DNA from: Kiritimatiellia bacterium
GTDB taxonomy: Bacteria > Verrucomicrobiota > Kiritimatiellia > JAAZAB01
Assembly: GCA_050944835.1 (NCBI GenBank)
Contig: JBMNRV010000001.1
Span: 31,212-95,211 of the forward strand
Direction: 5' to 3'
DNA: 64,000 nucleotides
Position 1 is the first letter of the stretch. The number at the start of each line of letters is the position of its first letter. Shown here one piece after another: positions 1 to 64,000 of this stretch. A program made the translations under genes and the position numbers. The notes beneath the pieces are model-generated. The model was not told the DNA's origin. It was given only the letters and a program-made list of their open reading frames with translations, and did not search any database.

Positions 1-1317
1 CTCGTCTATGGCATGGGGGAACGCGCGCTGGCTGCGGTGATGCAACGTCTGGCGGCCGGGCAAGACTACCGCGGGGTGGCTGGTACAGCTGCGATTTTTA
101 ATCAAAAGCCGACTCTGCCGCCGGACGCTGCTATTGAGTTGCCGTCATTTGAGGAAATCAGCTGCGCGGATGATGCCGGGCGCCGCCGGTTTATGGAAAT
201 GGCGCGTTTGATAGAAGCCCGGCATTTGCCGCCTGCCGTCGCCGGCGCAGCCTGTATCGGTGCGGCCGATGTCCAAGCGGAGAGTCCGGGCTGCCCGCAT
301 TCGCATGCGCCTGTACTCTTGCAAGCCTGCGGTACGCGTTGGCTGGCGGTGTACCCACCGGCGGCGCCGTTGACAACGGCGGAAATGGATCAACTCTATT
401 CCCTGCCGTTCACCCGCCGGCCACATCCACATTATCACGGGCAGCGTATCCCGGCGTTTGACATGATCAAAAACTCCGTGACGATCCATCGCGGATGCTA
501 TGGCGCCTGCCGTTTTTGCGCATTGCGCGTGCATCAGGGCGCGAATATCAGCTCGCGTTCGATTTCCAGCATTTCATCGGAAATACAACGGATGGCCGCC
601 AGTCCGGGATTTGATGGCGTTATTACAGATATGGGCGGGCCGTCTGTAAACATGTTCGGTTCCACCTGTGCCTTAGGCGCCCCTTGCCGAAAGCCGGCTG
701 GTTCCTGTGTGTATCCAACTATATGCCGCAACCTACGGGTCAATCATCCGGCGTTGATAAAGTTATTGCGCATCGCACGGGCTGTTCCCGGAGTCAGGCA
801 CGTATTTATTGCCGGTGGTGTCCGGTGTGATTTGGCGTTGTTGCCGGGCGGAAAGGAATGGTTGCGCGAGTTGGTGGAGCACGGGCATGTGGGAGGGCGT
901 CTGAAAATTGCGCCGGAACATATAGTGGATAGCGTTTTGGATTGTATGGGTAAACCGCCGCTGGAGGTTTACCAGCGTTTTGTCGCTTTATTCAAGGAAC
1001 AAGCGCGTGCAGTTGGTGCACGCGTCGGTCTGACCGAGTATTTCATCAGTGGCCACCCCGGTTGTACAGTTGATGACATGCGGAAGTTGGTCGCATATCT
1101 TAAGGCAGCCGGGCTGCGGCCTGAGCAAGTGCAGGATTATTATCCCGCGCCGATGACTATGAGCGCCGCCATGTTTTATACCGGCTTGGACCCGGCAACG
1201 ATGCAGCCTATACACATACCACGTTCCGACCGTGAAAAGGCGCAACAGCGCGCATTGCTGTTGGGACGGTTTACGCAAGGGCAAGGACGCCGGAAACGCT
1301 CCGCATTGCCGCCTTGA
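1..1317 (+). CDS. YgiQ-family radical SAM protein; the 5' end runs off the window
   Basis: ORF 13..1317 has no in-frame stop upstream back to base 1. It has a CX3CX2C cluster in HRGCYGACRFCAL and overall resembles UPF0313/YgiQ radical SAM proteins. Confidence 0.75.
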   Translation, partial: LVYGMGERALAAVMQRLAAGQDYRGVAGTAAIFNQKPTLPPDAAIELPSFEEISCADDAGRRRFMEMARLIEARHLPPAVAGAACIGAADVQAESPGCPHSHAPVLLQACGTRWLAVYPPAAPLTTAEMDQLYSLPFTRRPHPHYHGQRIPAFDMIKNSVTIHRGCYGACRFCALRVHQGANISSRSISSISSEIQRMAASPGFDGVITDMGGPSVNMFGSTCALGAPCRKPAGSCVYPTICRNLRVNHPALIKLLRIARAVPGVRHVFIAGGVRCDLALLPGGKEWLRELVEHGHVGGRLKIAPEHIVDSVLDCMGKPPLEVYQRFVALFKEQARAVGARVGLTEYFISGHPGCTVDDMRKLVAYLKAAGLRPEQVQDYYPAPMTMSAAMFYTGLDPATMQPIHIPRSDREKAQQRALLLGRFTQGQGRRKRSALPP

Positions 1318-1343
1318 TGATTAGCAGAGTCTGGATGCAGGAT

Positions 1344-2336
1344 TCAAGGTGATTGGGTGGCGTCTATCGGGAACGCTACTGCTCCGTATCCCACCACCCA
1401 TTGTCCACGGCTTTCAGGATGATCGTCGCCGCTGTTACGGTAATGCAGTATCATCCCACGCTTGCATCCCTGTTGCGCGGCAAATTCCATTGCTACAGCC
1501 ACAGCGGCAATACCGCAGAAGACTTGGTGCGACGGTTGCCAGGTCTTTAGTACTGTTGAGGTTTGCATGGCTGCCACCTTTTCCAACGTGCTGCGGTCAG
1601 TGCGGGTCACTTTGTCGTAATCCGCGTCATGCAACATGTCGGAGCTTGCCAAGACGGTGATAGTTTTGTCTTTGGCCAGACGCGTCAAGGCGCTGATCAA
1701 CGCGTTACGCGTTTCAGGATCGTGGTCGCCTATGATGATCGGCAGCAGTTTGGCGTCGGGCAGTGTGGCTTGGACGAATGGGATCAGGTTTTCCGCCGAG
1801 TGCTCGCCTTGGTGTGGGCGGCTATCGAAGAAAATCCGTTGTTTATCTCTGGACTCGGCTAGAGTTTGTGCGGCTGCACGATCCAGTGCGGTGACGCCCA
1901 GCGGTGTGGTAATGGCGTCGCCATCCATTATGGCCGCGCCCCGGAATGCCTGCCTGTGGCTGAATCCAAGGATGACGACCGTTTCAGGGGCCGAGCCGGC
2001 GCGTGCCTGATCGCGCAGTGCGCGGAAAACGTGAGCGGCGACCGGACCGGAATATATGTAACCCGCATGTGGGGCTATAGCGGCGATGATACGTCCTGTG
2101 ACTGCCGGTGGCGATGCGCTTTCGATGTCTTTTTCCAGCATAGTCCGCAGAGCGCGTGGGTCGGCAGGAAACCATCGGCCGGCGCCATAGGCCTGGTTGA
2201 CATTCTTAAATACCTTGTTTGTCATGGCGGCTGCTCCCTTAGTCGGCGGGCAGGCGCCGAGCGCCATTATTATGGCCGCCGCAATTGTTAATAAACAGTG
2301 AGCTCTATCATGCATGGTGTGATCGCGAAGCATCAA
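1344..2336 (-). CDS. MEMO1 / AmmeMemoRadiSam system protein B family protein
   Basis: AIAPHAGYIYSG and HSAEN motifs are typical of Memo-like proteins. The longest ORF has a signal/lipobox-like N-terminus (ALGAC), but an internal start at 2225 (MTNKVF) is equally possible. Confidence 0.7.
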   Translation of the reverse strand: MMLRDHTMHDRAHCLLTIAAAIIMALGACPPTKGAAAMTNKVFKNVNQAYGAGRWFPADPRALRTMLEKDIESASPPAVTGRIIAAIAPHAGYIYSGPVAAHVFRALRDQARAGSAPETVVILGFSHRQAFRGAAIMDGDAITTPLGVTALDRAAAQTLAESRDKQRIFFDSRPHQGEHSAENLIPFVQATLPDAKLLPIIIGDHDPETRNALISALTRLAKDKTITVLASSDMLHDADYDKVTRTDRSTLEKVAAMQTSTVLKTWQPSHQVFCGIAAVAVAMEFAAQQGCKRGMILHYRNSGDDHPESRGQWVVGYGAVAFPIDATQSP

Positions 2337-3189
2337 TCATAATGGTCAATGACATTTCTGCACGATTGCCGACTGGTTTCCACGGATCAGTGGAGGAGAG
2401 CGGTTCGATACAGACCCACCCATCCGGGCCTGGATGAAACACTATGCAGGATTTTACGCCTGATTCAGGTGTAATCTTGAGCGTGTGAGTGAGCGTCTCC
2501 AACTCGATCGGTCCGGGCTGCAATGGGAAGATATGATCCAGATTGCGATCCAGCGATAGATTCAGATGTTGACCGGCATTGTCCATCCATTCCGGCGGAA
2601 TCGGTGAGGTTTGTCCGGCGGCCTGCATGACACCGGTTACCGGCGCCCGCACGCGGCCTTGATCGTTCGGCAGGGCGTAGTAATAATGCAATCCAATCAC
2701 CGGCGGAAAATCAGCTTCGGCGGTGTAATGCAGATGGAAGGCATTACCGGCAAGCCGCATTTCCAGGTTTAACTCGAAATTGCAGCCCTGGGCTGCGCTT
2801 AACGGCATACCGAACATTTCAGTGTCACTGCTAAGTTTGGCGCGGATGTTGTTGGAAGAAGCTGTATATTTCCATGGCGCGTAGCGGGCTATGCCATGTT
2901 GCAAGGGATCACGTACGCCCATTTTAGCCAACACATCCGTTTGGGGCCAGCGTGACATATTGGCTAATATTGCTTCCGACAATTGCTTGCGTTGGTTGAA
3001 ATGTGGGCCGATCAGCGGCCCATATCCTTTGCGGCAGGCGGCAAACTGTGCCGCACGGCTTTGACAGATACTTTCAACATTTCTCATGCGCAGGCTGCGC
3101 AAAGTCATGCCGGCCTCGGGCAGCGCTTCGGCGCGCAGCATTCCGCCGGCGTCAGCCAATACCACAGCGTTATGCGAAGTTTGATTCAT
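2308..3189 (-). CDS. aldose 1-epimerase family protein
   Basis: GPHFN, HGIARYAPW, LHYYY and CIEP motifs resemble the mutarotase fold family. I chose the ATG at 3189 because the upstream 43 codons of the 336-aa ORF lie in a duplicated non-coding promoter region (also at 42924-42958). Confidence 0.6.
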   Translation of the reverse strand: MNQTSHNAVVLADAGGMLRAEALPEAGMTLRSLRMRNVESICQSRAAQFAACRKGYGPLIGPHFNQRKQLSEAILANMSRWPQTDVLAKMGVRDPLQHGIARYAPWKYTASSNNIRAKLSSDTEMFGMPLSAAQGCNFELNLEMRLAGNAFHLHYTAEADFPPVIGLHYYYALPNDQGRVRAPVTGVMQAAGQTSPIPPEWMDNAGQHLNLSLDRNLDHIFPLQPGPIELETLTHTLKITPESGVKSCIVFHPGPDGWVCIEPLSSTDPWKPVGNRAEMSLTIMIDASRSHHA

Positions 3190-3385
3190 ACCGATATGTA
3201 TATCAAAAATACAAGCTGCGGGCAATAGAACAAGTTGTTTTTGTCGTGACTCTTTAATAATGCTCACTTGGAGGACTTTGCTGTATTGACTTAAACGACT
3301 TTTTGCGCTAGTACTCAATGTCGTTTTTGGGGTTAATGCCTTACATCCCGATCACATGCGTTCACATATAATAAGGGAGCTCAAT

Positions 3386-4030
3386 ATGCCGACGAAAATC
3401 AAATCGAAACAAACTGTTCTGTTCGCAGGCGATAGTATTACCGATAGCGGGCGACGTAATAGTAATAACTTCCCGTTAGGCAATGGCTATGTCCGGATTT
3501 TCCGCGATTTAATGGCAATCCGTGAACCGGAAAAACAGGTGACAATCCTAAACAAAGGCATCGGCGGCAATACTGTAGTGAGTTTGTCCGAGCGCTGGAC
3601 AGACGATGTCTTGCGCATGCGCCCCGACTGGTTATCCATTATGATCGGCATTAACGATTTGTACAGCTACATGCTTAAACACGAAACGGCCGTTACTCCT
3701 GAAATCTACGAGCAGAAGTACCGCGAGATACTGGATCGCACCCGTAAAACCCTGCCGAAATGTCAAATTATACTGATTGAGCCTTTTTACATCAGCTTGG
3801 AGACTTTGCCCAATAGCCTCCGGCACGACGCGCTGCAATTACTGCCGGCATATCTGGCGGTGGTGCATAAACTAAGTCGGCAGTACAAGACCCGCCTGGT
3901 GCGGGTGCACCAGATGTTTCAGAAAATTATTCGGACACAACCGGCAGACATGTTCTGCCCGGAACCGGTCCACCCCAACCCCACCGGGCACCTGGCGCTG
4001 GCGGAGGCGGTTTATGCCGGTTTTTGTTGA
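3386..4030 (+). CDS. SGNH/GDSL hydrolase (paralog A)
   Basis: FAGDSIT, GIGGNT, GINDL and VHPNPTGH blocks are present. AAGGGAG lies upstream of the ATG at 3386. The protein is about 85 percent identical by eye to the ORF at 42223..42864. Confidence 0.8.
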   Translation: MPTKIKSKQTVLFAGDSITDSGRRNSNNFPLGNGYVRIFRDLMAIREPEKQVTILNKGIGGNTVVSLSERWTDDVLRMRPDWLSIMIGINDLYSYMLKHETAVTPEIYEQKYREILDRTRKTLPKCQIILIEPFYISLETLPNSLRHDALQLLPAYLAVVHKLSRQYKTRLVRVHQMFQKIIRTQPADMFCPEPVHPNPTGHLALAEAVYAGFC

Positions 4031-4187
4031 TGTGTCATAGGACGCCTGGATTGTTGATAAGTTGCAAAATGCTGTTTTTACTATGGATGGGAGTCAACAT
4101 TGCAACCAGTCTGCGTTTCCTGACCAAGCACATGCATGACATACCTGTGTCCGGGCGGCACGGTTTTTATGTGCGCTAGTCTATTGA

Positions 4188-5378
4188 TCATACGGTATCG
4201 CCACAAAAAACACCGAGGAGGCGCGCAGTTGTGATCCAGGGATGGTCTTCCGGCACGGTACGGACGTGCCCGGCTACATCCTTGAGTGGCACAGCGATGC
4301 AATCTTCACCACGCACTGCGACCATGACATCGTACTGGCGGGCGGCTATTAATTCGCCGGCCTTCGCACCTAGTCGAGAGCAAAGCAGCCGGTCGGCTGG
4401 GGTAGGGGTTCCGCCACGCTGGACGTGGCCGAGCTGGGTCATGCGCGCTTCTATACCGGTAAGCTGCTGGAGCTCGCGGACGATGCGGCTGACCTTGGGT
4501 TCGCGTATCATCAGGGTCTTCTGTGGAAACTTCGTGGGATCGTCGGAAGCTTCGTTGCCGGACTTATTGTTGCCGTTCTGCTTGCCGTTTTTCTTCTGCG
4601 GTTTAGCATCGTCATCATCATCCTCTGGCTTCTCACCGACGGCAAGGGCGCCTTCGGCTATGGCGATAATGGAAAAACGCTTGCCGCGATGGCGGCGGGC
4701 GTTAAGGTAATCGGCTATATCGTGAACATCATACTTGATTTCCGGGATCAGTATTACGTCAGCGCCGCCCGCGATGCCGGCGCCAAGCGCTAGCCATCCG
4801 GTGGAGTGCCCCATGATTTCGACGGCGATGAGGCGATGATGGCTGCTGGCTGTCGTGTGGAGACGGTCAATCGCCTCGGTTGCAATGCATTTTGCGGTGT
4901 CGTAGCCGAAACAGGTGTCGGTCAGAACAACGTCGTTATCAATCGTCTTTGGCAGTGTAATGACGTTGAGGCCCTTTTGCGAGAGGCGGTAGGCATTTTT
5001 CTGCGTGCCGTTGCCTCCGAGGCATACGACGCAGTCGAGGTTAAGCCTTTGAGCGTTGGCGACGGCGACGTCAGTCATATCCATGGTGGCGCCGCCCATG
5101 TTCATCTTATGCGGCTTATCGCGGTTCGATCCGAGAATTGTGCCGCCTAATGTGATGATGCCGCTCACGGTGCGGTCATCGAGGTGGATATAGCGGTTTT
5201 CCACGAGGCCGCGGAAGCCGTCGAGGAAGCCGATAACTTGGATACCGTAGTGCATGGCCGATTTGGCCACTGCGCGTATGGCGGCGTTAAGGCCTGGGCA
5301 GTCGCCGCCGGCGGTCAATATGCCGATGCTGCGCGGCGCCGTTTTCCCGTTTTTTCTTTTGTTATTAATGTTGCTCAA
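4188..5378 (-). CDS. pfkA: 6-phosphofructokinase (PfkA family) with a charged low-complexity insertion
   Basis: IGILTAGGDCPGLNAAIRAV and CLGGNGT motifs are present. The TTG start overlaps the ppk1 stop (TTGA). The insertion reads EDDDDDAKPQKKNGKQNGNNKSGNEASDD. Confidence 0.85.
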   Translation of the reverse strand: MSNINNKRKNGKTAPRSIGILTAGGDCPGLNAAIRAVAKSAMHYGIQVIGFLDGFRGLVENRYIHLDDRTVSGIITLGGTILGSNRDKPHKMNMGGATMDMTDVAVANAQRLNLDCVVCLGGNGTQKNAYRLSQKGLNVITLPKTIDNDVVLTDTCFGYDTAKCIATEAIDRLHTTASSHHRLIAVEIMGHSTGWLALGAGIAGGADVILIPEIKYDVHDIADYLNARRHRGKRFSIIAIAEGALAVGEKPEDDDDDAKPQKKNGKQNGNNKSGNEASDDPTKFPQKTLMIREPKVSRIVRELQQLTGIEARMTQLGHVQRGGTPTPADRLLCSRLGAKAGELIAARQYDVMVAVRGEDCIAVPLKDVAGHVRTVPEDHPWITTARLLGVFCGDTV

Positions 5379-7525
5379 GGTTTTGTGTCCGTTTGTTGGT
5401 TGTGTTTCCGCTGGTATGGTTCAAGCATTGTTGGTTTCGTCTGTTCCAGAAGGCGCGCGGCGGCTTTAGCCCGCTTGTAAAGCTCCTCCTGAGCCCTGAC
5501 AGGCTGCTCCTTGCCGTGGGCAACGACGAGGCGGTATTCCCCGTTCGGACCAAGTGTACGCGCTTTCACGCGATCAGTAAAGTAAACATCAAGGGTGGCG
5601 AGAAGTTTTTTACGTGGTCCGGGCGCTAGCACGGGGATCATGAGTTCGACGCGTCTGTCAAGGTTCCGCTTCATCATATCGGCGCTTGAGATGTAAAGGT
5701 CGTCCAGCCCGCCGTTGCGGAAGTGGAAGATACGGGCGTGCTCAAGGTAATAATCTACTATGCTCACGACGGTGATGTTTTCGCTCATGCCGGGAACGCC
5801 TGGCTTGAGGCAACAGATGCCGCGCACATTTAGCCTGATTTTCACGCCGGCCCTGGAGGCGTCATAAAGGGCGGCGATAATGCCTTCATCACTGAGGGAG
5901 TTCATCTTCATTGTGATTTCGGCCTTTTCACTGTTGCGCGCGCGCTCGGTCTCGTTGGTTATGAGTTTGAGTATGGCGGAGCGGATGGTGAAGGGCGACA
6001 TCTCAAGACGACGCAGCGATTGCGGATGAGAATAGCCGGTGATGGCGTTGAAGACGTCGGAGGCGTCGGCTCCAAAGTCGTTGCGACAAGTAAAGAAGCC
6101 GACGTCGCTGTATAGCGCGGCTGTCTTTTCGTTGTAATTGCCGGTGCCGAAATGTACGTAGCGCACAATGCCCTGCCGCTCGCGTCGGACAACGAGGCAG
6201 ATCTTCGCGTGCGTCTTGAGTGAACGCACGCCATAAACGACGTGCACACCAGCGAGTTCGAGCCTGCGGGCCTGCGAAATATTGCGCGCCTCGTCGAAGC
6301 GCGCCTTCAGTTCAATGAGAACGGTGACGTATTTGCCGACCTGTGCAGCGCGTATGAGCGCCTCGACGATTGCGCTCTGTGAGGCCGTGCGGTACAGCAC
6401 CTGCTTGATGGCCAGCACTTGTGGGTCGTCGGCGGCGTCGTTGATGAACTTCACAACGGGGTCAAATGATTCGTAGGGATGCACAAGCAATATATCGTCT
6501 CGCGCTATCTGTGTGAATATACACTCCTTTATATCAACATCGGGAGAAGGGAGCGGCGTCCATTGTTCGGGGCGCAGACATTCAAAACCGTCGGTTTGGA
6601 CGATTGCCATCAGGCTACGCAGCTCCAATGGGCCATCCACAAAATAGACGTCCGCCTGATCGAGATTGAGTTGGCGTGTCATCGCGCTCATCAGCGCGCG
6701 TGAGGCGCAGCGGTGTATTTCCAGGCGTATGCATTCCGTCTCAAGGCGGTCGTCAAGCAGGGCCTGCATCCCAACGAGCAAATCGGAAGACAAATCCTCC
6801 CGCAGTTCAATATCGGCGTTGCGCGTGACCCGGAACGGCACACATTCGCGAACGGACTGGCCTTCCAGGATTGTGCCGATTTGCCATGCCACAATTTGTT
6901 CAATCGGCATAAAGACGGCCCGGCCCACAGTGTCTGGAATTCTGATGAAGCGCGGAAGTTTCGGCCCCAGCGGGATAAATACCAGGCGTGGGTCTTCGCC
7001 TGGCGCAGCGGGGTCGAGCAAAGCCGCGCAGTGCAGCAGCAGCCCAGCCGGGCGGAAGGGGCGATCATCGTCTACCCCGACAGGAGAGATGAGCGGAAAA
7101 ATGTTGTCAATGAACTCACGCTCAAGCCATTTGCGCTGTTCGTCGGAGAGGGCATCAACACTTTCCAGCAGGACGAATCCGTGCTCGGAGAGCTCCTTCG
7201 AGAGGGATGCAAGCAGGTCGTACTGGTCTGTTACCATCTTGCGCATGCGGCTTGTGACAGCGATGAGCTGTTGACGCGGCGTCATGCCGGAGGGGTCGGT
7301 TCGGCGGATTTTGGCCGCGACCAGCATTTTGAGTCCGCCGACGCGTACCATGCAGAATTCGTCCAGATTCGAGGCGGTGATGGATAGAAACTTCAGGCGT
7401 TCGAGGAGCGGCACCTCCGGATTGGATGCTTCGAGGAGCACGCGCTGGTTGAACTCAAGCCAGCTAAGCTCCCTGTTCAGAAATTCATTGGCGGCGTGTG
7501 TGGATGTGTTTTTTTTCTTTTTCAT
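5375..7525 (-). CDS. ppk1: polyphosphate kinase 1
   Basis: 716 aa with full-length resemblance to PPK1, including the phosphohistidine region LKTHAKICLVVRRE. Confidence 0.9.
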   Translation of the reverse strand: MKKKKNTSTHAANEFLNRELSWLEFNQRVLLEASNPEVPLLERLKFLSITASNLDEFCMVRVGGLKMLVAAKIRRTDPSGMTPRQQLIAVTSRMRKMVTDQYDLLASLSKELSEHGFVLLESVDALSDEQRKWLEREFIDNIFPLISPVGVDDDRPFRPAGLLLHCAALLDPAAPGEDPRLVFIPLGPKLPRFIRIPDTVGRAVFMPIEQIVAWQIGTILEGQSVRECVPFRVTRNADIELREDLSSDLLVGMQALLDDRLETECIRLEIHRCASRALMSAMTRQLNLDQADVYFVDGPLELRSLMAIVQTDGFECLRPEQWTPLPSPDVDIKECIFTQIARDDILLVHPYESFDPVVKFINDAADDPQVLAIKQVLYRTASQSAIVEALIRAAQVGKYVTVLIELKARFDEARNISQARRLELAGVHVVYGVRSLKTHAKICLVVRRERQGIVRYVHFGTGNYNEKTAALYSDVGFFTCRNDFGADASDVFNAITGYSHPQSLRRLEMSPFTIRSAILKLITNETERARNSEKAEITMKMNSLSDEGIIAALYDASRAGVKIRLNVRGICCLKPGVPGMSENITVVSIVDYYLEHARIFHFRNGGLDDLYISSADMMKRNLDRRVELMIPVLAPGPRKKLLATLDVYFTDRVKARTLGPNGEYRLVVAHGKEQPVRAQEELYKRAKAAARLLEQTKPTMLEPYQRKHNQQTDTKP

Positions 7526-7597
7526 TCTCCGTTACAATTCCTTCCTGAATTGCAAATGCCGTTTTCAAGGTTTCATCATCAAATGGCGTTGTTGTGG

Positions 7598-9220
7598 CTA
7601 TTCGGGGTCGTAGATCTGACAATGACGTCCGTACATCAACTCAAAGAGATCCCCTTTCTCTGCCAGGGCCACCTGTTCTGCGCTGATAGCTACACGGCGT
7701 GCCGGTATGCAGATGAGCGACGTCTCATTGAGTTCTAACCTGATTTTACCGAGGCTCCGATCGTACACCCGGGCGAGGGTGTCGGCGACGCGCAGGATGG
7801 CGGCGAGTTTGCTGACGACGAGCCGGTCCGCATGTGAGAGCGCGGTGTATTCCGGATGGCGGGTCTTCGGTATGGTTTTGCGATGGTACCGCGCGATCAC
7901 TGCGATGAGTTCTATTTCCTCTGAGGAGAGGCCGGCGAACTCGGTGTTACGGATAAGATACATCGAGTGGATGTTATGGGAATGTGCGCTTACGAATGCC
8001 CCTATGTCGTGCAGGAGCGCGGCTACCTCAAGGAACAAGCGATGGCGTTGTGTGCAGCCGTGTTCCTCCTGTAGCAGGTCGAAAAGCTGAAGCGAGAGTT
8101 TCGCCACCTGTTCGGCGTGGGCGTCGTCGTGCTGATATTTCCGCCCCGTGGCTCTGGCGATACGCAGCACGTGTTTGCGCATCGTGTCGGTCCATAGTGT
8201 GCCGTCCACGGCCTCCTCAAGCACCCCGTGGCAGAAGGAGAGGCTGCTGATACACACCGATTTGAGCGGCACAGCGCGCGCCACGGATATAGCGATGCTC
8301 AATGCCGGCGCAATCAGCTCAGCGTCTGAGTATGACACGCGCCAGTTGCGTACGATTTCTTCTGTGGACGCCGTCTCAATTTGCTTGAGCAGCCCTTCAA
8401 GCTCGTCCACAGGGACGGTAATCATGCCGGTCGCTGGGTCGAGTTCGGTGGATCTGTTCCTGTCTGGCCGCAGGCGCGCGCCAGCAAAGCGCATTTCACG
8501 GCCCATAAGGAATAGTTTGACGGCTTTTACGTCATCCACATTCTTGCACAGTTGCTCGGAGATTTTGTTCGTGCGTCCGTTTGCGAGCGCGATAAGCTGT
8601 CGCGGCCGGAAGTCGCCCTTTTCCATCTGCTGGCGCATCTGCAGCGAGCCCACACTGTATGTCTGCACGAAGCGGATTTCGCCGTCTTTGCGGCACAACA
8701 TGCTGCATGTCAGTCCGCCAACCTCAAGCACCACGACCTCTCCCTTTTCGTGGCTGCCTCCGCCACTGTAAAGTGAGCGGAACGCAAGGTGGTAGTAGTA
8801 GCAAATCTGGCCCTGATCGAGCAGACGGAAGGCAATGCGCGAGATATTCGCCAGCCTGTCGAGAAAAACCGCGCTGTTGTCGGCCAAGCGTAGCGTCGCC
8901 GTAGCCACGGCGATTACTGACTCTGGCGGGATGCCATACTCGCCGAGAAGCTTGTGGAAGGATTTGAGGATTTGCACACATTGCTCCACAGTCGTTTTCA
9001 ATATCATGTTCGATGTGACAATGTCGCGCCCGATGGGCACCGACTGCACAGCCTTCTCAAGGATATACGTTTCGTTGGCGCCGCGTTTTTCAGCAATCAA
9101 CATCCGAATAAACGTTGCGCCGATATCAATGACAGCGATCATGGTTGCAGATGTCTGTCCTTCCGTTGTGCTGCTGCTTTTTTTCATTGTATTAGCCAAT
9201 TGACGACGGATGATAAACAA
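7598..9220 (-). CDS. ppx: Ppx/GppA-family exopolyphosphatase with C-terminal HD domain
   Basis: Has an actin-like N-terminus (VIDIGATFIRMLIAE) and an HD region (LLHDIGAFVS). The start is uncertain; MKK at codon 12 or MIAV at codon 27 are also possible. Confidence 0.8.
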   Translation of the reverse strand: MFIIRRQLANTMKKSSSTTEGQTSATMIAVIDIGATFIRMLIAEKRGANETYILEKAVQSVPIGRDIVTSNMILKTTVEQCVQILKSFHKLLGEYGIPPESVIAVATATLRLADNSAVFLDRLANISRIAFRLLDQGQICYYYHLAFRSLYSGGGSHEKGEVVVLEVGGLTCSMLCRKDGEIRFVQTYSVGSLQMRQQMEKGDFRPRQLIALANGRTNKISEQLCKNVDDVKAVKLFLMGREMRFAGARLRPDRNRSTELDPATGMITVPVDELEGLLKQIETASTEEIVRNWRVSYSDAELIAPALSIAISVARAVPLKSVCISSLSFCHGVLEEAVDGTLWTDTMRKHVLRIARATGRKYQHDDAHAEQVAKLSLQLFDLLQEEHGCTQRHRLFLEVAALLHDIGAFVSAHSHNIHSMYLIRNTEFAGLSSEEIELIAVIARYHRKTIPKTRHPEYTALSHADRLVVSKLAAILRVADTLARVYDRSLGKIRLELNETSLICIPARRVAISAEQVALAEKGDLFELMYGRHCQIYDPE

Positions 9221-9440
9221 TTATCACTCTGTTTTGGGGGTAAAATATTATTCGATCGTCAGGATAAAGTTAGGAAATGATAAGATTCTTGTGTCGGTGT
9301 TCAGCCGAACGCTTTCCATTTGCCATATCGAATGTCTTTGTGTAGTCTTGGAAACCATATATGGCGGTGTTGGTTCCATGTGCGCCATATCGGATTATGG
9401 ATTGAACGACTAAAAGCCGGATTAGAGTGGGGGGAGTATA

Positions 9441-11051
9441 ATGTATTTGCGCCTGTTTTTCTTATTGGCTTGGATGGTGGCGTCGGTTGTCGTCGCCGAT
9501 GACCCTTTTGCCGTCACCGTCCGGTTGCGTCCATCGGGCGTGCATTACGCTCTGCTGACAGTGTCGGCCCATGTGCCGTCAGGGTATCGTTTATACGCCG
9601 ATGATTTTGCGGTCGAGACTGTGGCGCCGGCGGCATTGACGGTCGTTTCCCTGCCCGTGCCGGTCATGGCTCAGGATGCATTGACCGGCGCCGCGAAGCC
9701 GGTCTATACCTCAGATTTTACCGCTGTTTACGGGCTGACGGAGTTACCGGATGCCTCAGAGTTGCATGTTCGTGTGCATTATATGGGGTGCGATGCCGCC
9801 ATCTGTTTTCTTCCGCAGACCCGCGAGTTTAACCTTACGTTAGCTGAAGCCGGTAATTTTACTGATGTCGCGCCAGGCATGATGCCCGAAGCGCCGGAGC
9901 GCGATCCGGGCGAAAATGTTGCCGATAATTGGGGCAAACGTTTGGAGCGTTTTGAGAAGCGGGGATTGCGCGCCGGTTACATGCCGGCGGCAGAATTTCT
10001 GAAGTTTCTCGATACTGCCGCCACCGGTTCGAATGACACTGAACAGGGCTCTGCGCCATCGAAAAATTACTGGTGGTTTATCGTATTAATTCTGTTAGGC
10101 GGGCTTGCTTTGAATTTAACGCCCTGTGTGTTGCCGATGATTCCGATCAACTTGGCCATTATCGGCGCCGGCGCTGTGAAGGATGCGCCCAGCGGTGGCG
10201 GGCGTCGGCGCGGGTTCATTCTGGGCTCTTTGTATGGATTGGGGATTACGGCGGCATATGGGGTATTGGGTTCTGCCGTGGTGCTGACCGGCTCGGTCTT
10301 TGGTTCTGTCAATGCTTCACCCTGGTTTAACTTTGCTGTGGCGGTTTTGTTTTTAGGAATGGCGCTGGCGATGTTTGACGTCTGGACAGTGGACTTCAGC
10401 CGTTGGCAATCGCGCACAACCTTTGCTGGCGGCGGCAGCTTGGCGGTAGTGTTGATGGGGGCTGTTTCCGCTGTCCTGGCGGGCGCTTGCGTGGCGCCGG
10501 TGGTGTTGACGGTGCTGACCCAGTCATTGATGTTATATGCCGGCGGGAATCGCGCGGCTGGGCTGGCATTGCCTTTTGTGCTGGGATTGGGCATGGCTTT
10601 GCCTTGGCCATTAGCCGGCGCCGGTTTGGCGGCTTTGCCGCGGCCGGGGCGCTGGATGAACAATGTTAAACGATTGTTTGGCGTCATTATCCTGATATTA
10701 TCCGGATACTATGCCTGGGTGGGGTGGGGATTGTTACCGGCGCGCACTGCCGACATGCCGGAAGCAGCGCCGGCGGAAAGCCAATTAAAGGATTTAACGG
10801 CTGCATTGGACTTGGCAGAGCGGGAAGGTCGGCCGCTTTTAGTGGATTTTTGGGCATCGTGGTGCAAAAACTGCATTGCAATGGAAGCCACCACCCTGAA
10901 AGATTCAGAAGTGGTGGAGCGGTTGCAGCATTTTGTGTTCTTGAAATACCAAGCTGAACACCCCGATCTGACGCCAACGAAGGATGTCTTGTCGGCCTTT
11001 AATGTCATGGGATTGCCCACCTATGTGATACTGATGCCGACTGGCCGCTGA
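9441..11051 (+). CDS. DsbD-like thiol:disulfide interchange protein (transmembrane core plus C-terminal thioredoxin)
   Basis: LNLTPCVLPMIPI membrane motif, multiple TM segments, and a C-terminal FWASWCKNC CxxC thioredoxin motif. Confidence 0.75.
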   Translation: MYLRLFFLLAWMVASVVVADDPFAVTVRLRPSGVHYALLTVSAHVPSGYRLYADDFAVETVAPAALTVVSLPVPVMAQDALTGAAKPVYTSDFTAVYGLTELPDASELHVRVHYMGCDAAICFLPQTREFNLTLAEAGNFTDVAPGMMPEAPERDPGENVADNWGKRLERFEKRGLRAGYMPAAEFLKFLDTAATGSNDTEQGSAPSKNYWWFIVLILLGGLALNLTPCVLPMIPINLAIIGAGAVKDAPSGGGRRRGFILGSLYGLGITAAYGVLGSAVVLTGSVFGSVNASPWFNFAVAVLFLGMALAMFDVWTVDFSRWQSRTTFAGGGSLAVVLMGAVSAVLAGACVAPVVLTVLTQSLMLYAGGNRAAGLALPFVLGLGMALPWPLAGAGLAALPRPGRWMNNVKRLFGVIILILSGYYAWVGWGLLPARTADMPEAAPAESQLKDLTAALDLAEREGRPLLVDFWASWCKNCIAMEATTLKDSEVVERLQHFVFLKYQAEHPDLTPTKDVLSAFNVMGLPTYVILMPTGR

Positions 11052-11089
11052 TCATTTTGTTGAACAATCACCACCGGAACATCCGGCAT

Positions 11090-11393
11090 CCTAAAACTGC
11101 GGCAGTTGAAATTCAGGAAACGAGCCCTGAAGGGGCGATATATACCTAGCCCAGGGCGTTGCCCTGGGATTAACGGAAAAATATGAAAACAGCCCTGAAA
11201 GGGCGTGACATAGAAATTCAGGGCAACATCTTGGAATATCGGGGATTGAACACAACTATGTCACGCCCTTTAAGGGCTAATATTGATGGTGTATTGTTTA
11301 CCTAGGGCGTTGCCCTCGGCTGGGTATGTAACGCCCCGTTGGGGCTAATGTCGTACATCTACGACAGACTTGCCAACTGCCGCAGTTTAAGGG
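11090..11393. mobile_element. mosaic intergenic element (hairpin-rich variant) bounded by inverted A-type ends
   Basis: Left end CCTAAAACTGCGGCAGTTG; right end CTTGCCAACTGCCGCAGTTTAAGGG. The interior is made of GCCCTGAAAGGGC and CCAGGGCGTTGCCCTGG hairpins and is repeated in inverted orientation at 32380-32545. Confidence 0.7.
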
Positions 11394-11503
11394 ACACGCT
11401 TTTCCATTGCAAATACTGTGGTGAACTATATTATGCTTCCCGGTAAACGCTGCGTCAGGACGTGCCACGGCGTTTTTGATCAAAGAGCAAGGAAGGGTAA
11501 AAT

Positions 11504-12160
11504 ATGGCAAATGATGTGCGGGCGGAATTGGTGGAGTATGGCGTTAAAATCGCGCGTGCCGGTCTGGTAGCCGGCGCCGGCGGCAATATCAGCGCGCGTT
11601 CCGGCGACACAATCTGGATGAAACCCAGCGGCGTGGCGATGGATGATATGACGCCCGATGACTTGTGTGGGCTGGCGTTGGCTGACGGACGTCAGACACA
11701 CGGCGCGAACAAGCCGACTTCCGAATACAATATGCACCTTGCCGTTTATCGCGCGCGGCCGGAAGTAAACGCGGTGTTTCATACCCATTCCCCTTGGGCA
11801 TCCGGGGTAATCAGCTCCGGCGCCGAGTTGAAACCAATGTTTGCCGAATTTGTCTGCGATCTTGGGCGCGTTGGCCGAATCCCCTACATCACTCCCACCA
11901 CCGTTGCGTTAGCGCAGGCCGTGGGCGAGATGGCGGCTGACCATGACACTATCTTCATGGTTAATCACGGCATTCTGGCGTTAGGCGTCAATATGAAGCA
12001 GGCTTATTACCGGTGCCTGGTGGTTGAAGATGCAGCCAAGTCCATGGTGGCGGCGGCGGCGGTAGGTCGCCCGGTTTTCCTGAATGCGCAACAAATTGAG
12101 GAACTGCAACGTTCGGATGCCGTCAGTTATCGCGTGAAGACTATGGAAGCGCGCCAGTAA
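11504..12160 (+). CDS. class II aldolase/adducin-domain protein (fuculose-phosphate aldolase / MTRu-1-P dehydratase-like)
   Basis: GAGGNISAR, SEYNMHLAVY and VFHTHSPW motifs. Confidence 0.75.
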   Translation: MANDVRAELVEYGVKIARAGLVAGAGGNISARSGDTIWMKPSGVAMDDMTPDDLCGLALADGRQTHGANKPTSEYNMHLAVYRARPEVNAVFHTHSPWASGVISSGAELKPMFAEFVCDLGRVGRIPYITPTTVALAQAVGEMAADHDTIFMVNHGILALGVNMKQAYYRCLVVEDAAKSMVAAAAVGRPVFLNAQQIEELQRSDAVSYRVKTMEARQ

Positions 12161-12167
12161 GCAGTGA

Positions 12168-12830
12168 TCAGGCACTGTGGCTCAGCGACAGGAAATACTC
12201 GGTCAGCGATGAAAAATCGTTGAAAGCAATCTCTGGCGCTTCCGGCTCGGCTTTGCCAATGCCGTAAGTGACGAAAACACCGTGTGCGCCGGCTCGACGC
12301 GCACAGGCCAAGTCGTTGGCGCTGTCGCCGATCATCCAGGTGTCCGTCGGCGTAAATCGCAAGCCCCGCATGGTGTGCAACAGCGCTTCCGGATGCGGTT
12401 TCAGATTGCTCACACTGTCGCCGCCCATTATGCTTGTGAAAATGTTGTCCAACGCGAAGTGGCGTAGCAATTTCAGGCAGGAGACAAAAGGTTTGTTACT
12501 GACCAGTACCAGCGCTGCGCCGGCGCGGGACAAGCGTGACAAGCCTTCCGCGACGCCGGGATAGAGCGTCGTGGTGTCGTGTATGTGGGCGCGGTAACAT
12601 GCCGAGTTGATTTGCACCGCCTCGTCTAAGTCAATGCCTGTGGCATCGTATAGTGAGCACTGCACCAGTTTGCGGATACCGTCACCGATAAATTGCGTTA
12701 TCGTGGTTTCCGGTAACGGCGGCAAGTTGTAATGTTCGCGCATGAGATTGATGCCCGTGCAGAGATCGCTCCGGGAATCAATCAACGTGCCGTCCAAGTC
12801 GAATGCCAGCAGCTTATTCATTTGATGCAA
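12168..12830 (-). CDS. HAD-family phosphatase (phosphoglycolate phosphatase-like)
   Basis: Motif I LAFDLDGTL, LVSNK, and GDSANDLACARRAG. Confidence 0.75.
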   Translation of the reverse strand: MHQMNKLLAFDLDGTLIDSRSDLCTGINLMREHYNLPPLPETTITQFIGDGIRKLVQCSLYDATGIDLDEAVQINSACYRAHIHDTTTLYPGVAEGLSRLSRAGAALVLVSNKPFVSCLKLLRHFALDNIFTSIMGGDSVSNLKPHPEALLHTMRGLRFTPTDTWMIGDSANDLACARRAGAHGVFVTYGIGKAEPEAPEIAFNDFSSLTEYFLSLSHSA

Positions 12831-14728
12831 CTGGGCGTGACACTGCGCGCGTATTGTATCGTAATATATTCGCCAACCTGCAACCAGATCGGTTCGAGCT
12901 TTTCAGTTAACTCGGGTATGGTGGTTATGCGTCGGGCGAGATAGTCATCCAGGCGTTCCCCCAAACCATCCAAGCGCGCAAGCAACCCGCCGTAACGTCG
13001 TTCTATTGTTTCCCATCCATGCGGCTTGCAGTTCTTCATCCAGTAATCGCGATGTGTGCGCCATAGCTGTCTGACTATTCGCCGTAATTTCGGCAAGTCG
13101 GTATCGGCGATTTTTTTTAATGCGGTGCGGTTACCACTCCGATAAGCTGCGGCAAGATTGCGGCGCAGTGTTACTTTGATTGATAAAGCCTGGGCCAACA
13201 GGACGGGATGGCGCAGATGTGAATTTTGACCGCCAGTGCGAGCGACGCGCGCAAGCTTCGTCGCTAATTCGCTGTAGTGTCGGGCCAGACGTTTCGGGTC
13301 GGTTATTTGCGGGTCAATGATTGACAACAGCGGGTCTTGCCAGAGCAAGGGTTTGCTGAGATTTGTTGCGTTAAGCAGCTTCTGCTGTTGGCGCTGCTTG
13401 CTCAAGTATCCCGGCGCATCCAACTCGGAGGCCAAAACGAAAGTGTCGAAGTCAGCTTGGCAAATAGCGCGGAAGTCAGTCCGCATCCGACGCATGTCAG
13501 GCTGGTCGGCGTATACGTATTCGGCAAAGAATTGTACCCCTGGCAATGCGGAAAAAAGATTATGTTCGGCGCCATCGTCGCCCCACATAGTCATGAATAC
13601 CTCGCGCAGACGGGTTTTCCGGCAAGCCTGCATACAGGCGCTGGTAGCGTTGAATGTCCAGGGAAGGTTCGTCCAGAAGCGGTTCCATGTGTAGATGCCG
13701 CCGGCCATTATAGGTTCCGTCCCCATGTCGCGGTGGCGGGTTATCCATTTTTCGTAAAAGGCAGTGTCCAGGTGGTAGTAATCCCAGTAAACCAGTTGCA
13801 CATCACGCGGGATAGCTTTGACGACTTCGCGGGGGATGACGGATTCCTCATCGTAATAACTGTTGGTTTTAGAGCCGATACGGAAGTACATATCGCTCCA
13901 AATCATCGGGTGCAGACCTTGTTTCCGGCATATATTACGCACACAGCGCAGATGAGCGTTCAGTATGTCAAAAGGACGTTTTTCGCCGAACAGCCTGCGA
14001 AACTGGCCGCTGCCGATGCCATGGGCTTCGTCCATGCCTACATGAATACGTTTTGATTTAAACGGTGCGGTGGCGGCGGCGATCATTTGTTCCAGTAATG
14101 TATATGTTTCGGGCGTCTGTGCCAGCAACACTGTTGCGGTGTCGCGTAAATTGGCGTAGGCCGGCCACTGCAAAATCTGTTCCAAGTGTCCAAGGGCTTG
14201 AATACAGGGAATCATTTCAACTCCCAAGGCATCGGCGTATTGATCCAGATCCTGCAATTCTTTTTGGGTGTAACGTCCGCGCAGGTACCCGAAAAATGGC
14301 TGCCCCGGCACCTCGTAAGTATCCTCGGTATAGAGCATCAACATGTTTACTCCCATCAGAGCGGAGTTAAGGATAAACTGTTTCAGCGTATCCGGCAGGT
14401 AAACGCCGTTACGCGAGACATCCAGCATCAGGCCCATCGTGTCAAAAGCGGCTGTCTCAGAAAAATTAACGGATGCAGGATTCTGTGGATCGGCGCCCAG
14501 CAACCTGCCCAACGCGCGAAAGACATCAGTGCGAGTATGGTAATTGACGGTAATTCCTGACGATTCAGCGGCGACTTTCAAGCCTGGCGTTTTTTGTGGA
14601 ATGAATTTTACTGTGCGGGCCTTGGCGGCGCTGGTGAAACGATGCGGATAAGCCTGTGCAACGGTTTGCAAGCCGGTTTGTAATTCGCGCGGGGCGGAAT
14701 TGATATTGAGTTTGAAAACATTTGACAT
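12818..14728 (-). CDS. glycoside hydrolase family 20-like protein (beta-N-acetylhexosaminidase-like)
   Basis: MLDVSRNG and HVGMDEA motifs of a (beta/alpha)8 hexosaminidase-type domain; long C-terminal helical region. Confidence 0.55.
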   Translation of the reverse strand: MSNVFKLNINSAPRELQTGLQTVAQAYPHRFTSAAKARTVKFIPQKTPGLKVAAESSGITVNYHTRTDVFRALGRLLGADPQNPASVNFSETAAFDTMGLMLDVSRNGVYLPDTLKQFILNSALMGVNMLMLYTEDTYEVPGQPFFGYLRGRYTQKELQDLDQYADALGVEMIPCIQALGHLEQILQWPAYANLRDTATVLLAQTPETYTLLEQMIAAATAPFKSKRIHVGMDEAHGIGSGQFRRLFGEKRPFDILNAHLRCVRNICRKQGLHPMIWSDMYFRIGSKTNSYYDEESVIPREVVKAIPRDVQLVYWDYYHLDTAFYEKWITRHRDMGTEPIMAGGIYTWNRFWTNLPWTFNATSACMQACRKTRLREVFMTMWGDDGAEHNLFSALPGVQFFAEYVYADQPDMRRMRTDFRAICQADFDTFVLASELDAPGYLSKQRQQQKLLNATNLSKPLLWQDPLLSIIDPQITDPKRLARHYSELATKLARVARTGGQNSHLRHPVLLAQALSIKVTLRRNLAAAYRSGNRTALKKIADTDLPKLRRIVRQLWRTHRDYWMKNCKPHGWETIERRYGGLLARLDGLGERLDDYLARRITTIPELTEKLEPIWLQVGEYITIQYARSVTPSCIK

Positions 14729-14794
14729 TGGCGCTCCTTGTTTGAGGTTGATAGGGATACAAAATTGCTTCAGGCGGCTACCGCTTTTAACGGT

Positions 14795-16315
14795 TTAATA
14801 TTCAAAATTACTTGCGCCTATGTATTCACGCAGGATTGAAGTCGCCGGCACATCGGTTGCCGGCGCTGGAAGGAAGTTATCCAAGAATCCCTGTAGCCGA
14901 CGGGCTTCCGCATATTCTGGCGAGGTAGGCTTAATTGTCATCAGCAACGGCTCGACCATTGGTTTAAGAACGGCCAATTCATAATCAAGCGCTGAGTTGA
15001 AGGCGGCGTCAGCTTGCGCTTGAAAAGGGAAAATCCATGTTCGTTCCCCATTGCGTACGGATGGCCACATGCTCAACGTTCTGGCCGGAGTGTTGCCGCG
15101 GAAACGGTAGTCACGCACCATACGGCGCATCAGCCGGTTATCGGTGGTGGAGATGCGGTTGTTGGCGTCAATGTTCAGCTGGGTCAATGCGCTTATGTAA
15201 ATCTTGAATTTAGCGTCTGCGGGAATGCGACGCGATAAACGCGGGTTGAGGCCATGGATGCCTTCGACAATCAACATTTCTTCCGGCGCCAATTGCCGTT
15301 GCACACCACGGAACTCGCGTTGTTTGGTTTCAAAGTTAAAAAACGGCAATTCGACTTTACGCCCGCGAATCAGGTCCAGCAAGTGACGGTTGAACAGAGG
15401 AACATCAATAGCGTCAATATGCTCATAGTCGGGGCGTCCGTCAGCATCAAGCGGAGTATCGGCGTCATCCACGTAGTAATCATCCAGGGAGATGGTGGAT
15501 GTGTTGATGCCGTTGACATGTAGTTGAACGGCCAGACGCTTGGCAAGGGTCGTTTTGCCGGCAGCGGATGGTCCGGAAACAAAAATGACTTTCAACGTTT
15601 GTCGCCGCTCTGCGATCTTATCCGCCAAGCGCGCAATTTTCTTTTCGTGAAAGGCTTCCGCCATGCGAATGAATTCCGGCATTCGGCCGCGGTATATTAA
15701 TTCATTCAGATTGCCGACGTTGCGAACGCCGATCGTCCGTCCCCATTTTTTGTGGTCGTTGAAAATCTTGAACAAATGCGGCTGGTCGCGGAAGCGGGCG
15801 ATACGGGCTGGGTGTTCCTGACCGGGGAATTGAAGCAAGAGCCCCGGATGGTAACGGGCTAGTTTGAAATCCGGCAGTGTTCCTGTGGAAGGCGCCAGTG
15901 GGCTATGCGCCAGATCAATAAAGCGGCCGCAGGTATGGACAACGACCGTCGGCGGGTTGCGAAACCGGAGTAAATCGGCCTTGTCTTTCTGTGCGAATTG
16001 ATCGAAGAGCTCCACGGCTTCTTCAAACGACAGGAGTTGGCGGCAAATCGGCAGATTGTGGTGGACGGCGCTGCGCATGGTCTGATCCAGTATGCGCGTT
16101 TGGGCTGCCGTCAGCGGCGAGCCGGATTTGCCCTCAAAACTACAATAGAATCCCGTTTCGAAAGAATGTTCGACCGTCAGACGGCATTCCGGTAACGCCG
16201 TTAGCGCCGCCTTCGCCAGCAGGAAGACCAACGAATTGCGATACACCAACATACCGCCAGGATCCTGCCGCGTAATGAAACGGACGCGGCAATTAACCAT
16301 CAGAGGAAAATTCAA
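14795..16315 (-). CDS. uridine-kinase-like P-loop nucleoside kinase with an N-terminal extension domain
   Basis: Walker A VSGPSAAGKTTLAKRL; resembles the Udk/PRK family in the C-terminal half. Confidence 0.6.
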   Translation of the reverse strand: MNFPLMVNCRVRFITRQDPGGMLVYRNSLVFLLAKAALTALPECRLTVEHSFETGFYCSFEGKSGSPLTAAQTRILDQTMRSAVHHNLPICRQLLSFEEAVELFDQFAQKDKADLLRFRNPPTVVVHTCGRFIDLAHSPLAPSTGTLPDFKLARYHPGLLLQFPGQEHPARIARFRDQPHLFKIFNDHKKWGRTIGVRNVGNLNELIYRGRMPEFIRMAEAFHEKKIARLADKIAERRQTLKVIFVSGPSAAGKTTLAKRLAVQLHVNGINTSTISLDDYYVDDADTPLDADGRPDYEHIDAIDVPLFNRHLLDLIRGRKVELPFFNFETKQREFRGVQRQLAPEEMLIVEGIHGLNPRLSRRIPADAKFKIYISALTQLNIDANNRISTTDNRLMRRMVRDYRFRGNTPARTLSMWPSVRNGERTWIFPFQAQADAAFNSALDYELAVLKPMVEPLLMTIKPTSPEYAEARRLQGFLDNFLPAPATDVPATSILREYIGASNFEY

Positions 16316-16409
16316 CGAACAGACTTCGTTGTTAACTATCGCGGCAATTGGGGGTGGCGCGCCACGATGATGGTCTATAAACTGCAGGCAATCGCCGGGA
16401 GTAATTCCC

Positions 16410-16435
16410 GGCGACCGGCTTAAACGCCGGTCGCC
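16410..16435 (-). terminator. perfect 10-bp GC-rich hairpin just downstream of ilvC (possible terminator, no clear U-tract)
   Basis: GGCGACCGGC-TTAAAC-GCCGGTCGCC. A second 8-bp hairpin, CGCCGGGA-GTAAT-TCCCGGCG, is adjacent. Confidence 0.25.
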
Positions 16436-16458
16436 GTCAAGAATAATCGTTATTTTTT

Positions 16459-17556
16459 TTATCCTGAACGTCCTTTAATACCCTTAGTGTTTTTATCCAA
16501 CGCACGGGCCTTTTCACGAGGGCGCAACTTGCGCACGGCCAACCCAGCTTGCCACATCTCGGAGTTGCGGAGAGCGGCCAGTTCCTTCGCCACTTTTTCG
16601 GGATAATTGGCTTTCCCGCAGACGGACAGCACACGGCGGGATTCCTTGCCGGATTTCACCGCTTGGTAGAGCTCCTTAAAGACCGGCAGTGTGGCCTTCT
16701 TGAATTTGGGCTTCCAATCCAGCGCGCCGCGTTGAGCAGTGGCGGAGCAATTGGAAAACATCCAGTCCATCCCATTTTCATCCACCAGACGGATCAAGCT
16801 TTGAGTAAGCTCCTCAACCGTCTCGTTGAAAGCTTCACTGGGAGAGTGGCCGTTGGCGCGCAGAGTGTCGTATTGCGCTTCCATTACGCCGGCCAATGCG
16901 CCCATCAGCATGCCACGTTCGCCGACTAAGTCACTGTAAACTTCGCGCTCGAAGGTCGTGGGGAAGAGGTATCCCGAGCCGATACCGATACCGATAGCCA
17001 AGCAACGTTCTTCCGCACGACCGGTAGCGTCTTGGAAGACGGCGTAACTGGAATTGATGCCGGCGCCCGTCAGGAAATTACGGCGCACGGATGTGCCGGA
17101 GCCTTTGGGTGCGACCATGATTACATCCACATCGGCTGGCGGAATGACCTTCGTTTGCTTGCCATATACAATTGAGAAACCATGGGAGAAATAAAGCGCC
17201 ATGCCGGGCTTCAGATTTTTCTTCACCACCGGCCAGATTTGTTTCTGCGCGGCATCGGAAACCAGCATCTGAATGATGGTTCCTTTTTGCACGGCTTCTT
17301 CAATGTCAAACAACGTTTTGCCGGGAACCCAGCCGTCGGAGCGTGCGCGGTTCCAATCGGCTTTGAACTTGGGTGACTGCCCGACAATCACGCGCATGCC
17401 ATTGTCTTTAAGGTTGAGCGCCTGCGCCGGACCTTGCACACCGTATCCAAGCACGGCAATGGTTTCCTTAGCCAACACTTTGCGCGCGCGCGCCAATGTG
17501 AATTCCTTGCGTGTAACAACTTTTTCCTTTTCGCCGCCAAAATTAATCACAGCCAT
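16459..17556 (-). CDS. ilvC: ketol-acid reductoisomerase
   Basis: MAVINFGG start and GYGVQGPAQALNLKDNG NADPH motif. GAGGAGTGA lies upstream of the ATG at 17556. The 499-aa ORF extension runs into a repeat element. Confidence 0.9.
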   Translation of the reverse strand: MAVINFGGEKEKVVTRKEFTLARARKVLAKETIAVLGYGVQGPAQALNLKDNGMRVIVGQSPKFKADWNRARSDGWVPGKTLFDIEEAVQKGTIIQMLVSDAAQKQIWPVVKKNLKPGMALYFSHGFSIVYGKQTKVIPPADVDVIMVAPKGSGTSVRRNFLTGAGINSSYAVFQDATGRAEERCLAIGIGIGSGYLFPTTFEREVYSDLVGERGMLMGALAGVMEAQYDTLRANGHSPSEAFNETVEELTQSLIRLVDENGMDWMFSNCSATAQRGALDWKPKFKKATLPVFKELYQAVKSGKESRRVLSVCGKANYPEKVAKELAALRNSEMWQAGLAVRKLRPREKARALDKNTKGIKGRSG

Positions 17557-17685
17557 TTGATCACTCCTCTGTAAGATTGTTGGCATTAGCGCGATACTTG
17601 TATCGCGTGTGAATAAATTCAATACTATGCTTTTCACACAACAGGTCAAGCCATTAATTGGTTTACACACCGCTTTTCTGTCTGT

Positions 17686-18246
17686 CCTAAAACTGTAGCA
17701 GTTGGCAAGTTTGTCGCAGACGGAGGGGAGAACCACGGATGAACACTGATGGACACGGATGGAGGAGGGGGCGAGATAAACCGCCAAGACGCCAAGGTGG
17801 GGAAGAGGAGAATTAACCGCAGATTGCCGCAGATTAACGCAGGTTTTATCGGAGATATAAGATGACTCGAATGGCAGGCCGCGCTGTCCGCTATGCGGAC
17901 ATGGATTGGCGGACACCCAAGATACACGAATGGATTCGCGTATCAGGGTGTCAACCAATCCGCCGGACCGGCAGATGCCGGTCAGCGCGGCGCTTGAGGA
18001 TAATCCTTTCCCTAATCCATGTCTATCAGGTTAATCCGTGGTTCTTCTGCCAGTGCGGCTCGCACCTCCGTGTGAACCTCTCCTCCTCTACGTCTATCGG
18101 CGTCATCTGCGGTTACATTCTTTGTCTGTTTCTTTCCTGGTTTTCTTGGCGTCTTGGCGGTTCAATCCTATCCGTATCCATCCAGTGGTTCCTCTGGTTT
18201 TCAACACTTTATCTCGTTTCCTGAATTTCAAATACCGCTTTTAGGG
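17686..18246. mobile_element. mosaic palindromic intergenic element, full-length copy R-b (A end, D core +, B end)
   Basis: The A end CCTAAAACTGTAGCAGTTGGCAAG is on the left. The B end CAACACTTTATCTCGTTTCCTGAATTTCAAATACCGCTTTTAGGG is on the right. The arms are built of inverted word repeats. Confidence 0.8.
17883..17990 (+). repeat. D module copy 1 (conserved three-hairpin core of the mosaic element)
   Basis: GTCCGC-TAT-GCGGAC; long stem GGATTGG..GACACCC / GGGTGTC..CCAATCC around the palindrome GATACACGAATGGATTCGCGTATC; GACCGGC-AGAT-GCCGGTC. Confidence 0.8.
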
Positions 18247-18399
18247 ATGACCCTGTTCTGGACATGCCATGTGGATTTTGATATGGTGTGGCAAATTCCA
18301 TGTTGATGTCATGTGCTGGAGTCGCCGGGTTATCCATAATTATTTCGTCTACTCCAGTCTCTGCAACCCTCTATAACGAATGTCTGCATCTTGCTGTAA

Positions 18400-19749
18400 A
18401 TGAAGCGAAATATAACTGCCCGCCGTTTCCATGTGCCGTCGGCGTTAATCGTCGGCGGCCTGATTGTGTTGATCGCGCTGCTGGCGGCTGGTAGCCTGCG
18501 GATGCTGTTTCTATTATACGAGCGTTATGTGCGTTCGGAGGCGAATTCTGCAGCGCTGCAATATGGCACACTGCTCGTGCAACGTCTGGCGCGGGAGGAA
18601 TATCTTGCCTTAGCGCCGGTGTCGCCGGAGCGCTTGGAGGAATTCCGGCGGTTGGCGGCGTCACTACACGAGCTGGATCCCCGCTTAGAGTACGTTACGG
18701 TACAGGAGGATGATCTGGTGCTTTATCACTGGCAAGCGCCGTTGGACACGGCGTTGCCGGATGCCGTAGCGTCGTCTGGGGATGGAAAAATTCTGGTCAG
18801 TCCGCGCCGTCTGCATCTCGGTGGGCGGGTGGAAGACGTGCTGGATTTTTCACAGTCTTTGGGCGTTGAGGGCATGGGGTCTCGGCGGCTGCGCCTGGGA
18901 TTGCAAAAGGAGATTCTGGAGCGGGAGCAACAGGAGTCGTTGGCGGCCATGGCGGCTATGTTCCGTTTTGCCATGATCATGGTAAGTGTGGCCTTTGGCG
19001 CCTGTCTGTTAGCGGTGTTGGTATTGGGCTGGCGTGAGATGCGCCGGATCAGACGTCGCGAGGTCGAGGGACACCTGGCTTTTGCCGGCGCGGTGGCCGG
19101 CGCGGTGATTCACGATTTCCGTAATCCGATGTCCGCCATGCGGCTGGATGCGCAATTGCTTGAGCAGGAAGCCGCTCGGGGCGTCAACGCTCGCGCTGAG
19201 AAACTGGGCGAGCTTGCAGGCCGCATTACCCGGACGTTGGCGCGCATGGATGAAATATTGCGCGAGTTTCTGGCGCTTTCATCTCCGGACCGTACAGGGG
19301 ATAATCTGTTCGATTTGAATGACATTGCAGCGGATTGCGCCGACTTATTGAAGCTGCGCTTTGAGCGTGCCGGTATTCGACTGGAAACTTCATACGCGCC
19401 GGAAAAAATGACGGTACGGGGTAATACTACGCAGTTTAAGCGGGCTTTGTTGAATATATTGAATAATGCTGTTCAATTCTCGCCGGCAGACAGCCGGGTT
19501 TTGTTGCAGACGGCGTGGTATGGCCGTTATCTGGAAGTGTCCGTTTCCGACGAGGGGCCTGGTATTCCGCCGTCAGAACGCAAGAGAGTCTTTGAGATGT
19601 ATTATGGGCGGCGGCCTGGCGGCACAGGTCTCGGTTTGGCGCTGGCCCGCGCCGCTGTCGCGAATTGCGGCGGGCGTATCATTCTGACTGATCCCCCCGG
19701 CGGCCATGGTTGCCTGGTAGTTATCCGGTTGCCGCCGGCGGATGCCTGA
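18400..19749 (+). CDS. membrane sensor histidine kinase
   Basis: N-terminal TM segment, H-box HDFRNPMSAM, N-box LNILNNAVQF, G-boxes DEGPGI and GTGLGLA. No response regulator is adjacent. Confidence 0.85.
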   Translation: MKRNITARRFHVPSALIVGGLIVLIALLAAGSLRMLFLLYERYVRSEANSAALQYGTLLVQRLAREEYLALAPVSPERLEEFRRLAASLHELDPRLEYVTVQEDDLVLYHWQAPLDTALPDAVASSGDGKILVSPRRLHLGGRVEDVLDFSQSLGVEGMGSRRLRLGLQKEILEREQQESLAAMAAMFRFAMIMVSVAFGACLLAVLVLGWREMRRIRRREVEGHLAFAGAVAGAVIHDFRNPMSAMRLDAQLLEQEAARGVNARAEKLGELAGRITRTLARMDEILREFLALSSPDRTGDNLFDLNDIAADCADLLKLRFERAGIRLETSYAPEKMTVRGNTTQFKRALLNILNNAVQFSPADSRVLLQTAWYGRYLEVSVSDEGPGIPPSERKRVFEMYYGRRPGGTGLGLALARAAVANCGGRIILTDPPGGHGCLVVIRLPPADA

Positions 19750-19757
19750 TATGGTTG

Positions 19758-20873
19758 CTACAGCAATTCCACTGCCACGTAGTCGGCAAGTTCACGACCG
19801 CGTTTGGTAAGATGCCACCGCCCGTGGCGTTGGCGCACCAAACCGTCCTGCGCCAAGCGTTGCAAGACTGCTCTTTGTCCGGCGTCGGCCAGACGGACGC
19901 TGACTCCTTCCGCCATGCGTAAACCAAAAATCAAGCGATCGGTGCGGGCAAGCGCCGGGGTGATGTGTTCGGATTCATGCGGCGGCTGGCGGCCGCGCTC
20001 CAAGTCGGTCAGGTAGGCGTTCAGATCAGGCAGGTTTTGCCTGCGGATGCGATTGATATATGCTGCGGCCGCCGGCCCGAAGCCGAGATATTGTTTTCCG
20101 CGCCAGCAATCCAGATTGTGTCGGCAAGCGCGGCCGGGGCGGGCGTAGTTGGAAATTTCATAGCGCGTGTAACCAGCCCGGCGCAGGATGTTTTCGGCAG
20201 TGTCCAGCGCCGCCAGATATGTTTCGACATCCGGAATGCGAAGCTTGCGTTTGAGGGATGGATGCGCCAGACGTGTGCCTTCCTCAATCGTTAAGGCATA
20301 GACGGACAGGTGTGACGGTTGCAAATCCAAAGCGGCATACAGACTCTTGCGCCAATCGCGCGGGGTAGCGCCGGGAATTCCTGCCAACAAATCGAGATTG
20401 AAGTTGGTAATGCCGGCGGCGCGGATTGCCTCCACAGCGCGCGCGATGTCGGATACGCTATGCCGCCGCCCCAGCAGTTGCAATTCATGGTCATGAAAAG
20501 ATTGCGCGCCCAAGCTGATGCGGTTGACGCCGGCTGCGGCCATGCGGCAGAGTCCCGCGGCTGTGACTGAACCGGGGTTGATTTCTACGCTCCATTCCGC
20601 GCCGGCGTGTATTTTGAAAGTCGTAAGCAGCAAATCGGCCAGATCGTCCCATTGTGTGGGTGTGAGGAGGGATGGCGTGCCGCCGCCGATATAAACAGTC
20701 CGCAGTCGTGAGCCACGCCATGGTTGCATTTCACGCGCCAAGGCACGCAGCCAGCGTGCCGCAGTTTCAGTGGTGTATGGCACGGAATAAAAAGCGCAGT
20801 AGTGGCATTTCCCGTCGCAAAACGGAACATGCACATAGACACCGCAGGCGGTTTCAGGCGCTGCGGATGGCAT
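19758..20873 (-). CDS. hemW: radical SAM heme chaperone HemW (coproporphyrinogen III oxidase-like)
   Basis: VPFCDGKCHYCAF CX3CX2C motif and HemN_C-like C-terminus. Confidence 0.8.
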   Translation of the reverse strand: MPSAAPETACGVYVHVPFCDGKCHYCAFYSVPYTTETAARWLRALAREMQPWRGSRLRTVYIGGGTPSLLTPTQWDDLADLLLTTFKIHAGAEWSVEINPGSVTAAGLCRMAAAGVNRISLGAQSFHDHELQLLGRRHSVSDIARAVEAIRAAGITNFNLDLLAGIPGATPRDWRKSLYAALDLQPSHLSVYALTIEEGTRLAHPSLKRKLRIPDVETYLAALDTAENILRRAGYTRYEISNYARPGRACRHNLDCWRGKQYLGFGPAAAAYINRIRRQNLPDLNAYLTDLERGRQPPHESEHITPALARTDRLIFGLRMAEGVSVRLADAGQRAVLQRLAQDGLVRQRHGRWHLTKRGRELADYVAVELL

Positions 20874-21693
20874 CTAATTGCTCCAAGACGGTTTCCGGAA
20901 TTTTGGTATCGCCGAATCCAGTGCCGAGTTTGATGTCTGGCATCGGGGCGCCATGAAAATCTGTTCCGCCAGTCATCACCAGACTGAATGTTTTTGCCAT
21001 TGCCTGGTATTGTTTCATTTGGCGGTCGTTTTGCTGGGGATAAAAAACCTCGATGCCTTGCAGCCCGTAGTCAACAAGTTCGGCGACTTGCTTGGTGAGG
21101 GCCTGTTTGCCGAGATCGAGGGTGAATGGATGCGCCAGAACCGGGACGCCCCCGGCCCGGCGGATTAATTCTATGCAATCACGGGGTGACATACGGATGC
21201 GCTCGGCATAGCCTTTGCGCCCTTTGCCAAGGTAGCGGTCAAAGGCCTCCTGACGGGTGGCAACGTAGCCGCGAGCTGTCAGCGCCTGTGCAAAATGCAG
21301 ACGCCCGATATTATCACCTCCGGCGTAGGAGGCGACTTCTTCCATAGTGAGCGCCAGTCCCATATCGTTGATATGTTTGAGAATTTCCGCATTGCGCGCT
21401 ACCCGCCCAGACTGAATTTCCTGCAGGCGTACCGTAAGCTCCGGGTGCTGCAAATCAATAAAATAGCCGAGGATATGCATCGAGCCATTCGGGATGTCCG
21501 CGCTTAATTCCACGCCCGGCACCCCGCGGATCTGCGCGGCGCGGCAGGCATCAAGAAAGCGCGGCACACCGCCAATAGTGTCATGATCGGTGAGGGCAAT
21601 GGCGGAAAGGCCGATGAAGGCTGCCTCCTGTACCAGTTGCTCGGGTGTTAAACTGCCATCGGAAAAGGTGGAATGTGTGTGGAGATCAATCAT
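20854..21693 (-). CDS. PHP-domain phosphoesterase (TrpH/YciV-like)
   Basis: MIDLHTHSTFSDG and ALTDHD motifs. Confidence 0.8.
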   Translation of the reverse strand: MIDLHTHSTFSDGSLTPEQLVQEAAFIGLSAIALTDHDTIGGVPRFLDACRAAQIRGVPGVELSADIPNGSMHILGYFIDLQHPELTVRLQEIQSGRVARNAEILKHINDMGLALTMEEVASYAGGDNIGRLHFAQALTARGYVATRQEAFDRYLGKGRKGYAERIRMSPRDCIELIRRAGGVPVLAHPFTLDLGKQALTKQVAELVDYGLQGIEVFYPQQNDRQMKQYQAMAKTFSLVMTGGTDFHGAPMPDIKLGTGFGDTKIPETVLEQLDAIRSA

Positions 21694-21823
21694 GACTTGT
21701 CGAAGTTATGGCTGCGTGAATTTATTTGCCGCACAAAGCGTGCGATTCGATTAAATCGTCATTATGCCGGAAACCACAGGGAAAACAAGCAAAATTCACT
21801 GTAGGCATGCTGCCTCGACAATC

Positions 21824-21850
21824 CCGCCCAATGAAAACCGCCCAATGAAA
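21824..21850 (+). promoter_or_regulatory. 13-nt direct repeat x2 (candidate operator) upstream of the GntR/LacI-type regulator
   Basis: CCGCCCAATGAAA-A-CCGCCCAATGAAA, about 80 nt upstream of the ATG at 21931. Confidence 0.25.
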
Positions 21851-21930
21851 TCTGCTTGAGTTTATGGAAATTAATATTAGCATTATAGGATTGCATCCGA
21901 GCCATCGGTGTTTGAATTTAGCCAATAAAG

Positions 21931-23010
21931 ATGAAAAACCGTAAAACAATTCCTGCACACCTCTCTATCCGTACAACCCTGAAGAAGGAAATTCTGGACG
22001 GAAAACATGCTGAGCTTTCGGAAAGCCGTGTAATACAACGCTTCAAAGTGTCAAGCGCGACAGCCCGGCGGGTGTTGAATGATCTGGCTTTGGAAGGACT
22101 GGTATCGCGTCAGGTCGGTCGCGGCAGTATTGTGCGGCAGCCGCATGATCGGGCGTTTCGAGAATATGGGGCTGTTTTTTTTGATATCTTCGATCTGCGT
22201 GATTTCTTCATTGCTGAGATTGTCCGTGGGATTGAAGAACGGGCCAGCTCGAAAGAACATCAGTTGCATCTGTTCACCACCCGCGGCAAACAATTGGATG
22301 ATACGGGAGCATCTTCCATATCCTATCTCGTTAAAAGCCGTAAGATTCATGGTTTGTTTGTCTTATCGCCGTTAGATGCTGGCGCCATCCAGTTTTTCAT
22401 GGAAGAACGGCTGCCTTGCGTTGCGGTTGGAAATAATTATCCCGGTTTGCAGGTGCCGACAGTTATGGCCGACAACCGCCGGGCGATGCTGGATGTCTGT
22501 CACCGTCTTATGCGGGAAGGATTGCAACGCATCGCAGTTGTTGTGCGGCATAACCCACAGCGGGATGTTGAGCGTGGCTGTGATTTTATCGCGCGTGCAT
22601 ATCATGAATATTATGCCGAGTGCAAACTCCACCCGGAACCGGCCTGGTGGCAAGCCGTAGAAGACGAACGTGAAGCGGCAGTTAGCGCGATGAATGCGAT
22701 GAGCGCATTGCCGGCGGCCCAGCGCCCGCAGGCCGTGGTGGTACATGGGAAAAATTTGTCCACCGGAGTGAACGATTTTTTAACCCGCAGCCGCGATTGG
22801 CAACCAGTTCTGGTGCATTTTACGGATCGGCAGGAACGCGCACTCCGCACAATCACCGCGCCATATCGTAAGGTCGGGCGGATGGCCTTTGATTTGATGG
22901 AAGACATGTTTGCCAACCCAACCCGGCGCACCGCGAACGCGCCAGTGTTATTGCCAATGGATATTCATTGGCCACTAAAAACGGCATTTGAAATTCAGGA
23001 AACGAGATAA
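21931..23010 (+). CDS. transcriptional regulator, GntR-type winged HTH fused to a LacI/periplasmic-binding-like sugar-sensor domain
   Basis: N-terminal VSSATARRVLNDLALEGLVSRQVGRGSIV, followed by a PBP-like domain. The last 12 codons and the stop lie inside repeat R-c. Confidence 0.7.
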   Translation: MKNRKTIPAHLSIRTTLKKEILDGKHAELSESRVIQRFKVSSATARRVLNDLALEGLVSRQVGRGSIVRQPHDRAFREYGAVFFDIFDLRDFFIAEIVRGIEERASSKEHQLHLFTTRGKQLDDTGASSISYLVKSRKIHGLFVLSPLDAGAIQFFMEERLPCVAVGNNYPGLQVPTVMADNRRAMLDVCHRLMREGLQRIAVVVRHNPQRDVERGCDFIARAYHEYYAECKLHPEPAWWQAVEDEREAAVSAMNAMSALPAAQRPQAVVVHGKNLSTGVNDFLTRSRDWQPVLVHFTDRQERALRTITAPYRKVGRMAFDLMEDMFANPTRRTANAPVLLPMDIHWPLKTAFEIQETR

Positions 23011-23290
23011 AGTGTTGAGAACCGCAGATTACGCAGATTGGCGCAGATTGGGCGAGGGATACTCGTAGAAGAAGAACCACGGATGAACACTGATGGACAC
23101 TGATCACTGATGAAGGAGTGGAAGGGGTGCCCTGAAAGGGCATGACATACCCAGCTTGTGCGGCTCGCACCGCCAGTGCGGCTCGCACCGCCAGTGCGGC
23201 TCGCACTTACTGCCGTCCCTTCCGTCCCTGCTGTCCCTTCCGCCCCCTTCGCCAGTCCCCGATCAAACCCGCTTGGACTGGCCTTTCAGG
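22975..23290. repeat. mosaic element fragment R-c (B end plus arm words, no D core)
   Basis: CTAAAAACGGCATTTGAAATTCAGGAAACGAGATAAAGTGTTG, CCGCAGATTACGCAGATTGGCGCAGATTG, GAACCACGGATGAACACTGATGGACACTGAT. Confidence 0.8.
23158..23206. repeat. 18-bp tandem repeat (2.7 units), each unit containing a hairpin
   Basis: GTGCGGCTCGCACCGCCA x2 plus GTGCGGCTCGCAC. Single copies of GTGCGGCTCGCAC, or its complement, occur at about 18054 and 47089. Confidence 0.9.
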
Positions 23291-23292
23291 GA

Positions 23293-23397
23293 TACTTTGA
23301 CGTAGCTACCATTAGCCGATACGATTATGTCAATGATGCGACAGGAGGGCGGATTGCCATGAAATACAGCAGGTGCAAGAAGTACTGGTACACATAG
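23293..23397 (+). pseudogene. YD/RHS-repeat gene remnant (no start codon)
   Basis: Translates to ..NPLGLAFQGYFDVATISRYDYVNDATGGRIAMKYSRCKKYWYT*. It is fused to the right end of island repeat E1. Confidence 0.6.
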
Positions 23398-23420
23398 GGC
23401 GCATGAATACAGCCAGCAAT

Positions 23421-23501
23421 CAAAAACTCTGTGTTACGAGAGATAAAGCGCTTGAAATCGCAAAAAAACTTGACTGACCCCAAATACTGCTGACCCCAAA
23501 T
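23421..23501 (+). repeat. island repeat E1 (right end only)
   Basis: ..ACGAGAGATAAAGCGCTTGAAATCGCAAAAAAACTTGACTGACCCCAAATAC TGC TGACCCCAAATA. It ends at the ATG of the next ORF. Confidence 0.85.
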
Positions 23502-23942
23502 ATGCACAAATATGTGCCTGGCCACATGAAGAAGCCCTTTAAACTCTTACTGGTTCTTCTTGTTGTGGCCGTCATTGTGTCACAATTGACTGTAGTTGCA
23601 TGGCAAAGCATCGAACGGCGAGCACTGGCGGACTGCACCCTTCCATCGGGGGAACGATTCCAAGTCTACTACAGATATCATCCAAACCTTCTCATGGCCC
23701 TCACCGGAGTTGGTGGGTTGGAATGCGAATTTTGGAGTGCAACAGGCGATAAGAAGGTGTTTCCGCTTACGGCAAGGACAGACTTCGATATTATTGACGA
23801 TGTCGCTCTCCAGTCTCAGCTTGTAGATGAGCATTCCGTTTGTGTGAGTTGCTCCAGAGGCAAATGGATACTTACGAATACCGGTGAAGCAATTTCGGTA
23901 AACGATACCAATACCGTCTTTGCCCCCTCGCTACGCCGGTGA
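23502..23942 (+). CDS. hypothetical membrane-anchored/secreted protein
   Basis: N-terminal MKKPFKLLLVLLVVAVIVSQL signal anchor (an ATG at 23526 is also possible). I recognise no family. Confidence 0.5.
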   Translation: MHKYVPGHMKKPFKLLLVLLVVAVIVSQLTVVAWQSIERRALADCTLPSGERFQVYYRYHPNLLMALTGVGGLECEFWSATGDKKVFPLTARTDFDIIDDVALQSQLVDEHSVCVSCSRGKWILTNTGEAISVNDTNTVFAPSLRR

Positions 23943-24245
23943 CACGGTGTCTGCTTACGCACACGCCGCGCCACCTTCTCCGCTCGCCCGACGGCACGAG
24001 TTTCAACCAATCCGGAAAACAGGATTGACGCAGAGAGCGTCCGCCTATATGATTACGTTAATAATGGAGCTGGAGGGCGGACTATGGTGAAATATAAAGA
24101 GATGGCCATGCAAACGCTTTCAGGCCTCCCGGCTAATATGCCATTTGTCCGTGTTGAGTTTGATTACGACTATATGAGCAGGCGAGTTGGAAAGACGGTA
24201 TATGAATGGGGCAGTAACGGTTGGAAGGAAGTTTCCTTTAAATAA
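23943..24245 (+). pseudogene. YD/RHS-repeat gene fragment, 100 codons, no start
   Basis: ..RLYDYVNNGAGGRTMVKY..VRVEFDYDYMSRRVGKTVYEWGSNGWKEVSFK*. It is in the same frame as the preceding ORF, separated by one TGA. Confidence 0.6.
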
Positions 24246-24257
24246 TGCCATTGTTTT

Positions 24258-24797
24258 TTGAATGTGAAAAATTCTAACAAGATAAATATTGCCATGGTAC
24301 ATCGGTTAAAAAAAGTTTTAAAACAGATGATCCTAAGCGGAATGTTTGTTGTTATCTTACATTGTAATGGATGTGCCACAACAAGAGAATCTACCAGTTA
24401 CGAGATCAATATTCAGTTACATCCTCAACCTATTAGCGGACAATATCTATTCACTGCTGATATTCATGAGAACACACTAACTGATTACAAAAGACCTGGT
24501 TCTTTCGGAAGCACAGCCAATAACAGGCGTTTGCCATCGCCTAAAATGACGCTTAATGTTGGCGAAGAAAAAAATGTTTTGTTTGAAGAAGATGAAAACC
24601 AACCAGCTGTTGATGCTACAGCCGGTATTCTAAAAGAGCAAGGAGGGGTTTCATTAAAATATCGTGTAAACGTGCGAAAAGGAAACAATAATTTTGTTGC
24701 ATCGGGGGTGGTTTCTCTTGGAAATGACATTAGGACATATGTTAGTCCAGGCGATTCGGCGCCGGAGGAGAAATCAGCAACCCCCGTGGTGAAATAA
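24258..24797 (+). CDS. hypothetical lipoprotein-like protein (AT-rich cassette gene)
   Basis: Probable start is the ATG at 24294 (MVHRLKKVLKQMILSGMFVVILHCNGC). Composition is AT-rich. Confidence 0.55.
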   Translation: MNVKNSNKINIAMVHRLKKVLKQMILSGMFVVILHCNGCATTRESTSYEINIQLHPQPISGQYLFTADIHENTLTDYKRPGSFGSTANNRRLPSPKMTLNVGEEKNVLFEEDENQPAVDATAGILKEQGGVSLKYRVNVRKGNNNFVASGVVSLGNDIRTYVSPGDSAPEEKSATPVVK

Positions 24798-24978
24798 GTG
24801 GGAAAATTGGGGTCAGTCAAGTTTTTTTGTGATTTCATTTGACATAGTGTCCTGGATACGGGGTTAAGGGTGCCATGGCAAGGCGTTGCCCTCTTTGATC
24901 AAAGCAATCAGATGGGAAGACTGTAAGAATGCAAGACGATCTGTCTGTACGAATTTCTCGTCATAACGGTATTAGCAC

Positions 24979-25227
24979 ATGAAATTGTCTGTTTTCTGGT
25001 CACGTTTGGGAATGATTTTGGGCATTTGTCTAAAGGCGCTGTTTGTAGTCCTCCTGGTTTGCTGGTTGTTGGTTTTAGCGATTGGCGCACGTCATGTTAT
25101 CGCAGGCACGACTCCCTTGAGGATTGGTCATGTTGTTGGCGCGTTGATTCCGCCATTTGTCTTTGCACTTGCGTTGGTGGCTTTCTTGCATGGGCGAGCG
25201 AAACACCGTAATCAAGGGACTCTATAA
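24979..25227 (+). CDS. small hydrophobic membrane protein (82 aa) inside E2
   Basis: Has 2-3 predicted TM stretches (ILGICLKALFVVLLVCWLLVLAIG; ALIPPFVFALALVAFL). Confidence 0.4.
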   Translation: MKLSVFWSRLGMILGICLKALFVVLLVCWLLVLAIGARHVIAGTTPLRIGHVVGALIPPFVFALALVAFLHGRAKHRNQGTL

Positions 25228-25230
25228 GAA

Positions 25231-25374
25231 ATGCTGCAAGATAAACTGATGTATGGACTCGGCTGTTGCCGGGCCCCGCTGTTCGCGGCCCTGCTTCTGT
25301 CCTTGGTGACGGTGATCGGGTGCAACGATACCGATTCGTACTTCCGGCGCTTCGTTTCAAGAGATTATATATAA
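25231..25374 (+). CDS. 47-aa putative lipoprotein inside E2 (not in the supplied ORF track)
   Basis: The ATG lies 4 nt after the previous stop. The protein MLQDKLMYGLGCCRAPLFAALLLSLVTVIGCNDT.. has a VIGC lipobox. Confidence 0.35.
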   Translation: MLQDKLMYGLGCCRAPLFAALLLSLVTVIGCNDTDSYFRRFVSRDYI

Positions 25375-25410
25375 CTGCTTCCAATTTTTTAGGGGAAGTC
25401 CAGTTGGTAA

Positions 25411-25602
25411 AATAGGTTTGACGCTGCGACCATTAGCCGGTACGATTATGCCAATGATGCGACAGGAGGGCGGATTGCCATGAAATACAGCAGGTGCAAA
25501 AAGTACTGGTACAGCTCCATAGGGCGCATGAACGCAGCCAGCAATCCAAAACTCTGCGCTACGAGAGATAAAGCGCTTGAAATCGCAAAAAAACTTGACT
25601 GA
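25411..25602 (+). pseudogene. YD/RHS-repeat remnant fused to the E2 right end
   Basis: Stop-bounded frame NRFDAATISRYDYANDATGGRIAMKYSRCKKYWYSS..DKALEIAKKLD*. The frame beyond KYWY is not conserved in the other copies (4-nt indel). Confidence 0.55.
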
Positions 25603-25718
25603 CCCCAAATACCCCTTGACTGACCCCAAATACGTAGATGACCCACGCGGCGAATTCTGGGCTCCGGATATAGAAGAATATTTATAATCTGCGCACAATA
25701 CAGCTAGGAACGATTACG

Positions 25719-26468
25719 ATGGGAAAAATTGCCTTTTTGCCGATTAAAAGATTTGCTTTTTTATTCCTATGTGCTTTATCGGCCTGTAATACTCCAATAA
25801 ATAATGATTCAGAGAAATTATGTATTGTTTATGCTCCTGGTGTTGTTGATGATGGTATACGGAGGGAGCCATGCTGTATGGTTACGCAACGAATATACGA
25901 TGTTTGTAATTCACAATTAATCGTGTATTACGGAGACGGAAATGCACATACACAAAATATAGATTTATCCGATAATGACATAAACGATATATATGCAGCA
26001 TTTAAGAAATATAAAATATTGGAAATAGACAAGGGAAATTGGTTTAGCGGAGCAATAGTAATGGGCACAAACGTGTATATTGATAATATATATATTAACG
26101 TTGTATCGACAAATTATACTCGTGTGCCACCCCATGAAACAAGAACACATATTTATTATAATCAGGGTAAAGAATCGGTTCACCTTGTAGTTTTGAATTA
26201 TCCGTTTTTGAAAAAAAAGCATGATGAATTATCGACAAAAGCAATAAAAATATTGGATTTGATAGATTCAAAACTAAATAATTGCGGAATAGATTATTTT
26301 TTCGGCCTTGGAAGGCGGTACCCTCCATTTTTCCCGCAGACAAGGATGGCTGTGACAGTCCACCAAGATTCATCGGTGTTAAACACGACGAAAAATCAGG
26401 CAGAAACGGGACTTGATGAGCGAAAAAGAAGCAATGTCGAGGGGGCCGAGGGCAAGAATGATCCGTAA
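25719..26468 (+). CDS. hypothetical lipoprotein (249 aa, strongly AT-rich)
   Basis: Signal peptide with lipobox FLCALSAC. I recognise no family. Confidence 0.6.
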   Translation: MGKIAFLPIKRFAFLFLCALSACNTPINNDSEKLCIVYAPGVVDDGIRREPCCMVTQRIYDVCNSQLIVYYGDGNAHTQNIDLSDNDINDIYAAFKKYKILEIDKGNWFSGAIVMGTNVYIDNIYINVVSTNYTRVPPHETRTHIYYNQGKESVHLVVLNYPFLKKKHDELSTKAIKILDLIDSKLNNCGIDYFFGLGRRYPPFFPQTRMAVTVHQDSSVLNTTKNQAETGLDERKRSNVEGAEGKNDP

Positions 26469-26501
26469 TAAATTATGCTCTAGTCAGGAAATTTGGAGAA
26501 A

Positions 26502-26767
26502 TTTTGGGGTCAGTCAAGTTTTTTTTTATGATTCTACCTGACATAGTGTTCTGAAAATTGGATTAAGTGTCCCAAGGTGGGCACCGTGCGTGCGCAATAT
26601 TGGCCGCGTGGTTGAAATTTGGGGTTGACGCGGACTGGGTGTCGTCGCCGTATAATGACTCTCGCAAACTGTTATAGGCGGAGTTAATCTAAAACTCCGC
26701 GCTAAGAGACAAAGCGCTTGAAATCGCAAAGAAACTTGACTGACCCCAAAATACTGACCCCAAAATA
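26502..26767 (+). repeat. island repeat E3 (266 bp, IR-bounded, short form)
   Basis: Left TTTTGGGGTCAGTCAAGTTTTTTTTTATGATTC. Right TGAAATCGCAAAGAAACTTGACTGACCCCAAAATAC TGACCCCAAAATAC. The core is shared with E4 and contains TTGACG (26625-26630) and TATAAT (26651-26656). Confidence 0.9.
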
Positions 26768-26963
26768 CAAAATACAAAAATACTCGTGGAGGAAACACTC
26801 TGAGCAAAAAAACATGTTTTTAAATTGACATGTTTTTTCGTATTTTGCACACTGCCAACCATGCAAACACTTGTTCATATTGATGCCGGTGGCTGTGTGT
26901 GCCTGCATTGGCAGAAAAGCAATTTCTTACCAGTTCAATCAATAAGGAATTAATTGAAAAGTG

Positions 26964-27500
26964 ATGAAAAAAATTGTAGCATTCGCCGGAAGTAATAGTT
27001 ACGTATCAATCAATAAGGAATTAATAAAATATACAGCAGCGAGCTTGGGGCAATTTGATGTCAATTTTTTAGATTTAAATGACTTTGAAATGCCTGTTTA
27101 TTCGCTGTACCGCGAAAAAAATGAAGGAGTACCCGAGCAGGCACACCGTTTCAGAAAATTGATGCACGAGGCTGATGGTATTGTACTGTCGGTTGCGGAA
27201 CACAATTGGAGTATAGCGGCTACATTAAAAAATTTACTGGATTGGTGTAGCAGGGTAGATATGAACATATTCAATCACAAGCCCATGCTGCTGATGAGTG
27301 CATCGATAAGCAAAGCCGGTGGTGTGCAGGCTTTGAATTATATGCTCTATGTGAAAGATAAATTTAGTATGAATGTGGTTGAAACTTTTTCGCTCCCATC
27401 GTTCAATCACAGCTTTGCTGATGGCAGAATTACGGATGAATATTTGAAAACCGAGCATAATACTAAGGTAACCACATTTGCAGAGCGTGTAGGCAGGTAG
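26964..27500 (+). CDS. NADPH-dependent FMN reductase family protein
   Basis: MKKIVAFAGSNS, ADGIVLSVAEHNWS and LKNLLDW match the FMN_red family pattern. Confidence 0.75.
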   Translation: MKKIVAFAGSNSYVSINKELIKYTAASLGQFDVNFLDLNDFEMPVYSLYREKNEGVPEQAHRFRKLMHEADGIVLSVAEHNWSIAATLKNLLDWCSRVDMNIFNHKPMLLMSASISKAGGVQALNYMLYVKDKFSMNVVETFSLPSFNHSFADGRITDEYLKTEHNTKVTTFAERVGR

Positions 27501-27566
27501 AGCGGGAGTTCTCCAAAAATAAGCGGGTAGGAGAGGGGTTAAAATCGTGGAATAATTATTCTGAGT

Positions 27567-27635
27567 GGACTTTCCCCAAAAATTCTGTCATTCCATAAAG
27601 ATCAGTCCGAGCGGGTTAAATTCGGGGTCTGGCGG
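27567..27635. repeat. short repeat module also present in the mosaic-element blocks outside the island
   Basis: GGACTTTCCCCAAAAATTCTGTCATTCCATAAAGATCAGTCCGAGCGGGTTAAATTCGGGGTCTGGCGG. Related copies occur in the opposite orientation at 32550-32610 and 47571-47639; partial copies are at 32140-32190 and 57447-57495. Confidence 0.8.
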
Positions 27636-27749
27636 CTTGTACTGGTTCCATTTTCCATGGCGCGTAAAAGAGTCTCCCGATACCGTCGGCAATAGCGTAG
27701 TAGATAAACTCAACAACACCGTAAATGCGCTTGGCAGCATTAGGGAAAT

Positions 27750-28166
27750 TTTTGGGGTCAGCCAAGTTTTTTTGTGATTCTACCTGATATAGTGTTCTGA
27801 AAATTGGATTAAGTGTCCCAAGGTGGGCATCGTGCGTGCGCAATATTGGCCGCGTGGTTGAAATTTTGGGGTTGACGCGGACTGGGTGTCGTCGCCGTAT
27901 AATGACTCTCGCAAACTGTTATTGGCGGAGTTGATCTGAACTGAACCGGCAATGTGCTTGGACTGGATACGCATGGAATTGGGCATGGGTGATCGCTCGT
28001 GTTGCAATCATTTGATAGGATTCCTGAAAAATCTTTGAAAAACTCCGCGTTACGAGAGATAAAGCGCTTGAAATCGCAAATAAACTGCGCGCCTACACAA
28101 ATACACACGAGAGATAAAGCGCTTGAAATCGCAAAAAAACCTGACTGACCCCAAATACAAATACAT
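27750..28166 (+). repeat. island repeat E4 (417 bp, IR-bounded, E3-like core plus insertion and duplicated right end)
   Basis: Left TTTTGGGGTCAGCCAAGTTTTTTTGTGATTC. The right end ACGAGAGATAAAGCGCTTGAAATCGCAAA is present twice (28061-28089, 28107-28135) and is followed by CCTGACTGACCCCAAATAC. Confidence 0.9.
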
Positions 28167-28250
28167 ACCGTAATCGGTAGGAGAAAGCTTGCTATTGTGC
28201 ATGCTCGTAAACCAGCTCGCATTATACTTGTGTCAACAAGGAAAAACTGA

Positions 28251-29108
28251 ATGGCCAAGTCTCGTTATATACCGCTACTTGTTGCAGTGTGCTGTTGTGC
28301 TTTTGGAATCTCGGAGGAGACGGAACGATCAAAAGGCTTAGAAGATAGTGCTCTTATCAAGCTTTCGCCAAAAGAAGCGATTGAGTTTGTCTGGATATCT
28401 GAATTAGATGTCTGGGTGGGCAAATACGAGGTGACGCTCGGTCAATTTATTCATATGTCCAGACGTGCAGCCAAGTACCCTCATGAGTTTGCTGGTCGAT
28501 TTGTTGAGAATGGTGATGAAATGAACGCTCCGGCCGTGATGGTGGGGTGGAAAGAAGCTAATGACGCATGCAGGTTTCTCAATCGTCAATACGGTCATTT
28601 GTTGCGAGATGGTTATATATTTCGGCTCCCAACAGAAAGCGAATGGGACGAAATTGCGAGATGCGGAGATGATCGGATATATCCATGGGGCAATGACTGG
28701 CCACCGGTACCAATGGCTGACGGTATTTTGCCAAATCTTCAAGGTGTAGAAGTCATTTCTATTAGTGGACGGACGCCACCAGCGATTCGTTCCATTCCTG
28801 GCTATAGTGACGGATGGCCGTCGGTTGCGCCAGTTAAGCATAGCGGTGCCAATGACTGGGGTGTCTTCGGTCTTGCTGGCAACGTTCAAGAATGGTGTGA
28901 AGGTTGGTATGACCGAGGTCGAGGTTTAAGATTGCTAAAGGGTAGTTCTGCTGGCTCATTTCAGCCAGTCGACTGCAAAATTACTGCCCGCCATGCAGTA
29001 GAAGGCCAATCTACTTTCAGGGGGTTGTTTCTTTGGGGGGAAGTGCGAAATCAAGGGCGATCGTACACAGGTTTTCGGATAGTCGTAGGGCAGCCTATCA
29101 TCAGATAG
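28251..29108 (+). CDS. secreted formylglycine-generating-enzyme (FGE/SUMF1) domain protein
   Basis: Signal peptide, WVGKYEVTLGQF, PAVMVGWKEANDACRFLN, RLPTESEWDEIAR, YPWGNDWP, GLAGNVQEWCEGWYD, GFRIVVG. Confidence 0.8.
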   Translation: MAKSRYIPLLVAVCCCAFGISEETERSKGLEDSALIKLSPKEAIEFVWISELDVWVGKYEVTLGQFIHMSRRAAKYPHEFAGRFVENGDEMNAPAVMVGWKEANDACRFLNRQYGHLLRDGYIFRLPTESEWDEIARCGDDRIYPWGNDWPPVPMADGILPNLQGVEVISISGRTPPAIRSIPGYSDGWPSVAPVKHSGANDWGVFGLAGNVQEWCEGWYDRGRGLRLLKGSSAGSFQPVDCKITARHAVEGQSTFRGLFLWGEVRNQGRSYTGFRIVVGQPIIR

Positions 29109-29124
29109 CGGATAACGGAGACTA

Positions 29125-29200
29125 ATGGAACCAGACAGAGCCATAGAGATTATACATAGTCTTGCCGACGTGGTTGACCATATAGCGGCGAGCGATTCCC
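29125..29200 (+). repeat. cassette-junction repeat, copy 1
   Basis: ATGGAACCAGACAGAGCCATAGAGATTATACATAGTCTTGCCGACGTGGTTGACC.. (MEPDRAIEIIHSLADVVD..) recurs at 30578-30653. Both copies begin 13-16 nt after the stop codon of the preceding ORF. Confidence 0.85.
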
Positions 29201-29464
29201 GTCCGACTCTCCCTACCAGCACGCCGACACGGTCTGTGCGTTGCACCTGGCGCTTGAGGGACTGACCCATCTTCTACCGTTTAAAAAATTGAAGTGTTGA
29301 TAATCAACGACTTACAAAAGCGACAGATGCCTGTGCCAAGCAAGCGTCCAAGCCCCGAGGTTTCTTGTGCTAGACCTGCTGCATGAAAACCAAACAACAT
29401 GCAGGTATGGCGGAGCTGTGCGCGGCGAACAGCAGTGCAACGCTAGGAACTGGTTCAAGGATGA

Positions 29465-29737
29465 CAGCAGGCTTTAACCGGCGGTAGAAATAGGTTTGAC
29501 GTAGCGACCGTCACCCGATACGATTATGCCAATGACGCGGCTGGCGCAGTAGTGGCACACTTGCTTTGGTGTCTAGTACCCATTGGTTTACTAGAACCTG
29601 TCCGAACCGCAAGTATGGTCGTTGGTGCACTAAGTGTGAATGAGCGGGAAGGCTATGACCAATCCAAGATCATTACTTATTGTCTTCATCATTGCTCATC
29701 TTCTTGTGCAAGTCTCGGCTTTTCTCGTCTCGCTTGA
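29465..29737 (+). pseudogene. YD/RHS-repeat fragment continuing into a unique tail of about 65 codons (orphan C-terminal-module-like)
   Basis: Stop-bounded frame QQALTGGRNRFDVATVTRYDYANDAAG|AVVAHLLWCLVPIG... It has no ATG (GTG at 29552). Homology to the E5-linked copy (30838-30964) ends at GCGGCTGG. Confidence 0.45.
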
Positions 29738-29987
29738 TGATCGTGTTGTGCCAACTCATCCGGGCTATTCGCGGTCATTGGAGCGACGTGTCGCCGTAGC
29801 CCAAGTGATTACGGCGGTCGTCGGTGTGCCGTTTTCGACCCTCTTGTGGTGCGTGCCCTTGAAGGCATCAGGTTCTTGGAGTCAGTTCGCCGCATCCGTG
29901 TACGTCCATGCTTGGCCTCTTTGGATGCTTTTCAATACTACGATTTGGGCTTTGGTTTTTCGTGGACTGTTACGTCGTTTTTCGTGA
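29640..29987 (+). CDS. hypothetical small membrane protein
   Basis: Hydrophobic stretches LLIVFIIAHLLVQVSAFLVSL and VITAVVGVPFSTLLWCVPL. It overlaps the tail of the previous frame. Confidence 0.4.
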   Translation: MSGKAMTNPRSLLIVFIIAHLLVQVSAFLVSLDDRVVPTHPGYSRSLERRVAVAQVITAVVGVPFSTLLWCVPLKASGSWSQFAASVYVHAWPLWMLFNTTIWALVFRGLLRRFS

Positions 29988-30120
29988 CCGCGCTTATGTC
30001 GGTGAAGATTCGTATCGCTCATCCCAATGGTGTGGGTAAACGTCCGGTCGAGCACTCCCTATACAGGTTTGTTATGATGTGCTAGACCTGCTGTATGAAA
30101 CCATGCAACGGAGGTGTCGT

Positions 30121-30564
30121 ATGAAGAAGGTATTTCTAGGTGTCTTTCTGGGTGCCGTTATCGCGTTTGGGTTGTTGTTGGTTGTTTTTTTTGCGATGCC
30201 TTCTGAGCGCCGTTTGTCAGACCTTCATACGACGGGATTTCGTCTCGCAGACCGAAGTAGTGTTTTGTATTTTGCGAAATATTTACCGGACACCCTTTCG
30301 CCAGAGTCCTTTGCGGGTGTTGTGATTATTGATACTAACCTAAGTGTCATTGCCTCGCGCATACTTCCGCCAGAATTGTTGCATGGTGAGGAACTCATAA
30401 TTGAAGCTGATAAAGCACGTGAGCGACTTCAGGTTCGGAATTCAACTTCCCAAGTGGCTGTTCGTTGGTCTGTTGGTAGCCAAGAGTTTGAGCTCTGTAC
30501 CAATGCCTTGGAAAACCCGCTCGAAAATGCACAGCTGATTCTGAAATCCATCAGAGCGCGGTAG
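30121..30564 (+). CDS. hypothetical membrane-anchored protein (147 aa)
   Basis: The ATG at 30121 gives MKKVFLGVFLGAVIAFGLLLVVFFAMPS. It is preceded by the junction repeat TGTGCTAGACCTGCTGTATGAAACCA. Confidence 0.45.
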   Translation: MKKVFLGVFLGAVIAFGLLLVVFFAMPSERRLSDLHTTGFRLADRSSVLYFAKYLPDTLSPESFAGVVIIDTNLSVIASRILPPELLHGEELIIEADKARERLQVRNSTSQVAVRWSVGSQEFELCTNALENPLENAQLILKSIRAR

Positions 30565-30577
30565 TGGCAGCATTCAC

Positions 30578-30653
30578 ATGGAACCGGACAGAGCCATAGA
30601 GATTATCCATAGTCTTGCCGACGTGGTTGACCCATACAGCGGCGAACGGGCCA
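30578..30653 (+). repeat. cassette-junction repeat, copy 2
   Basis: MEPDRAIEIIHSLADVVDPYSGE.. The frame runs directly into the left IR of E5. Confidence 0.85.
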
Positions 30654-30661
30654 CTGGAAAA

Positions 30662-31108
30662 TTGGGGCCAGTCAAGTTTTTTGTGATTTTATTTGACATA
30701 GTGTCTTGGATATAGGGTTAATGGCGCCATGGCAAGGCAATTACGGGGTGAATGCTTTGGCGCGCTTTATCACATCACATAATGGCACGAGAGGCGTGAG
30801 CCGATAGTATCTGGTGATGCTCTAGGTGCACGAAGTTGTGCGCGGCGGACAGCAGTGCAACGCTAGGACCTTGTTCAAGGATGACAGCAGGCTTTAATCG
30901 GCAGTAGAAATAGGTTTGACGCTGCGACCATCACCCGATACGATTATGCCAATGATGCGGCTGGACGACGGATTGCCATGAAATACAGCAGGTGCAAGAA
31001 GTACTGGTACACATGGGGCGCATGAATGCAGCCAGCAATCCAAAACTCCGTGCTACGAGAGATAAAGCGCTTGAAATCGCAAAAAAAACTTGACTGACCC
31101 CAATACTG
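30662..31108 (+). repeat. island repeat E5 (447 bp, IR-bounded, contains a YD remnant at 30886-31026)
   Basis: Left TTGGGGCCAGTCAAGTTTTTTGTGATTTTA; right TGAAATCGCAAAAAAAACTTGACTGACCCCAATAC. Confidence 0.85.
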
Positions 31109-31246
31109 ACGCCGTCATTACCTGATCTTATTGAGCCGCCAACAACAAAACCTGAGTGGCCCAGTTGGCTGGATTGGTTGGATATTATTAGAAAAGGCTG
31201 GGATTGGATTAGGGGACGCGATTGAAATATAAACTTGAGGTTTTAT

Positions 31247-31870
31247 ATGTATAAGAAAGCAAATATATTTGCTTTGTTTTTTATTGTATTGTCCATTGCA
31301 TTTGGTGATGATTTTGGCGTTAATGGTAAAGAATTACTAATAAAACTTTCTTCGGATGATTACTTTGAACGAACGTCGATATTGAAAAGTGTTGCCTTAT
31401 ATGGAGAATCACATGCATTACCACAAGAAATTACGGAACTGCTGTTATTGCAATACCACAAAGAAACAGATTGGCGTATAAAGGTGCGGATAATATTGGT
31501 GCTTAAATATTCTGATGACAAGAAAAGTGTTCTTCCTTTTTTAGTGCAATGTCTTAATGATCGTGAACCTTGTTCTGGCGGGTCAGGGCTGGTGCCTTCC
31601 ACTGCGGCAAAAGTGATTTCTGAAATAGGTGATGTCTCGACCTTTGAGCCGCTTAAAAGGTGGGTTGATTTTTTAAAAAAAGCCCCTTATGCCGAAGATG
31701 TTAATGAAGAATATAGCAATGAAATGTTGAAGCTAAATGCTGGTTATCTGAAAACGTTACAAGCGCGGATTACGGAAAAGTCTGATGGATATAATAGTCC
31801 AACCAATCCGGTGCCGGAAAAACCAACGAATTCCGGGGTGAAAAGCAAGGCGGACGGCGGGGGGAAGTGA
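31247..31870 (+). CDS. secreted HEAT/armadillo-like repeat protein (tentative)
   Basis: The ATG at 31247 gives MYKKANIFALFFIVLSIAFG. Helical-repeat-like segments are present (DWRIKVRIILVLKY..VLPFLVQCLND..TAAKVISEIGD). Composition is AT-rich. Confidence 0.5.
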   Translation: MYKKANIFALFFIVLSIAFGDDFGVNGKELLIKLSSDDYFERTSILKSVALYGESHALPQEITELLLLQYHKETDWRIKVRIILVLKYSDDKKSVLPFLVQCLNDREPCSGGSGLVPSTAAKVISEIGDVSTFEPLKRWVDFLKKAPYAEDVNEEYSNEMLKLNAGYLKTLQARITEKSDGYNSPTNPVPEKPTNSGVKSKADGGGK

Positions 31871-32205
31871 TAAAAACAGTGCGTGGAAACGGCGGACAGC
31901 CGGGATAAACCGGAAGCAGACCGATTGTGGCAGTGCGGATGTTGGCATGGGCGCTCCGTAGTATGCCACGAAAGCTGCGGAGACAGCATCCACGCCAACC
32001 GCCCGCTTGCGGTCCCGCTCCAGCAGAGAGTGTGCCGGAAGACCGTCCCCCCACTGCCTCCGTCGTTGACGGGCCGCTACGAGATGCGGCTAAAAGATGA
32101 ATTGGGCGTTGTGGCGCCGACGTACGCAGCGCCAAGCCGCGCGGACTGGCCTTTGATTAATCGCCAGATTTTTGGGGAAAGTCCACACGCAAATACCAGG
32201 ACATC

Positions 32206-32242
32206 CCCCAAAAAATTGGAAGCAGTTATATATAATCTCTTG
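32206..32242 (-). repeat. inverted copy (36/37 nt) of 25358-25395
   Basis: CCCCCAAAAAATTGGAAGCAGTTATATATAATCTCTTG compared with the reverse complement of CAAGAGATTATATATAACTGCTTCCAATTTTTTAGGGG. Confidence 0.85.
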
Positions 32243-32258
32243 TAAGCAAACGACATGA

Positions 32259-32610
32259 CCTAAAACTGCGGCAGTTGGCAAGTTTGTCGCAGATGCGCGG
32301 CGCGACAGAGGGGAGAACCACGGATGAACACGGATTAACACGGATGGTCTCACGGAGGAGGAGAACCGATAGACGTAGATGGTGAAGGGTAGCCCTTTAT
32401 AAGGGCGTAACATAGTTGTGTTCAATCCCCGATATCCCAAGACGTTGCCCTGAATTTCTATGTCACGCCCTTTCAGGGCTGTTTTCATGTTTTCCCGTTA
32501 ATCCCAGGGCGTTGCCCTAGGCTGGGTATGTCATGCCCTTTCAGGTCCCCGCCAGACCCCGAATTTAACCCGCGCGGACTGGTTTTTGATTAATGGCCGG
32601 ATTTTTTGAC
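32259..32610. repeat. mosaic element block R-d (A end, arm words, then an inverted copy of the 11.1-11.3 kb hairpin block)
   Basis: CCTAAAACTGCGGCAGTTGGCAAGTTTGTCGCAGATGCGCGG, GAACCACGGATGAACACGGATTAACACGGATGG, GCCCTTTCAGGGC hairpins. Confidence 0.8.
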
Positions 32611-32634
32611 AAAATTCTCTCGCGTAAATATCAC
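32606..32634 (+). promoter_or_regulatory. candidate sigma70-type promoter upstream of clpB
   Basis: TTGACA, 17 nt, TATCAC. A CTTGAAA element follows at 32634-32640. Confidence 0.3.
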
Positions 32635-32746
32635 TTGAAAACGTCAATGTAATTTATAAAATGTATTGCCGATGTTTCGTAACCCTGCGCCGTAACCCCA
32701 CAAGTGTTTCGTGCGCGTAATCATTTGACGGCAAGGAGGGTGTTCA

Positions 32747-35332
32747 ATGGACGTAAATCGTGCTACACAAAAAGTTCAGGAAGCCCTGCAGGCAGCCCAA
32801 GCTCTGGCATTACGCCGTGGCCATCAGGAGGTTGACGGCGAACATCTGCTGCTGGCAATGCTGGAGCAGAGCGATGGGCTGGCTGTCCGGTTGCTGGAAC
32901 GTATGGGTGTCTCAATCCCGACTCTGAAGTCCCGGCTCGAACAGGATTTGGATAGGCGGCCACGGGTCAGCGGCGGTACGGAAGCCGGCAAAATATACGT
33001 TACTCAGCGTCTGAGCCGTCTTTTACTGGCGGCTGAGGATGAAGCCCGCCGTCTGAAGGATGAGTATGTTTCGGTGGAGCACGTTCTGGCGGCGTTCATT
33101 CATGAAGACGACCGCACATTGGCTGGGCGCTTGCTGAAGGAAATGGGCGTTACCACGCCGCGCTTTCTGGAAGCCTTGACTGCTGTGCGTGGCAACCAGC
33201 GGGTGACCAGCGCCAACCCGGAAGCCGCCTATGAGGCGCTGGAAAAATACGGTATGGACCTAGTGGCGCTGGCACGGCAAGGCAAGTTGGACCCGGTAAT
33301 CGGGCGCGATCAGGAAATTCGGTCTGTCATACGTATCCTGTCACGCAAGACCAAGAATAATCCCGTGCTGATCGGTGAACCCGGAGTAGGGAAGACGGCG
33401 ATTGTTGAAGGTCTGGCTCAGCGCATCCTGCGCGGGGATGTGCCGGAAGGGCTGAAAGATCGCACAATTTTTGCGCTGGATTTGACAGCGCTGATGGCCG
33501 GCGCGAAGTACCGGGGCGAGTTTGAAGAACGCTTGAAGGCGGTCTTGAACGAGATCAAAGCGGCTGACGGACGGATTCTTCTGTTCATTGATGAATTACA
33601 TATGATTGTTGGCGCGGGCAAGACCGAAGGGTCATCCGACGCCGGCAATATGTTGAAACCGATGTTGGCGCGCGGCGAATTGTATTGCATTGGCGCCACA
33701 ACACTGGATGAATATCGCGAGCATGTCGAAAAAGACGCGGCCTTGGAACGGCGTTTTCAGCCGGTGATGGTGGAGCCGCCGGGAGTGGAAGACACCATCT
33801 CCATTCTGCGCGGTCTGCGCGAACGGTTTGAGCTGCACCATGGTGTGCGTATTCAGGATGCCGCGTTGGTGGCTGCCGCCACGCTTTCTAATCGTTATAT
33901 CAGCGACCGGTTCCTGCCCGATAAGGCTATTGACCTGGTGGATGAGGCTTGCGCTTCAATCCGCACGGAGATTGACTCCATGCCGGCGGAACTTGACGAG
34001 GTGACGCGTAAAGCGTTACGCTTGGAAATCGAGGAGACGGCGCTGAAAAAAGAAAAAGATCAGGCCAGCCGTGAACGCCTTGAAGCATTGCGTAAGGAAT
34101 TGGCGGAACTGAAAGAGAAGGTTGCTGCCATGCGCTCCCAATGGGAGGAGGAGAAGAAAGCCTTGGCCGCCAAGCAGGCGTTGCGCGAAAAACTTGAGCA
34201 AGCCCGCCAGGAATGCGAAACCGCCGAGCGCGCTTACCAATTGGAGCGTGTGGCGGAGTTGCGCCATGGCGTCATTCCGGATTTGGAACGCCAATTGCAC
34301 AAGCTGGACGGAGAAGCCGACTCTGCCATGCTGCGCGAGGAAGTCACCGAGGAGGAAATAGCCGCGGTGGTGTCGCGCTGGACGCGCATCCCGTTGACCC
34401 GGCTGGTTGAAGGCGAGCGCGAGAAATTGCTCCGCTTGGACAAGGTGCTGCATGAACGCGTGATAGGTCAGGACGAAGCCGTCCAAGCTGTGGCCGACGC
34501 CGTGCTGCGGGCGCGCGCCGGTATCAAAAATCCTCAGCGTCCGATTGGTTCGTTTCTCTTTCTTGGCCCCACTGGCGTGGGCAAAACCGAACTTGCCCGG
34601 GCGCTTGCCATAACCCTGTTTGACACAGTAGATAATCTGGTGCGCTTGGATATGAGCGAGTATATGGAGAAACATGCCGTATCGCGCATGGTTGGCTCGC
34701 CCCCGGGCTACATCGGCTACGAGGAGGGTGGGCAGTTGACCGAGGCTGTGCGGCGCAAGCCCTACTGCGTGTTGCTGCTGGATGAAATTGAAAAAGCCCA
34801 TCCGGATGTTTTCAATATTCTCTTGCAATTGCTGGATGAGGGGCGGTTGACCGATTCCCACGGGCGTACGGTGAATTTTAAAAATTGCGTGGTGATTATG
34901 ACCAGCAACATCGCTTCGCATGTGCTCCTGGAGGGCATTGAACGCGATGGGCGGATCCGCGAGGGCGTGCGCAATCAGGTAATGGAAGCGTTGCGCGAGC
35001 ATTTCCGTCCGGAATTCCTTAACCGCGTGGACGAAATTGTATTGTTCAAGCCTCTGACTCAGTCGGAACTTGAAAGCATTGTGGATTTGCAAATGGCGGA
35101 ATTGGGTGAGCGATTGGCAGAGCAGCAGATTGGTCTTTCCGTGACGCCTGCCGCGCGCCGCTTAATCGCTGAACGTGGATACGATCCGGTGTATGGCGCG
35201 CGTCCGCTAAAACGCTTTATCCAGCAAGCCGTAGAGACACCGGCTGCGCGCGCATTACTGAATAGGCAGCGCGGCGCTGCCGGAACATTAAAAATAGATG
35301 TGAAAAACGACGAGCTGACTGTGAATTTGTAA
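32747..35332 (+). CDS. clpB: ATP-dependent chaperone ClpB
   Basis: Clp N-domain, two AAA+ modules ([16 protein letters not shown]), and a long coiled-coil M-domain. Confidence 0.95.
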
Positions 35333-35345
35333 AAGGGAAACCATT

Positions 35346-36851
35346 ATGGCTGAACGCAACGCAATCGAACCCACACGCGCCCAAAATTATCCGGAATGGT
35401 ATCAGCAGGTGATACGGGCCGGCGACTTGGCTGAACTGTCGCCGGTGCGCGGGTGCATGGTCATCAAGCCTTGGGGGTATGGCATCTGGGAAAATATACA
35501 GCGGGTGTTGGATGGCATGTTCAAAGCCACCGGCCATCGCAATGCCTATTTCCCGTTGTTTATTCCGTTGAGCTTTATCCAAAAGGAAGCCGAGCACGTC
35601 GAAGGCTTCGCCAAGGAATGCGCTGTGGTCACGCACCATCGCTTGCAGGCGGGGGATGATGGGCAACTGGTGCCGGCCGGTGAGTTGGAGGAGCCATTGG
35701 TGGTACGGCCTACTTCAGAAACGATCATCGGCGCCATGTATGCCAAGTGGGTGCAATCCTATCGCGACCTGCCGCTATTGCTGAATCAATGGGCCAATAT
35801 CGTGCGCTGGGAGATGCGCACGCGGCTCTTTCTGCGCACTACGGAGTTCCTCTGGCAGGAGGGGCATACAGCACACGCCACAGAAGAAGAAGCGCGCGAG
35901 GAAACCACCCGTATGTTAAAGGTCTATACCGACTTTGCCGAGCAGTATATGGCCATGCCGGTCATTCCCGGGCGCAAAACCGACGCCGAACGCTTCCCCG
36001 GCGCCGTGGAGACTTATTCCATCGAAGCGATGATGCAGGATGGCAAGGCCTTGCAGGCCGGCACATCGCATTTTCTTGGGCAGAATTTCGCGCGGGCTTC
36101 CGGCATCAAGTTCCTGGACAAGGATGGCTTGGAAAAATATGCTTGGACAACTTCATGGGGCGTCTCTACCCGCTTGATCGGCGGTCTGATTATGACTCAC
36201 GGCGACGACAACGGCTTGATGCTTCCGCCGCGTTTGGCGCCGACGCAAATCGCAATTCTTCCGATCGTTCATAAAGACGATACCCGGGCCCAAGTGCTGG
36301 AGCACTGCGATCAATTGGCTGCGGAATTGCGTCAGGTGCGCTACGCCGATTGTCCGCTGACGGTGGAGATTGACGCCCGTGACATGCGTGGAGGAGAAAA
36401 GGCCTGGAGCTGGATTAAAAAAGGCGTGCCGCTACGCATGGAAATCGGGCCGCGTGATATTGATGCCGGCGTTGTCTCGCTCACCCGTCGCGACCGTGAT
36501 GCCCGGGAACGTCAGGCTGTGCCGCGTGCTGAAATCGTTGCCGCCGTCACGGGCATTCTGGATGAAATTCAGGCTGGTATGCTGGAACGCGCCCGCGAGT
36601 TCCGCGCTGCGCATACTTATCAAGCGAACAGCCGCGACGAGTTTTACGATTATTTCAAAGGCAACCAGGAGCAGACGACTGGATTTGTCATGGCGCATTG
36701 GGCGGACGATGCGGAGGTGGAGCAGAAACTGCGCGAAGACTTGGCGGTGACGGTGCGTTGTATTCCGTCGGATGCCCCGGAAGAGCTGGGGATATGCCCG
36801 TTTACCGGTAAACCCAGCCGCCAGAGGGCAGTGTTTGCCAGGTCGTATTAA
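35346..36851 (+). CDS. proS: proline--tRNA ligase (archaeal/eukaryote-like type)
   Basis: 501 aa, class II motifs, FAKECAVVTHHRL and WGVSTRLIGGLIMTHGDDNGL. Confidence 0.9.
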   Translation: MAERNAIEPTRAQNYPEWYQQVIRAGDLAELSPVRGCMVIKPWGYGIWENIQRVLDGMFKATGHRNAYFPLFIPLSFIQKEAEHVEGFAKECAVVTHHRLQAGDDGQLVPAGELEEPLVVRPTSETIIGAMYAKWVQSYRDLPLLLNQWANIVRWEMRTRLFLRTTEFLWQEGHTAHATEEEAREETTRMLKVYTDFAEQYMAMPVIPGRKTDAERFPGAVETYSIEAMMQDGKALQAGTSHFLGQNFARASGIKFLDKDGLEKYAWTTSWGVSTRLIGGLIMTHGDDNGLMLPPRLAPTQIAILPIVHKDDTRAQVLEHCDQLAAELRQVRYADCPLTVEIDARDMRGGEKAWSWIKKGVPLRMEIGPRDIDAGVVSLTRRDRDARERQAVPRAEIVAAVTGILDEIQAGMLERAREFRAAHTYQANSRDEFYDYFKGNQEQTTGFVMAHWADDAEVEQKLREDLAVTVRCIPSDAPEELGICPFTGKPSRQRAVFARSY

Positions 36852-36924
36852 TTTCCGGTGTTTGCGTGGGGTTGAGCTGGCGCCGACGCTACCGCGATCG
36901 GGCCGGGAATATTTTTTCAAGGAG

Positions 36925-38796
36925 ATGTCCGGCATGCAGGCATTTTTAGATGCAATTAAGGATGGGCGGTTGTACGCCCTTCCCGCCGGCAGCAAGCAGG
37001 ACGCTTTGACGCTGTTGGCGCAATCGGTCGCAGACGCGGCGGATATGAGCGGGAGTGCGCCGTTGGCCCAACTGGTATTGCAGCGTGAAAGCCAATCCGA
37101 TACATACCTTGGCGACGGTATTGCCTGCCCGCATGCCCGTCTTGAAGGTGACGGCGAATTGATCTGTGCCATCGGGTGGATTCCCGAAGGTGTAAAATAT
37201 ACAGCCGACAGCGAAGATAAAGCGCACCTGTTGTTGCTTTACTGCGTACCAAACAATCAAAGCAATGCCTATCTGCACGAAATTTCGGGCCTGTCGCGCT
37301 TGATTAAGGAGAATCCACGCCTCGCGGATTTAACCAACATCACGGGCTTGGATACCCTGCGGCTGCGGTTACTGGAATGGGCCGGGACGGCGGTTGAAAG
37401 CTCCGAACAAGATACGCCAGTCTCCGAAGCCGATCGTTTAGATCGTCTTATCCGGCTGTTGTTGCCGGAAATTGCGGCCATGTTGGATGACGGTCATTGG
37501 AGCGATGTCCGTGATTTCCTTGCCGGCCAACCACCACCGGAAATCGCGGAATTACTCGCCCAGGCCCATGATAAATACCGCGTCCTGCTTTTCAGGCTGC
37601 TGCCGCGCCGTTTGGCCGATGAAGTATTTGCCTTGCTGGAACTTACCGACCAGAATCAATTATTGGACAACATGGCCCATGAGGAAATACGGCAGATTAT
37701 AACATCACTGTCGCCGGATGACCGGACGGCATTGTTTGAAGAGCTCCCTGCCAATGTCACCAAACGCTTACTGGACATGCTCAGCGACCACGAACGCAAG
37801 CATGCTTTGACGCTTTTGAGTTATCCGGAAAACAGTGTCGGGCGCTTGATGACCAACCGCTATGTGAGTGTGCGCGCCGAATGGACGGTAGCCGAAGCCA
37901 TGGCGCATATTCGGAAGACTGGCACTGACTCAGAGACAATGGTGGTTGTCTATGTCACAGATGAACAAGGGGTTTTACAAGACGATCTGTTGGTGCGTAA
38001 GCTGATACTGGCTGATCCTCAAAGTAAAATTTCAGATTTGCTCGATGGGCATTTCCCGGCGCTGCGTTCCCTTCAGGATCGGGAAGACGCTGTGCATGTT
38101 TTTAAAAAATATGACCTTTACGCTTTGCCGGTAATAGATGCCAATGGCATTATGCTGGGGATTGTCACTTCCGACGATATTCTGGATGTGGCTGAAGAGG
38201 AAGCCACGGAAGACTTCCACAAAGGTATGGCCGTTACCCCGATTGACATGAGCTACATTGATGCTCCATTGTCACTGATCTACCGCCGCCGGATATCCTG
38301 GTTGATTGTTCTGGTGTTTGTCAATATTTTCTCAGGTGCTGGGATTGCATTTTTTAAAAACCTGATTTCTTCCACTGTTGCGCTGGTTTTTTTCCTGCCG
38401 TTGCTGATCGGCAGCGGCGGCAACGCCGGCGCCCAGGCTGCTACGCTTGTCATTCGCAGTATGGCGCTGGGAGAAATCACTATGGCGGATTATTTCAAAA
38501 CTGCTTGGCGTGAATTGCTGATTGCAATAGGGTTAGGGGTGTCCATGGCGGCCGCCGTTTTCCTTTTGGCGTGGTGGCGGGCAGGCGCGCAAATCGGAAT
38601 GGTAGTGGCTATTTCCATGATAGCTATCGTATTGTTCAGCAGCATCATTGGTATGTCGTTGCCGTTTATCTTCAGAAAACTCGGCCGTGACCCGGCAGCC
38701 GCCAGCGCGCCGTTGCTGACTTCGCTGGCAGATATTCTTGGTATTTTGATCTATTTCAGTATTGCTTCCGTTTGGTTCAGCGCAATTGCAAACTGA
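36925..38796 (+). CDS. mgtE: magnesium transporter MgtE with an N-terminal PTS EIIA(type 2/Ntr)-like domain
   Basis: AAGGAG lies before the ATG at 36925. The EIIA-like region is YLGDGIACPHARLEG, followed by the MgtE N domain, a CBS pair, and TM region LLIGSGGNAGAQAA. Confidence 0.85.
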   Translation: MSGMQAFLDAIKDGRLYALPAGSKQDALTLLAQSVADAADMSGSAPLAQLVLQRESQSDTYLGDGIACPHARLEGDGELICAIGWIPEGVKYTADSEDKAHLLLLYCVPNNQSNAYLHEISGLSRLIKENPRLADLTNITGLDTLRLRLLEWAGTAVESSEQDTPVSEADRLDRLIRLLLPEIAAMLDDGHWSDVRDFLAGQPPPEIAELLAQAHDKYRVLLFRLLPRRLADEVFALLELTDQNQLLDNMAHEEIRQIITSLSPDDRTALFEELPANVTKRLLDMLSDHERKHALTLLSYPENSVGRLMTNRYVSVRAEWTVAEAMAHIRKTGTDSETMVVVYVTDEQGVLQDDLLVRKLILADPQSKISDLLDGHFPALRSLQDREDAVHVFKKYDLYALPVIDANGIMLGIVTSDDILDVAEEEATEDFHKGMAVTPIDMSYIDAPLSLIYRRRISWLIVLVFVNIFSGAGIAFFKNLISSTVALVFFLPLLIGSGGNAGAQAATLVIRSMALGEITMADYFKTAWRELLIAIGLGVSMAAAVFLLAWWRAGAQIGMVVAISMIAIVLFSSIIGMSLPFIFRKLGRDPAAASAPLLTSLADILGILIYFSIASVWFSAIAN

Positions 38797-38817
38797 TTAT
38801 GGATTAATGGAGAGCGG

Positions 38818-39069
38818 ATGCCTATTCGTGAATATATGGCGGCTGATGCAGATCAGGCTTGCGAGTATTGCCGCGCCGGATTTGAGCGGCTGGAAAATAT
38901 TGATGCGCCGGCCTTGCAGCATTGCCCCTCTTGCGGCGCGCCGGTGGCGCGGCAGATTTCTGCGCCTAATATGGGCGGTTCACGCAGTAGTTTTGACAAT
39001 CGCGCCCGGGAAGCTGGGTTTCACAAGTTGAAAAAGCTCGGGCGGGGCGAATACGAACGGCAATATTAG
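38818..39069 (+). CDS. FmdB-family zinc-ribbon protein
   Basis: MPIREY..CEYC..CPSCG pattern. Confidence 0.7.
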   Translation: MPIREYMAADADQACEYCRAGFERLENIDAPALQHCPSCGAPVARQISAPNMGGSRSSFDNRAREAGFHKLKKLGRGEYERQY

Positions 39070-40091
39070 GCGCCGATTCGCAAGTTTGGCTCGGCGTCCA
39101 GATTCCAAATGGACGGTACTGGAAGACCACGTCCGGCGGCGGCCAGACCTGCTACCATTGCTGCATTATCTCCGCAATACTTAGCCGGCGCCAACAGTAG
39201 CCGTAATGATTGTGCCGCCGCCGCCTCTCGCAGGCGGGCACGTAAGCGGGTGTTGATGGAAACACCTCCTGCGACAGCCAGGGTAGGTGTTTTCGCACGG
39301 TTGGCCGCGCGCACAGCCTGAATGGTCAATGCATCTACGATGGCTTCTTGATAGCTGGCTGCGATATTTGCCAGATGCTCTGGCGCGATTGGGCGCGGAA
39401 CCTTTTCCAAGTAATAACGCAAAGCTGTCTTTAAGCCGCTGAAGCTGTAATTCAGGTTGTGCTTCTGCCGGGCGATACCGCGTGGAAATTTGATCGCATT
39501 TGGGTCTCCGGTTGCGGCGGCTTGCTCAATTGCCGGCCCGCCGGGATAGCCCAATCCCAACAACTGTGCGCCCTTGTCAAACGCTTCACCGGCGGCATCA
39601 TCCAGAGTGGCGCCAAGCACTTGATATTCTCCGGGAGCAGTAACGCGCAACAGGCAGGTGTGCCCGCCAGAGACCAACAGGGCGGTCATGGGCAGCGCCT
39701 CCTGCCACTCCGGCGCATCCGGCGCCAGAAAGATAGAGTAGAGATGCGCCTCGATGTGGTTTATTCCGATCAGTGGTACACGCAAACGCAACGCCAATCC
39801 CTTAGCGGCGGCGATGCCGGCCAATAGCGATGTCGCCAACCCAGGGCCATAGGTTACTGCAATCGCTTGCAAGTCATTCCAATCGGCGCCGGCTTGCTCC
39901 ATAGTTTGCGAGATTACACATGGCAGTTGTTCCAGATGTTGACGCGCGGCGATTTCCGGGACCACGCCGCCATAGGGTGCGTGCAGTGCCACTTGGGAGG
40001 CCACGACGCCGGCGCGGATACAGCGCCCGTCAGCGGCCAGAGCCGCAGCGGTTTCATCACATGAAGTCTCAATCCCCAGAACGTTCTTCAT
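39066..40091 (-). CDS. tsaD: tRNA N6-adenosine threonylcarbamoyltransferase
   Basis: MKNVLGIETSCDETAAAL start (ATG at 40091) and Kae1/TsaD fold motifs. Confidence 0.9.
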   Translation of the reverse strand: MKNVLGIETSCDETAAALAADGRCIRAGVVASQVALHAPYGGVVPEIAARQHLEQLPCVISQTMEQAGADWNDLQAIAVTYGPGLATSLLAGIAAAKGLALRLRVPLIGINHIEAHLYSIFLAPDAPEWQEALPMTALLVSGGHTCLLRVTAPGEYQVLGATLDDAAGEAFDKGAQLLGLGYPGGPAIEQAAATGDPNAIKFPRGIARQKHNLNYSFSGLKTALRYYLEKVPRPIAPEHLANIAASYQEAIVDALTIQAVRAANRAKTPTLAVAGGVSINTRLRARLREAAAAQSLRLLLAPAKYCGDNAAMVAGLAAAGRGLPVPSIWNLDAEPNLRIGA

Positions 40092-40145
40092 AACTGAGCG
40101 ACAAAAACAGCCTGATAGCAACGCATCAGCCGTTGGGCCGCGCGT

Positions 40146-41465
40146 TCAAGGCTTAGCGGAATTATTGGCGGAATTGAAAAGCAAGATGCCCTTGAGGACG
40201 TCCACGGCGCGTTCCAATTGCGCGTCTGTTACTTTTTCCTGTTCAGGCTTCAAAATATTCAGCGCCGGATCGTTAGTCGGCGCAGCCTTCCCGTATTCCT
40301 CATTTGAACGTTGGACGAGAATCTTGTGCCAATCTTCGCCCGACATAGGGACGATGATGTCAGGATCAATCCCTTTTTCGTGAATCATACGCTCGTTTGG
40401 AGTGTAATACTTGGCAGTCGTCAAACGGATGGCGGAGCCGTCTGGCATTGGCACCACGCTTTGCACCGACCCTTTGCCGAAAGTGCGTTCACCCACCAAG
40501 ACGGCGCGGCGGGCATCCTGCAGCGCTCCCGCCACGATTTCCGAGGCGCTGGCGCTTCCACCGTTGACCAGGAGTACCATAGGGAAATCCAGGTAATGAT
40601 GCCGCCCGCGCGCGGCGTATTGCGTTTGAGTCAGCTCCGGTTGCCGTCCGCGGGTAGTGACGATCTTAGCGCCGCTTGTAAGAAATTTCTGGCTGACTTC
40701 CACGGCGGCGCTCAAAAGTCCGCCGGGGTTGTTTCTTAAGTCCAGTATCAGCGCCCGCATGCCTTGCGCCAGCAGCGCTTCAATGGCGTGTTGTAGGGTG
40801 TCGGCCGTGGGTTCGTTGAACTGGATGATGCGGATATAGCCGATGCCGTCGTCCAACATGCGTTCGTCTTTAACACTTTCCACCTTAATCACCGCCCGGA
40901 CGATTTCGAATTCTTTGATCTCCTGTGGGTTTAATCGCAGGATTTTCAATTTCACTTTGGTACCCGGTTCGCCGCGCATGCGCTTGACGGCATCTTGCAG
41001 CGAAAGTGTTTCGGTGGATTCGCCGTCAATATCAACGATCTTGTCGCCGTGCAGGATACCCGCGCGGAAAGCCGGCGTATCTTCCATGGGGGCGATGACC
41101 GTCAATACGCCGTCGCGGTGACCGATGACGATGCCTACACCGCCGAATTCTCCGGCGGTGTCGCTCTTCATGTCATTGAACATGTCCGGGTCCATGAACT
41201 GGCTGTGGGCGTCAAGTGATTGCAACATGCCGCGCAATGCGCCGTACATCAAATCTTTGTAACCGGTTTGTTCCTCATCTACGTAGTTCCGGCGGATTTG
41301 CAGCATCACCTCGGCCAGCAATTGCATTTTCTCGAAGGCCACATTGGTGGTGTCATCGGTTTTCTCCGCCTTGGCGGCGATTTTGGCGCCAACGGCCAAA
41401 TTCCACCCCAGCAGCGCTATCGCTACCAGCCAGAGCCAGCTTTTACCTATTTTACGCAAAGACAT
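40146..41465 (-). CDS. ctpA: carboxy-terminal processing peptidase (S41 family)
   Basis: N-terminal TM segment, PDZ region, LVNGGSASASEIVAGALQD catalytic serine motif. Confidence 0.85.
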   Translation of the reverse strand: MSLRKIGKSWLWLVAIALLGWNLAVGAKIAAKAEKTDDTTNVAFEKMQLLAEVMLQIRRNYVDEEQTGYKDLMYGALRGMLQSLDAHSQFMDPDMFNDMKSDTAGEFGGVGIVIGHRDGVLTVIAPMEDTPAFRAGILHGDKIVDIDGESTETLSLQDAVKRMRGEPGTKVKLKILRLNPQEIKEFEIVRAVIKVESVKDERMLDDGIGYIRIIQFNEPTADTLQHAIEALLAQGMRALILDLRNNPGGLLSAAVEVSQKFLTSGAKIVTTRGRQPELTQTQYAARGRHHYLDFPMVLLVNGGSASASEIVAGALQDARRAVLVGERTFGKGSVQSVVPMPDGSAIRLTTAKYYTPNERMIHEKGIDPDIIVPMSGEDWHKILVQRSNEEYGKAAPTNDPALNILKPEQEKVTDAQLERAVDVLKGILLFNSANNSAKP

Positions 41466-41490
41466 TGATTACCTTCTTCCTGTCAGTCTG

Positions 41491-41679
41491 CTATTTGCCG
41501 CTATCTTCCTTCAAAGGCATAGGATTACACAAATTCTTAGCCGCATGCGCCACACGGCCGCAGTTGAAGCAGATAAAGCGCGGGCATTTGGCCAGCTTTT
41601 CGATTTGTTCGATTTGCTTCCCGCTTGCCAGCACGCAAAGATGCCCACTATGATCGTTGGGGTTTTTGCAATTGTCCAT
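41491..41679 (-). CDS. small cysteine-rich protein (62 aa), function unknown
   Basis: Cys pattern C..HLC..CPRFICFNCG..C suggests metal binding. I recognise no family. Confidence 0.45.
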   Translation of the reverse strand: MDNCKNPNDHSGHLCVLASGKQIEQIEKLAKCPRFICFNCGRVAHAAKNLCNPMPLKEDSGK

Positions 41680-41744
41680 GTTTTTCTCCTTTTCGGTGAC
41701 ATTAATTCCTGCGAAAATTGCAACATTGCTGATTTATTGTTTTG

Positions 41745-42206
41745 TTAGACTTTCACTTTCACGACGATCTTTTGCACCGTGACAGGTGTGCCGTCCATTA
41801 AGCCGGGCATGTGTCCATCATCCGGTGTGAAAATCGCAAAAAAGCCAGCGGGCATGCGGAAAAAGCTGCCCGATTCCGCCATGGGCCCGCCGAAGAGTTC
41901 ACAATCCTTTTCTTCATCATAGGGCTGGTGCACAGTCAGAGATGAAATAGGGGCGTATCCCATGATCTCTGAACCGCTGGCAATGTACTGAATGTCAATA
42001 TACCGGCGGTGCGCTTCCCAAATGCCGGCGCTGCGTGGCCTGGTTTGGTATTCCTGCGACAGGGCATAGACGGCATCGCCGTCAATGACATGCCGACCCA
42101 GCGCCGGTAGCTGGCGACTGTGCTTGGTTAAAAAACGCAGACCGGTCGCAATGTGGGCTTCCAGCCCATGATAAAAAGCGGCATTCTGTAATTTATCAAT
42201 AACCAT
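41745..42206 (-). CDS. YhcH/YjgK/YiaL (DUF386, EbgC-like) family protein
   Basis: ATG at 42206 (MVIDKLQNA); HRRYIDIQYIASGSEIMGY and FAIFTPDDGHMPG motifs. Confidence 0.75.
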   Translation of the reverse strand: MVIDKLQNAAFYHGLEAHIATGLRFLTKHSRQLPALGRHVIDGDAVYALSQEYQTRPRSAGIWEAHRRYIDIQYIASGSEIMGYAPISSLTVHQPYDEEKDCELFGGPMAESGSFFRMPAGFFAIFTPDDGHMPGLMDGTPVTVQKIVVKVKV

Positions 42207-42222
42207 AACGCCTTTGGATAGA

Positions 42223-42864
42223 TTAACAAAAACCGGCATAAACCGCTTCGGCCAGCGCCAGACTACCGGTGGCATTGGGGTGCACCGGTTCCGAGGATAA
42301 CATATCCGCCGGCTGTGTCAGAATAATTTTTTGAAACATCTGGTGCGTCCGCACCAGACGGGTTTTGTACTGCCGACTCAGTTTATGCACCACAGCCAAG
42401 TATGTTGGCAGTAATTGCAGCATGTCATGCCGGAAGTTGTTGGGAAAGGTCTCCGAGCTGATGTAAAAAGGCTCGATCAGGATGATTTGACATTTCGGCA
42501 GGGTTTTACGGGTGCGATCCAGAATCTCGCGGTATTTCTGCTCGTAGAGTTCAGGCGGAACGGCTATTTCGAGCTTGCGCATATAGTTGAGCAGGTCGTT
42601 AATACCGATCTGAATGGACAACCAGTCAGGACGCATCCGCAAAACGTCGTCCGTCCAGCGTCTGGACAAATCCACTACTGTATTGCCGCCGATGCCTTTG
42701 TTTAGGATTGTCACCTGTTTTTCCGGTTCGCGGATGATCATTAAATCGCGGAAAAACCGGACGTAACCATTGCCGAGTGGGAAGCTATCCGCACGCCGCC
42801 CGCCATCGGTAATGCTGTCGCCTGCAAACAGAACGGTTTGTTTCGATTTGATTTTAGTTGGCAT
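42223..42864 (-). CDS. SGNH/GDSL hydrolase (paralog B)
   Basis: MPTKIKSKQTVLFAGDSITD, with the same block structure as 3386..4030. Confidence 0.8.
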   Translation of the reverse strand: MPTKIKSKQTVLFAGDSITDGGRRADSFPLGNGYVRFFRDLMIIREPEKQVTILNKGIGGNTVVDLSRRWTDDVLRMRPDWLSIQIGINDLLNYMRKLEIAVPPELYEQKYREILDRTRKTLPKCQIILIEPFYISSETFPNNFRHDMLQLLPTYLAVVHKLSRQYKTRLVRTHQMFQKIILTQPADMLSSEPVHPNATGSLALAEAVYAGFC

Positions 42865-43031
42865 ATCAAATTCCTTTTTATGTGTAAACACACACGATCC
42901 GGACTGTAAAGCGCAAATATCCATGAGTACTAGCGCAAAAAGCCGTCTAAGTCAATAAAGCAAAGCGGCTCCAGTGGACACAATTCCATAGGGTAATGAT
43001 TTGCAGCAAAAAAACCAAGAGTTAAATTGGT

Positions 43032-43112
43032 CCTAAAACTGCGGCAGTTGGCAAGTTTGTCGCAGATGCGCGGCATTAGCCCCAACGGGGCGTGACATAC
43101 CCCGTTGGGGCT
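43032..43112. repeat. mosaic element fragment R-e (A end) ending in a perfect 13-bp hairpin
   Basis: CCTAAAACTGCGGCAGTTGGCAAGTTTGTCGCAGATGCGCGG, then AGCCCCAACGGGG-CGTGACATA-CCCCGTTGGGGCT (43078-43112). Confidence 0.85.
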
Positions 43113-43128
43113 AGTTCAATCGCACCAC

Positions 43129-43317
43129 AAACGTGTCATAAACGTATCAATCGTATCATAAACGCGCCATAAACGTATCATAAACGTGTCATAAACGTAT
43201 CAAACGTATCATAAACGTATCATAAACGCGTCATAAACGTATCAAACGTATCATAAACGTATCATAAACGCGTCATAAACGTATCAAACGTATCATAAAC
43301 GTATCATAAACGCATCA
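43129..43317. repeat. 10/11-bp tandem array (about 18 units) with a 42-bp higher-order period
   Basis: The units are variants of AAACGTATCAT / AAACGCGTCAT / AAACGTATCA. The block AAACGTATCA-AACGTATCAT-AAACGTATCAT-AAACGCGTCAT repeats about 3 times. Confidence 0.95.
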
Positions 43318-43447
43318 CGTTGAGTTCAAGACGACTGATAGGTGCCCATTTTTTTATGGACAAGTTGCAGAGTATCGCCATAATGTTGACAAAATAATGT
43401 AAGAAAATTAAAAAAAGATTTGCAACTTTATACAGGAGCAGCGCTCA

Positions 43448-43909
43448 ATGCAACTTACTGATACACAAAAAGCGACAGTCGCGCAGTGGGTGAATGATGG
43501 ATGTACGCTGGCGGAACTCCAGCGCAAAATCAACGAGGAGTTCAATCTTTCACTTACCTTTATGGACGTGCGTTTATTGGTGCTTGATCTGAACTTGGAA
43601 ATTAGGGACCAGGCAACAGTGGGTGGTACGGTGGACTTGTCAAAACCGCCACCTGTGTCTGCTTCAAACATAAGCGAAGACGGGCATCTGGCCGGCGGGG
43701 TATCAGTTTCCCTTGATCGCATCGTCAAGCCCGGCGCCGTTGTCAGTGGTCAGGTTACTTTTAGTGACGGGGTCAGCGCTGAGTGGATGTTGGATCAAAT
43801 GGGGCGGTTGGGGTTGAGCGCCACGCAGCCGGGGTATCGCCCGAGCCAGGAGGATTTGCAGTCTTTCCAAGAGGAGTTGGCGAAGCTGTTGCAGTCGCAG
43901 GGGATGTGA
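43448..43909 (+). CDS. hypothetical protein (153 aa)
   Basis: GGAG lies before the ATG and the composition looks coding. I recognise no family. Confidence 0.55.
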   Translation: MQLTDTQKATVAQWVNDGCTLAELQRKINEEFNLSLTFMDVRLLVLDLNLEIRDQATVGGTVDLSKPPPVSASNISEDGHLAGGVSVSLDRIVKPGAVVSGQVTFSDGVSAEWMLDQMGRLGLSATQPGYRPSQEDLQSFQEELAKLLQSQGM

Positions 43910-43915
43910 GGCTGA

Positions 43916-44130
43916 GGGAAGAACCACGGATAGACACGGATGGACACTGATGTGTTGGAAAAAGGAAAGGCGATAGCAAAAGAAGATGTTTATAGAGCAG
44001 GGTGTCAACCGATCCGCCAGACTGGCAGATGCTGGTTAGCGTGGCGTAAGTTATGCAATCTGAAAATCTTGCTTCTTCCTGGCTCCGTGTTTGTCCGTGT
44101 TCTGGTTCCTCTTGTTCTCAACATTTAATC
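43916..44130. repeat. mosaic element fragment R-f (arm words plus right half of the D core)
   Basis: GAACCACGGATAGACACGGATGGACACTGATG; half D core at 43999-44047 (AGGGTGTCAACCGATCCGCCAGACTGGCAGATGCTGGTTAGCG). Confidence 0.75.
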
Positions 44131-45165
44131 AGAGGTATAGAAATACAGGCTCTCTCTATATTACGCCGCTCTCCGCGGGGAGCCCATCGCGCCGAGTTTG
44201 GCTACAGTAAGGTTTTTCCGGCGACCGCCCTTTTCCCAACCGGAGCCAACCGGCTTTTTGTCGGCGATAATCTGCGCGTCATGCAAAGTCTGCCGAGCGG
44301 CTCAATTGACCTTATTTACCTTGATCCGCCGTTCTGTTCCGGGCGTAATTACAATGCCGTTGTCGGCGGCAAAAAGAAAGTCCGCTATTTCTCAGATACT
44401 TGGTGCGGCGGTATGGCGGAGTATATTGTTTGGCTCAATGTCCGGCTTTGTGAGATGAAACGGTTGCTGTCCGCTAAGGGCACGCTCTTTGCTCACCTGG
44501 ATCGTCGGGCTGTGCATTACGTGAAATGCGAACTCGATAAAATTTTTGGTTCAGATAGATTTATCAACGAGATTATTTGGCACTATACCGGAGGCGGACG
44601 TAGCAAGTCCTGCTTCTCCAATAAGCATGATACCATCCTCTGGTATTCCAAAGGGGATGTCTGGACGTTTAACATTAACGATGTTCGTGTGCCCTATAAA
44701 GACACCAGTGGATACGCCAAGCGGGGCATCGTCGGGGTTTCCGGCAAAAAATACATGCCGCATCCCAACGGAACTCCGGTTGACGATGTCTGGGATATCC
44801 CGATAATTAACCCGCTTTCGCCTGAACGCGTCGGTTACCCAACCCAGAAGCCGGAGCAGTTGCTTGAGCGCATCATTAAAGCCGCATCGTCTGAAGGTGA
44901 TGTCGTTGCTGATTTCTTCTGCGGCAGCGGAACCACGCTTGTCGTGGCGCAACGCCTGAATCGCCGTTGGGTAGGGTGTGACCGATTGCGTCTTGCAACG
45001 ACGATTACCGCCAACCGGATAACACGCGCGATAGAGGACAAACTTTGCAAGCGGTTTCCCGTGCCAGATTATACCATTGAGCCTTGTTGCGCTTGTAAAT
45101 CGCATCCGGATAAAGGCGGGCGCGGAGCTGCGGGGTACAAGGGTGGTCGGGGCGGAGGGATTTGA
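44053..45165 (+). CDS. beta-class (N6/N4) DNA methyltransferase, apparently solitary
   Basis: Motif [11 protein letters not shown] comes before motif I FFCGSGTT, and [13 protein letters not shown] is present. The start is uncertain: the ATG at 44053 lies inside repeat R-f and the next ATG is at 44281. The stop lies inside tRNA-Pro. Confidence 0.75.
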
Positions 45166-45220
45166 ACCCTCGACCTTTTGGTCCCGAACCAAACGCGCTA
45201 CCAGTCTGCGCTACGCCCCG
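45144..45220 (-). tRNA. tRNA-Pro (anticodon CGG), CCA encoded
   Basis: Hand-folded cloverleaf: CGGGGCG TA GCGC AGACTGGTA GCGC G TTTGG TTCGGGA CCAAA AGGTC GAGGG TTCAAAT CCCTC CGCCCCG A CCA. Confidence 0.9.
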
Positions 45221-45301
45221 TACATCGCACTACATGTCGAAAGTTGAATAAAATATAATAAATGCCGCCGGAGTCAAATTAAATCTGCATCGCCCGCAAA
45301 T

Positions 45302-46744
45302 TTACTTCAGTGGGATTACAATGAAGCGGGATGATTGCTGATCGCGCACGAGCACCAGCAGCATACTGGATTGCGCGGACTGTGTCAGCGCCGCGTTGAA
45401 TTCTTCTACATTGTTTACCTCGCGGTGGTTGACCGCAGTGATCAGGTGTCCGGGCTGGATACCGGCTTGGGCCGCCGGACTGTCGGGCCGGACGCGCGTT
45501 ACCAGCACACCGTTGTCGGTGTAGCCGAAACGCTGCGCCCACTGCGGCGTCAGGTCTTCCACTGCCAAACCGATTTTTTCGCTGATCGCGGTCGGCGATA
45601 GCGGCGTTCCCGCCCCGCCTTCCTGGCTGCCGACTTTCACTTTGAGTTCGATGCGCTTTTCGTCACGCCAGATGGTCAGATTAATAACAGTGCCCGGCGC
45701 CGTCATAGCAATCATATTACGGAAAGCTCCGGTGCCGTCCACGCTTTTGCCGTTTGTTTCGAGAACGATGTCACCGATACGGATACCGGCATTTTCGGCG
45801 GCGGCCCCCTTACTCACACCGGATATCAGCACCCCGCGCGACTGTGGGCACTTGAACTGTTCGGCCAGCTCAGGCGTCAAATCCTGAATGATCACACCCA
45901 GAAAGCCGCGGGTTATTGTGCCACCGGTCATCAACTGCTCTTTGATTTTCATCGCCATATTGATCGGAATGGAAAAACCGATGCCCAGCGAGCCGCCCAT
46001 CTGGCTGAAAATGGCGGTGTTGATGCCGATGACCTTGCCTTCAATGTTTAGTAACGGGCCGCCTGAATTGCCAGGGTTGATAGCAGCGTCGGTTTGGATG
46101 AAATCCTCGTAGTCGGTGATACCAATGTTGTTACGCCCCTTGGCGCTTACTACACCGACGGTCAGTGTTTCGGAGAACCCGAATGGATTTCCTATCGCGA
46201 TGACCCATTCTCCAATCTCAATTGCGTCGGAATCACCGATCGGCAACACTGGGAAATCATCGCCCGCGATTTTCACCAGCGCGACTTCCGAGCGCGGGTC
46301 ACTGCCTACAAGTTCGGCCTGAAACTCGCGCCCATCGTGCGTCCGCACGGTAATGCGGTCGGCATCGCCAACAATATGGTTGTTCGTCAGGATATAGCCG
46401 TCCTTAGTGACAATAAACCCGGTCCCCGTGCCTGTTTGGCGTAAACGCTGTTCCGGCGCCGGCATTTGTCGCTGCCGAATCCCGAAAAGCTGTTCCAGTA
46501 ATTCGTTTGGGTCTAACCCATGCGGCAGACCGGCAGGCTGGGTCACGGTCTTTTCCACACGGATAAACACTACTGCTGGCATAGCTTGGCGCGCAACGGC
46601 GGCAAAGGCTTTGGATGTCTGACGTAACGCCTGTGTTTCCTGCGAAAGCTCCTGCGTCGTCGCGACGCATTCTGGAACCGGGGTTGCCGACAATAAGATG
46701 GCTGTCATAAGGATGGCAATGGGAAGATTAATTGATGTTTTCAT
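45302..46744 (-). CDS. htrA: periplasmic serine endoprotease, DegP/HtrA (Do) family, two PDZ domains
   Basis: The ATG at 46744 gives a signal peptide, MKTSINLPIAILMTAILLSA. Also TNNHIV, DSDAIEIGEW and GNSGGPLLN catalytic motifs. Confidence 0.9.
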   Translation of the reverse strand: MKTSINLPIAILMTAILLSATPVPECVATTQELSQETQALRQTSKAFAAVARQAMPAVVFIRVEKTVTQPAGLPHGLDPNELLEQLFGIRQRQMPAPEQRLRQTGTGTGFIVTKDGYILTNNHIVGDADRITVRTHDGREFQAELVGSDPRSEVALVKIAGDDFPVLPIGDSDAIEIGEWVIAIGNPFGFSETLTVGVVSAKGRNNIGITDYEDFIQTDAAINPGNSGGPLLNIEGKVIGINTAIFSQMGGSLGIGFSIPINMAMKIKEQLMTGGTITRGFLGVIIQDLTPELAEQFKCPQSRGVLISGVSKGAAAENAGIRIGDIVLETNGKSVDGTGAFRNMIAMTAPGTVINLTIWRDEKRIELKVKVGSQEGGAGTPLSPTAISEKIGLAVEDLTPQWAQRFGYTDNGVLVTRVRPDSPAAQAGIQPGHLITAVNHREVNNVEEFNAALTQSAQSSMLLVLVRDQQSSRFIVIPLK

Positions 46745-46883
46745 AATATCTCCGAATGTTTGTTGAATGCAAAATGCAGCAAATATCGCCAGAATCGCCA
46801 GATAGGCGTTGTGACGGCATCTCTGGAAGAGACAAAAAGCAATTTTAATCAAAAAGCCGTTTTGTGCAACACAAAACAGTGGG

Positions 46884-47496
46884 TCTAAAACTGCGACAGT
46901 TGGCAAGTTTGTAGCAGATGCGCGGCACGACGGAGGGGAGAACCACGGATGAACACTGATTAACACTGATGGTCGCACGGAGGAGGAGAACCGGTTGACG
47001 CAGATGGTGAAAGGGAGCCCTTGTAAGGGCGTGACAGAGGCAGTGAGGAACACGGATTAGTACACGAAGGGGCGGAGAACACGGAGGTGCGAGCCGCACT
47101 GGCAAGGACGGAAAGAAATTAGCCACAAAAATGCACACAATGCACACAAAGAAAAAGCTACAGAAAAAGAGAAAGTTTGTTGGGCTGGAGTGGCAGGCTG
47201 CGCTGTCCGCTATGCGGACATGGATCAGTGGACACCCGGATACACGAATTAATTCGCGTATAAGGGTGTCAGCCGATCCGCCAGACCGGCAAATGCCGGT
47301 CAGCGCAGCATGCGTTCGTGTTCTGAAAAAACTTGTGAATCTTGGTGCTAATTATCCGGGATCTGCGTCAATCTGCGGTTTCTTTCTTGGCGTCCTTGGC
47401 GGTTCAATCTTATCAGTGTCCATCCATGTTCATCCGTGGTTCCTCTGGGCCTCAACATTTTATCTCGTTTCCTGAATTTCAAATGCCGTTTTTAGG
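46884..47496. mobile_element. mosaic palindromic element, full-length copy R-g (A end, D core +, B end)
   Basis: TCTAAAACTGCGACAGTTGGCAAG ... CAACATTTTATCTCGTTTCCTGAATTTCAAATGCCGTTTTTAGG. Confidence 0.8.
47202..47315 (+). repeat. D module copy 2
   Basis: GCTGTCCGCTATGCGGACATGGATCAGTGGACACCCGGATACACGAATTAATTCGCGTATAAGGGTGTCAGCCGATCCGCCAGACCGGCAAATGCCGGTCAGCGCAGCATGCGT. Confidence 0.85.
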
Positions 47497-47570
47497 TGAG
47501 CCTTTTACGGGTATGCCTGAAAGTGGAAAAGTGGTTTTCTGAATTAGCCCACAACGCCCTTTCAGGGCAA

Positions 47571-47639
47571 CGCCAGACCCGAATTTAATCCGCTCGGTCT
47601 GATTTTTATGGAATGACAGAATTTTTTAGAAAAGTCCGC
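47571..47639. repeat. short repeat module (same family as 27567-27635, opposite orientation)
   Basis: CGCCAGACCCGAATTTAATCCGCTCGGTCTGATTTTTATGGAATGACAGAATTTTTTAGAAAAGTCCGC. Confidence 0.8.
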
Positions 47640-47918
47640 ACTCTAAAAACGCTTGTGATTTCACTGATAAAATATTATCCTGACAAGAATTATGTAAATA
47701 TTCATCCTATGAGATGACACTAATTTTACGGCAAGGTGGATATGGGCGGCCATGAAACCATATCCCGCGACACAATATTTAGCTTGCGCTGATTGGAAAA
47801 TTTATGCGTATGGCAATGGGTCAGCATTACATAATGTTTCAGGTTTGAGTTGTTCGTAAAAGGGATAATAACCAAGCGCCGGCGCGAAAAGCGCTGCGCT
47901 TAAATAACAGGTCAATCC

Positions 47919-48770
47919 ATGCAAATATCGGAATTGCGCCAAAAACTGCGGCCACCATGTCCGGTGATTGATTTCCATGTCCACCCGTGGAGCGGCGTGG
48001 GGGTAATTATGGCCGAAACGCCGGAGGCGAATGCGCGGCTGTTTTTGCAGGCGGCGGATGCCGCCGGCATCACCCAAATGGTGGTGCATGACGTTGGCAT
48101 TGACCATCAGGCAAATCCCGCCCCCAAGGATTTGACGCAGATCAATGATTTATTACTGCGCGTGTGTTCGGTCAACCCCGACCGGTTTATTCCGTTTGCC
48201 TACCTCAATCCGGGCTATCCGGAAGAATCGTTGCGCGAGCTGGATCGTTGCGTTGCGCACGGTATGCGTGGCATAAAATTATGGATTGGCCGCCGTATCA
48301 ATTATGCCGGCGCTATCTTGATTGCGCGCCGCGCGGCGGAATTGCGTCTGCCGATAGTTCAGCATTGCTCTGACCGGCCCGGTGGTAATCTGCCTGGCGA
48401 GACATCTCCGGCGGATGCAGCGGAATTAGCCGGACTATGCCCGGAGGTGACCATTGTTCTGGCACATCTGAACAATATCGGCTTGCGCGGCATAGAGGTG
48501 ATTCGACCGTACTCCAACATATTGGTGGACACATCCGGGGGCGACCCGCTGGCGGGATTCGTCCGCACTGCCATTGATCGGCTGGGTGTCTCACGCGTGG
48601 TGTTCGGTTCTGACATGCCGTGCCGGTGTTTTGGTGGGCAGTTAGGCAAAGCGCTAAATGGGGATTTGAGCTTGGATGAAATGGCTGACGTCTTGCATCG
48701 CAATGCAGAGAGGCTGCTAAAGCGGAGAGAGGGAAGAACCACAGTGGGGAGGGACCACTCGACACACTGA
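47919..48770 (+). CDS. metal-dependent TIM-barrel amidohydrolase (Amidohydro_2-like)
   Basis: VIDFHVHPW, GIKLW, LPIVQHC, VVFGSDMP motifs. Confidence 0.65.
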   Translation: MQISELRQKLRPPCPVIDFHVHPWSGVGVIMAETPEANARLFLQAADAAGITQMVVHDVGIDHQANPAPKDLTQINDLLLRVCSVNPDRFIPFAYLNPGYPEESLRELDRCVAHGMRGIKLWIGRRINYAGAILIARRAAELRLPIVQHCSDRPGGNLPGETSPADAAELAGLCPEVTIVLAHLNNIGLRGIEVIRPYSNILVDTSGGDPLAGFVRTAIDRLGVSRVVFGSDMPCRCFGGQLGKALNGDLSLDEMADVLHRNAERLLKRREGRTTVGRDHSTH

Positions 48771-48789
48771 TGGACACGGATGACACTGC

Positions 48790-49545
48790 ATGAAAATAAT
48801 TGATATTAGCTGTTTTTATGGACCTTGGGCGGCCTATCCGGTCAAGGGGGATATAGCGGAAGTTGCCGCCGAATTGCGGCGCTTTGGCATAACCTGTGGT
48901 TTAATCAGTCCATTGGCGACGGTGTGGTGCCGTAATCCGCAGGCATATAACCGTGAGTTACTCGAAGTAACTCGTCCGCATAGCGGTTTAATGCCCGTGC
49001 CGGCGCTTGATCCCAGTATTCCGACTTGGCGGGAAGAAGTTGAAACCATGCGTCGCGATACGCGTGTAGTGGCTTTCCGGGTGTTTTTGAATTATACGCG
49101 GTTTGACTTGGGGCGCCGTGATACGTTGGATGACTTCTTTGGATATTTCAATCAAATCGGTGTGCCGCTGATCATTCAGCGCCGGATGGAAGATCCGCGG
49201 TACAACCATCACAAGGCGGTAGTCGCGGACGCGGATGTCAATTACCTGCAGGAGACCGCCATGCGGTTCCCGGAGTTGAAATTGATTCTGGGAGGTATGT
49301 CGGCCGGGGTTAACGCCGCACGGGCGCTGGCGCATGCCGGAATATATTTGGACACGGCGCAAATGGACAGTATGGCCTGTATCCGCCGCCAAATTGATGC
49401 CGGGTTGCTTCCGCGTCTGTTATTCGGTACGCATGTGCCATTATTTGAAACCTATGCCGCTTTCGGGCGCGTGTTGCATGATGTGTCCGATTCAGAGGCG
49501 GAGCAGATTCTTTACGGCAATGCCGCACGCTTGTTCGGTCTTTGA
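48790..49545 (+). CDS. amidohydrolase-related protein (lacks the N-terminal HxH)
   Basis: MKIIDISCFYGPW and LLFGTHVPLF. It forms an adjacent pair with the previous gene. Confidence 0.55.
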   Translation: MKIIDISCFYGPWAAYPVKGDIAEVAAELRRFGITCGLISPLATVWCRNPQAYNRELLEVTRPHSGLMPVPALDPSIPTWREEVETMRRDTRVVAFRVFLNYTRFDLGRRDTLDDFFGYFNQIGVPLIIQRRMEDPRYNHHKAVVADADVNYLQETAMRFPELKLILGGMSAGVNAARALAHAGIYLDTAQMDSMACIRRQIDAGLLPRLLFGTHVPLFETYAAFGRVLHDVSDSEAEQILYGNAARLFGL

Positions 49546-49588
49546 AGGGTAGGGGGTGTCAGCCGCTATTTACAGGGCGAGCTAAGGC

Positions 49589-49665
49589 TGGTCGGAGCGG
49601 CGGGATTTGAACCCGCGACCTTTTGCACCCCAAGCAAACGCGCTACCAGTCTGCGCTACGCCCCG
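49589..49665 (-). tRNA. tRNA-Pro (anticodon GGG), CCA encoded
   Basis: CGGGGCG TA GCGC AGACTGGTA GCGC G TTTGC TTGGGGT GCAAA AGGTC GCGGG TTCAAAT CCCGC CGCTCCG A CCA. Confidence 0.9.
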
Positions 49666-49721
49666 ACATCCAGAAGGCATATCCTATCACTACATGGTAA
49701 TCCGGTCAACGGCGAAAACGC

Positions 49722-50311
49722 CCTAAAACGGCATTTGAAATTCAGGAAACGAGATAAAGTGTTGGAACCGCAGATTTACGCAGATTGGCGCAGATTGTGA
49801 GAGGGATACGCGGAGAAGAGGAACTACGGATGTACACGGATGTAGGAAATGAAACCGCAGATGAACGCAGATTGACGCAGATGAGGATGGAAAGAACCAC
49901 GGATTCACACGGATGGACACGGATTAGGGAAAAGATCATCTATAAATGCCACGCTGTCCGCTATGCGGGCTTGGATCGGTGGACACCCGGATACACGAAT
50001 GAATTCGCGTATCAGGGTGTCAGCCGATCCGTCAGACCGGCAGATGCCGGTCTGCGCAGCATGCGTGGTTAATCCATTTCCTAATACGTATCTACTATCC
50101 ATCCAGTTCTTTCCTCCGTGTTCTCTGCGTCTCCGTGTGAGCTTCTCCGCCTCTGCGTCCATCTGCGTAATCTGCGGTTTTATTCTTCGTCTGTTTTTTG
50201 GCATTCTTGGGCAGTTTAAACCAAATCCGTGTTAATCCGTGTTCATCCGTGGTTCTCCCCTCCGTCGCGCCGCGCATCTGCGACAAACTTGCCAACTGCC
50301 GCAGTTTTAGG
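49722..50311. mobile_element. mosaic palindromic element, full-length copy R-h (B end left, D core +, A end right)
   Basis: CCTAAAACGGCATTTGAAATTCAGGAAACGAGATAAAGTGTTGG ... GCGCATCTGCGACAAACTTGCCAACTGCCGCAGTTTTAGG. Confidence 0.8.
49953..50066 (+). repeat. D module copy 3
   Basis: Has the same three hairpins; the third stem is extended to 9 bp (CAGACCGGC-AGAT-GCCGGTCTG). Confidence 0.85.
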
Positions 50312-50393
50312 CGCTTCAGCTTAAAAAGATCCCTAAAAAACAATTGCAAAATCGCTATGTTGCGCTATTCTTTGCGGAAAACATTTAATTCGG

Positions 50394-51401
50394 ATGGGTA
50401 TGAAAACCAAATTGAAACTCAAAGGGCGCAGCTTGCTGAAACTGGCTGACCTCTCAACTGATGAGATGCTTGGCTTGTTGGATTTGGCGGATCAATTGAA
50501 GCGCATGAAGTCTTTGGGCATACGCGGCGACCGCCTGAGCCGCATGAGTATTGCCTTGGTTTTCGAAAAGGCATCTACCCGCACCAGATCGGCTTTTACC
50601 GTCGCTGCGGCGGATGAGGGTGGTAGCGCGGCGTACCTCAGCTCCCGTGATATTCATTTCGGCAGCAAGGAGTCTATTAAGGATAGCGCGCGGGTGCTGG
50701 GGCGGATGTATGATGGCATCCAGTTCCGTGGGTTTAAGCAGGAAACGGTGGAAATTCTGGCACGCTATGCAGGTGTGCCGGTGTGGAACGGTTTGACGGA
50801 CGAATTCCATCCGACCCAGGCGCTGGCGGATTTGATGACCATTCGCGAATACTTCCGTGTGCTGAAGGGTATCAAGGTGGTTTTTATCGGTGATGGGCGC
50901 AATAACGTATGCACTTCGTTGATGACAGGTTGTGCCATGGCTGGGGCGCATTTCGTGGATTGTACCCCAAAAGAGCTTGTGCCAGGTGAAGGCATCCTTG
51001 CGGAAGCGCGCCGGTTGGCCGGCGCCAATGATGCGACGGTGACGATATCCCATGACCCGTCAGAAGCTGTACGTGGAGCAAATGTAATCTATACCGACGT
51101 CTGGGTTTCCATGGGCGAGGAGGGACAGTTTCAGGAGCGTTGCCGGCTGTTAATGCCTTATCAGGTTAATATGCCGCTGATGCGCCAAACCGGTAATTTG
51201 GAGAATAACAGCGTGATTTTCCTGCATTGCCTACCGGCTTTGCATAATCACGAGACGGAGTTAACTCGCGAGACTGGCGCTTTGGAGGTGACGGAGGATG
51301 TGTTTGAGGCGCCTTTTTCGAGGGTATTTGACCAGTCGGAGAACCGCTTGCATACCATTAAAGCGGTGATGGTGGCAACATTGACGGACCTGGAGGAATA
51401 A
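50394..51401 (+). CDS. argF: ornithine carbamoyltransferase
   Basis: EKASTRTRSAF, HPTQALADL and FLHCLPA motifs. Confidence 0.9.
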   Translation: MGMKTKLKLKGRSLLKLADLSTDEMLGLLDLADQLKRMKSLGIRGDRLSRMSIALVFEKASTRTRSAFTVAAADEGGSAAYLSSRDIHFGSKESIKDSARVLGRMYDGIQFRGFKQETVEILARYAGVPVWNGLTDEFHPTQALADLMTIREYFRVLKGIKVVFIGDGRNNVCTSLMTGCAMAGAHFVDCTPKELVPGEGILAEARRLAGANDATVTISHDPSEAVRGANVIYTDVWVSMGEEGQFQERCRLLMPYQVNMPLMRQTGNLENNSVIFLHCLPALHNHETELTRETGALEVTEDVFEAPFSRVFDQSENRLHTIKAVMVATLTDLEE

Positions 51402-52484
51402 ATGAGCCGAGGCGGCAATGATACTAAGAATCTCACCTGGGAACAATTGGAGCAAATGCATCTTTGCGATAAGGCACGTCTGTTTGACCGCGATGGACGG
51501 CTGTTTCATTTGTTACTGGCGCAGCAATTCACACGCCCCATACTGGAAGAATTATGCGCGTTGGCAACGCGTATCAGATATATTGCCAAAACCAAAACCG
51601 GCATGGACTTCCTGCGCGCGCAGCTTTCTCATAAGACCGCTATGTTGTATTTCACCCAGCCGAGTTCGCGCACATTTCTTTCTTTCCACTCCGCTTGTCA
51701 GATGCTGGGGATGAAGACTGTAGAAGTGCGCGATAAAGCCACCTCCAGTGAGCTAAAGGGCGAAACCCAGGAGGATTCCATACGCACGTTCAGCTCTTTT
51801 GCGGATGTCATCATCATGCGCTCGGCTGTGGGCGGGCTGGCCGAAAAAATGGCTTGGGCGTTTTCACACTCGGATCGTCCGGTGCCGATCATCAATGCCG
51901 GCTCTGGCAAGGACCAGCATCCCACCCAGGCGCTGCTGGATATTTACACCCTCCAGCGTAGCTTCGAAAGGCGCGGCGGCATTGACGGTAAGACTGTGGT
52001 GTTCGTCGGCGATCTGGCGCGCGGTCGGACCGTGCGTTCGTTGGCTTATTTACTGACGAATTATAAAGGAGTGCGCCAGTATTTCATTGCGCCATCGCAA
52101 TTGCAAATTGGGCAGGATATTCTGGATTTATTGGATGATGTGGGGGTGGAATATGCCTGCGGCGATGATTTTAAAAAGGTTTTGCCGCAAGCCGATGCTG
52201 TGTATATGACGCGCATTCAGGATGAATGGGACCGCACTGCCGGTGAAAGCAGTCGCATAGACCTGACTCAGTTCTATTTCACTTCCGAACACCTGAAAAT
52301 TCTTCCGCCGCATGCGGTGATTATGCATCCGTTGCCGCGCCGTCAGGAAATTGCCGTAGAGGTTGACCGTGATCCGCGGGCTATGTATTGGCGCCAAGTG
52401 CGCAATGGCATGTGGGCGCGCACGGCGCTGTTGGCGGTTATCTTTAATTGCGCCGGCCCGATACATGAGTATCACGGCGCCTGA
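51402..52484 (+). CDS. pyrB: aspartate carbamoyltransferase catalytic subunit (long N-terminus)
   Basis: QPSSRTFLSF, HPTQALLDIYT and MHPLPR motifs. The ATG directly follows the argF stop. Confidence 0.85.
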   Translation: MSRGGNDTKNLTWEQLEQMHLCDKARLFDRDGRLFHLLLAQQFTRPILEELCALATRIRYIAKTKTGMDFLRAQLSHKTAMLYFTQPSSRTFLSFHSACQMLGMKTVEVRDKATSSELKGETQEDSIRTFSSFADVIIMRSAVGGLAEKMAWAFSHSDRPVPIINAGSGKDQHPTQALLDIYTLQRSFERRGGIDGKTVVFVGDLARGRTVRSLAYLLTNYKGVRQYFIAPSQLQIGQDILDLLDDVGVEYACGDDFKKVLPQADAVYMTRIQDEWDRTAGESSRIDLTQFYFTSEHLKILPPHAVIMHPLPRRQEIAVEVDRDPRAMYWRQVRNGMWARTALLAVIFNCAGPIHEYHGA

Positions 52485-52583
52485 GCCGCTGATCAAGCGT
52501 TGTTTTGCCCAAAGTCCAGTTTTGGGTGAGCCCGTCTGCCGCACGCTGACGGGCGTCCCTGCGGTCAACCTGTATTCGGCAGT

Positions 52584-53822
52584 CTAAATTTCTCCGGTGA
52601 TCTGTCCCGCATGTGCCAGGCTGCGGGCTTCAACAGCTTGAATCTCAATAAATCCCTGTGAGCTGACTGGGTTCAGGCCTTCGCTCTTTTCCATTGAGGA
52701 GTCGGCGGGATTGTATAACGAAGCCGGGCAATTGGTCAGTGCGCGGAAGTGGATGTTGCCCTTGTAAAGTTCAACTTCCACATCGCCGTTGGCATGTTGA
52801 GCCAGCACATCAATCGCGGCTTGTGCCGCTTGTGTTGATGGGTCGAAATAGCGTCCGTCATATATCTGATCCGCCACCAGTGCGGATAGCTGGCGAAATA
52901 GCGCGGCGGCGCGGCGATCCATCACCGCTTGGTAAACAAATGCCAGGCAACGCCCGAGCAATTCCATGCCGGGCGCCTCATATACGCCCCGGCTCTTGGT
53001 TCCGATGACCCGGTTTTCCAAGGCGTTTTTCATGCCTATGCCATGTTTTCCCCCGATGCGGTTTGCAGTTTGCATGATGGAGACGGGATTTGCTTTTTTA
53101 CCATTGATGGCCTCAGCTCGGCCTTTAACAAAGCGCACACGGAATTTTTCCGCCCGGTTAGGCGCCTCTGTCGGCCAGACCCCCATGGTTGGTTTCACGA
53201 TGGTGCAAGGCGTTTGCAGACTTTCCAAGTCTTCCGCCTCGTGCGATAACCCGGCTAAATTGGCGTCGGTTGAGTATTTTTTCCGGCCACCGACAAAAGC
53301 CGGAATGCCGTGCCGGTTAAGGTAGTCGGCCATTTCCGTGCGGCCTGGAAATTCGCGCAGCATTTCAGGGTCGCGCCATGGGGCATACACACGCATTTGC
53401 GGGGCCAATACATTGGTATAACGCTCAAACCGCACTTGGTCGTTGCCGCGTCCGGTGGCGCCGTGGGCCAGCACCGTGCAGCCGTTGCGTTGCATGGCTG
53501 GTATCAACCCGCGGACTGTTACTGCCCGGGCGATCCCGGTGCTGTTCCAGTAGCCGCCATCGTACATGGCTTGAGCTTTAAGTGTTTGGAAACAAGCTTC
53601 CGCCATCTCCTTTTTCAGGTCAACAATGATGGTGCGCACCCCGCAAGGCGCCATTTTTTTTGCCACATTGCGGATGTCGGTTTCGTCCGGCTGCCCGAGG
53701 TCGGCTGTAAAACACAAAACCTTGACGCCAGATTCCCGGAGTTTGTGGGCGATAGTACGACTGTCCAATCCGCCTGAAACGCATATACCGACTTTGGCCT
53801 TGGCGAGTTCGTGAATATTCAT
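52584..53822 (-). CDS. argG: argininosuccinate synthase
   Basis: VGICVSGGLDS N-type ATP-PPase motif; full-length resemblance at 412 aa. Confidence 0.9.
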   Translation of the reverse strand: MNIHELAKAKVGICVSGGLDSRTIAHKLRESGVKVLCFTADLGQPDETDIRNVAKKMAPCGVRTIIVDLKKEMAEACFQTLKAQAMYDGGYWNSTGIARAVTVRGLIPAMQRNGCTVLAHGATGRGNDQVRFERYTNVLAPQMRVYAPWRDPEMLREFPGRTEMADYLNRHGIPAFVGGRKKYSTDANLAGLSHEAEDLESLQTPCTIVKPTMGVWPTEAPNRAEKFRVRFVKGRAEAINGKKANPVSIMQTANRIGGKHGIGMKNALENRVIGTKSRGVYEAPGMELLGRCLAFVYQAVMDRRAAALFRQLSALVADQIYDGRYFDPSTQAAQAAIDVLAQHANGDVEVELYKGNIHFRALTNCPASLYNPADSSMEKSEGLNPVSSQGFIEIQAVEARSLAHAGQITGEI

Positions 53823-53825
53823 AAT

Positions 53826-54794
53826 TTATGTCTCCATTTTAAAGACCTGGCGGATATTGCCGCCGGTCACTTTGTTGATGGTTATATTGTCTAACCCCCA
53901 AGCGGGCAACAGTTCTTCAACCAGTTGGCGGTAAAGGCATAGAGATGGAAAGCCTGATGCATACGGTGCGTAAAGTTTTTCAACCAGCGCATGGGGCGCA
54001 TGATCGCTCTCAATCCAGTTGATTTCACCGTTTTTTAGAGCATTGCGCAGAGCTGCGACATCCGCTGCCGTCCGCAATGGCGGGTTGACTTTATACAACA
54101 GGCCCGCAGGTCCCAGCATCTGTTCCGCAGACCACAACAAGTGATGCGGAGTGACGCCGCAAGTGATAGTCAAGGGTGTGGCGTCAGCTGCTTGGCGGGC
54201 ATGACGGATGGCGTCCAGCGCCGCGGCGGATGAGACATGGCAAATGTGCAAAGTCCCGGAAAATCCCGCCTCGCATGCGCAGTTAACTTGATCGGTAATG
54301 GAAGCTGCTTCCGCTTCCGGTGGGCGGGCGTCGCCATGAGAGGCAGGCTGTGCCGGGTCAAAAACGTTACGCAATAGCGAAGGTTTTTCACAGTGTACCG
54401 CCAGAACTCCAGCAAATCCGTTCTCCGCCAATGTGTGATAAATCAGGGCTTGCTCCGCTATATCGCCGACGGTCAAAGGGCCGACGGATGGGCCGGCATA
54501 GAGTTTCAGTCCGGCGACATAGGATGGATGCGCAGTTGCCAGGGCGGCTGCCAGACGCAGTTGCGCCGGATCGGCGGTGACGCCGATGAAGGTTTTGTAA
54601 CGCCCACGCGCAGAGCTGGGGACCAAAGCCAGCCGCCGCTCCAAATCCGCCTCGGTCAGCAGTGGCGGGGTGGTATTTGGCATATCGAAAATCATATCCA
54701 CGCCCTGTTGATCGCACAGGGTGAAAACATGGGCGATGGTCTCTTTATAGGATTCGCAGCCGTCGCGGCAATGCACATGCGGATCTATTTTCAA
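53826..54794 (-). CDS. pyrC: dihydroorotase (short, E. coli-like type); start uncertain
   Basis: KIDPHVHCRDG metal-binding motif right at the N-terminus. I chose the TTG at 54794 because it overlaps the upstream stop as TTGA. The longest ORF (to 54929) would overlap the upstream gene by 139 nt. Confidence 0.7.
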   Translation of the reverse strand: MKIDPHVHCRDGCESYKETIAHVFTLCDQQGVDMIFDMPNTTPPLLTEADLERRLALVPSSARGRYKTFIGVTADPAQLRLAAALATAHPSYVAGLKLYAGPSVGPLTVGDIAEQALIYHTLAENGFAGVLAVHCEKPSLLRNVFDPAQPASHGDARPPEAEAASITDQVNCACEAGFSGTLHICHVSSAAALDAIRHARQAADATPLTITCGVTPHHLLWSAEQMLGPAGLLYKVNPPLRTAADVAALRNALKNGEINWIESDHAPHALVEKLYAPYASGFPSLCLYRQLVEELLPAWGLDNITINKVTGGNIRQVFKMET

Positions 54795-55558
54795 TTGGCC
54801 TGCCGCTCCAGTTCGGGTTGGTATTGTTTGTAAAACGCGATGATTTTTAACGCTCTGCTCCGGGTTTGAGCGCCTTGCAACATCCGATGCAACGGTTCTG
54901 GATAGCGTTTCAGGCGATCCAGCGCCCAAGCTAATGGGTCTTGCCGGCGAGCCAATAGGGCGGCATGTGTCTCCTTGGAAACGTACCCGTCTTCCAAGGC
55001 GATTTGCCAGGCGGCTTGATCCAGCGGTACGACGGATGCTAATGGCAACTTTAATTCGCGCATGACATTCAAACCTTCTTCCATGCGGTCAACGAATGAT
55101 GCCACGCCGACTATCTTGCCGCCACGGCGTGCTACCAGTGGCTGCCAATAATCGCGGACGGATGAACCCTCGTTGTTTAAATCCACCACATGCAGCACCC
55201 GTTGGCCGTTGAGGTCGGCGCCCAGTATTCGCCCGTCCTTGTAAATTTTAATATGCGGTTTGCGCATGGCGACGGCGCATGGATTGGAAAAATCCCAGTC
55301 GCGGGTTTCGCCGCCGGCGATCACATCAAATTCAATTCCCCAATCCCGGATTAATTTGACCAGCGATTCAATTGCTGTGGCATAGGCTTCGCCGTCTTTT
55401 TCAATGTTTACGCTTTGAACATAATAAGGGCCGATTTGCCCGGATGTGTAAGGGAACCAAGGGGTGTGCTCATCAATGAAACGGAATCCGTCAGCCTGCA
55501 GCAACCGCCGGAGATTGACGGCCTGCAGTTCCCGATTAATGTAAATTTGATCTGACAT
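54791..55558 (-). CDS. phosphoribosyltransferase, orotate PRTase-like (atypically long, 255 aa)
   Basis: The ATG at 55558 gives MSDQIYINREL. PRPP loop VLHVVDLNNEGSS. The 441-aa ORF extension lies in repeat R-i. Confidence 0.65.
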   Translation of the reverse strand: MSDQIYINRELQAVNLRRLLQADGFRFIDEHTPWFPYTSGQIGPYYVQSVNIEKDGEAYATAIESLVKLIRDWGIEFDVIAGGETRDWDFSNPCAVAMRKPHIKIYKDGRILGADLNGQRVLHVVDLNNEGSSVRDYWQPLVARRGGKIVGVASFVDRMEEGLNVMRELKLPLASVVPLDQAAWQIALEDGYVSKETHAALLARRQDPLAWALDRLKRYPEPLHRMLQGAQTRSRALKIIAFYKQYQPELERQAN

Positions 55559-55640
55559 AGTTGTGCGCACAATCAAAGGCATCAATATATACCAGGGTGG
55601 TACAATACACCAAGCGCTGGCGGAAATCAATTCAGCAGTT

Positions 55641-56208
55641 TGTGTTTGGCGCAGATTCACGGCATCATACTGGGGGGAGAACCACGGATGGACACGGATG
55701 AACACTGATAACGGAGAGAGGAACCGCCAAGACGCCAAAAACGCCAAGGGGGGAGGAAAACGAAACAGAGATCTCACGCAGAGGCGCGGAGACGCAGAGA
55801 AGAGGTGCCGCAGATGGTCGCAGATTAACGCAGATTTTACCAGAGATACTGGCTGACTAAAATGGCATGTCGCGCTGTCCGCTATGCGGACATGGATCGG
55901 CGGATACCCGGATACACGAATTAATTCGCGTATCAGGGTATCAACCGATCCGCCAGACCGGCAGATGCCGGTCAGCACAGCATGCGTTAATCTGAAAATC
56001 TTGTGGCTACCCTCTTTCCAGTCTTCCCCTCTTGTGCTAATTCTGTTCCCTAAATTTCCTCCTCCGTGATCTCCGTGTCTCCGTGTGAGACTCTCTGGTT
56101 CATCATCAGTGTCCATCAGTGTTCATCCGTGGTTCCTTTCCTGTATTTGTGGTTTCATTTTATCTCGTTTCCATTTTTAGGGTAAACTTGCCAATTGCCG
56201 AATATAGG
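55641..56208. mobile_element. mosaic palindromic element R-i (degenerate left end, D core +, B end, extra inverted A-end fragment)
   Basis: GAACCACGGATGGACACGGATGAACACTGAT, CCGCCAAGACGCCAAAAACGCCAAGG ... CATTTTATCTCGTTTCCATTTTTAGGG TAAACTTGCCAATTGCCGAATATAGG. Confidence 0.75.
55874..55987 (+). repeat. D module copy 4
   Basis: The stem pair GATACCC / GGGTATC replaces GACACCC / GGGTGTC (a double, pairing-preserving change). Confidence 0.85.
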
Positions 56209-56223
56209 TTAAAATATCGCTCA

Positions 56224-57426
56224 ATGCATACACGCACTATATTGCATGTGGATATGGATGCTTTTTATGCCTCCATTGAGCAGCGGGACCATCCGGAATG
56301 GCGTGGCCTTCCGGTAGTGGTGGGCGCGCCACCCGACCGGCGCGGGGTAGTCTCGGCCGCATCTTACGAGGCGCGCCGTTTCGGTGTGCATTCGGCTATG
56401 CCCTCGCGCACGGCGGGGCGCTTATGTCCGCAGGCGATTTTTTGTCCAGTGGATATGCCGCGCTATGAGGCGGTCTCGCGTCAGGTGTTTGGCATTTTCG
56501 ATCGGTTCACGCCGTTGGTTGAACCGTTGTCACTGGATGAGGCGTTTTTGGATGTTACCGGCGCCCGTAGTTTGTTCGGTGACGGTCCGGAAATCGCCCG
56601 GCGTATTCGCGCGGCTATTCTTGCCGAAACCCAACTGACGGCTTCCGTGGGTGTCGCGCCGAATAAATTTCTGGCTAAACTTGCTGGCGATTTGCACAAG
56701 CCGGACGGTTTGACTGTGACACCGACGGAGCCCGCGGCCATCGCCGCTTTTTTGCGTCCATTGCCAGTGGCGCGGATTTTTGGGGTAGGGCGGGCGACTC
56801 AGGCCATACTGACACGTCTGGGTATCCGTTCTATCGGCGACCTGCAGGATCATCCGCTGGAAAGTTTGACGCGGGCATTGGGGCGTAGCGCGGCACAGGA
56901 AATTATGGCGTTGGCGTTCGGACATGATGAACGAGAGGTGGAGCCGGCATCCATCCGCAAAAGCATCGGGCGTGAATATACCTTTGACGAAGATTGCAGC
57001 TCGCCGGCGGAAGTAAGGCGGATGTTGCTGATGTTAGTGGAGGATGTCGGTGCGCAATTGCGCGCTAAGAATATGACCGCTGCCGGAGTGCGCTTGAAGT
57101 TGCGTTGGAAAAATTTTACCACTATTACACGCCAACAAGCCTTATCACAATCTTTCAGCGACGATATGACTTTGCGAAGCGCGGCTTTGAGCTTGTTTGA
57201 CGCCATACCGTGGGCTGGCCCGGTGCGGTTGATAGGTGTTGCCCTTTACAATTTGAATGCCGGAAATAGTGGGCAATTGGCGCTGCCACTGGACGACTCC
57301 GTAAACCGGGCCCGTTGGGAAAAATTGAGCCGTAGCATTGACGATGTCCGCCGCCGCTATGGGGCAGACAGTCTGATTTCCGGTAGTCGTCTGGACGGAG
57401 ATGCCGCCTCGCCGCCATCGCCATAA
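56224..57426 (+). CDS. dinB: DNA polymerase IV
   Basis: The ATG at 56224 gives MHTRTILHVDMDAFYASIEQ. Also SLDEAFLDVT and Y-family little-finger region. Confidence 0.9.
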   Translation: MHTRTILHVDMDAFYASIEQRDHPEWRGLPVVVGAPPDRRGVVSAASYEARRFGVHSAMPSRTAGRLCPQAIFCPVDMPRYEAVSRQVFGIFDRFTPLVEPLSLDEAFLDVTGARSLFGDGPEIARRIRAAILAETQLTASVGVAPNKFLAKLAGDLHKPDGLTVTPTEPAAIAAFLRPLPVARIFGVGRATQAILTRLGIRSIGDLQDHPLESLTRALGRSAAQEIMALAFGHDEREVEPASIRKSIGREYTFDEDCSSPAEVRRMLLMLVEDVGAQLRAKNMTAAGVRLKLRWKNFTTITRQQALSQSFSDDMTLRSAALSLFDAIPWAGPVRLIGVALYNLNAGNSGQLALPLDDSVNRARWEKLSRSIDDVRRRYGADSLISGSRLDGDAASPPSP

Positions 57427-57500
57427 TGCATAATGCCGGTATAGGATAAAGTCCACACCTAAAATCCAGTGGATTTTTTTGGGAAAGTCCACTAAATAGT

Positions 57501-57529
57501 TTGGCTTAACAAACGGTTTGCTGTATAAT
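57501..57529 (+). promoter_or_regulatory. candidate sigma70-type promoter for purB
   Basis: TTGGCT, 17 nt, TATAAT, about 80 nt upstream of the purB ATG. Confidence 0.4.
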
Positions 57530-57609
57530 TTCGCCGTTTCTTTGTGGCACGGCGCAAAATTGCGCGGCGATGGATATCGGTTTGTCAGTGAGCTTACACG
57601 AGCGCCTTT

Positions 57610-58989
57610 ATGAGCATACATCCCATAGAGTTTCGTTATTATTCTGATGAAATGCGCGCCTTGTTCACCGAGGAAGCGCGCTTAAATAATTGGTTGAAAG
57701 TCGAGGCGGCATTAGCCCGGGCACATGCCCGTTTAGGCCACATCCCCAAGTCCGCAGCCGCTGAAATCACCCGTAAAGCCGACACGCGCCACGTTAAGTT
57801 GGCGCGGGTCAAAGCCATCGAAAATGAAATCCACCATGACCTCATGGCAATGGTGCGGGCATTGACGGAGGTCTGTGCCGGTACAGCCGGACGCTTTGTA
57901 CACTTGGGAGCGACTTCTTACGATATCGAAGATACAGCGCTGGCCTTGCAACTGTCTGCTGCGTTGAAGGTTATCCGCCGGCTGACTTTGGAAACCCGCG
58001 ATTTACTGCTCGATTGGGCCGAGCGGACTCAGCGCTTGGTGTGCGTCGGGCGTACCCATGGACAGCATGCCGTGCCGACAACTTATGGTTTGAAGTTTGC
58101 TATATGGGCTTGCGAGTTTCAACGGACGTTGGAGCGAATTGATCAAGCAATGCCGCGTCTGCGAGTCGGGCAGATGACCGGAGCGGTTGGCACACAAGCC
58201 AGTTTTGGACCGGATGCCGCTGAATTGCAGCGGCTGGTGATGGCGGACTTGGAGCTGGAGCCGGTGTCGGTTTCTAATCAGGTGATTCAACGCGACCGGC
58301 ATGCCGAGGTGGTTTTTCTGTTGGCGTTGCTGGCATCCGCCGGGGAGAAAATCGCTTTGGAAATCCGCAATTTGCAGCGCACGGAAATCGGCGAAATTTA
58401 CGAGCCGTTCAGCGCGAGCCAGGTTGGTTCTTCCACTATGCCTCAGAAACGCAATCCGCACAAATGCGAGCGGATTTGCTCTGTGTCCCGTATTATTCGC
58501 GCGCAAGTGGCGCCGGCGATGGAAAATATACCGTTGGAACATGAGCGGGATTTGACAAATTCAGCCGCTGAACGTGTAATCTTTCCGGAAAGTTTTGTTT
58601 TGACGGATTACCTGCTGCGTCAACTTCAGGCCGTGTTACGCGGCTTGACCATGGATGAACGGCGCATCCGGCGTAATCTTGAATTGACCGGTGGTCTGAT
58701 TATGAGTGAACGCGTTATGTTGGGGTTGACGGCACACGGTCTGGGGCGTCAGGAGGCACATGAGATTTTGCGTCAGGCCGCCGGTGCGGCTTTTGTTTCC
58801 GGACGGACTTTATATGAAGTATTGCTGGAGAACAAACAGGTGACGGCGGTATTGTCGTCGCGGGAATTGGAAAAATTGTTGGATCCGGCCGAATATATTG
58901 GCACGGCTGTTGCACAAGTTAAAAATGTTTTAAAAAAATACCGTCGGGTGTCTAAGCGCAGGTCAGCCACTCGCCGGAAAACCGGATGA
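57610..58989 (+). CDS. purB: adenylosuccinate lyase
   Basis: Fumarate-lyase signature region SSTMPQKRNP; 459 aa. Confidence 0.9.
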   Translation: MSIHPIEFRYYSDEMRALFTEEARLNNWLKVEAALARAHARLGHIPKSAAAEITRKADTRHVKLARVKAIENEIHHDLMAMVRALTEVCAGTAGRFVHLGATSYDIEDTALALQLSAALKVIRRLTLETRDLLLDWAERTQRLVCVGRTHGQHAVPTTYGLKFAIWACEFQRTLERIDQAMPRLRVGQMTGAVGTQASFGPDAAELQRLVMADLELEPVSVSNQVIQRDRHAEVVFLLALLASAGEKIALEIRNLQRTEIGEIYEPFSASQVGSSTMPQKRNPHKCERICSVSRIIRAQVAPAMENIPLEHERDLTNSAAERVIFPESFVLTDYLLRQLQAVLRGLTMDERRIRRNLELTGGLIMSERVMLGLTAHGLGRQEAHEILRQAAGAAFVSGRTLYEVLLENKQVTAVLSSRELEKLLDPAEYIGTAVAQVKNVLKKYRRVSKRRSATRRKTG

Positions 58990-59046
58990 TGCCTGGTTGC
59001 GGCCGGCATAAATGATGCGCCGCGGGAACCGTCAAAGGAGTTCAAT

Positions 59047-60333
59047 ATGTCGTCAGTTGTGATTATAGGCGCCCAATGGGGTGATGAAGGCAAAGGCAAG
59101 ATTGTGGATGCATTGGCTGACAAGGCCGATGTGGTAGTGCGGTTTCAAGGTGGCGACAATGCCGGGCACACGGTGTATTTTGACGGCAAGAAGCACGTTT
59201 TTCATATTTTGCCAAGCGGAATTTTGCGTTCTGGAGTTTTGAACATCATCGGCGGCGGCGTGGCCATGAATCCTGTCCGCCTGGCGGAAGAATTGAAGCA
59301 AATTGGTGTGCCTGAGTCCGAATTGAAGCAACGCTTGCGCATCAGCGGGGAAACCCACTTGATTCTTCCATGCCATCCGGCGCTGGACCGGGTGTCGGAA
59401 CAGAGTATGGGTAGCGATAAAATCGGCACAACGTTGCGCGGTATCGGGCCGTCTTATGCCGACCGGGCGGCGCGTATCGGTGTGCGGGTGGCGGACGTGT
59501 TGGATGAGGATTATTTCCGTACGCGTGTGCGGGCTTGTCTGGCTGCCAAGCGCAACTTGTTGCCGGCAGATCAAGCCGATGTATTGGATGAGGATCGCAC
59601 AGTGCGCGAAACTCTGAATTTGATGCGTCCCTGGCGCGACCTGATTGCTGACACCGCCGTTCTGTTGCACCGGGCGCGTGCCGCAGGTAAAAATATTCTA
59701 TATGAGGGTGCGCAGGGCACCATGTTGGATGTCAATGCCGGTTCTTATCCATACGTTACTTCTTCGCATACCATCGCCGGTGGAGTCTGTGTCGGCGCCT
59801 GTATCGGACCTGGGGCGATGGACAAGGTGTTTGGTGTGGCCAAGGCCTATGCCACGCGTGTAGGCGAGGGACCATTCCCCAGCGAATTGAATGATGCCGT
59901 TGGCGAGCGGTTGCGTGATTTGGGCGGTGAATATGGCGCCACTACCAACCGCCCCCGGCGTTGCGGCTGGCTGGACTTGGTTCAATTGCGCCGCGCGGCG
60001 ATGGTGAACGGCTTGAATGGACTGGTAATTACCAAGATGGATGTGCTGGATACGTTTGATAGTATCGGCGTCTGTGTGGCTTATGACGTCGGTGGCCGAC
60101 GTGTTGAGGAAATGCCAATCAATCCCATTGAGCTGCGTGATGCTAAACCGATATACGAATTTTGGCCCGGTTGGCGCGCGCCCACCGGAACAGCGCGCAC
60201 TTATAGCGCCTTGCCGGTTAATGCGCGGCGATATATCGCTCAAATTGAAAAACGCGTCGGTGTGCCGGTGGTAATCGTCTCTGCCGGGCCCGACCGCACT
60301 CAGATGATTATGCGCCGAAAAATATTTTCCTGA
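59047..60333 (+). CDS. purA: adenylosuccinate synthetase
   Basis: GAQWGDEGKGK P-loop and GTTLRGIGP motif. Confidence 0.95.
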   Translation: MSSVVIIGAQWGDEGKGKIVDALADKADVVVRFQGGDNAGHTVYFDGKKHVFHILPSGILRSGVLNIIGGGVAMNPVRLAEELKQIGVPESELKQRLRISGETHLILPCHPALDRVSEQSMGSDKIGTTLRGIGPSYADRAARIGVRVADVLDEDYFRTRVRACLAAKRNLLPADQADVLDEDRTVRETLNLMRPWRDLIADTAVLLHRARAAGKNILYEGAQGTMLDVNAGSYPYVTSSHTIAGGVCVGACIGPGAMDKVFGVAKAYATRVGEGPFPSELNDAVGERLRDLGGEYGATTNRPRRCGWLDLVQLRRAAMVNGLNGLVITKMDVLDTFDSIGVCVAYDVGGRRVEEMPINPIELRDAKPIYEFWPGWRAPTGTARTYSALPVNARRYIAQIEKRVGVPVVIVSAGPDRTQMIMRRKIFS

Positions 60334-60480
60334 AGCCCTGCTGTGATATGCCCGGTGTTGTCAGCTGTTTAAGGCTTGTGGATAATTGTTGTGGTGTCGT
60401 GGTAGGCGCAATCTCGTGCTTGTATCCATTCGGCGAATCCGGAGAGTTCCCTGAATTTCAAATGTCGGATATAAGGTTAA

Positions 60481-61548
60481 ATGTCTTTCCCACAAATTAA
60501 AGGTTATGAAATGCTCCGCCAGCTGGGTGAAGGCGGCATGGGTACGGTTTATCTGGCGCGCCAGATTTCGCTGAACCGCATGGTAGCGGTGAAAGTCCTA
60601 CCGGAAGCATTGACGGATGACCCGGTTTATGTAATGCGGTTCCGCCAGGAAGCTAAAGCGGCGGCACAGCTTAACCATAACAATCTGGTGCAGATTTATG
60701 ATGCCGGCATTGAGGATGGCGTCTTTTATTTCGTCATGGAATATGTTGACGGCGAGAGCGCCGGACGCCGTGTGCATCGCAAAGGACGACTGGAAGAGGA
60801 AACCACTTTATTGATCGGTGAGTCGGTGGCGGCGGCGCTGGAGTATGCTTGGAATAATGCCCGTCTGGTTCATCGTGACATCAAGCCGGATAATATCCTG
60901 ATAGACGGCGACGGCACGGTAAAAATTGCCGATCTGGGGTTGGCGAAAATAGTCGGCGCCGGCGCGGGCGGAATCACCATAACGAAAATGATGATCGGCA
61001 CTCCTTATTATTGCTCGCCTGAACAGGCGCGCGGGGAGTCGCATATTGACTACCATGCCGATATTTACGCGTTGGGCGCAACCATGTATCACATGGTTAC
61101 CGGTTATGTTCCCTTTAACGAAGATTCTGGCGTCGCGGCCATAATGCGCAATGTTACGGACTTCCTGCCTGACCCAAGAGAGCGCAATCCCGGTCTTTCG
61201 GAAAATCTGGGCTGGCTCTTGGAAATTATGATGGCCAAGCAACCGTCGGACAGACAGGCGGATTGGGCCGGAGTGCTGGCCGATATTGACCGTGTGTTGC
61301 ACGGCGCCCGGCCGTTGACTCCGCCGCCACCGGAAGGTCGTAGCACGGTGGCGCGTGGCGCGCGCCGCTTAGCGCCCAAACCACGTCCGGCGCCGATGCC
61401 GGCACGGCCCGCCAAGCGCTTATTGCGGGTTTTTTTAGTTGTAGCATCGGTTTGTGCGGTTGTCTTGTTAGCCGTCTGGCTGAAAATGGAATTAATGCAT
61501 GACGCCCAGCCGTCAACGCCGCCGGATGCTGATTTGCTTTTACCTTAA
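60481..61548 (+). CDS. Hanks-type serine/threonine protein kinase with C-terminal membrane anchor
   Basis: GEGGMGTVY, VAVK, HRDIKPDNIL, DLGLA and SPEQ motifs, followed by TM segment VFLVVASVCAVVLLAVWL. Confidence 0.9.
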   Translation: MSFPQIKGYEMLRQLGEGGMGTVYLARQISLNRMVAVKVLPEALTDDPVYVMRFRQEAKAAAQLNHNNLVQIYDAGIEDGVFYFVMEYVDGESAGRRVHRKGRLEEETTLLIGESVAAALEYAWNNARLVHRDIKPDNILIDGDGTVKIADLGLAKIVGAGAGGITITKMMIGTPYYCSPEQARGESHIDYHADIYALGATMYHMVTGYVPFNEDSGVAAIMRNVTDFLPDPRERNPGLSENLGWLLEIMMAKQPSDRQADWAGVLADIDRVLHGARPLTPPPPEGRSTVARGARRLAPKPRPAPMPARPAKRLLRVFLVVASVCAVVLLAVWLKMELMHDAQPSTPPDADLLLP

Positions 61549-61578
61549 AACCGGCATTTGCAAAGCGGATAATGCTGT

Positions 61579-62158
61579 CCTAAAACTGCGGCAGTTGGCA
61601 AAACAGAGGTTTAGCCACAAAAAGGCAAGAAGCACAAGGAGGAAGGACGGAGGAATTGAACCGCCAAGAACGCCAAGAAAGAAACAGACAAGAATGAAAC
61701 CGCAGATAGGCGCAGATTGACGCAGAGGCGGGGAAGCTCACACGGAGACGCAGAGAACACGGAGGAAAGAACCGGATGGAAAGTAGATACGTATTAGGAA
61801 ATGGATTAACCACGCCTGCCGCGCTGACCGGCATCTGCCGGTCTGACGGATCGGCTGACACCCTGATACGCGAATTCATTCGTGTATCCGGGTGTCCACC
61901 GATCCATGTCCGCATAGCGGACAGCGTGGCATTTATAGATGATCTTTTCCCTAATTCGTGTCTATCCTCTCCATGATCTCTGTGTTGTCATCCTATTCCG
62001 TCCACCCTTAGCGTTCTTGGCGCCTTGGCGGTTCAATCCTATTAGTGTCCATCCGGTTCCTCTTCTCCGAGTATCCCTCTCCCAATCTGTGCCAATCTGC
62101 GTAAATCTGTGGTTCCACCGTTTTATCTCGTTTCCTGAATTTCAAATGCCGTTTTAAG
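61579..62158. mobile_element. mosaic palindromic element, full-length copy R-j (A end, D core -, B end)
   Basis: CCTAAAACTGCGGCAGTTGGCAAAAC ... CCACCGTTTTATCTCGTTTCCTGAATTTCAAATGCCGTTTTAAG. Confidence 0.8.
61812..61925 (-). repeat. D module copy 5 (reverse orientation)
   Basis: The reverse complement matches copy 3 almost exactly, including the flanks TTAGGGAAAAGATCATCTATAAATGCCAC and GGTTAATCCATTTCCTAATACGTATCTAC. Confidence 0.85.
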
Positions 62159-62162
62159 ACCG

Positions 62163-63926
62163 TTAAAACAATCCCTGAACCTGGCCGGTGGCGGTGTTCA
62201 CGTCCACACGCATGAATGCCGGCCGTGATGCAGTGCCGGGCATAAGACTGATTTCGCCGGTTACAGGAACTATCAAGCCGGCGCCGTGGTAGGCCAGCAC
62301 ATCCCGCACTGGTAGTCGCCAGCCCCGCGGTCTGCCTTTGGCCTGTGGATCATGTGACAGGCTTAAATGCGTTTTGGCCATGCAGATGCCCCATTTCCCG
62401 GTGATTGGGTCGGCTTGCAATTCCGCCAGTTTGGCGTCGGCGATAGGCGTATAATCTACACCGTCAGCGCCGTAAACTTCACCGGCGATGGCGGCAATCT
62501 TCTCCTTTAACGGCTGTTCCATCTGATACAGAAAACGGAATTGTGACGGCTGATCGGCAGCGGCGGCTACAACTTCGGCAAATTCCGCTGCGCCTGCTCC
62601 GCCACTTTCCCAGTGTCGTGAAACCACCGCTTGAGCGCCGGCTTGTTCGGCGAGTTTTATGACAAGGCGTGTTTCATCGGGAGTGTCAGACGGGAAGTGG
62701 TTGATGCAGACTACTGGAGTAATCCCGCTTTTACGGACAATTTCAATGTGCGCCGCCAGATTGGCGCAGCCGGCTTCAACCAGTTCCGGGGCTGGTTGCG
62801 TGTAAACCGGCGGCAATGGTGCGCCGGGTTTTACGGCCGGGCCACCGCCATGCATCTTCAGCGCCCGGATAGTGGCGACAATCACTACCGCATCTGGGCG
62901 CAACCCGGCCAGGCGGCATTTCAGATTCCAGAATTTTTCATAACCGATGTCAGCGCCGAAGCCGCTTTCGGTAATGTGGTAATCCCACAAACGCAGACCG
63001 ACTCGATCGGCAATGATCGAACTTTGGCCCAGGGCGATATTAGCAAACGGGCCGGCATGTACCAGCATCGGCTGCCCTTCCATAGTTTGCAGCAAGTTGG
63101 GGTTGATGGCTTCGATCAGCCAGGCAGTCATCGCGCCATCTACTTGCAGGTCAGCAGTTGTGATAGGCGTACCATGGCGGCTGTGGGCGACAACCATACG
63201 TCCGATGCGCTCCCGTAAATCCGCCAGATCGTTGGCCATAGCCAGGATGGCCATAACTTCGCTGGAAACGGAGATTTGGAAGCCGGAGGGCATTTCAACT
63301 CCGTCTAGTTTGCCGCCCTGTCCGATGATGATGTTCCGCAGCGCCTGTGCGCAAAAATCAATCGCCCAGCGCAATTCGACGCGTTGAGGGTCTATATCCA
63401 GCCGCTGCAAACCTAGTGTTTGCAGGCGGGCATCGTCATAATTGCGTTCATGTTGCATGCGGGCGGTTAATGCGACCATTGCCAGATTATGGGCATTGGT
63501 CACGGCGTCAATGTCGCCGGTCAGCCGGATGGAAAAAGGCGTCAGAGGAATGCACTGGGCGCGTCCGCCACCGGCGGCGGATCCCTTGATGTTCCATGTC
63601 GGCCCGCCGCTAGGTTGGCGAATGGCGCCGCCGGCAATTTTCCCGATATGCCCGAGCCCTTGAATCAGGCCGATGGCGGCGGTGGTTTTGCCTTCACCTA
63701 ATGGAGTAGGGGTGATGGCGGTGATATTAATGAATTTGCCACGCGGTTTGTCAGGCAGTCGCCGCATAACGGCTGCGGCATCCACTTTAGCTATGGCGCG
63801 ACCCATGGGAATCAATTCCGATTCCAAAATACCGTTGGCAGCGGCCAGTTGCGTCGGCGACAGCATCTGTGATTCGGCGTCAGCGGCCAGTTGCCAGTCT
63901 GAGAGTGTTTCACAGGGGTTCGTCAT
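62163..63926 (-). CDS. fhs: formate--tetrahydrofolate ligase
   Basis: TPTPLGEGKTT P-loop; 587 aa with full-length resemblance. Confidence 0.95.
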   Translation of the reverse strand: MTNPCETLSDWQLAADAESQMLSPTQLAAANGILESELIPMGRAIAKVDAAAVMRRLPDKPRGKFINITAITPTPLGEGKTTAAIGLIQGLGHIGKIAGGAIRQPSGGPTWNIKGSAAGGGRAQCIPLTPFSIRLTGDIDAVTNAHNLAMVALTARMQHERNYDDARLQTLGLQRLDIDPQRVELRWAIDFCAQALRNIIIGQGGKLDGVEMPSGFQISVSSEVMAILAMANDLADLRERIGRMVVAHSRHGTPITTADLQVDGAMTAWLIEAINPNLLQTMEGQPMLVHAGPFANIALGQSSIIADRVGLRLWDYHITESGFGADIGYEKFWNLKCRLAGLRPDAVVIVATIRALKMHGGGPAVKPGAPLPPVYTQPAPELVEAGCANLAAHIEIVRKSGITPVVCINHFPSDTPDETRLVIKLAEQAGAQAVVSRHWESGGAGAAEFAEVVAAAADQPSQFRFLYQMEQPLKEKIAAIAGEVYGADGVDYTPIADAKLAELQADPITGKWGICMAKTHLSLSHDPQAKGRPRGWRLPVRDVLAYHGAGLIVPVTGEISLMPGTASRPAFMRVDVNTATGQVQGLF

Positions 63927-63956
63927 ATCAGTCCCTCTATTGATTCAGTGTGTTGT

Positions 63957-64000
63957 CTTAAAAAAACGGCAGTTGGTAAGTTTGTCGTGGATACGGCGGG
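63957..64000. repeat. start of another mosaic element (A-type end), truncated by the window edge
   Basis: CTTAAAAAAACGGCAGTTGGTAAGTTTGTCGTGGATACGGCGGG resembles CCTAAAACTGCGGCAGTTGGCAAGTTTGTCGCAGATGCGCGG. Confidence 0.6.

Follow-up and report, generated by a model that had tools for sequence, protein, structure and literature searches.

Short, non-coding repeats that occur in multiple intergenic copies and carry terminal inverted repeats are represented by the Correia/NEMIS elements of Neisseria and the ERIC/IRU elements of enterobacteria, both of which are MITEs. Some of their copies are flanked by target-site duplications, the whole element is able to form a long hairpin, and the ends may be promoter-like. 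Another group comprises the REP, BIME and REPIN elements, which are mobilized by RAYT (TnpA-REP) transposases (Bertels & Rainey 2011, PMC3116915; Di Nocera et al. 2013, PMC3733652). REPs are recognized as palindromes of 20 to 40 nt that are tagged with GTAG or CGTC, and they are located mostly downstream of coding regions (PMC3733652). The elements of this group are extragenic palindromes in mosaics; they are found in both orientations, their hairpin pairing is maintained, and they are proposed to be recognized as hairpins of single-stranded DNA.

Foldback (FB) transposons of Drosophila and other eukaryotes possess long inverted arms made of short tandem repeats and a centre that is frequently rearranged or inverted. 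The T-shaped terminal hairpins of parvoviruses such as AAV consist of an outer stem that encloses smaller hairpins, with an interior in flip or flop orientation. Hairpins are furthermore subject to particular mutations, namely, the small inversions in the loops of non-coding chloroplast hairpins and the "correction" of quasipalindromes in E. coli, which is a template-switch mutation.

Here, we describe a repeat family in a 64,000-nt stretch of Kiritimatiellia DNA, hereafter the window. Its central module, D, is a unit of ~122 nt in which a helix, P1, encloses three hairpins, H1, H2 and H3, forming a four-way junction. The repeat is best read as a MITE/REP-like foldback repeat, a variant of known element kinds, and our literature search yielded no account of repeats of this type in Kiritimatiellia or Verrucomicrobia. 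The elements share with Correia and ERIC the features named above, with apparent target-site duplications in some copies. However, they are four to five times longer, their arms are mosaics of 8- to 10-nt units instead of a simple inverted repeat, conservation is highest in the central four-way junction rather than at the termini, the centre occurs in either orientation, and no parent IS is known for them. The traits listed for the REP group recur as well, including the proposed recognition of single-stranded hairpins. In contrast to REPs, there is no GTAG tag, and H3 is preceded by CGTC in 5 of 19 copies and by CGCC in the others; an assignment to REP/REPIN by the tag was thus rejected. In addition, H2 is one 58-nt hairpin and not a REP doublet, there are some target-site duplications, no RAYT gene was seen in the loci examined, and the elements are mostly upstream of genes. 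FB transposons have the same architecture but are eukaryotic and kilobase-sized, and this analogy of form does not suggest homology. The likeness to AAV hairpins is also one of form, as D is internal to a chromosomal repeat, has three inner hairpins versus two, and is accompanied by neither a Rep-type gene nor a nick site. D shares with hairpin inversion and quasipalindrome mutation the exact reverse-complementing of a loop (AGAT to ATCT), complementarity restored in one step, and excision at the hairpin base; these are mutational processes rather than an element family, and they explain the variation of D but not its origin.

Copies and predicted fold of D

The window was scanned for the 24-nt near-palindrome GATACACGAATTAATTCGCGTATC with at most 3 mismatches, and it was also searched with blastn, nhmmer and a covariance model constructed in this study (R1). 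All five full copies of the original prediction were recovered at the positions given for them (0 expected in shuffles), except that the strand of copy 5, placed at 61812 to 61925, had to be corrected to minus; the half copy was recovered as well. Neither blastn nor nhmmer nor the covariance model detected additional copies in the window, and R1 added nothing to the copies already obtained with nhmmer. The copies are listed below; E1 (CCTAAAACTGCGGCAGTTGGCAAGTTTGTCGCAGATG) and E2 (CCTAAAACGGCATTTGAAATTCAGGAAACGAGATAAAG) are the two end modules of the elements in which they reside, and rc denotes the reverse complement.

49944 to 50064, plus strand: D copy 3, the feature under study, as defined by alignments, RNA folds and the RNAalifold consensus
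49944 to 49955, plus strand: P1-left of copy 3
49956 to 49970, plus strand: H1 of copy 3
49973 to 50030, plus strand: H2 of copy 3
50035 to 50052, plus strand: H3 of copy 3
50053 to 50064, plus strand: P1-right of copy 3
17874 to 17995, plus strand: D copy 1, with a 1-nt insertion, in element 17686 to 18245 (E1 ... E2rc)
47193 to 47313, plus strand: D copy 2, with the H3 loop AAAT, in element 46884 to 47496
55865 to 55985, plus strand: D copy 4, in element ~55668 to 56181, the left terminus of which is missing
61814 to 61934, minus strand: D copy 5, in element 61579 to 62158, between convergent genes
43998 to 44053, plus strand: truncated D, of which the 3' arm of H2, H3 and P1-right remain (17.5 bits with the covariance model), in a rearranged element with an E1 module at its start, 43028

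When the half copy was aligned with the five full ones, the three hairpins that had been predicted were borne out, and a fourth helix that had been overlooked became apparent. This helix, P1 (GCATGCCGCGCT / AGCGCGGCATGC), measures ~12 to 13 bp and is located just outside the limits drawn previously. The four-way junction was returned by single-sequence folds of every copy as well as by the RNAalifold consensus of 19 sequences. Folding greatly exceeded chance expectation: the RNA folds predicted for D had energies of -74 to -81 kcal/mol (z-scores between -8.4 and -11.1), and both strands folded equally well. The double changes described for copy 1 (GGATTGG/CCAATCC) and copy 4 (GATACCC/GGGTATC) are correct; the former corresponds to a private compensated T:A pair at columns 36:86 and the latter to a compensated T:A pair at columns 43:79, where the change proceeds stepwise from C:G through T·G (locus L007) to T:A (copy 4). 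Copy 2, for which one uncompensated mismatch had been reported, contains A·C (37:85) and G·A (50:73) in H2. The core is also, as predicted, better conserved than the arms, since copies align colinearly in the core only (85 to 93% identity), whereas the arms of different copies match in patches only, often in opposite orientation.

D is the tip of an intergenic foldback element

The original prediction overlooked that each D forms the tip of an intergenic foldback element of 560 to 610 bp, which starts with CCTAAAAC and ends with GTTTTAGG. The left arm is a mosaic of tandem units with a period of 8 to 10 nt (e.g., CACGGATnnn, CGCAGATnnn and CGCCAAGA), and the right arm consists of their reverse complements. 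The element that carries copy 3, in the left arm of which the 10-nt units form CGCAGAT / CACGGAT arrays, is situated as follows:

49589 to 49665, minus strand: tRNA-Pro(GGG), left neighbor of the element
49722 to 50311, plus strand: element with copy 3, composed of CCTAAAAC (E2 type), a left arm of 10-nt units, D, a complementary right arm and GTTTTAGG (E1 type, reverse-complemented)
50394 to 51401, plus strand: ornithine carbamoyltransferase gene, right neighbor of the element

When whole elements were folded as single-stranded DNA, terminus paired with terminus and arm with arm, and D was located at the apex (z = -6.8 in the element with copy 2 and -11.8 in that with copy 3). The neighbors of the elements are housekeeping genes, including ilvC, a histidine kinase gene, htrA, amidohydrolase genes, tRNA-Pro, ornithine and aspartate carbamoyltransferase genes, dinB, purB, purA, and genes for a Ser/Thr kinase and formate-THF ligase. 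Several real genes of the window have been given false N-terminal extensions that reach into elements.

As for MITEs, the elements are short (less than about 800 bp), non-coding, multi-copy and dispersed, with 5 copies at unrelated loci in 64 kb, and they have terminal inverted repeats, CCTAAAAC(N)GC...GC(N)GTTTTAGG, which pair in the whole-element folds. Dispersal is illustrated by loci L004 and L010, the left arms of which are ~99% identical from exactly the CTAAAAC terminus onward, whereas the DNA outside is unrelated and the right arms differ. Apparent target-site duplications of 7 to 8 bp were observed in two to three of the eight elements with both termini identifiable: TTTATGCC flanks L006a on both sides (8/8), L010 is bordered by CGCTTGCC / GGCTTGCC (7/8), and L009b by GTCCAGC/GTCCAGG (6/7). 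When the left flank of one element was compared with the right flank of another, the maximum in 56 trials was 6/8. No target-site duplication was detected in the other five, which include all four window copies with both termini.

In ~200 kb of loci of this lineage, we found no transposase and no autonomous element with matching ends. Likewise, no RAYT, invertase, recombinase or regulator gene was linked to the elements in the loci examined. One degraded copy, in L006, adjoins a gene whose 126-amino acid product contains an HTH_7 domain. We identified no clean empty site in these loci, the best candidate being L006 3180 to 3440. This sole "empty" arm breaks inside P1 and is a deletion derivative, and the possibility that D is a separately inserted unit was rejected.

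Relatives of the element

An exact-pattern scan of 185,579 species genomes identified one true relative (L001), which belongs to a Kiritimatiellia MAG recovered from an anaerobic membrane bioreactor, and a pattern scan of metagenomes identified another (L004). Two further metagenome matches (L002 and L003) were discarded as unrelated AT-rich palindromes that match by chance. The exact D pattern had 0 matches in viral contigs, and no blastn match to a whole element was obtained in plasmids and phages. A protein query consisting of the concatenated translations of the three D frames that are free of stop codons in most copies retrieved 51 clusters of "hypothetical proteins", which are spurious translations of D and mark copies of the element. 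These clusters originate either from metagenomes in ENA or JGI or from a Kiritimatiellia MAG at NCBI whose locus tags read ACOYCD_*, and the contigs behind them contain ~140 kb of related DNA. Every named source of D relatives is Kiritimatiellia, and one contig is labelled anaerobic digester metagenome.

Including the copies in the window, 19 distinct full cores and three degraded ones were obtained. Parts of the window are also covered by two independent assemblies, L005 and L008, which do not differ from it at copies 3, 4 and 5. The D copies are 85 to 95% identical, whereas D in L001 and L014, which represent a different lineage, is ~80 to 85% identical and embedded in different arms. The termini of these two are spelled CCGGAAA(A)CGGA.. 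and thus differ from the family ends; they are possibly a diverged form of CCTAAAACGGCA...

D was also evaluated as a coding sequence. Two frames are open across all copies, yet variation tracks the structure with no clear third-codon pattern, and this possibility was rejected; across the D copies there was neither a codon-type signal nor a conserved start. A comparison with Rfam gave no match to D, as the window contains only two tRNAs above the gathering threshold, and at E<=10 the region around copy 4 gave chance-level matches only.

Pairing, inversions and deletions

In the alignment of 19 sequences, 93% of the pair cells are standard pairs, and 7 pairs are changed on both sides, a number that was reached in 0 of 500 shuffles. 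However, of the -66.1 kcal/mol calculated by RNAalifold, only -0.49 comes from the covariation term. Variation is almost absent from the H1 and H3 stems, which contain zero double changes, so that the double-change count speaks for the other stems. Deviations of the G·U type do not show a significant strand preference, with 19 events for the plus strand and 12 for the minus strand, the latter including the conserved A·C of the central palindrome. Where both neighboring genes run in the same direction, D is sense to transcription in four cases and antisense in two. A replication-strand bias of the IS200/IS605 or REP kind was rejected, as the orientation of D relative to GC skew is divided 10:7.

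D is present in both orientations relative to identical flanking arms. This is illustrated by L008n and L009b/c, where the core aligns forward and its flanks can be aligned only after reverse-complementing (83% over 311 nt), by the same inversion of core versus flanks between window copies 2 and 3, and by L006a, in which the unit is flipped relative to the E1/E2 ends as compared with copy 2. At a smaller scale, the H3 loop reads AGAT in most copies and its exact reverse complement, ATCT, in L010 and L009b. Hairpins have furthermore been lost, entirely in L006 1311 to 1392, where H2 is missing from its stem base, and partially in L004, which retains one half of H2. Template switching and recombination in DNA inverted repeats are known to generate loop inversion, stem "correction" and hairpin excision, and together such DNA-hairpin processes fit as an account of the pairing-preserving changes without any RNA. 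The compensations are accompanied by events at the DNA level, namely, the exact inversion of a loop, the inversion of the whole core and the excision of a hairpin. Essentially no covariation was found beyond what gene conversion in a palindrome predicts, an outcome that the original prediction had named as counting against it.

Shared variants avoid the stems

Overall, stem columns vary 5 to 10 times less than loop, bulge and junction columns. The skew depends on how widely a variant is distributed. Variants private to one copy amount to 0.23 per stem column and 0.17 per unpaired column (p = 0.77), whereas variants found in two or more copies amount to 0.068 per stem column and 0.52 per unpaired column (p = 6e-6). 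Shared variants are thus ~8-fold depleted in stems, and private substitutions strike stems and loops equally; this test comprises only 19 sequences, and some shared variants may reflect strain orthology rather than transposition. Inserted copies decay regardless of pairing, and the lineages that founded several copies rarely carry stem changes. Since shared variants avoid the stems and private ones do not, the constraint appears to act on propagation rather than on each locus, although weak or slow purifying selection at the individual loci would produce a comparable skew. As judged from the substitution patterns, this would fit a selfish element whose hairpins matter for copying and not a structure required by the host at every locus. 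The centre is singled out again by L001 and L014, where D is kept despite other arms and differently spelled termini.

Genomic placement and promoter-like motifs

For the 16 copies with both neighbors known, 8 are between divergent genes, 6 between tandem genes and 2 between convergent genes. Random placement would give about 1:2:1, and the departure corresponds to approximately p = 0.05 in a hand-computed chi-square test. The elements tend toward positions upstream of genes, and 14 of the 16 copies are upstream of at least one gene. An outward-facing -35-like TTGCCA is located in the E1 end; at the right end of copy 4, it is part of TTGCCA-16-TAAAAT ahead of dinB; a similar TTGCCA...TTTAAT motif was read by eye at L006 2150 to 2200. 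E1 also contains a sigma-54-like motif, TGGCAAGTTTGTCGCA, that points inward. In some flank types, a -10-like TAAAAT or TATAAA is located 5 to 8 nt before P1 (e.g., at 55836 to 55863), and it is absent from other types. In the sequences flanking D, we detected no terminator-like site and no conserved promoter that brackets the module. Taken together, the promoter-like motifs and the placement would fit a host regulatory role of the elements, but not specifically of D.

Proposed explanation and alternatives

The original prediction offered D as either a structured RNA or a cruciform recognized by a protein. Its structural claims and the double changes held. For the RNA, the analyses provided no support, as there was no Rfam match, the covariation term was negligible, no strand bias was observed, D had mixed orientation, no promoter or terminator was conserved around the module, and private substitutions were not excluded from the stems. 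Recognition of a cruciform or hairpin by a protein remains plausible, as variants present in multiple copies avoid the stems; no partner protein was found.

We consider it probable that D is the conserved centre of a non-coding, non-autonomous, MITE-like family of foldback repeats, with hairpins that act in cis as DNA and with variation driven by DNA processes. The lineage setting of this family is Kiritimatiellia from anaerobic digesters. The element would be copied by a transposase supplied in trans, and the D hairpins would act in cis as strand-symmetric DNA structures, either single-stranded DNA hairpins or a cruciform, that favor propagation. D could do so by nucleating the formation of the foldback or cruciform, or by binding the mobilizing protein. 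Copies, once inserted, would then drift neutrally. Pairing-preserving substitutions, loop inversions and the flipping of D would arise from template switching or recombination in DNA inverted repeats and not from selection on RNA. A point against this explanation is that ordinary MITEs are constrained at their ends and not in their centre. To our knowledge, there is no established precedent for a cis role of the central module of a MITE; we infer it here from the substitution patterns in 19 sequences.

Among the alternatives, we weighed whether D is a cis-acting RNA in long 5' untranslated regions or intergenic transcripts, folded as a highly stable four-way junction or a long duplex, which might stabilize mRNA, promote its decay as an RNase III target, or mediate attenuation. 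The predicted folds are indeed of high stability (-74 to -81 kcal/mol, with z near -9), but covariation contributes a negligible term. Similarly, stems vary less than loops overall, yet they show no depletion of private substitutions. The location of 14 of 16 copies upstream of one or both neighboring genes, including the 8 copies in divergent settings, would be suitable for such an RNA, as would the promoter-like motifs at the element ends (TTGCCA in E1 and the sigma-54-like TGGCAAGTTTGTCGCA), and similar roles have been proposed for ERIC and Correia elements. However, D is found in both orientations with respect to transcription and to its own arms, and deletion derivatives without H2 persist. 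We therefore regard a cis-acting RNA as unlikely, although it deserves consideration.

A bolder proposal is that D constitutes the functional heart of an undescribed class of bacterial foldback elements and is recognized, as folded DNA, by a structure-specific transposase or recombinase. Such recognition would account for the conservation across lineages of the centre and not of the ends, for the flipping of D, and for the failure of stem-breaking variants to propagate. We view this proposal as distinctly unlikely.

It is improbable that D has no cis function and is neutral filler in a young repeat family in which template switching keeps the arms complementary. The 85 to 95% identity among copies would be expected from youth, and singletons are spread evenly over stems and loops, with template-switch signatures present. 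The ~8-fold depletion of shared variants in stems (p = 6e-6) is difficult to reconcile with this idea, as is the ~80 to 85% identity of D in the second lineage (L001 and L014) despite differing arms and termini. Furthermore, unconstrained conversion should have fixed some double changes in the H1 and H3 stems, which have none.

D might instead function as double-stranded DNA, either as an operator or nucleoid-protein site on the 24-bp palindrome or as an inverton, flanked by P1, that switches neighboring promoters; we consider this quite improbable. P1 does provide an inverted repeat of 12 to 13 bp around a segment of ~100 bp that is found in both orientations. However, both orientations occur only between different loci, three loci assembled twice (L005 and L008 versus the window) are identical in orientation and sequence, and no gene for an invertase or a regulator was linked to the elements in the loci examined; with no recombinase gene nearby in these loci, the inverton was rejected. 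Inversion is also seen at the scale of a 4-nt loop, which indicates hairpin-mediated template switching rather than a site-specific enzyme. The operator version draws on the near invariance of the palindrome GATACACGAATnnATTCGCGTATC, its conserved A·C asymmetry included, and on the location bias to intergenic regions that contain promoters, but a 58-bp palindrome far exceeds the usual operator length.

Finally, an independent, multi-copy small-RNA gene of ~115 to 125 nt, transcribed from a promoter of its own to a defined 3' end, is hardly credible, given that the compact cloverleaf-like four-way junction with invariant H1/H3 stems and variable loops, and the -10-like TAAAAT/TATAAA 5 to 8 nt before P1 in some flank types, are opposed by the lack of an Rfam match even at E<=10, the absence of this promoter-like flank from other flank types and of a terminator-like site, the equally good folding of both strands, G·U-type deviations without strand preference, and the inversion of the module relative to its flanks among copies.

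Significance

A general lesson for method is that pairing-preserving substitutions in a palindrome are not to be taken as RNA covariation. Databases contain at least 51 "hypothetical proteins" that were translated from the hairpin core, and the immediate practical value of the finding lies in flagging dozens of false protein predictions. The repeat family fills many intergenic regions of this uncultured Kiritimatiellia lineage and thereby corrupts gene calling. Unusually for a bacterial foldback-type repeat, the conserved part is the central four-way junction and not the ends. If it is true that mobility needs this junction, this would point to an enzyme that recognizes the DNA of these elements guided by its structure.

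End modules and other short repeats

The E1 module, one of the two kinds of end module of the foldback elements, was found at seven positions in the window:

17686-17722, E1 end module
32259-32300, E1 end module
43032-43075, E1 end module
46884-46925, E1 end module
61579-61605, E1 end module
63953-64000, E1 end module
50270-50311, E1 end module, reverse-complemented

E1 contains a sigma-54-like motif, TGGCAAGTTTGTCGCA, directed into the element, and its opposite strand carries a -35-like TTGCCA directed outward from the element. In an E1 variant at 56184-56215, TTGCCA-16-TAAAAT lies immediately upstream of dinB. Not every E1 is accompanied by a D module, the three-hairpin core at the element tip; the copy at 32259, upstream of clpB, is one that has none.

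An E1 module and a GC hairpin precede an 11-nt tandem array at 43118-43349 (unit AAACGTATCAT, about 18 copies), which has a 42-nt higher-order period with 98% identity. Downstream of the array is a 153-aa ORF (43448-43909) without a Pfam match. Further short hairpin modules, with the general pattern GCCCTTTCAGGGC or GCCCCAACGGGGC followed by GTGACATACCC, form another REP-like family that is interleaved with the foldback elements:

23125-23150, hairpin module
32385-32550, hairpin module
43075-43115, hairpin module
47010-47040, hairpin module
47540-47570, hairpin module

At 23160-23215, GTGCGGCTCGCACCGCCA is repeated three times in tandem. A low-GC island at 23000-31100 (41-49%, compared with about 54%) consists of small plus-strand ORFs, mostly without a Pfam match; only two ORFs matched, to FMN_red and FGE-sulfatase. 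A second repeat family (families D6 and D9), with TTGGGGTCAGTCAAGTTTTTTTGTGATTTCA in inverted copies at its ends, lies between these ORFs. In its arrangement, the region is reminiscent of an array of cassettes or of an island full of another MITE.

Genomic neighborhood and GATC sites

Several elements directly adjoin small RNA genes (45144-45220 and 49589-49665 in the window; 959-1033 and 8772-9120 in the related loci L006 and L009, respectively). tRNA-Pro(GGG) is 57 nt from the element of D copy 3, a degraded copy in L006 is flanked by tRNA-Asn, and a tmRNA adjoins one element copy in L009 (L009b). Directly downstream of the truncated D copy is a DNA methyltransferase gene (~44350-45165, plus strand; N6_N4_Mtase, E = 2e-48), for which no restriction partner was found among the neighboring ORFs checked.

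GATC is present in both outer arms of hairpin H2 (GGATCGG/CCGATCC; 49973-49979/50024-50030 and the corresponding positions of every copy). In copy 1, where the arms read GGATTGG/CCAATCC, the compensated double change abolishes both sites at once.

Consequences for annotation

Mechanical ORFs extend from real genes into elements or sit entirely within them, resulting in spurious N-terminal extensions and spurious small proteins:

16459-17958, minus strand, ORF touching an element
44053-45165, plus strand, ORF touching an element
45302-47053, minus strand, ORF touching an element
54791-56116, minus strand, ORF touching an element
61580-61915, minus strand, ORF touching an element

Translations of the D module account for 51 "hypothetical protein" clusters in the database.
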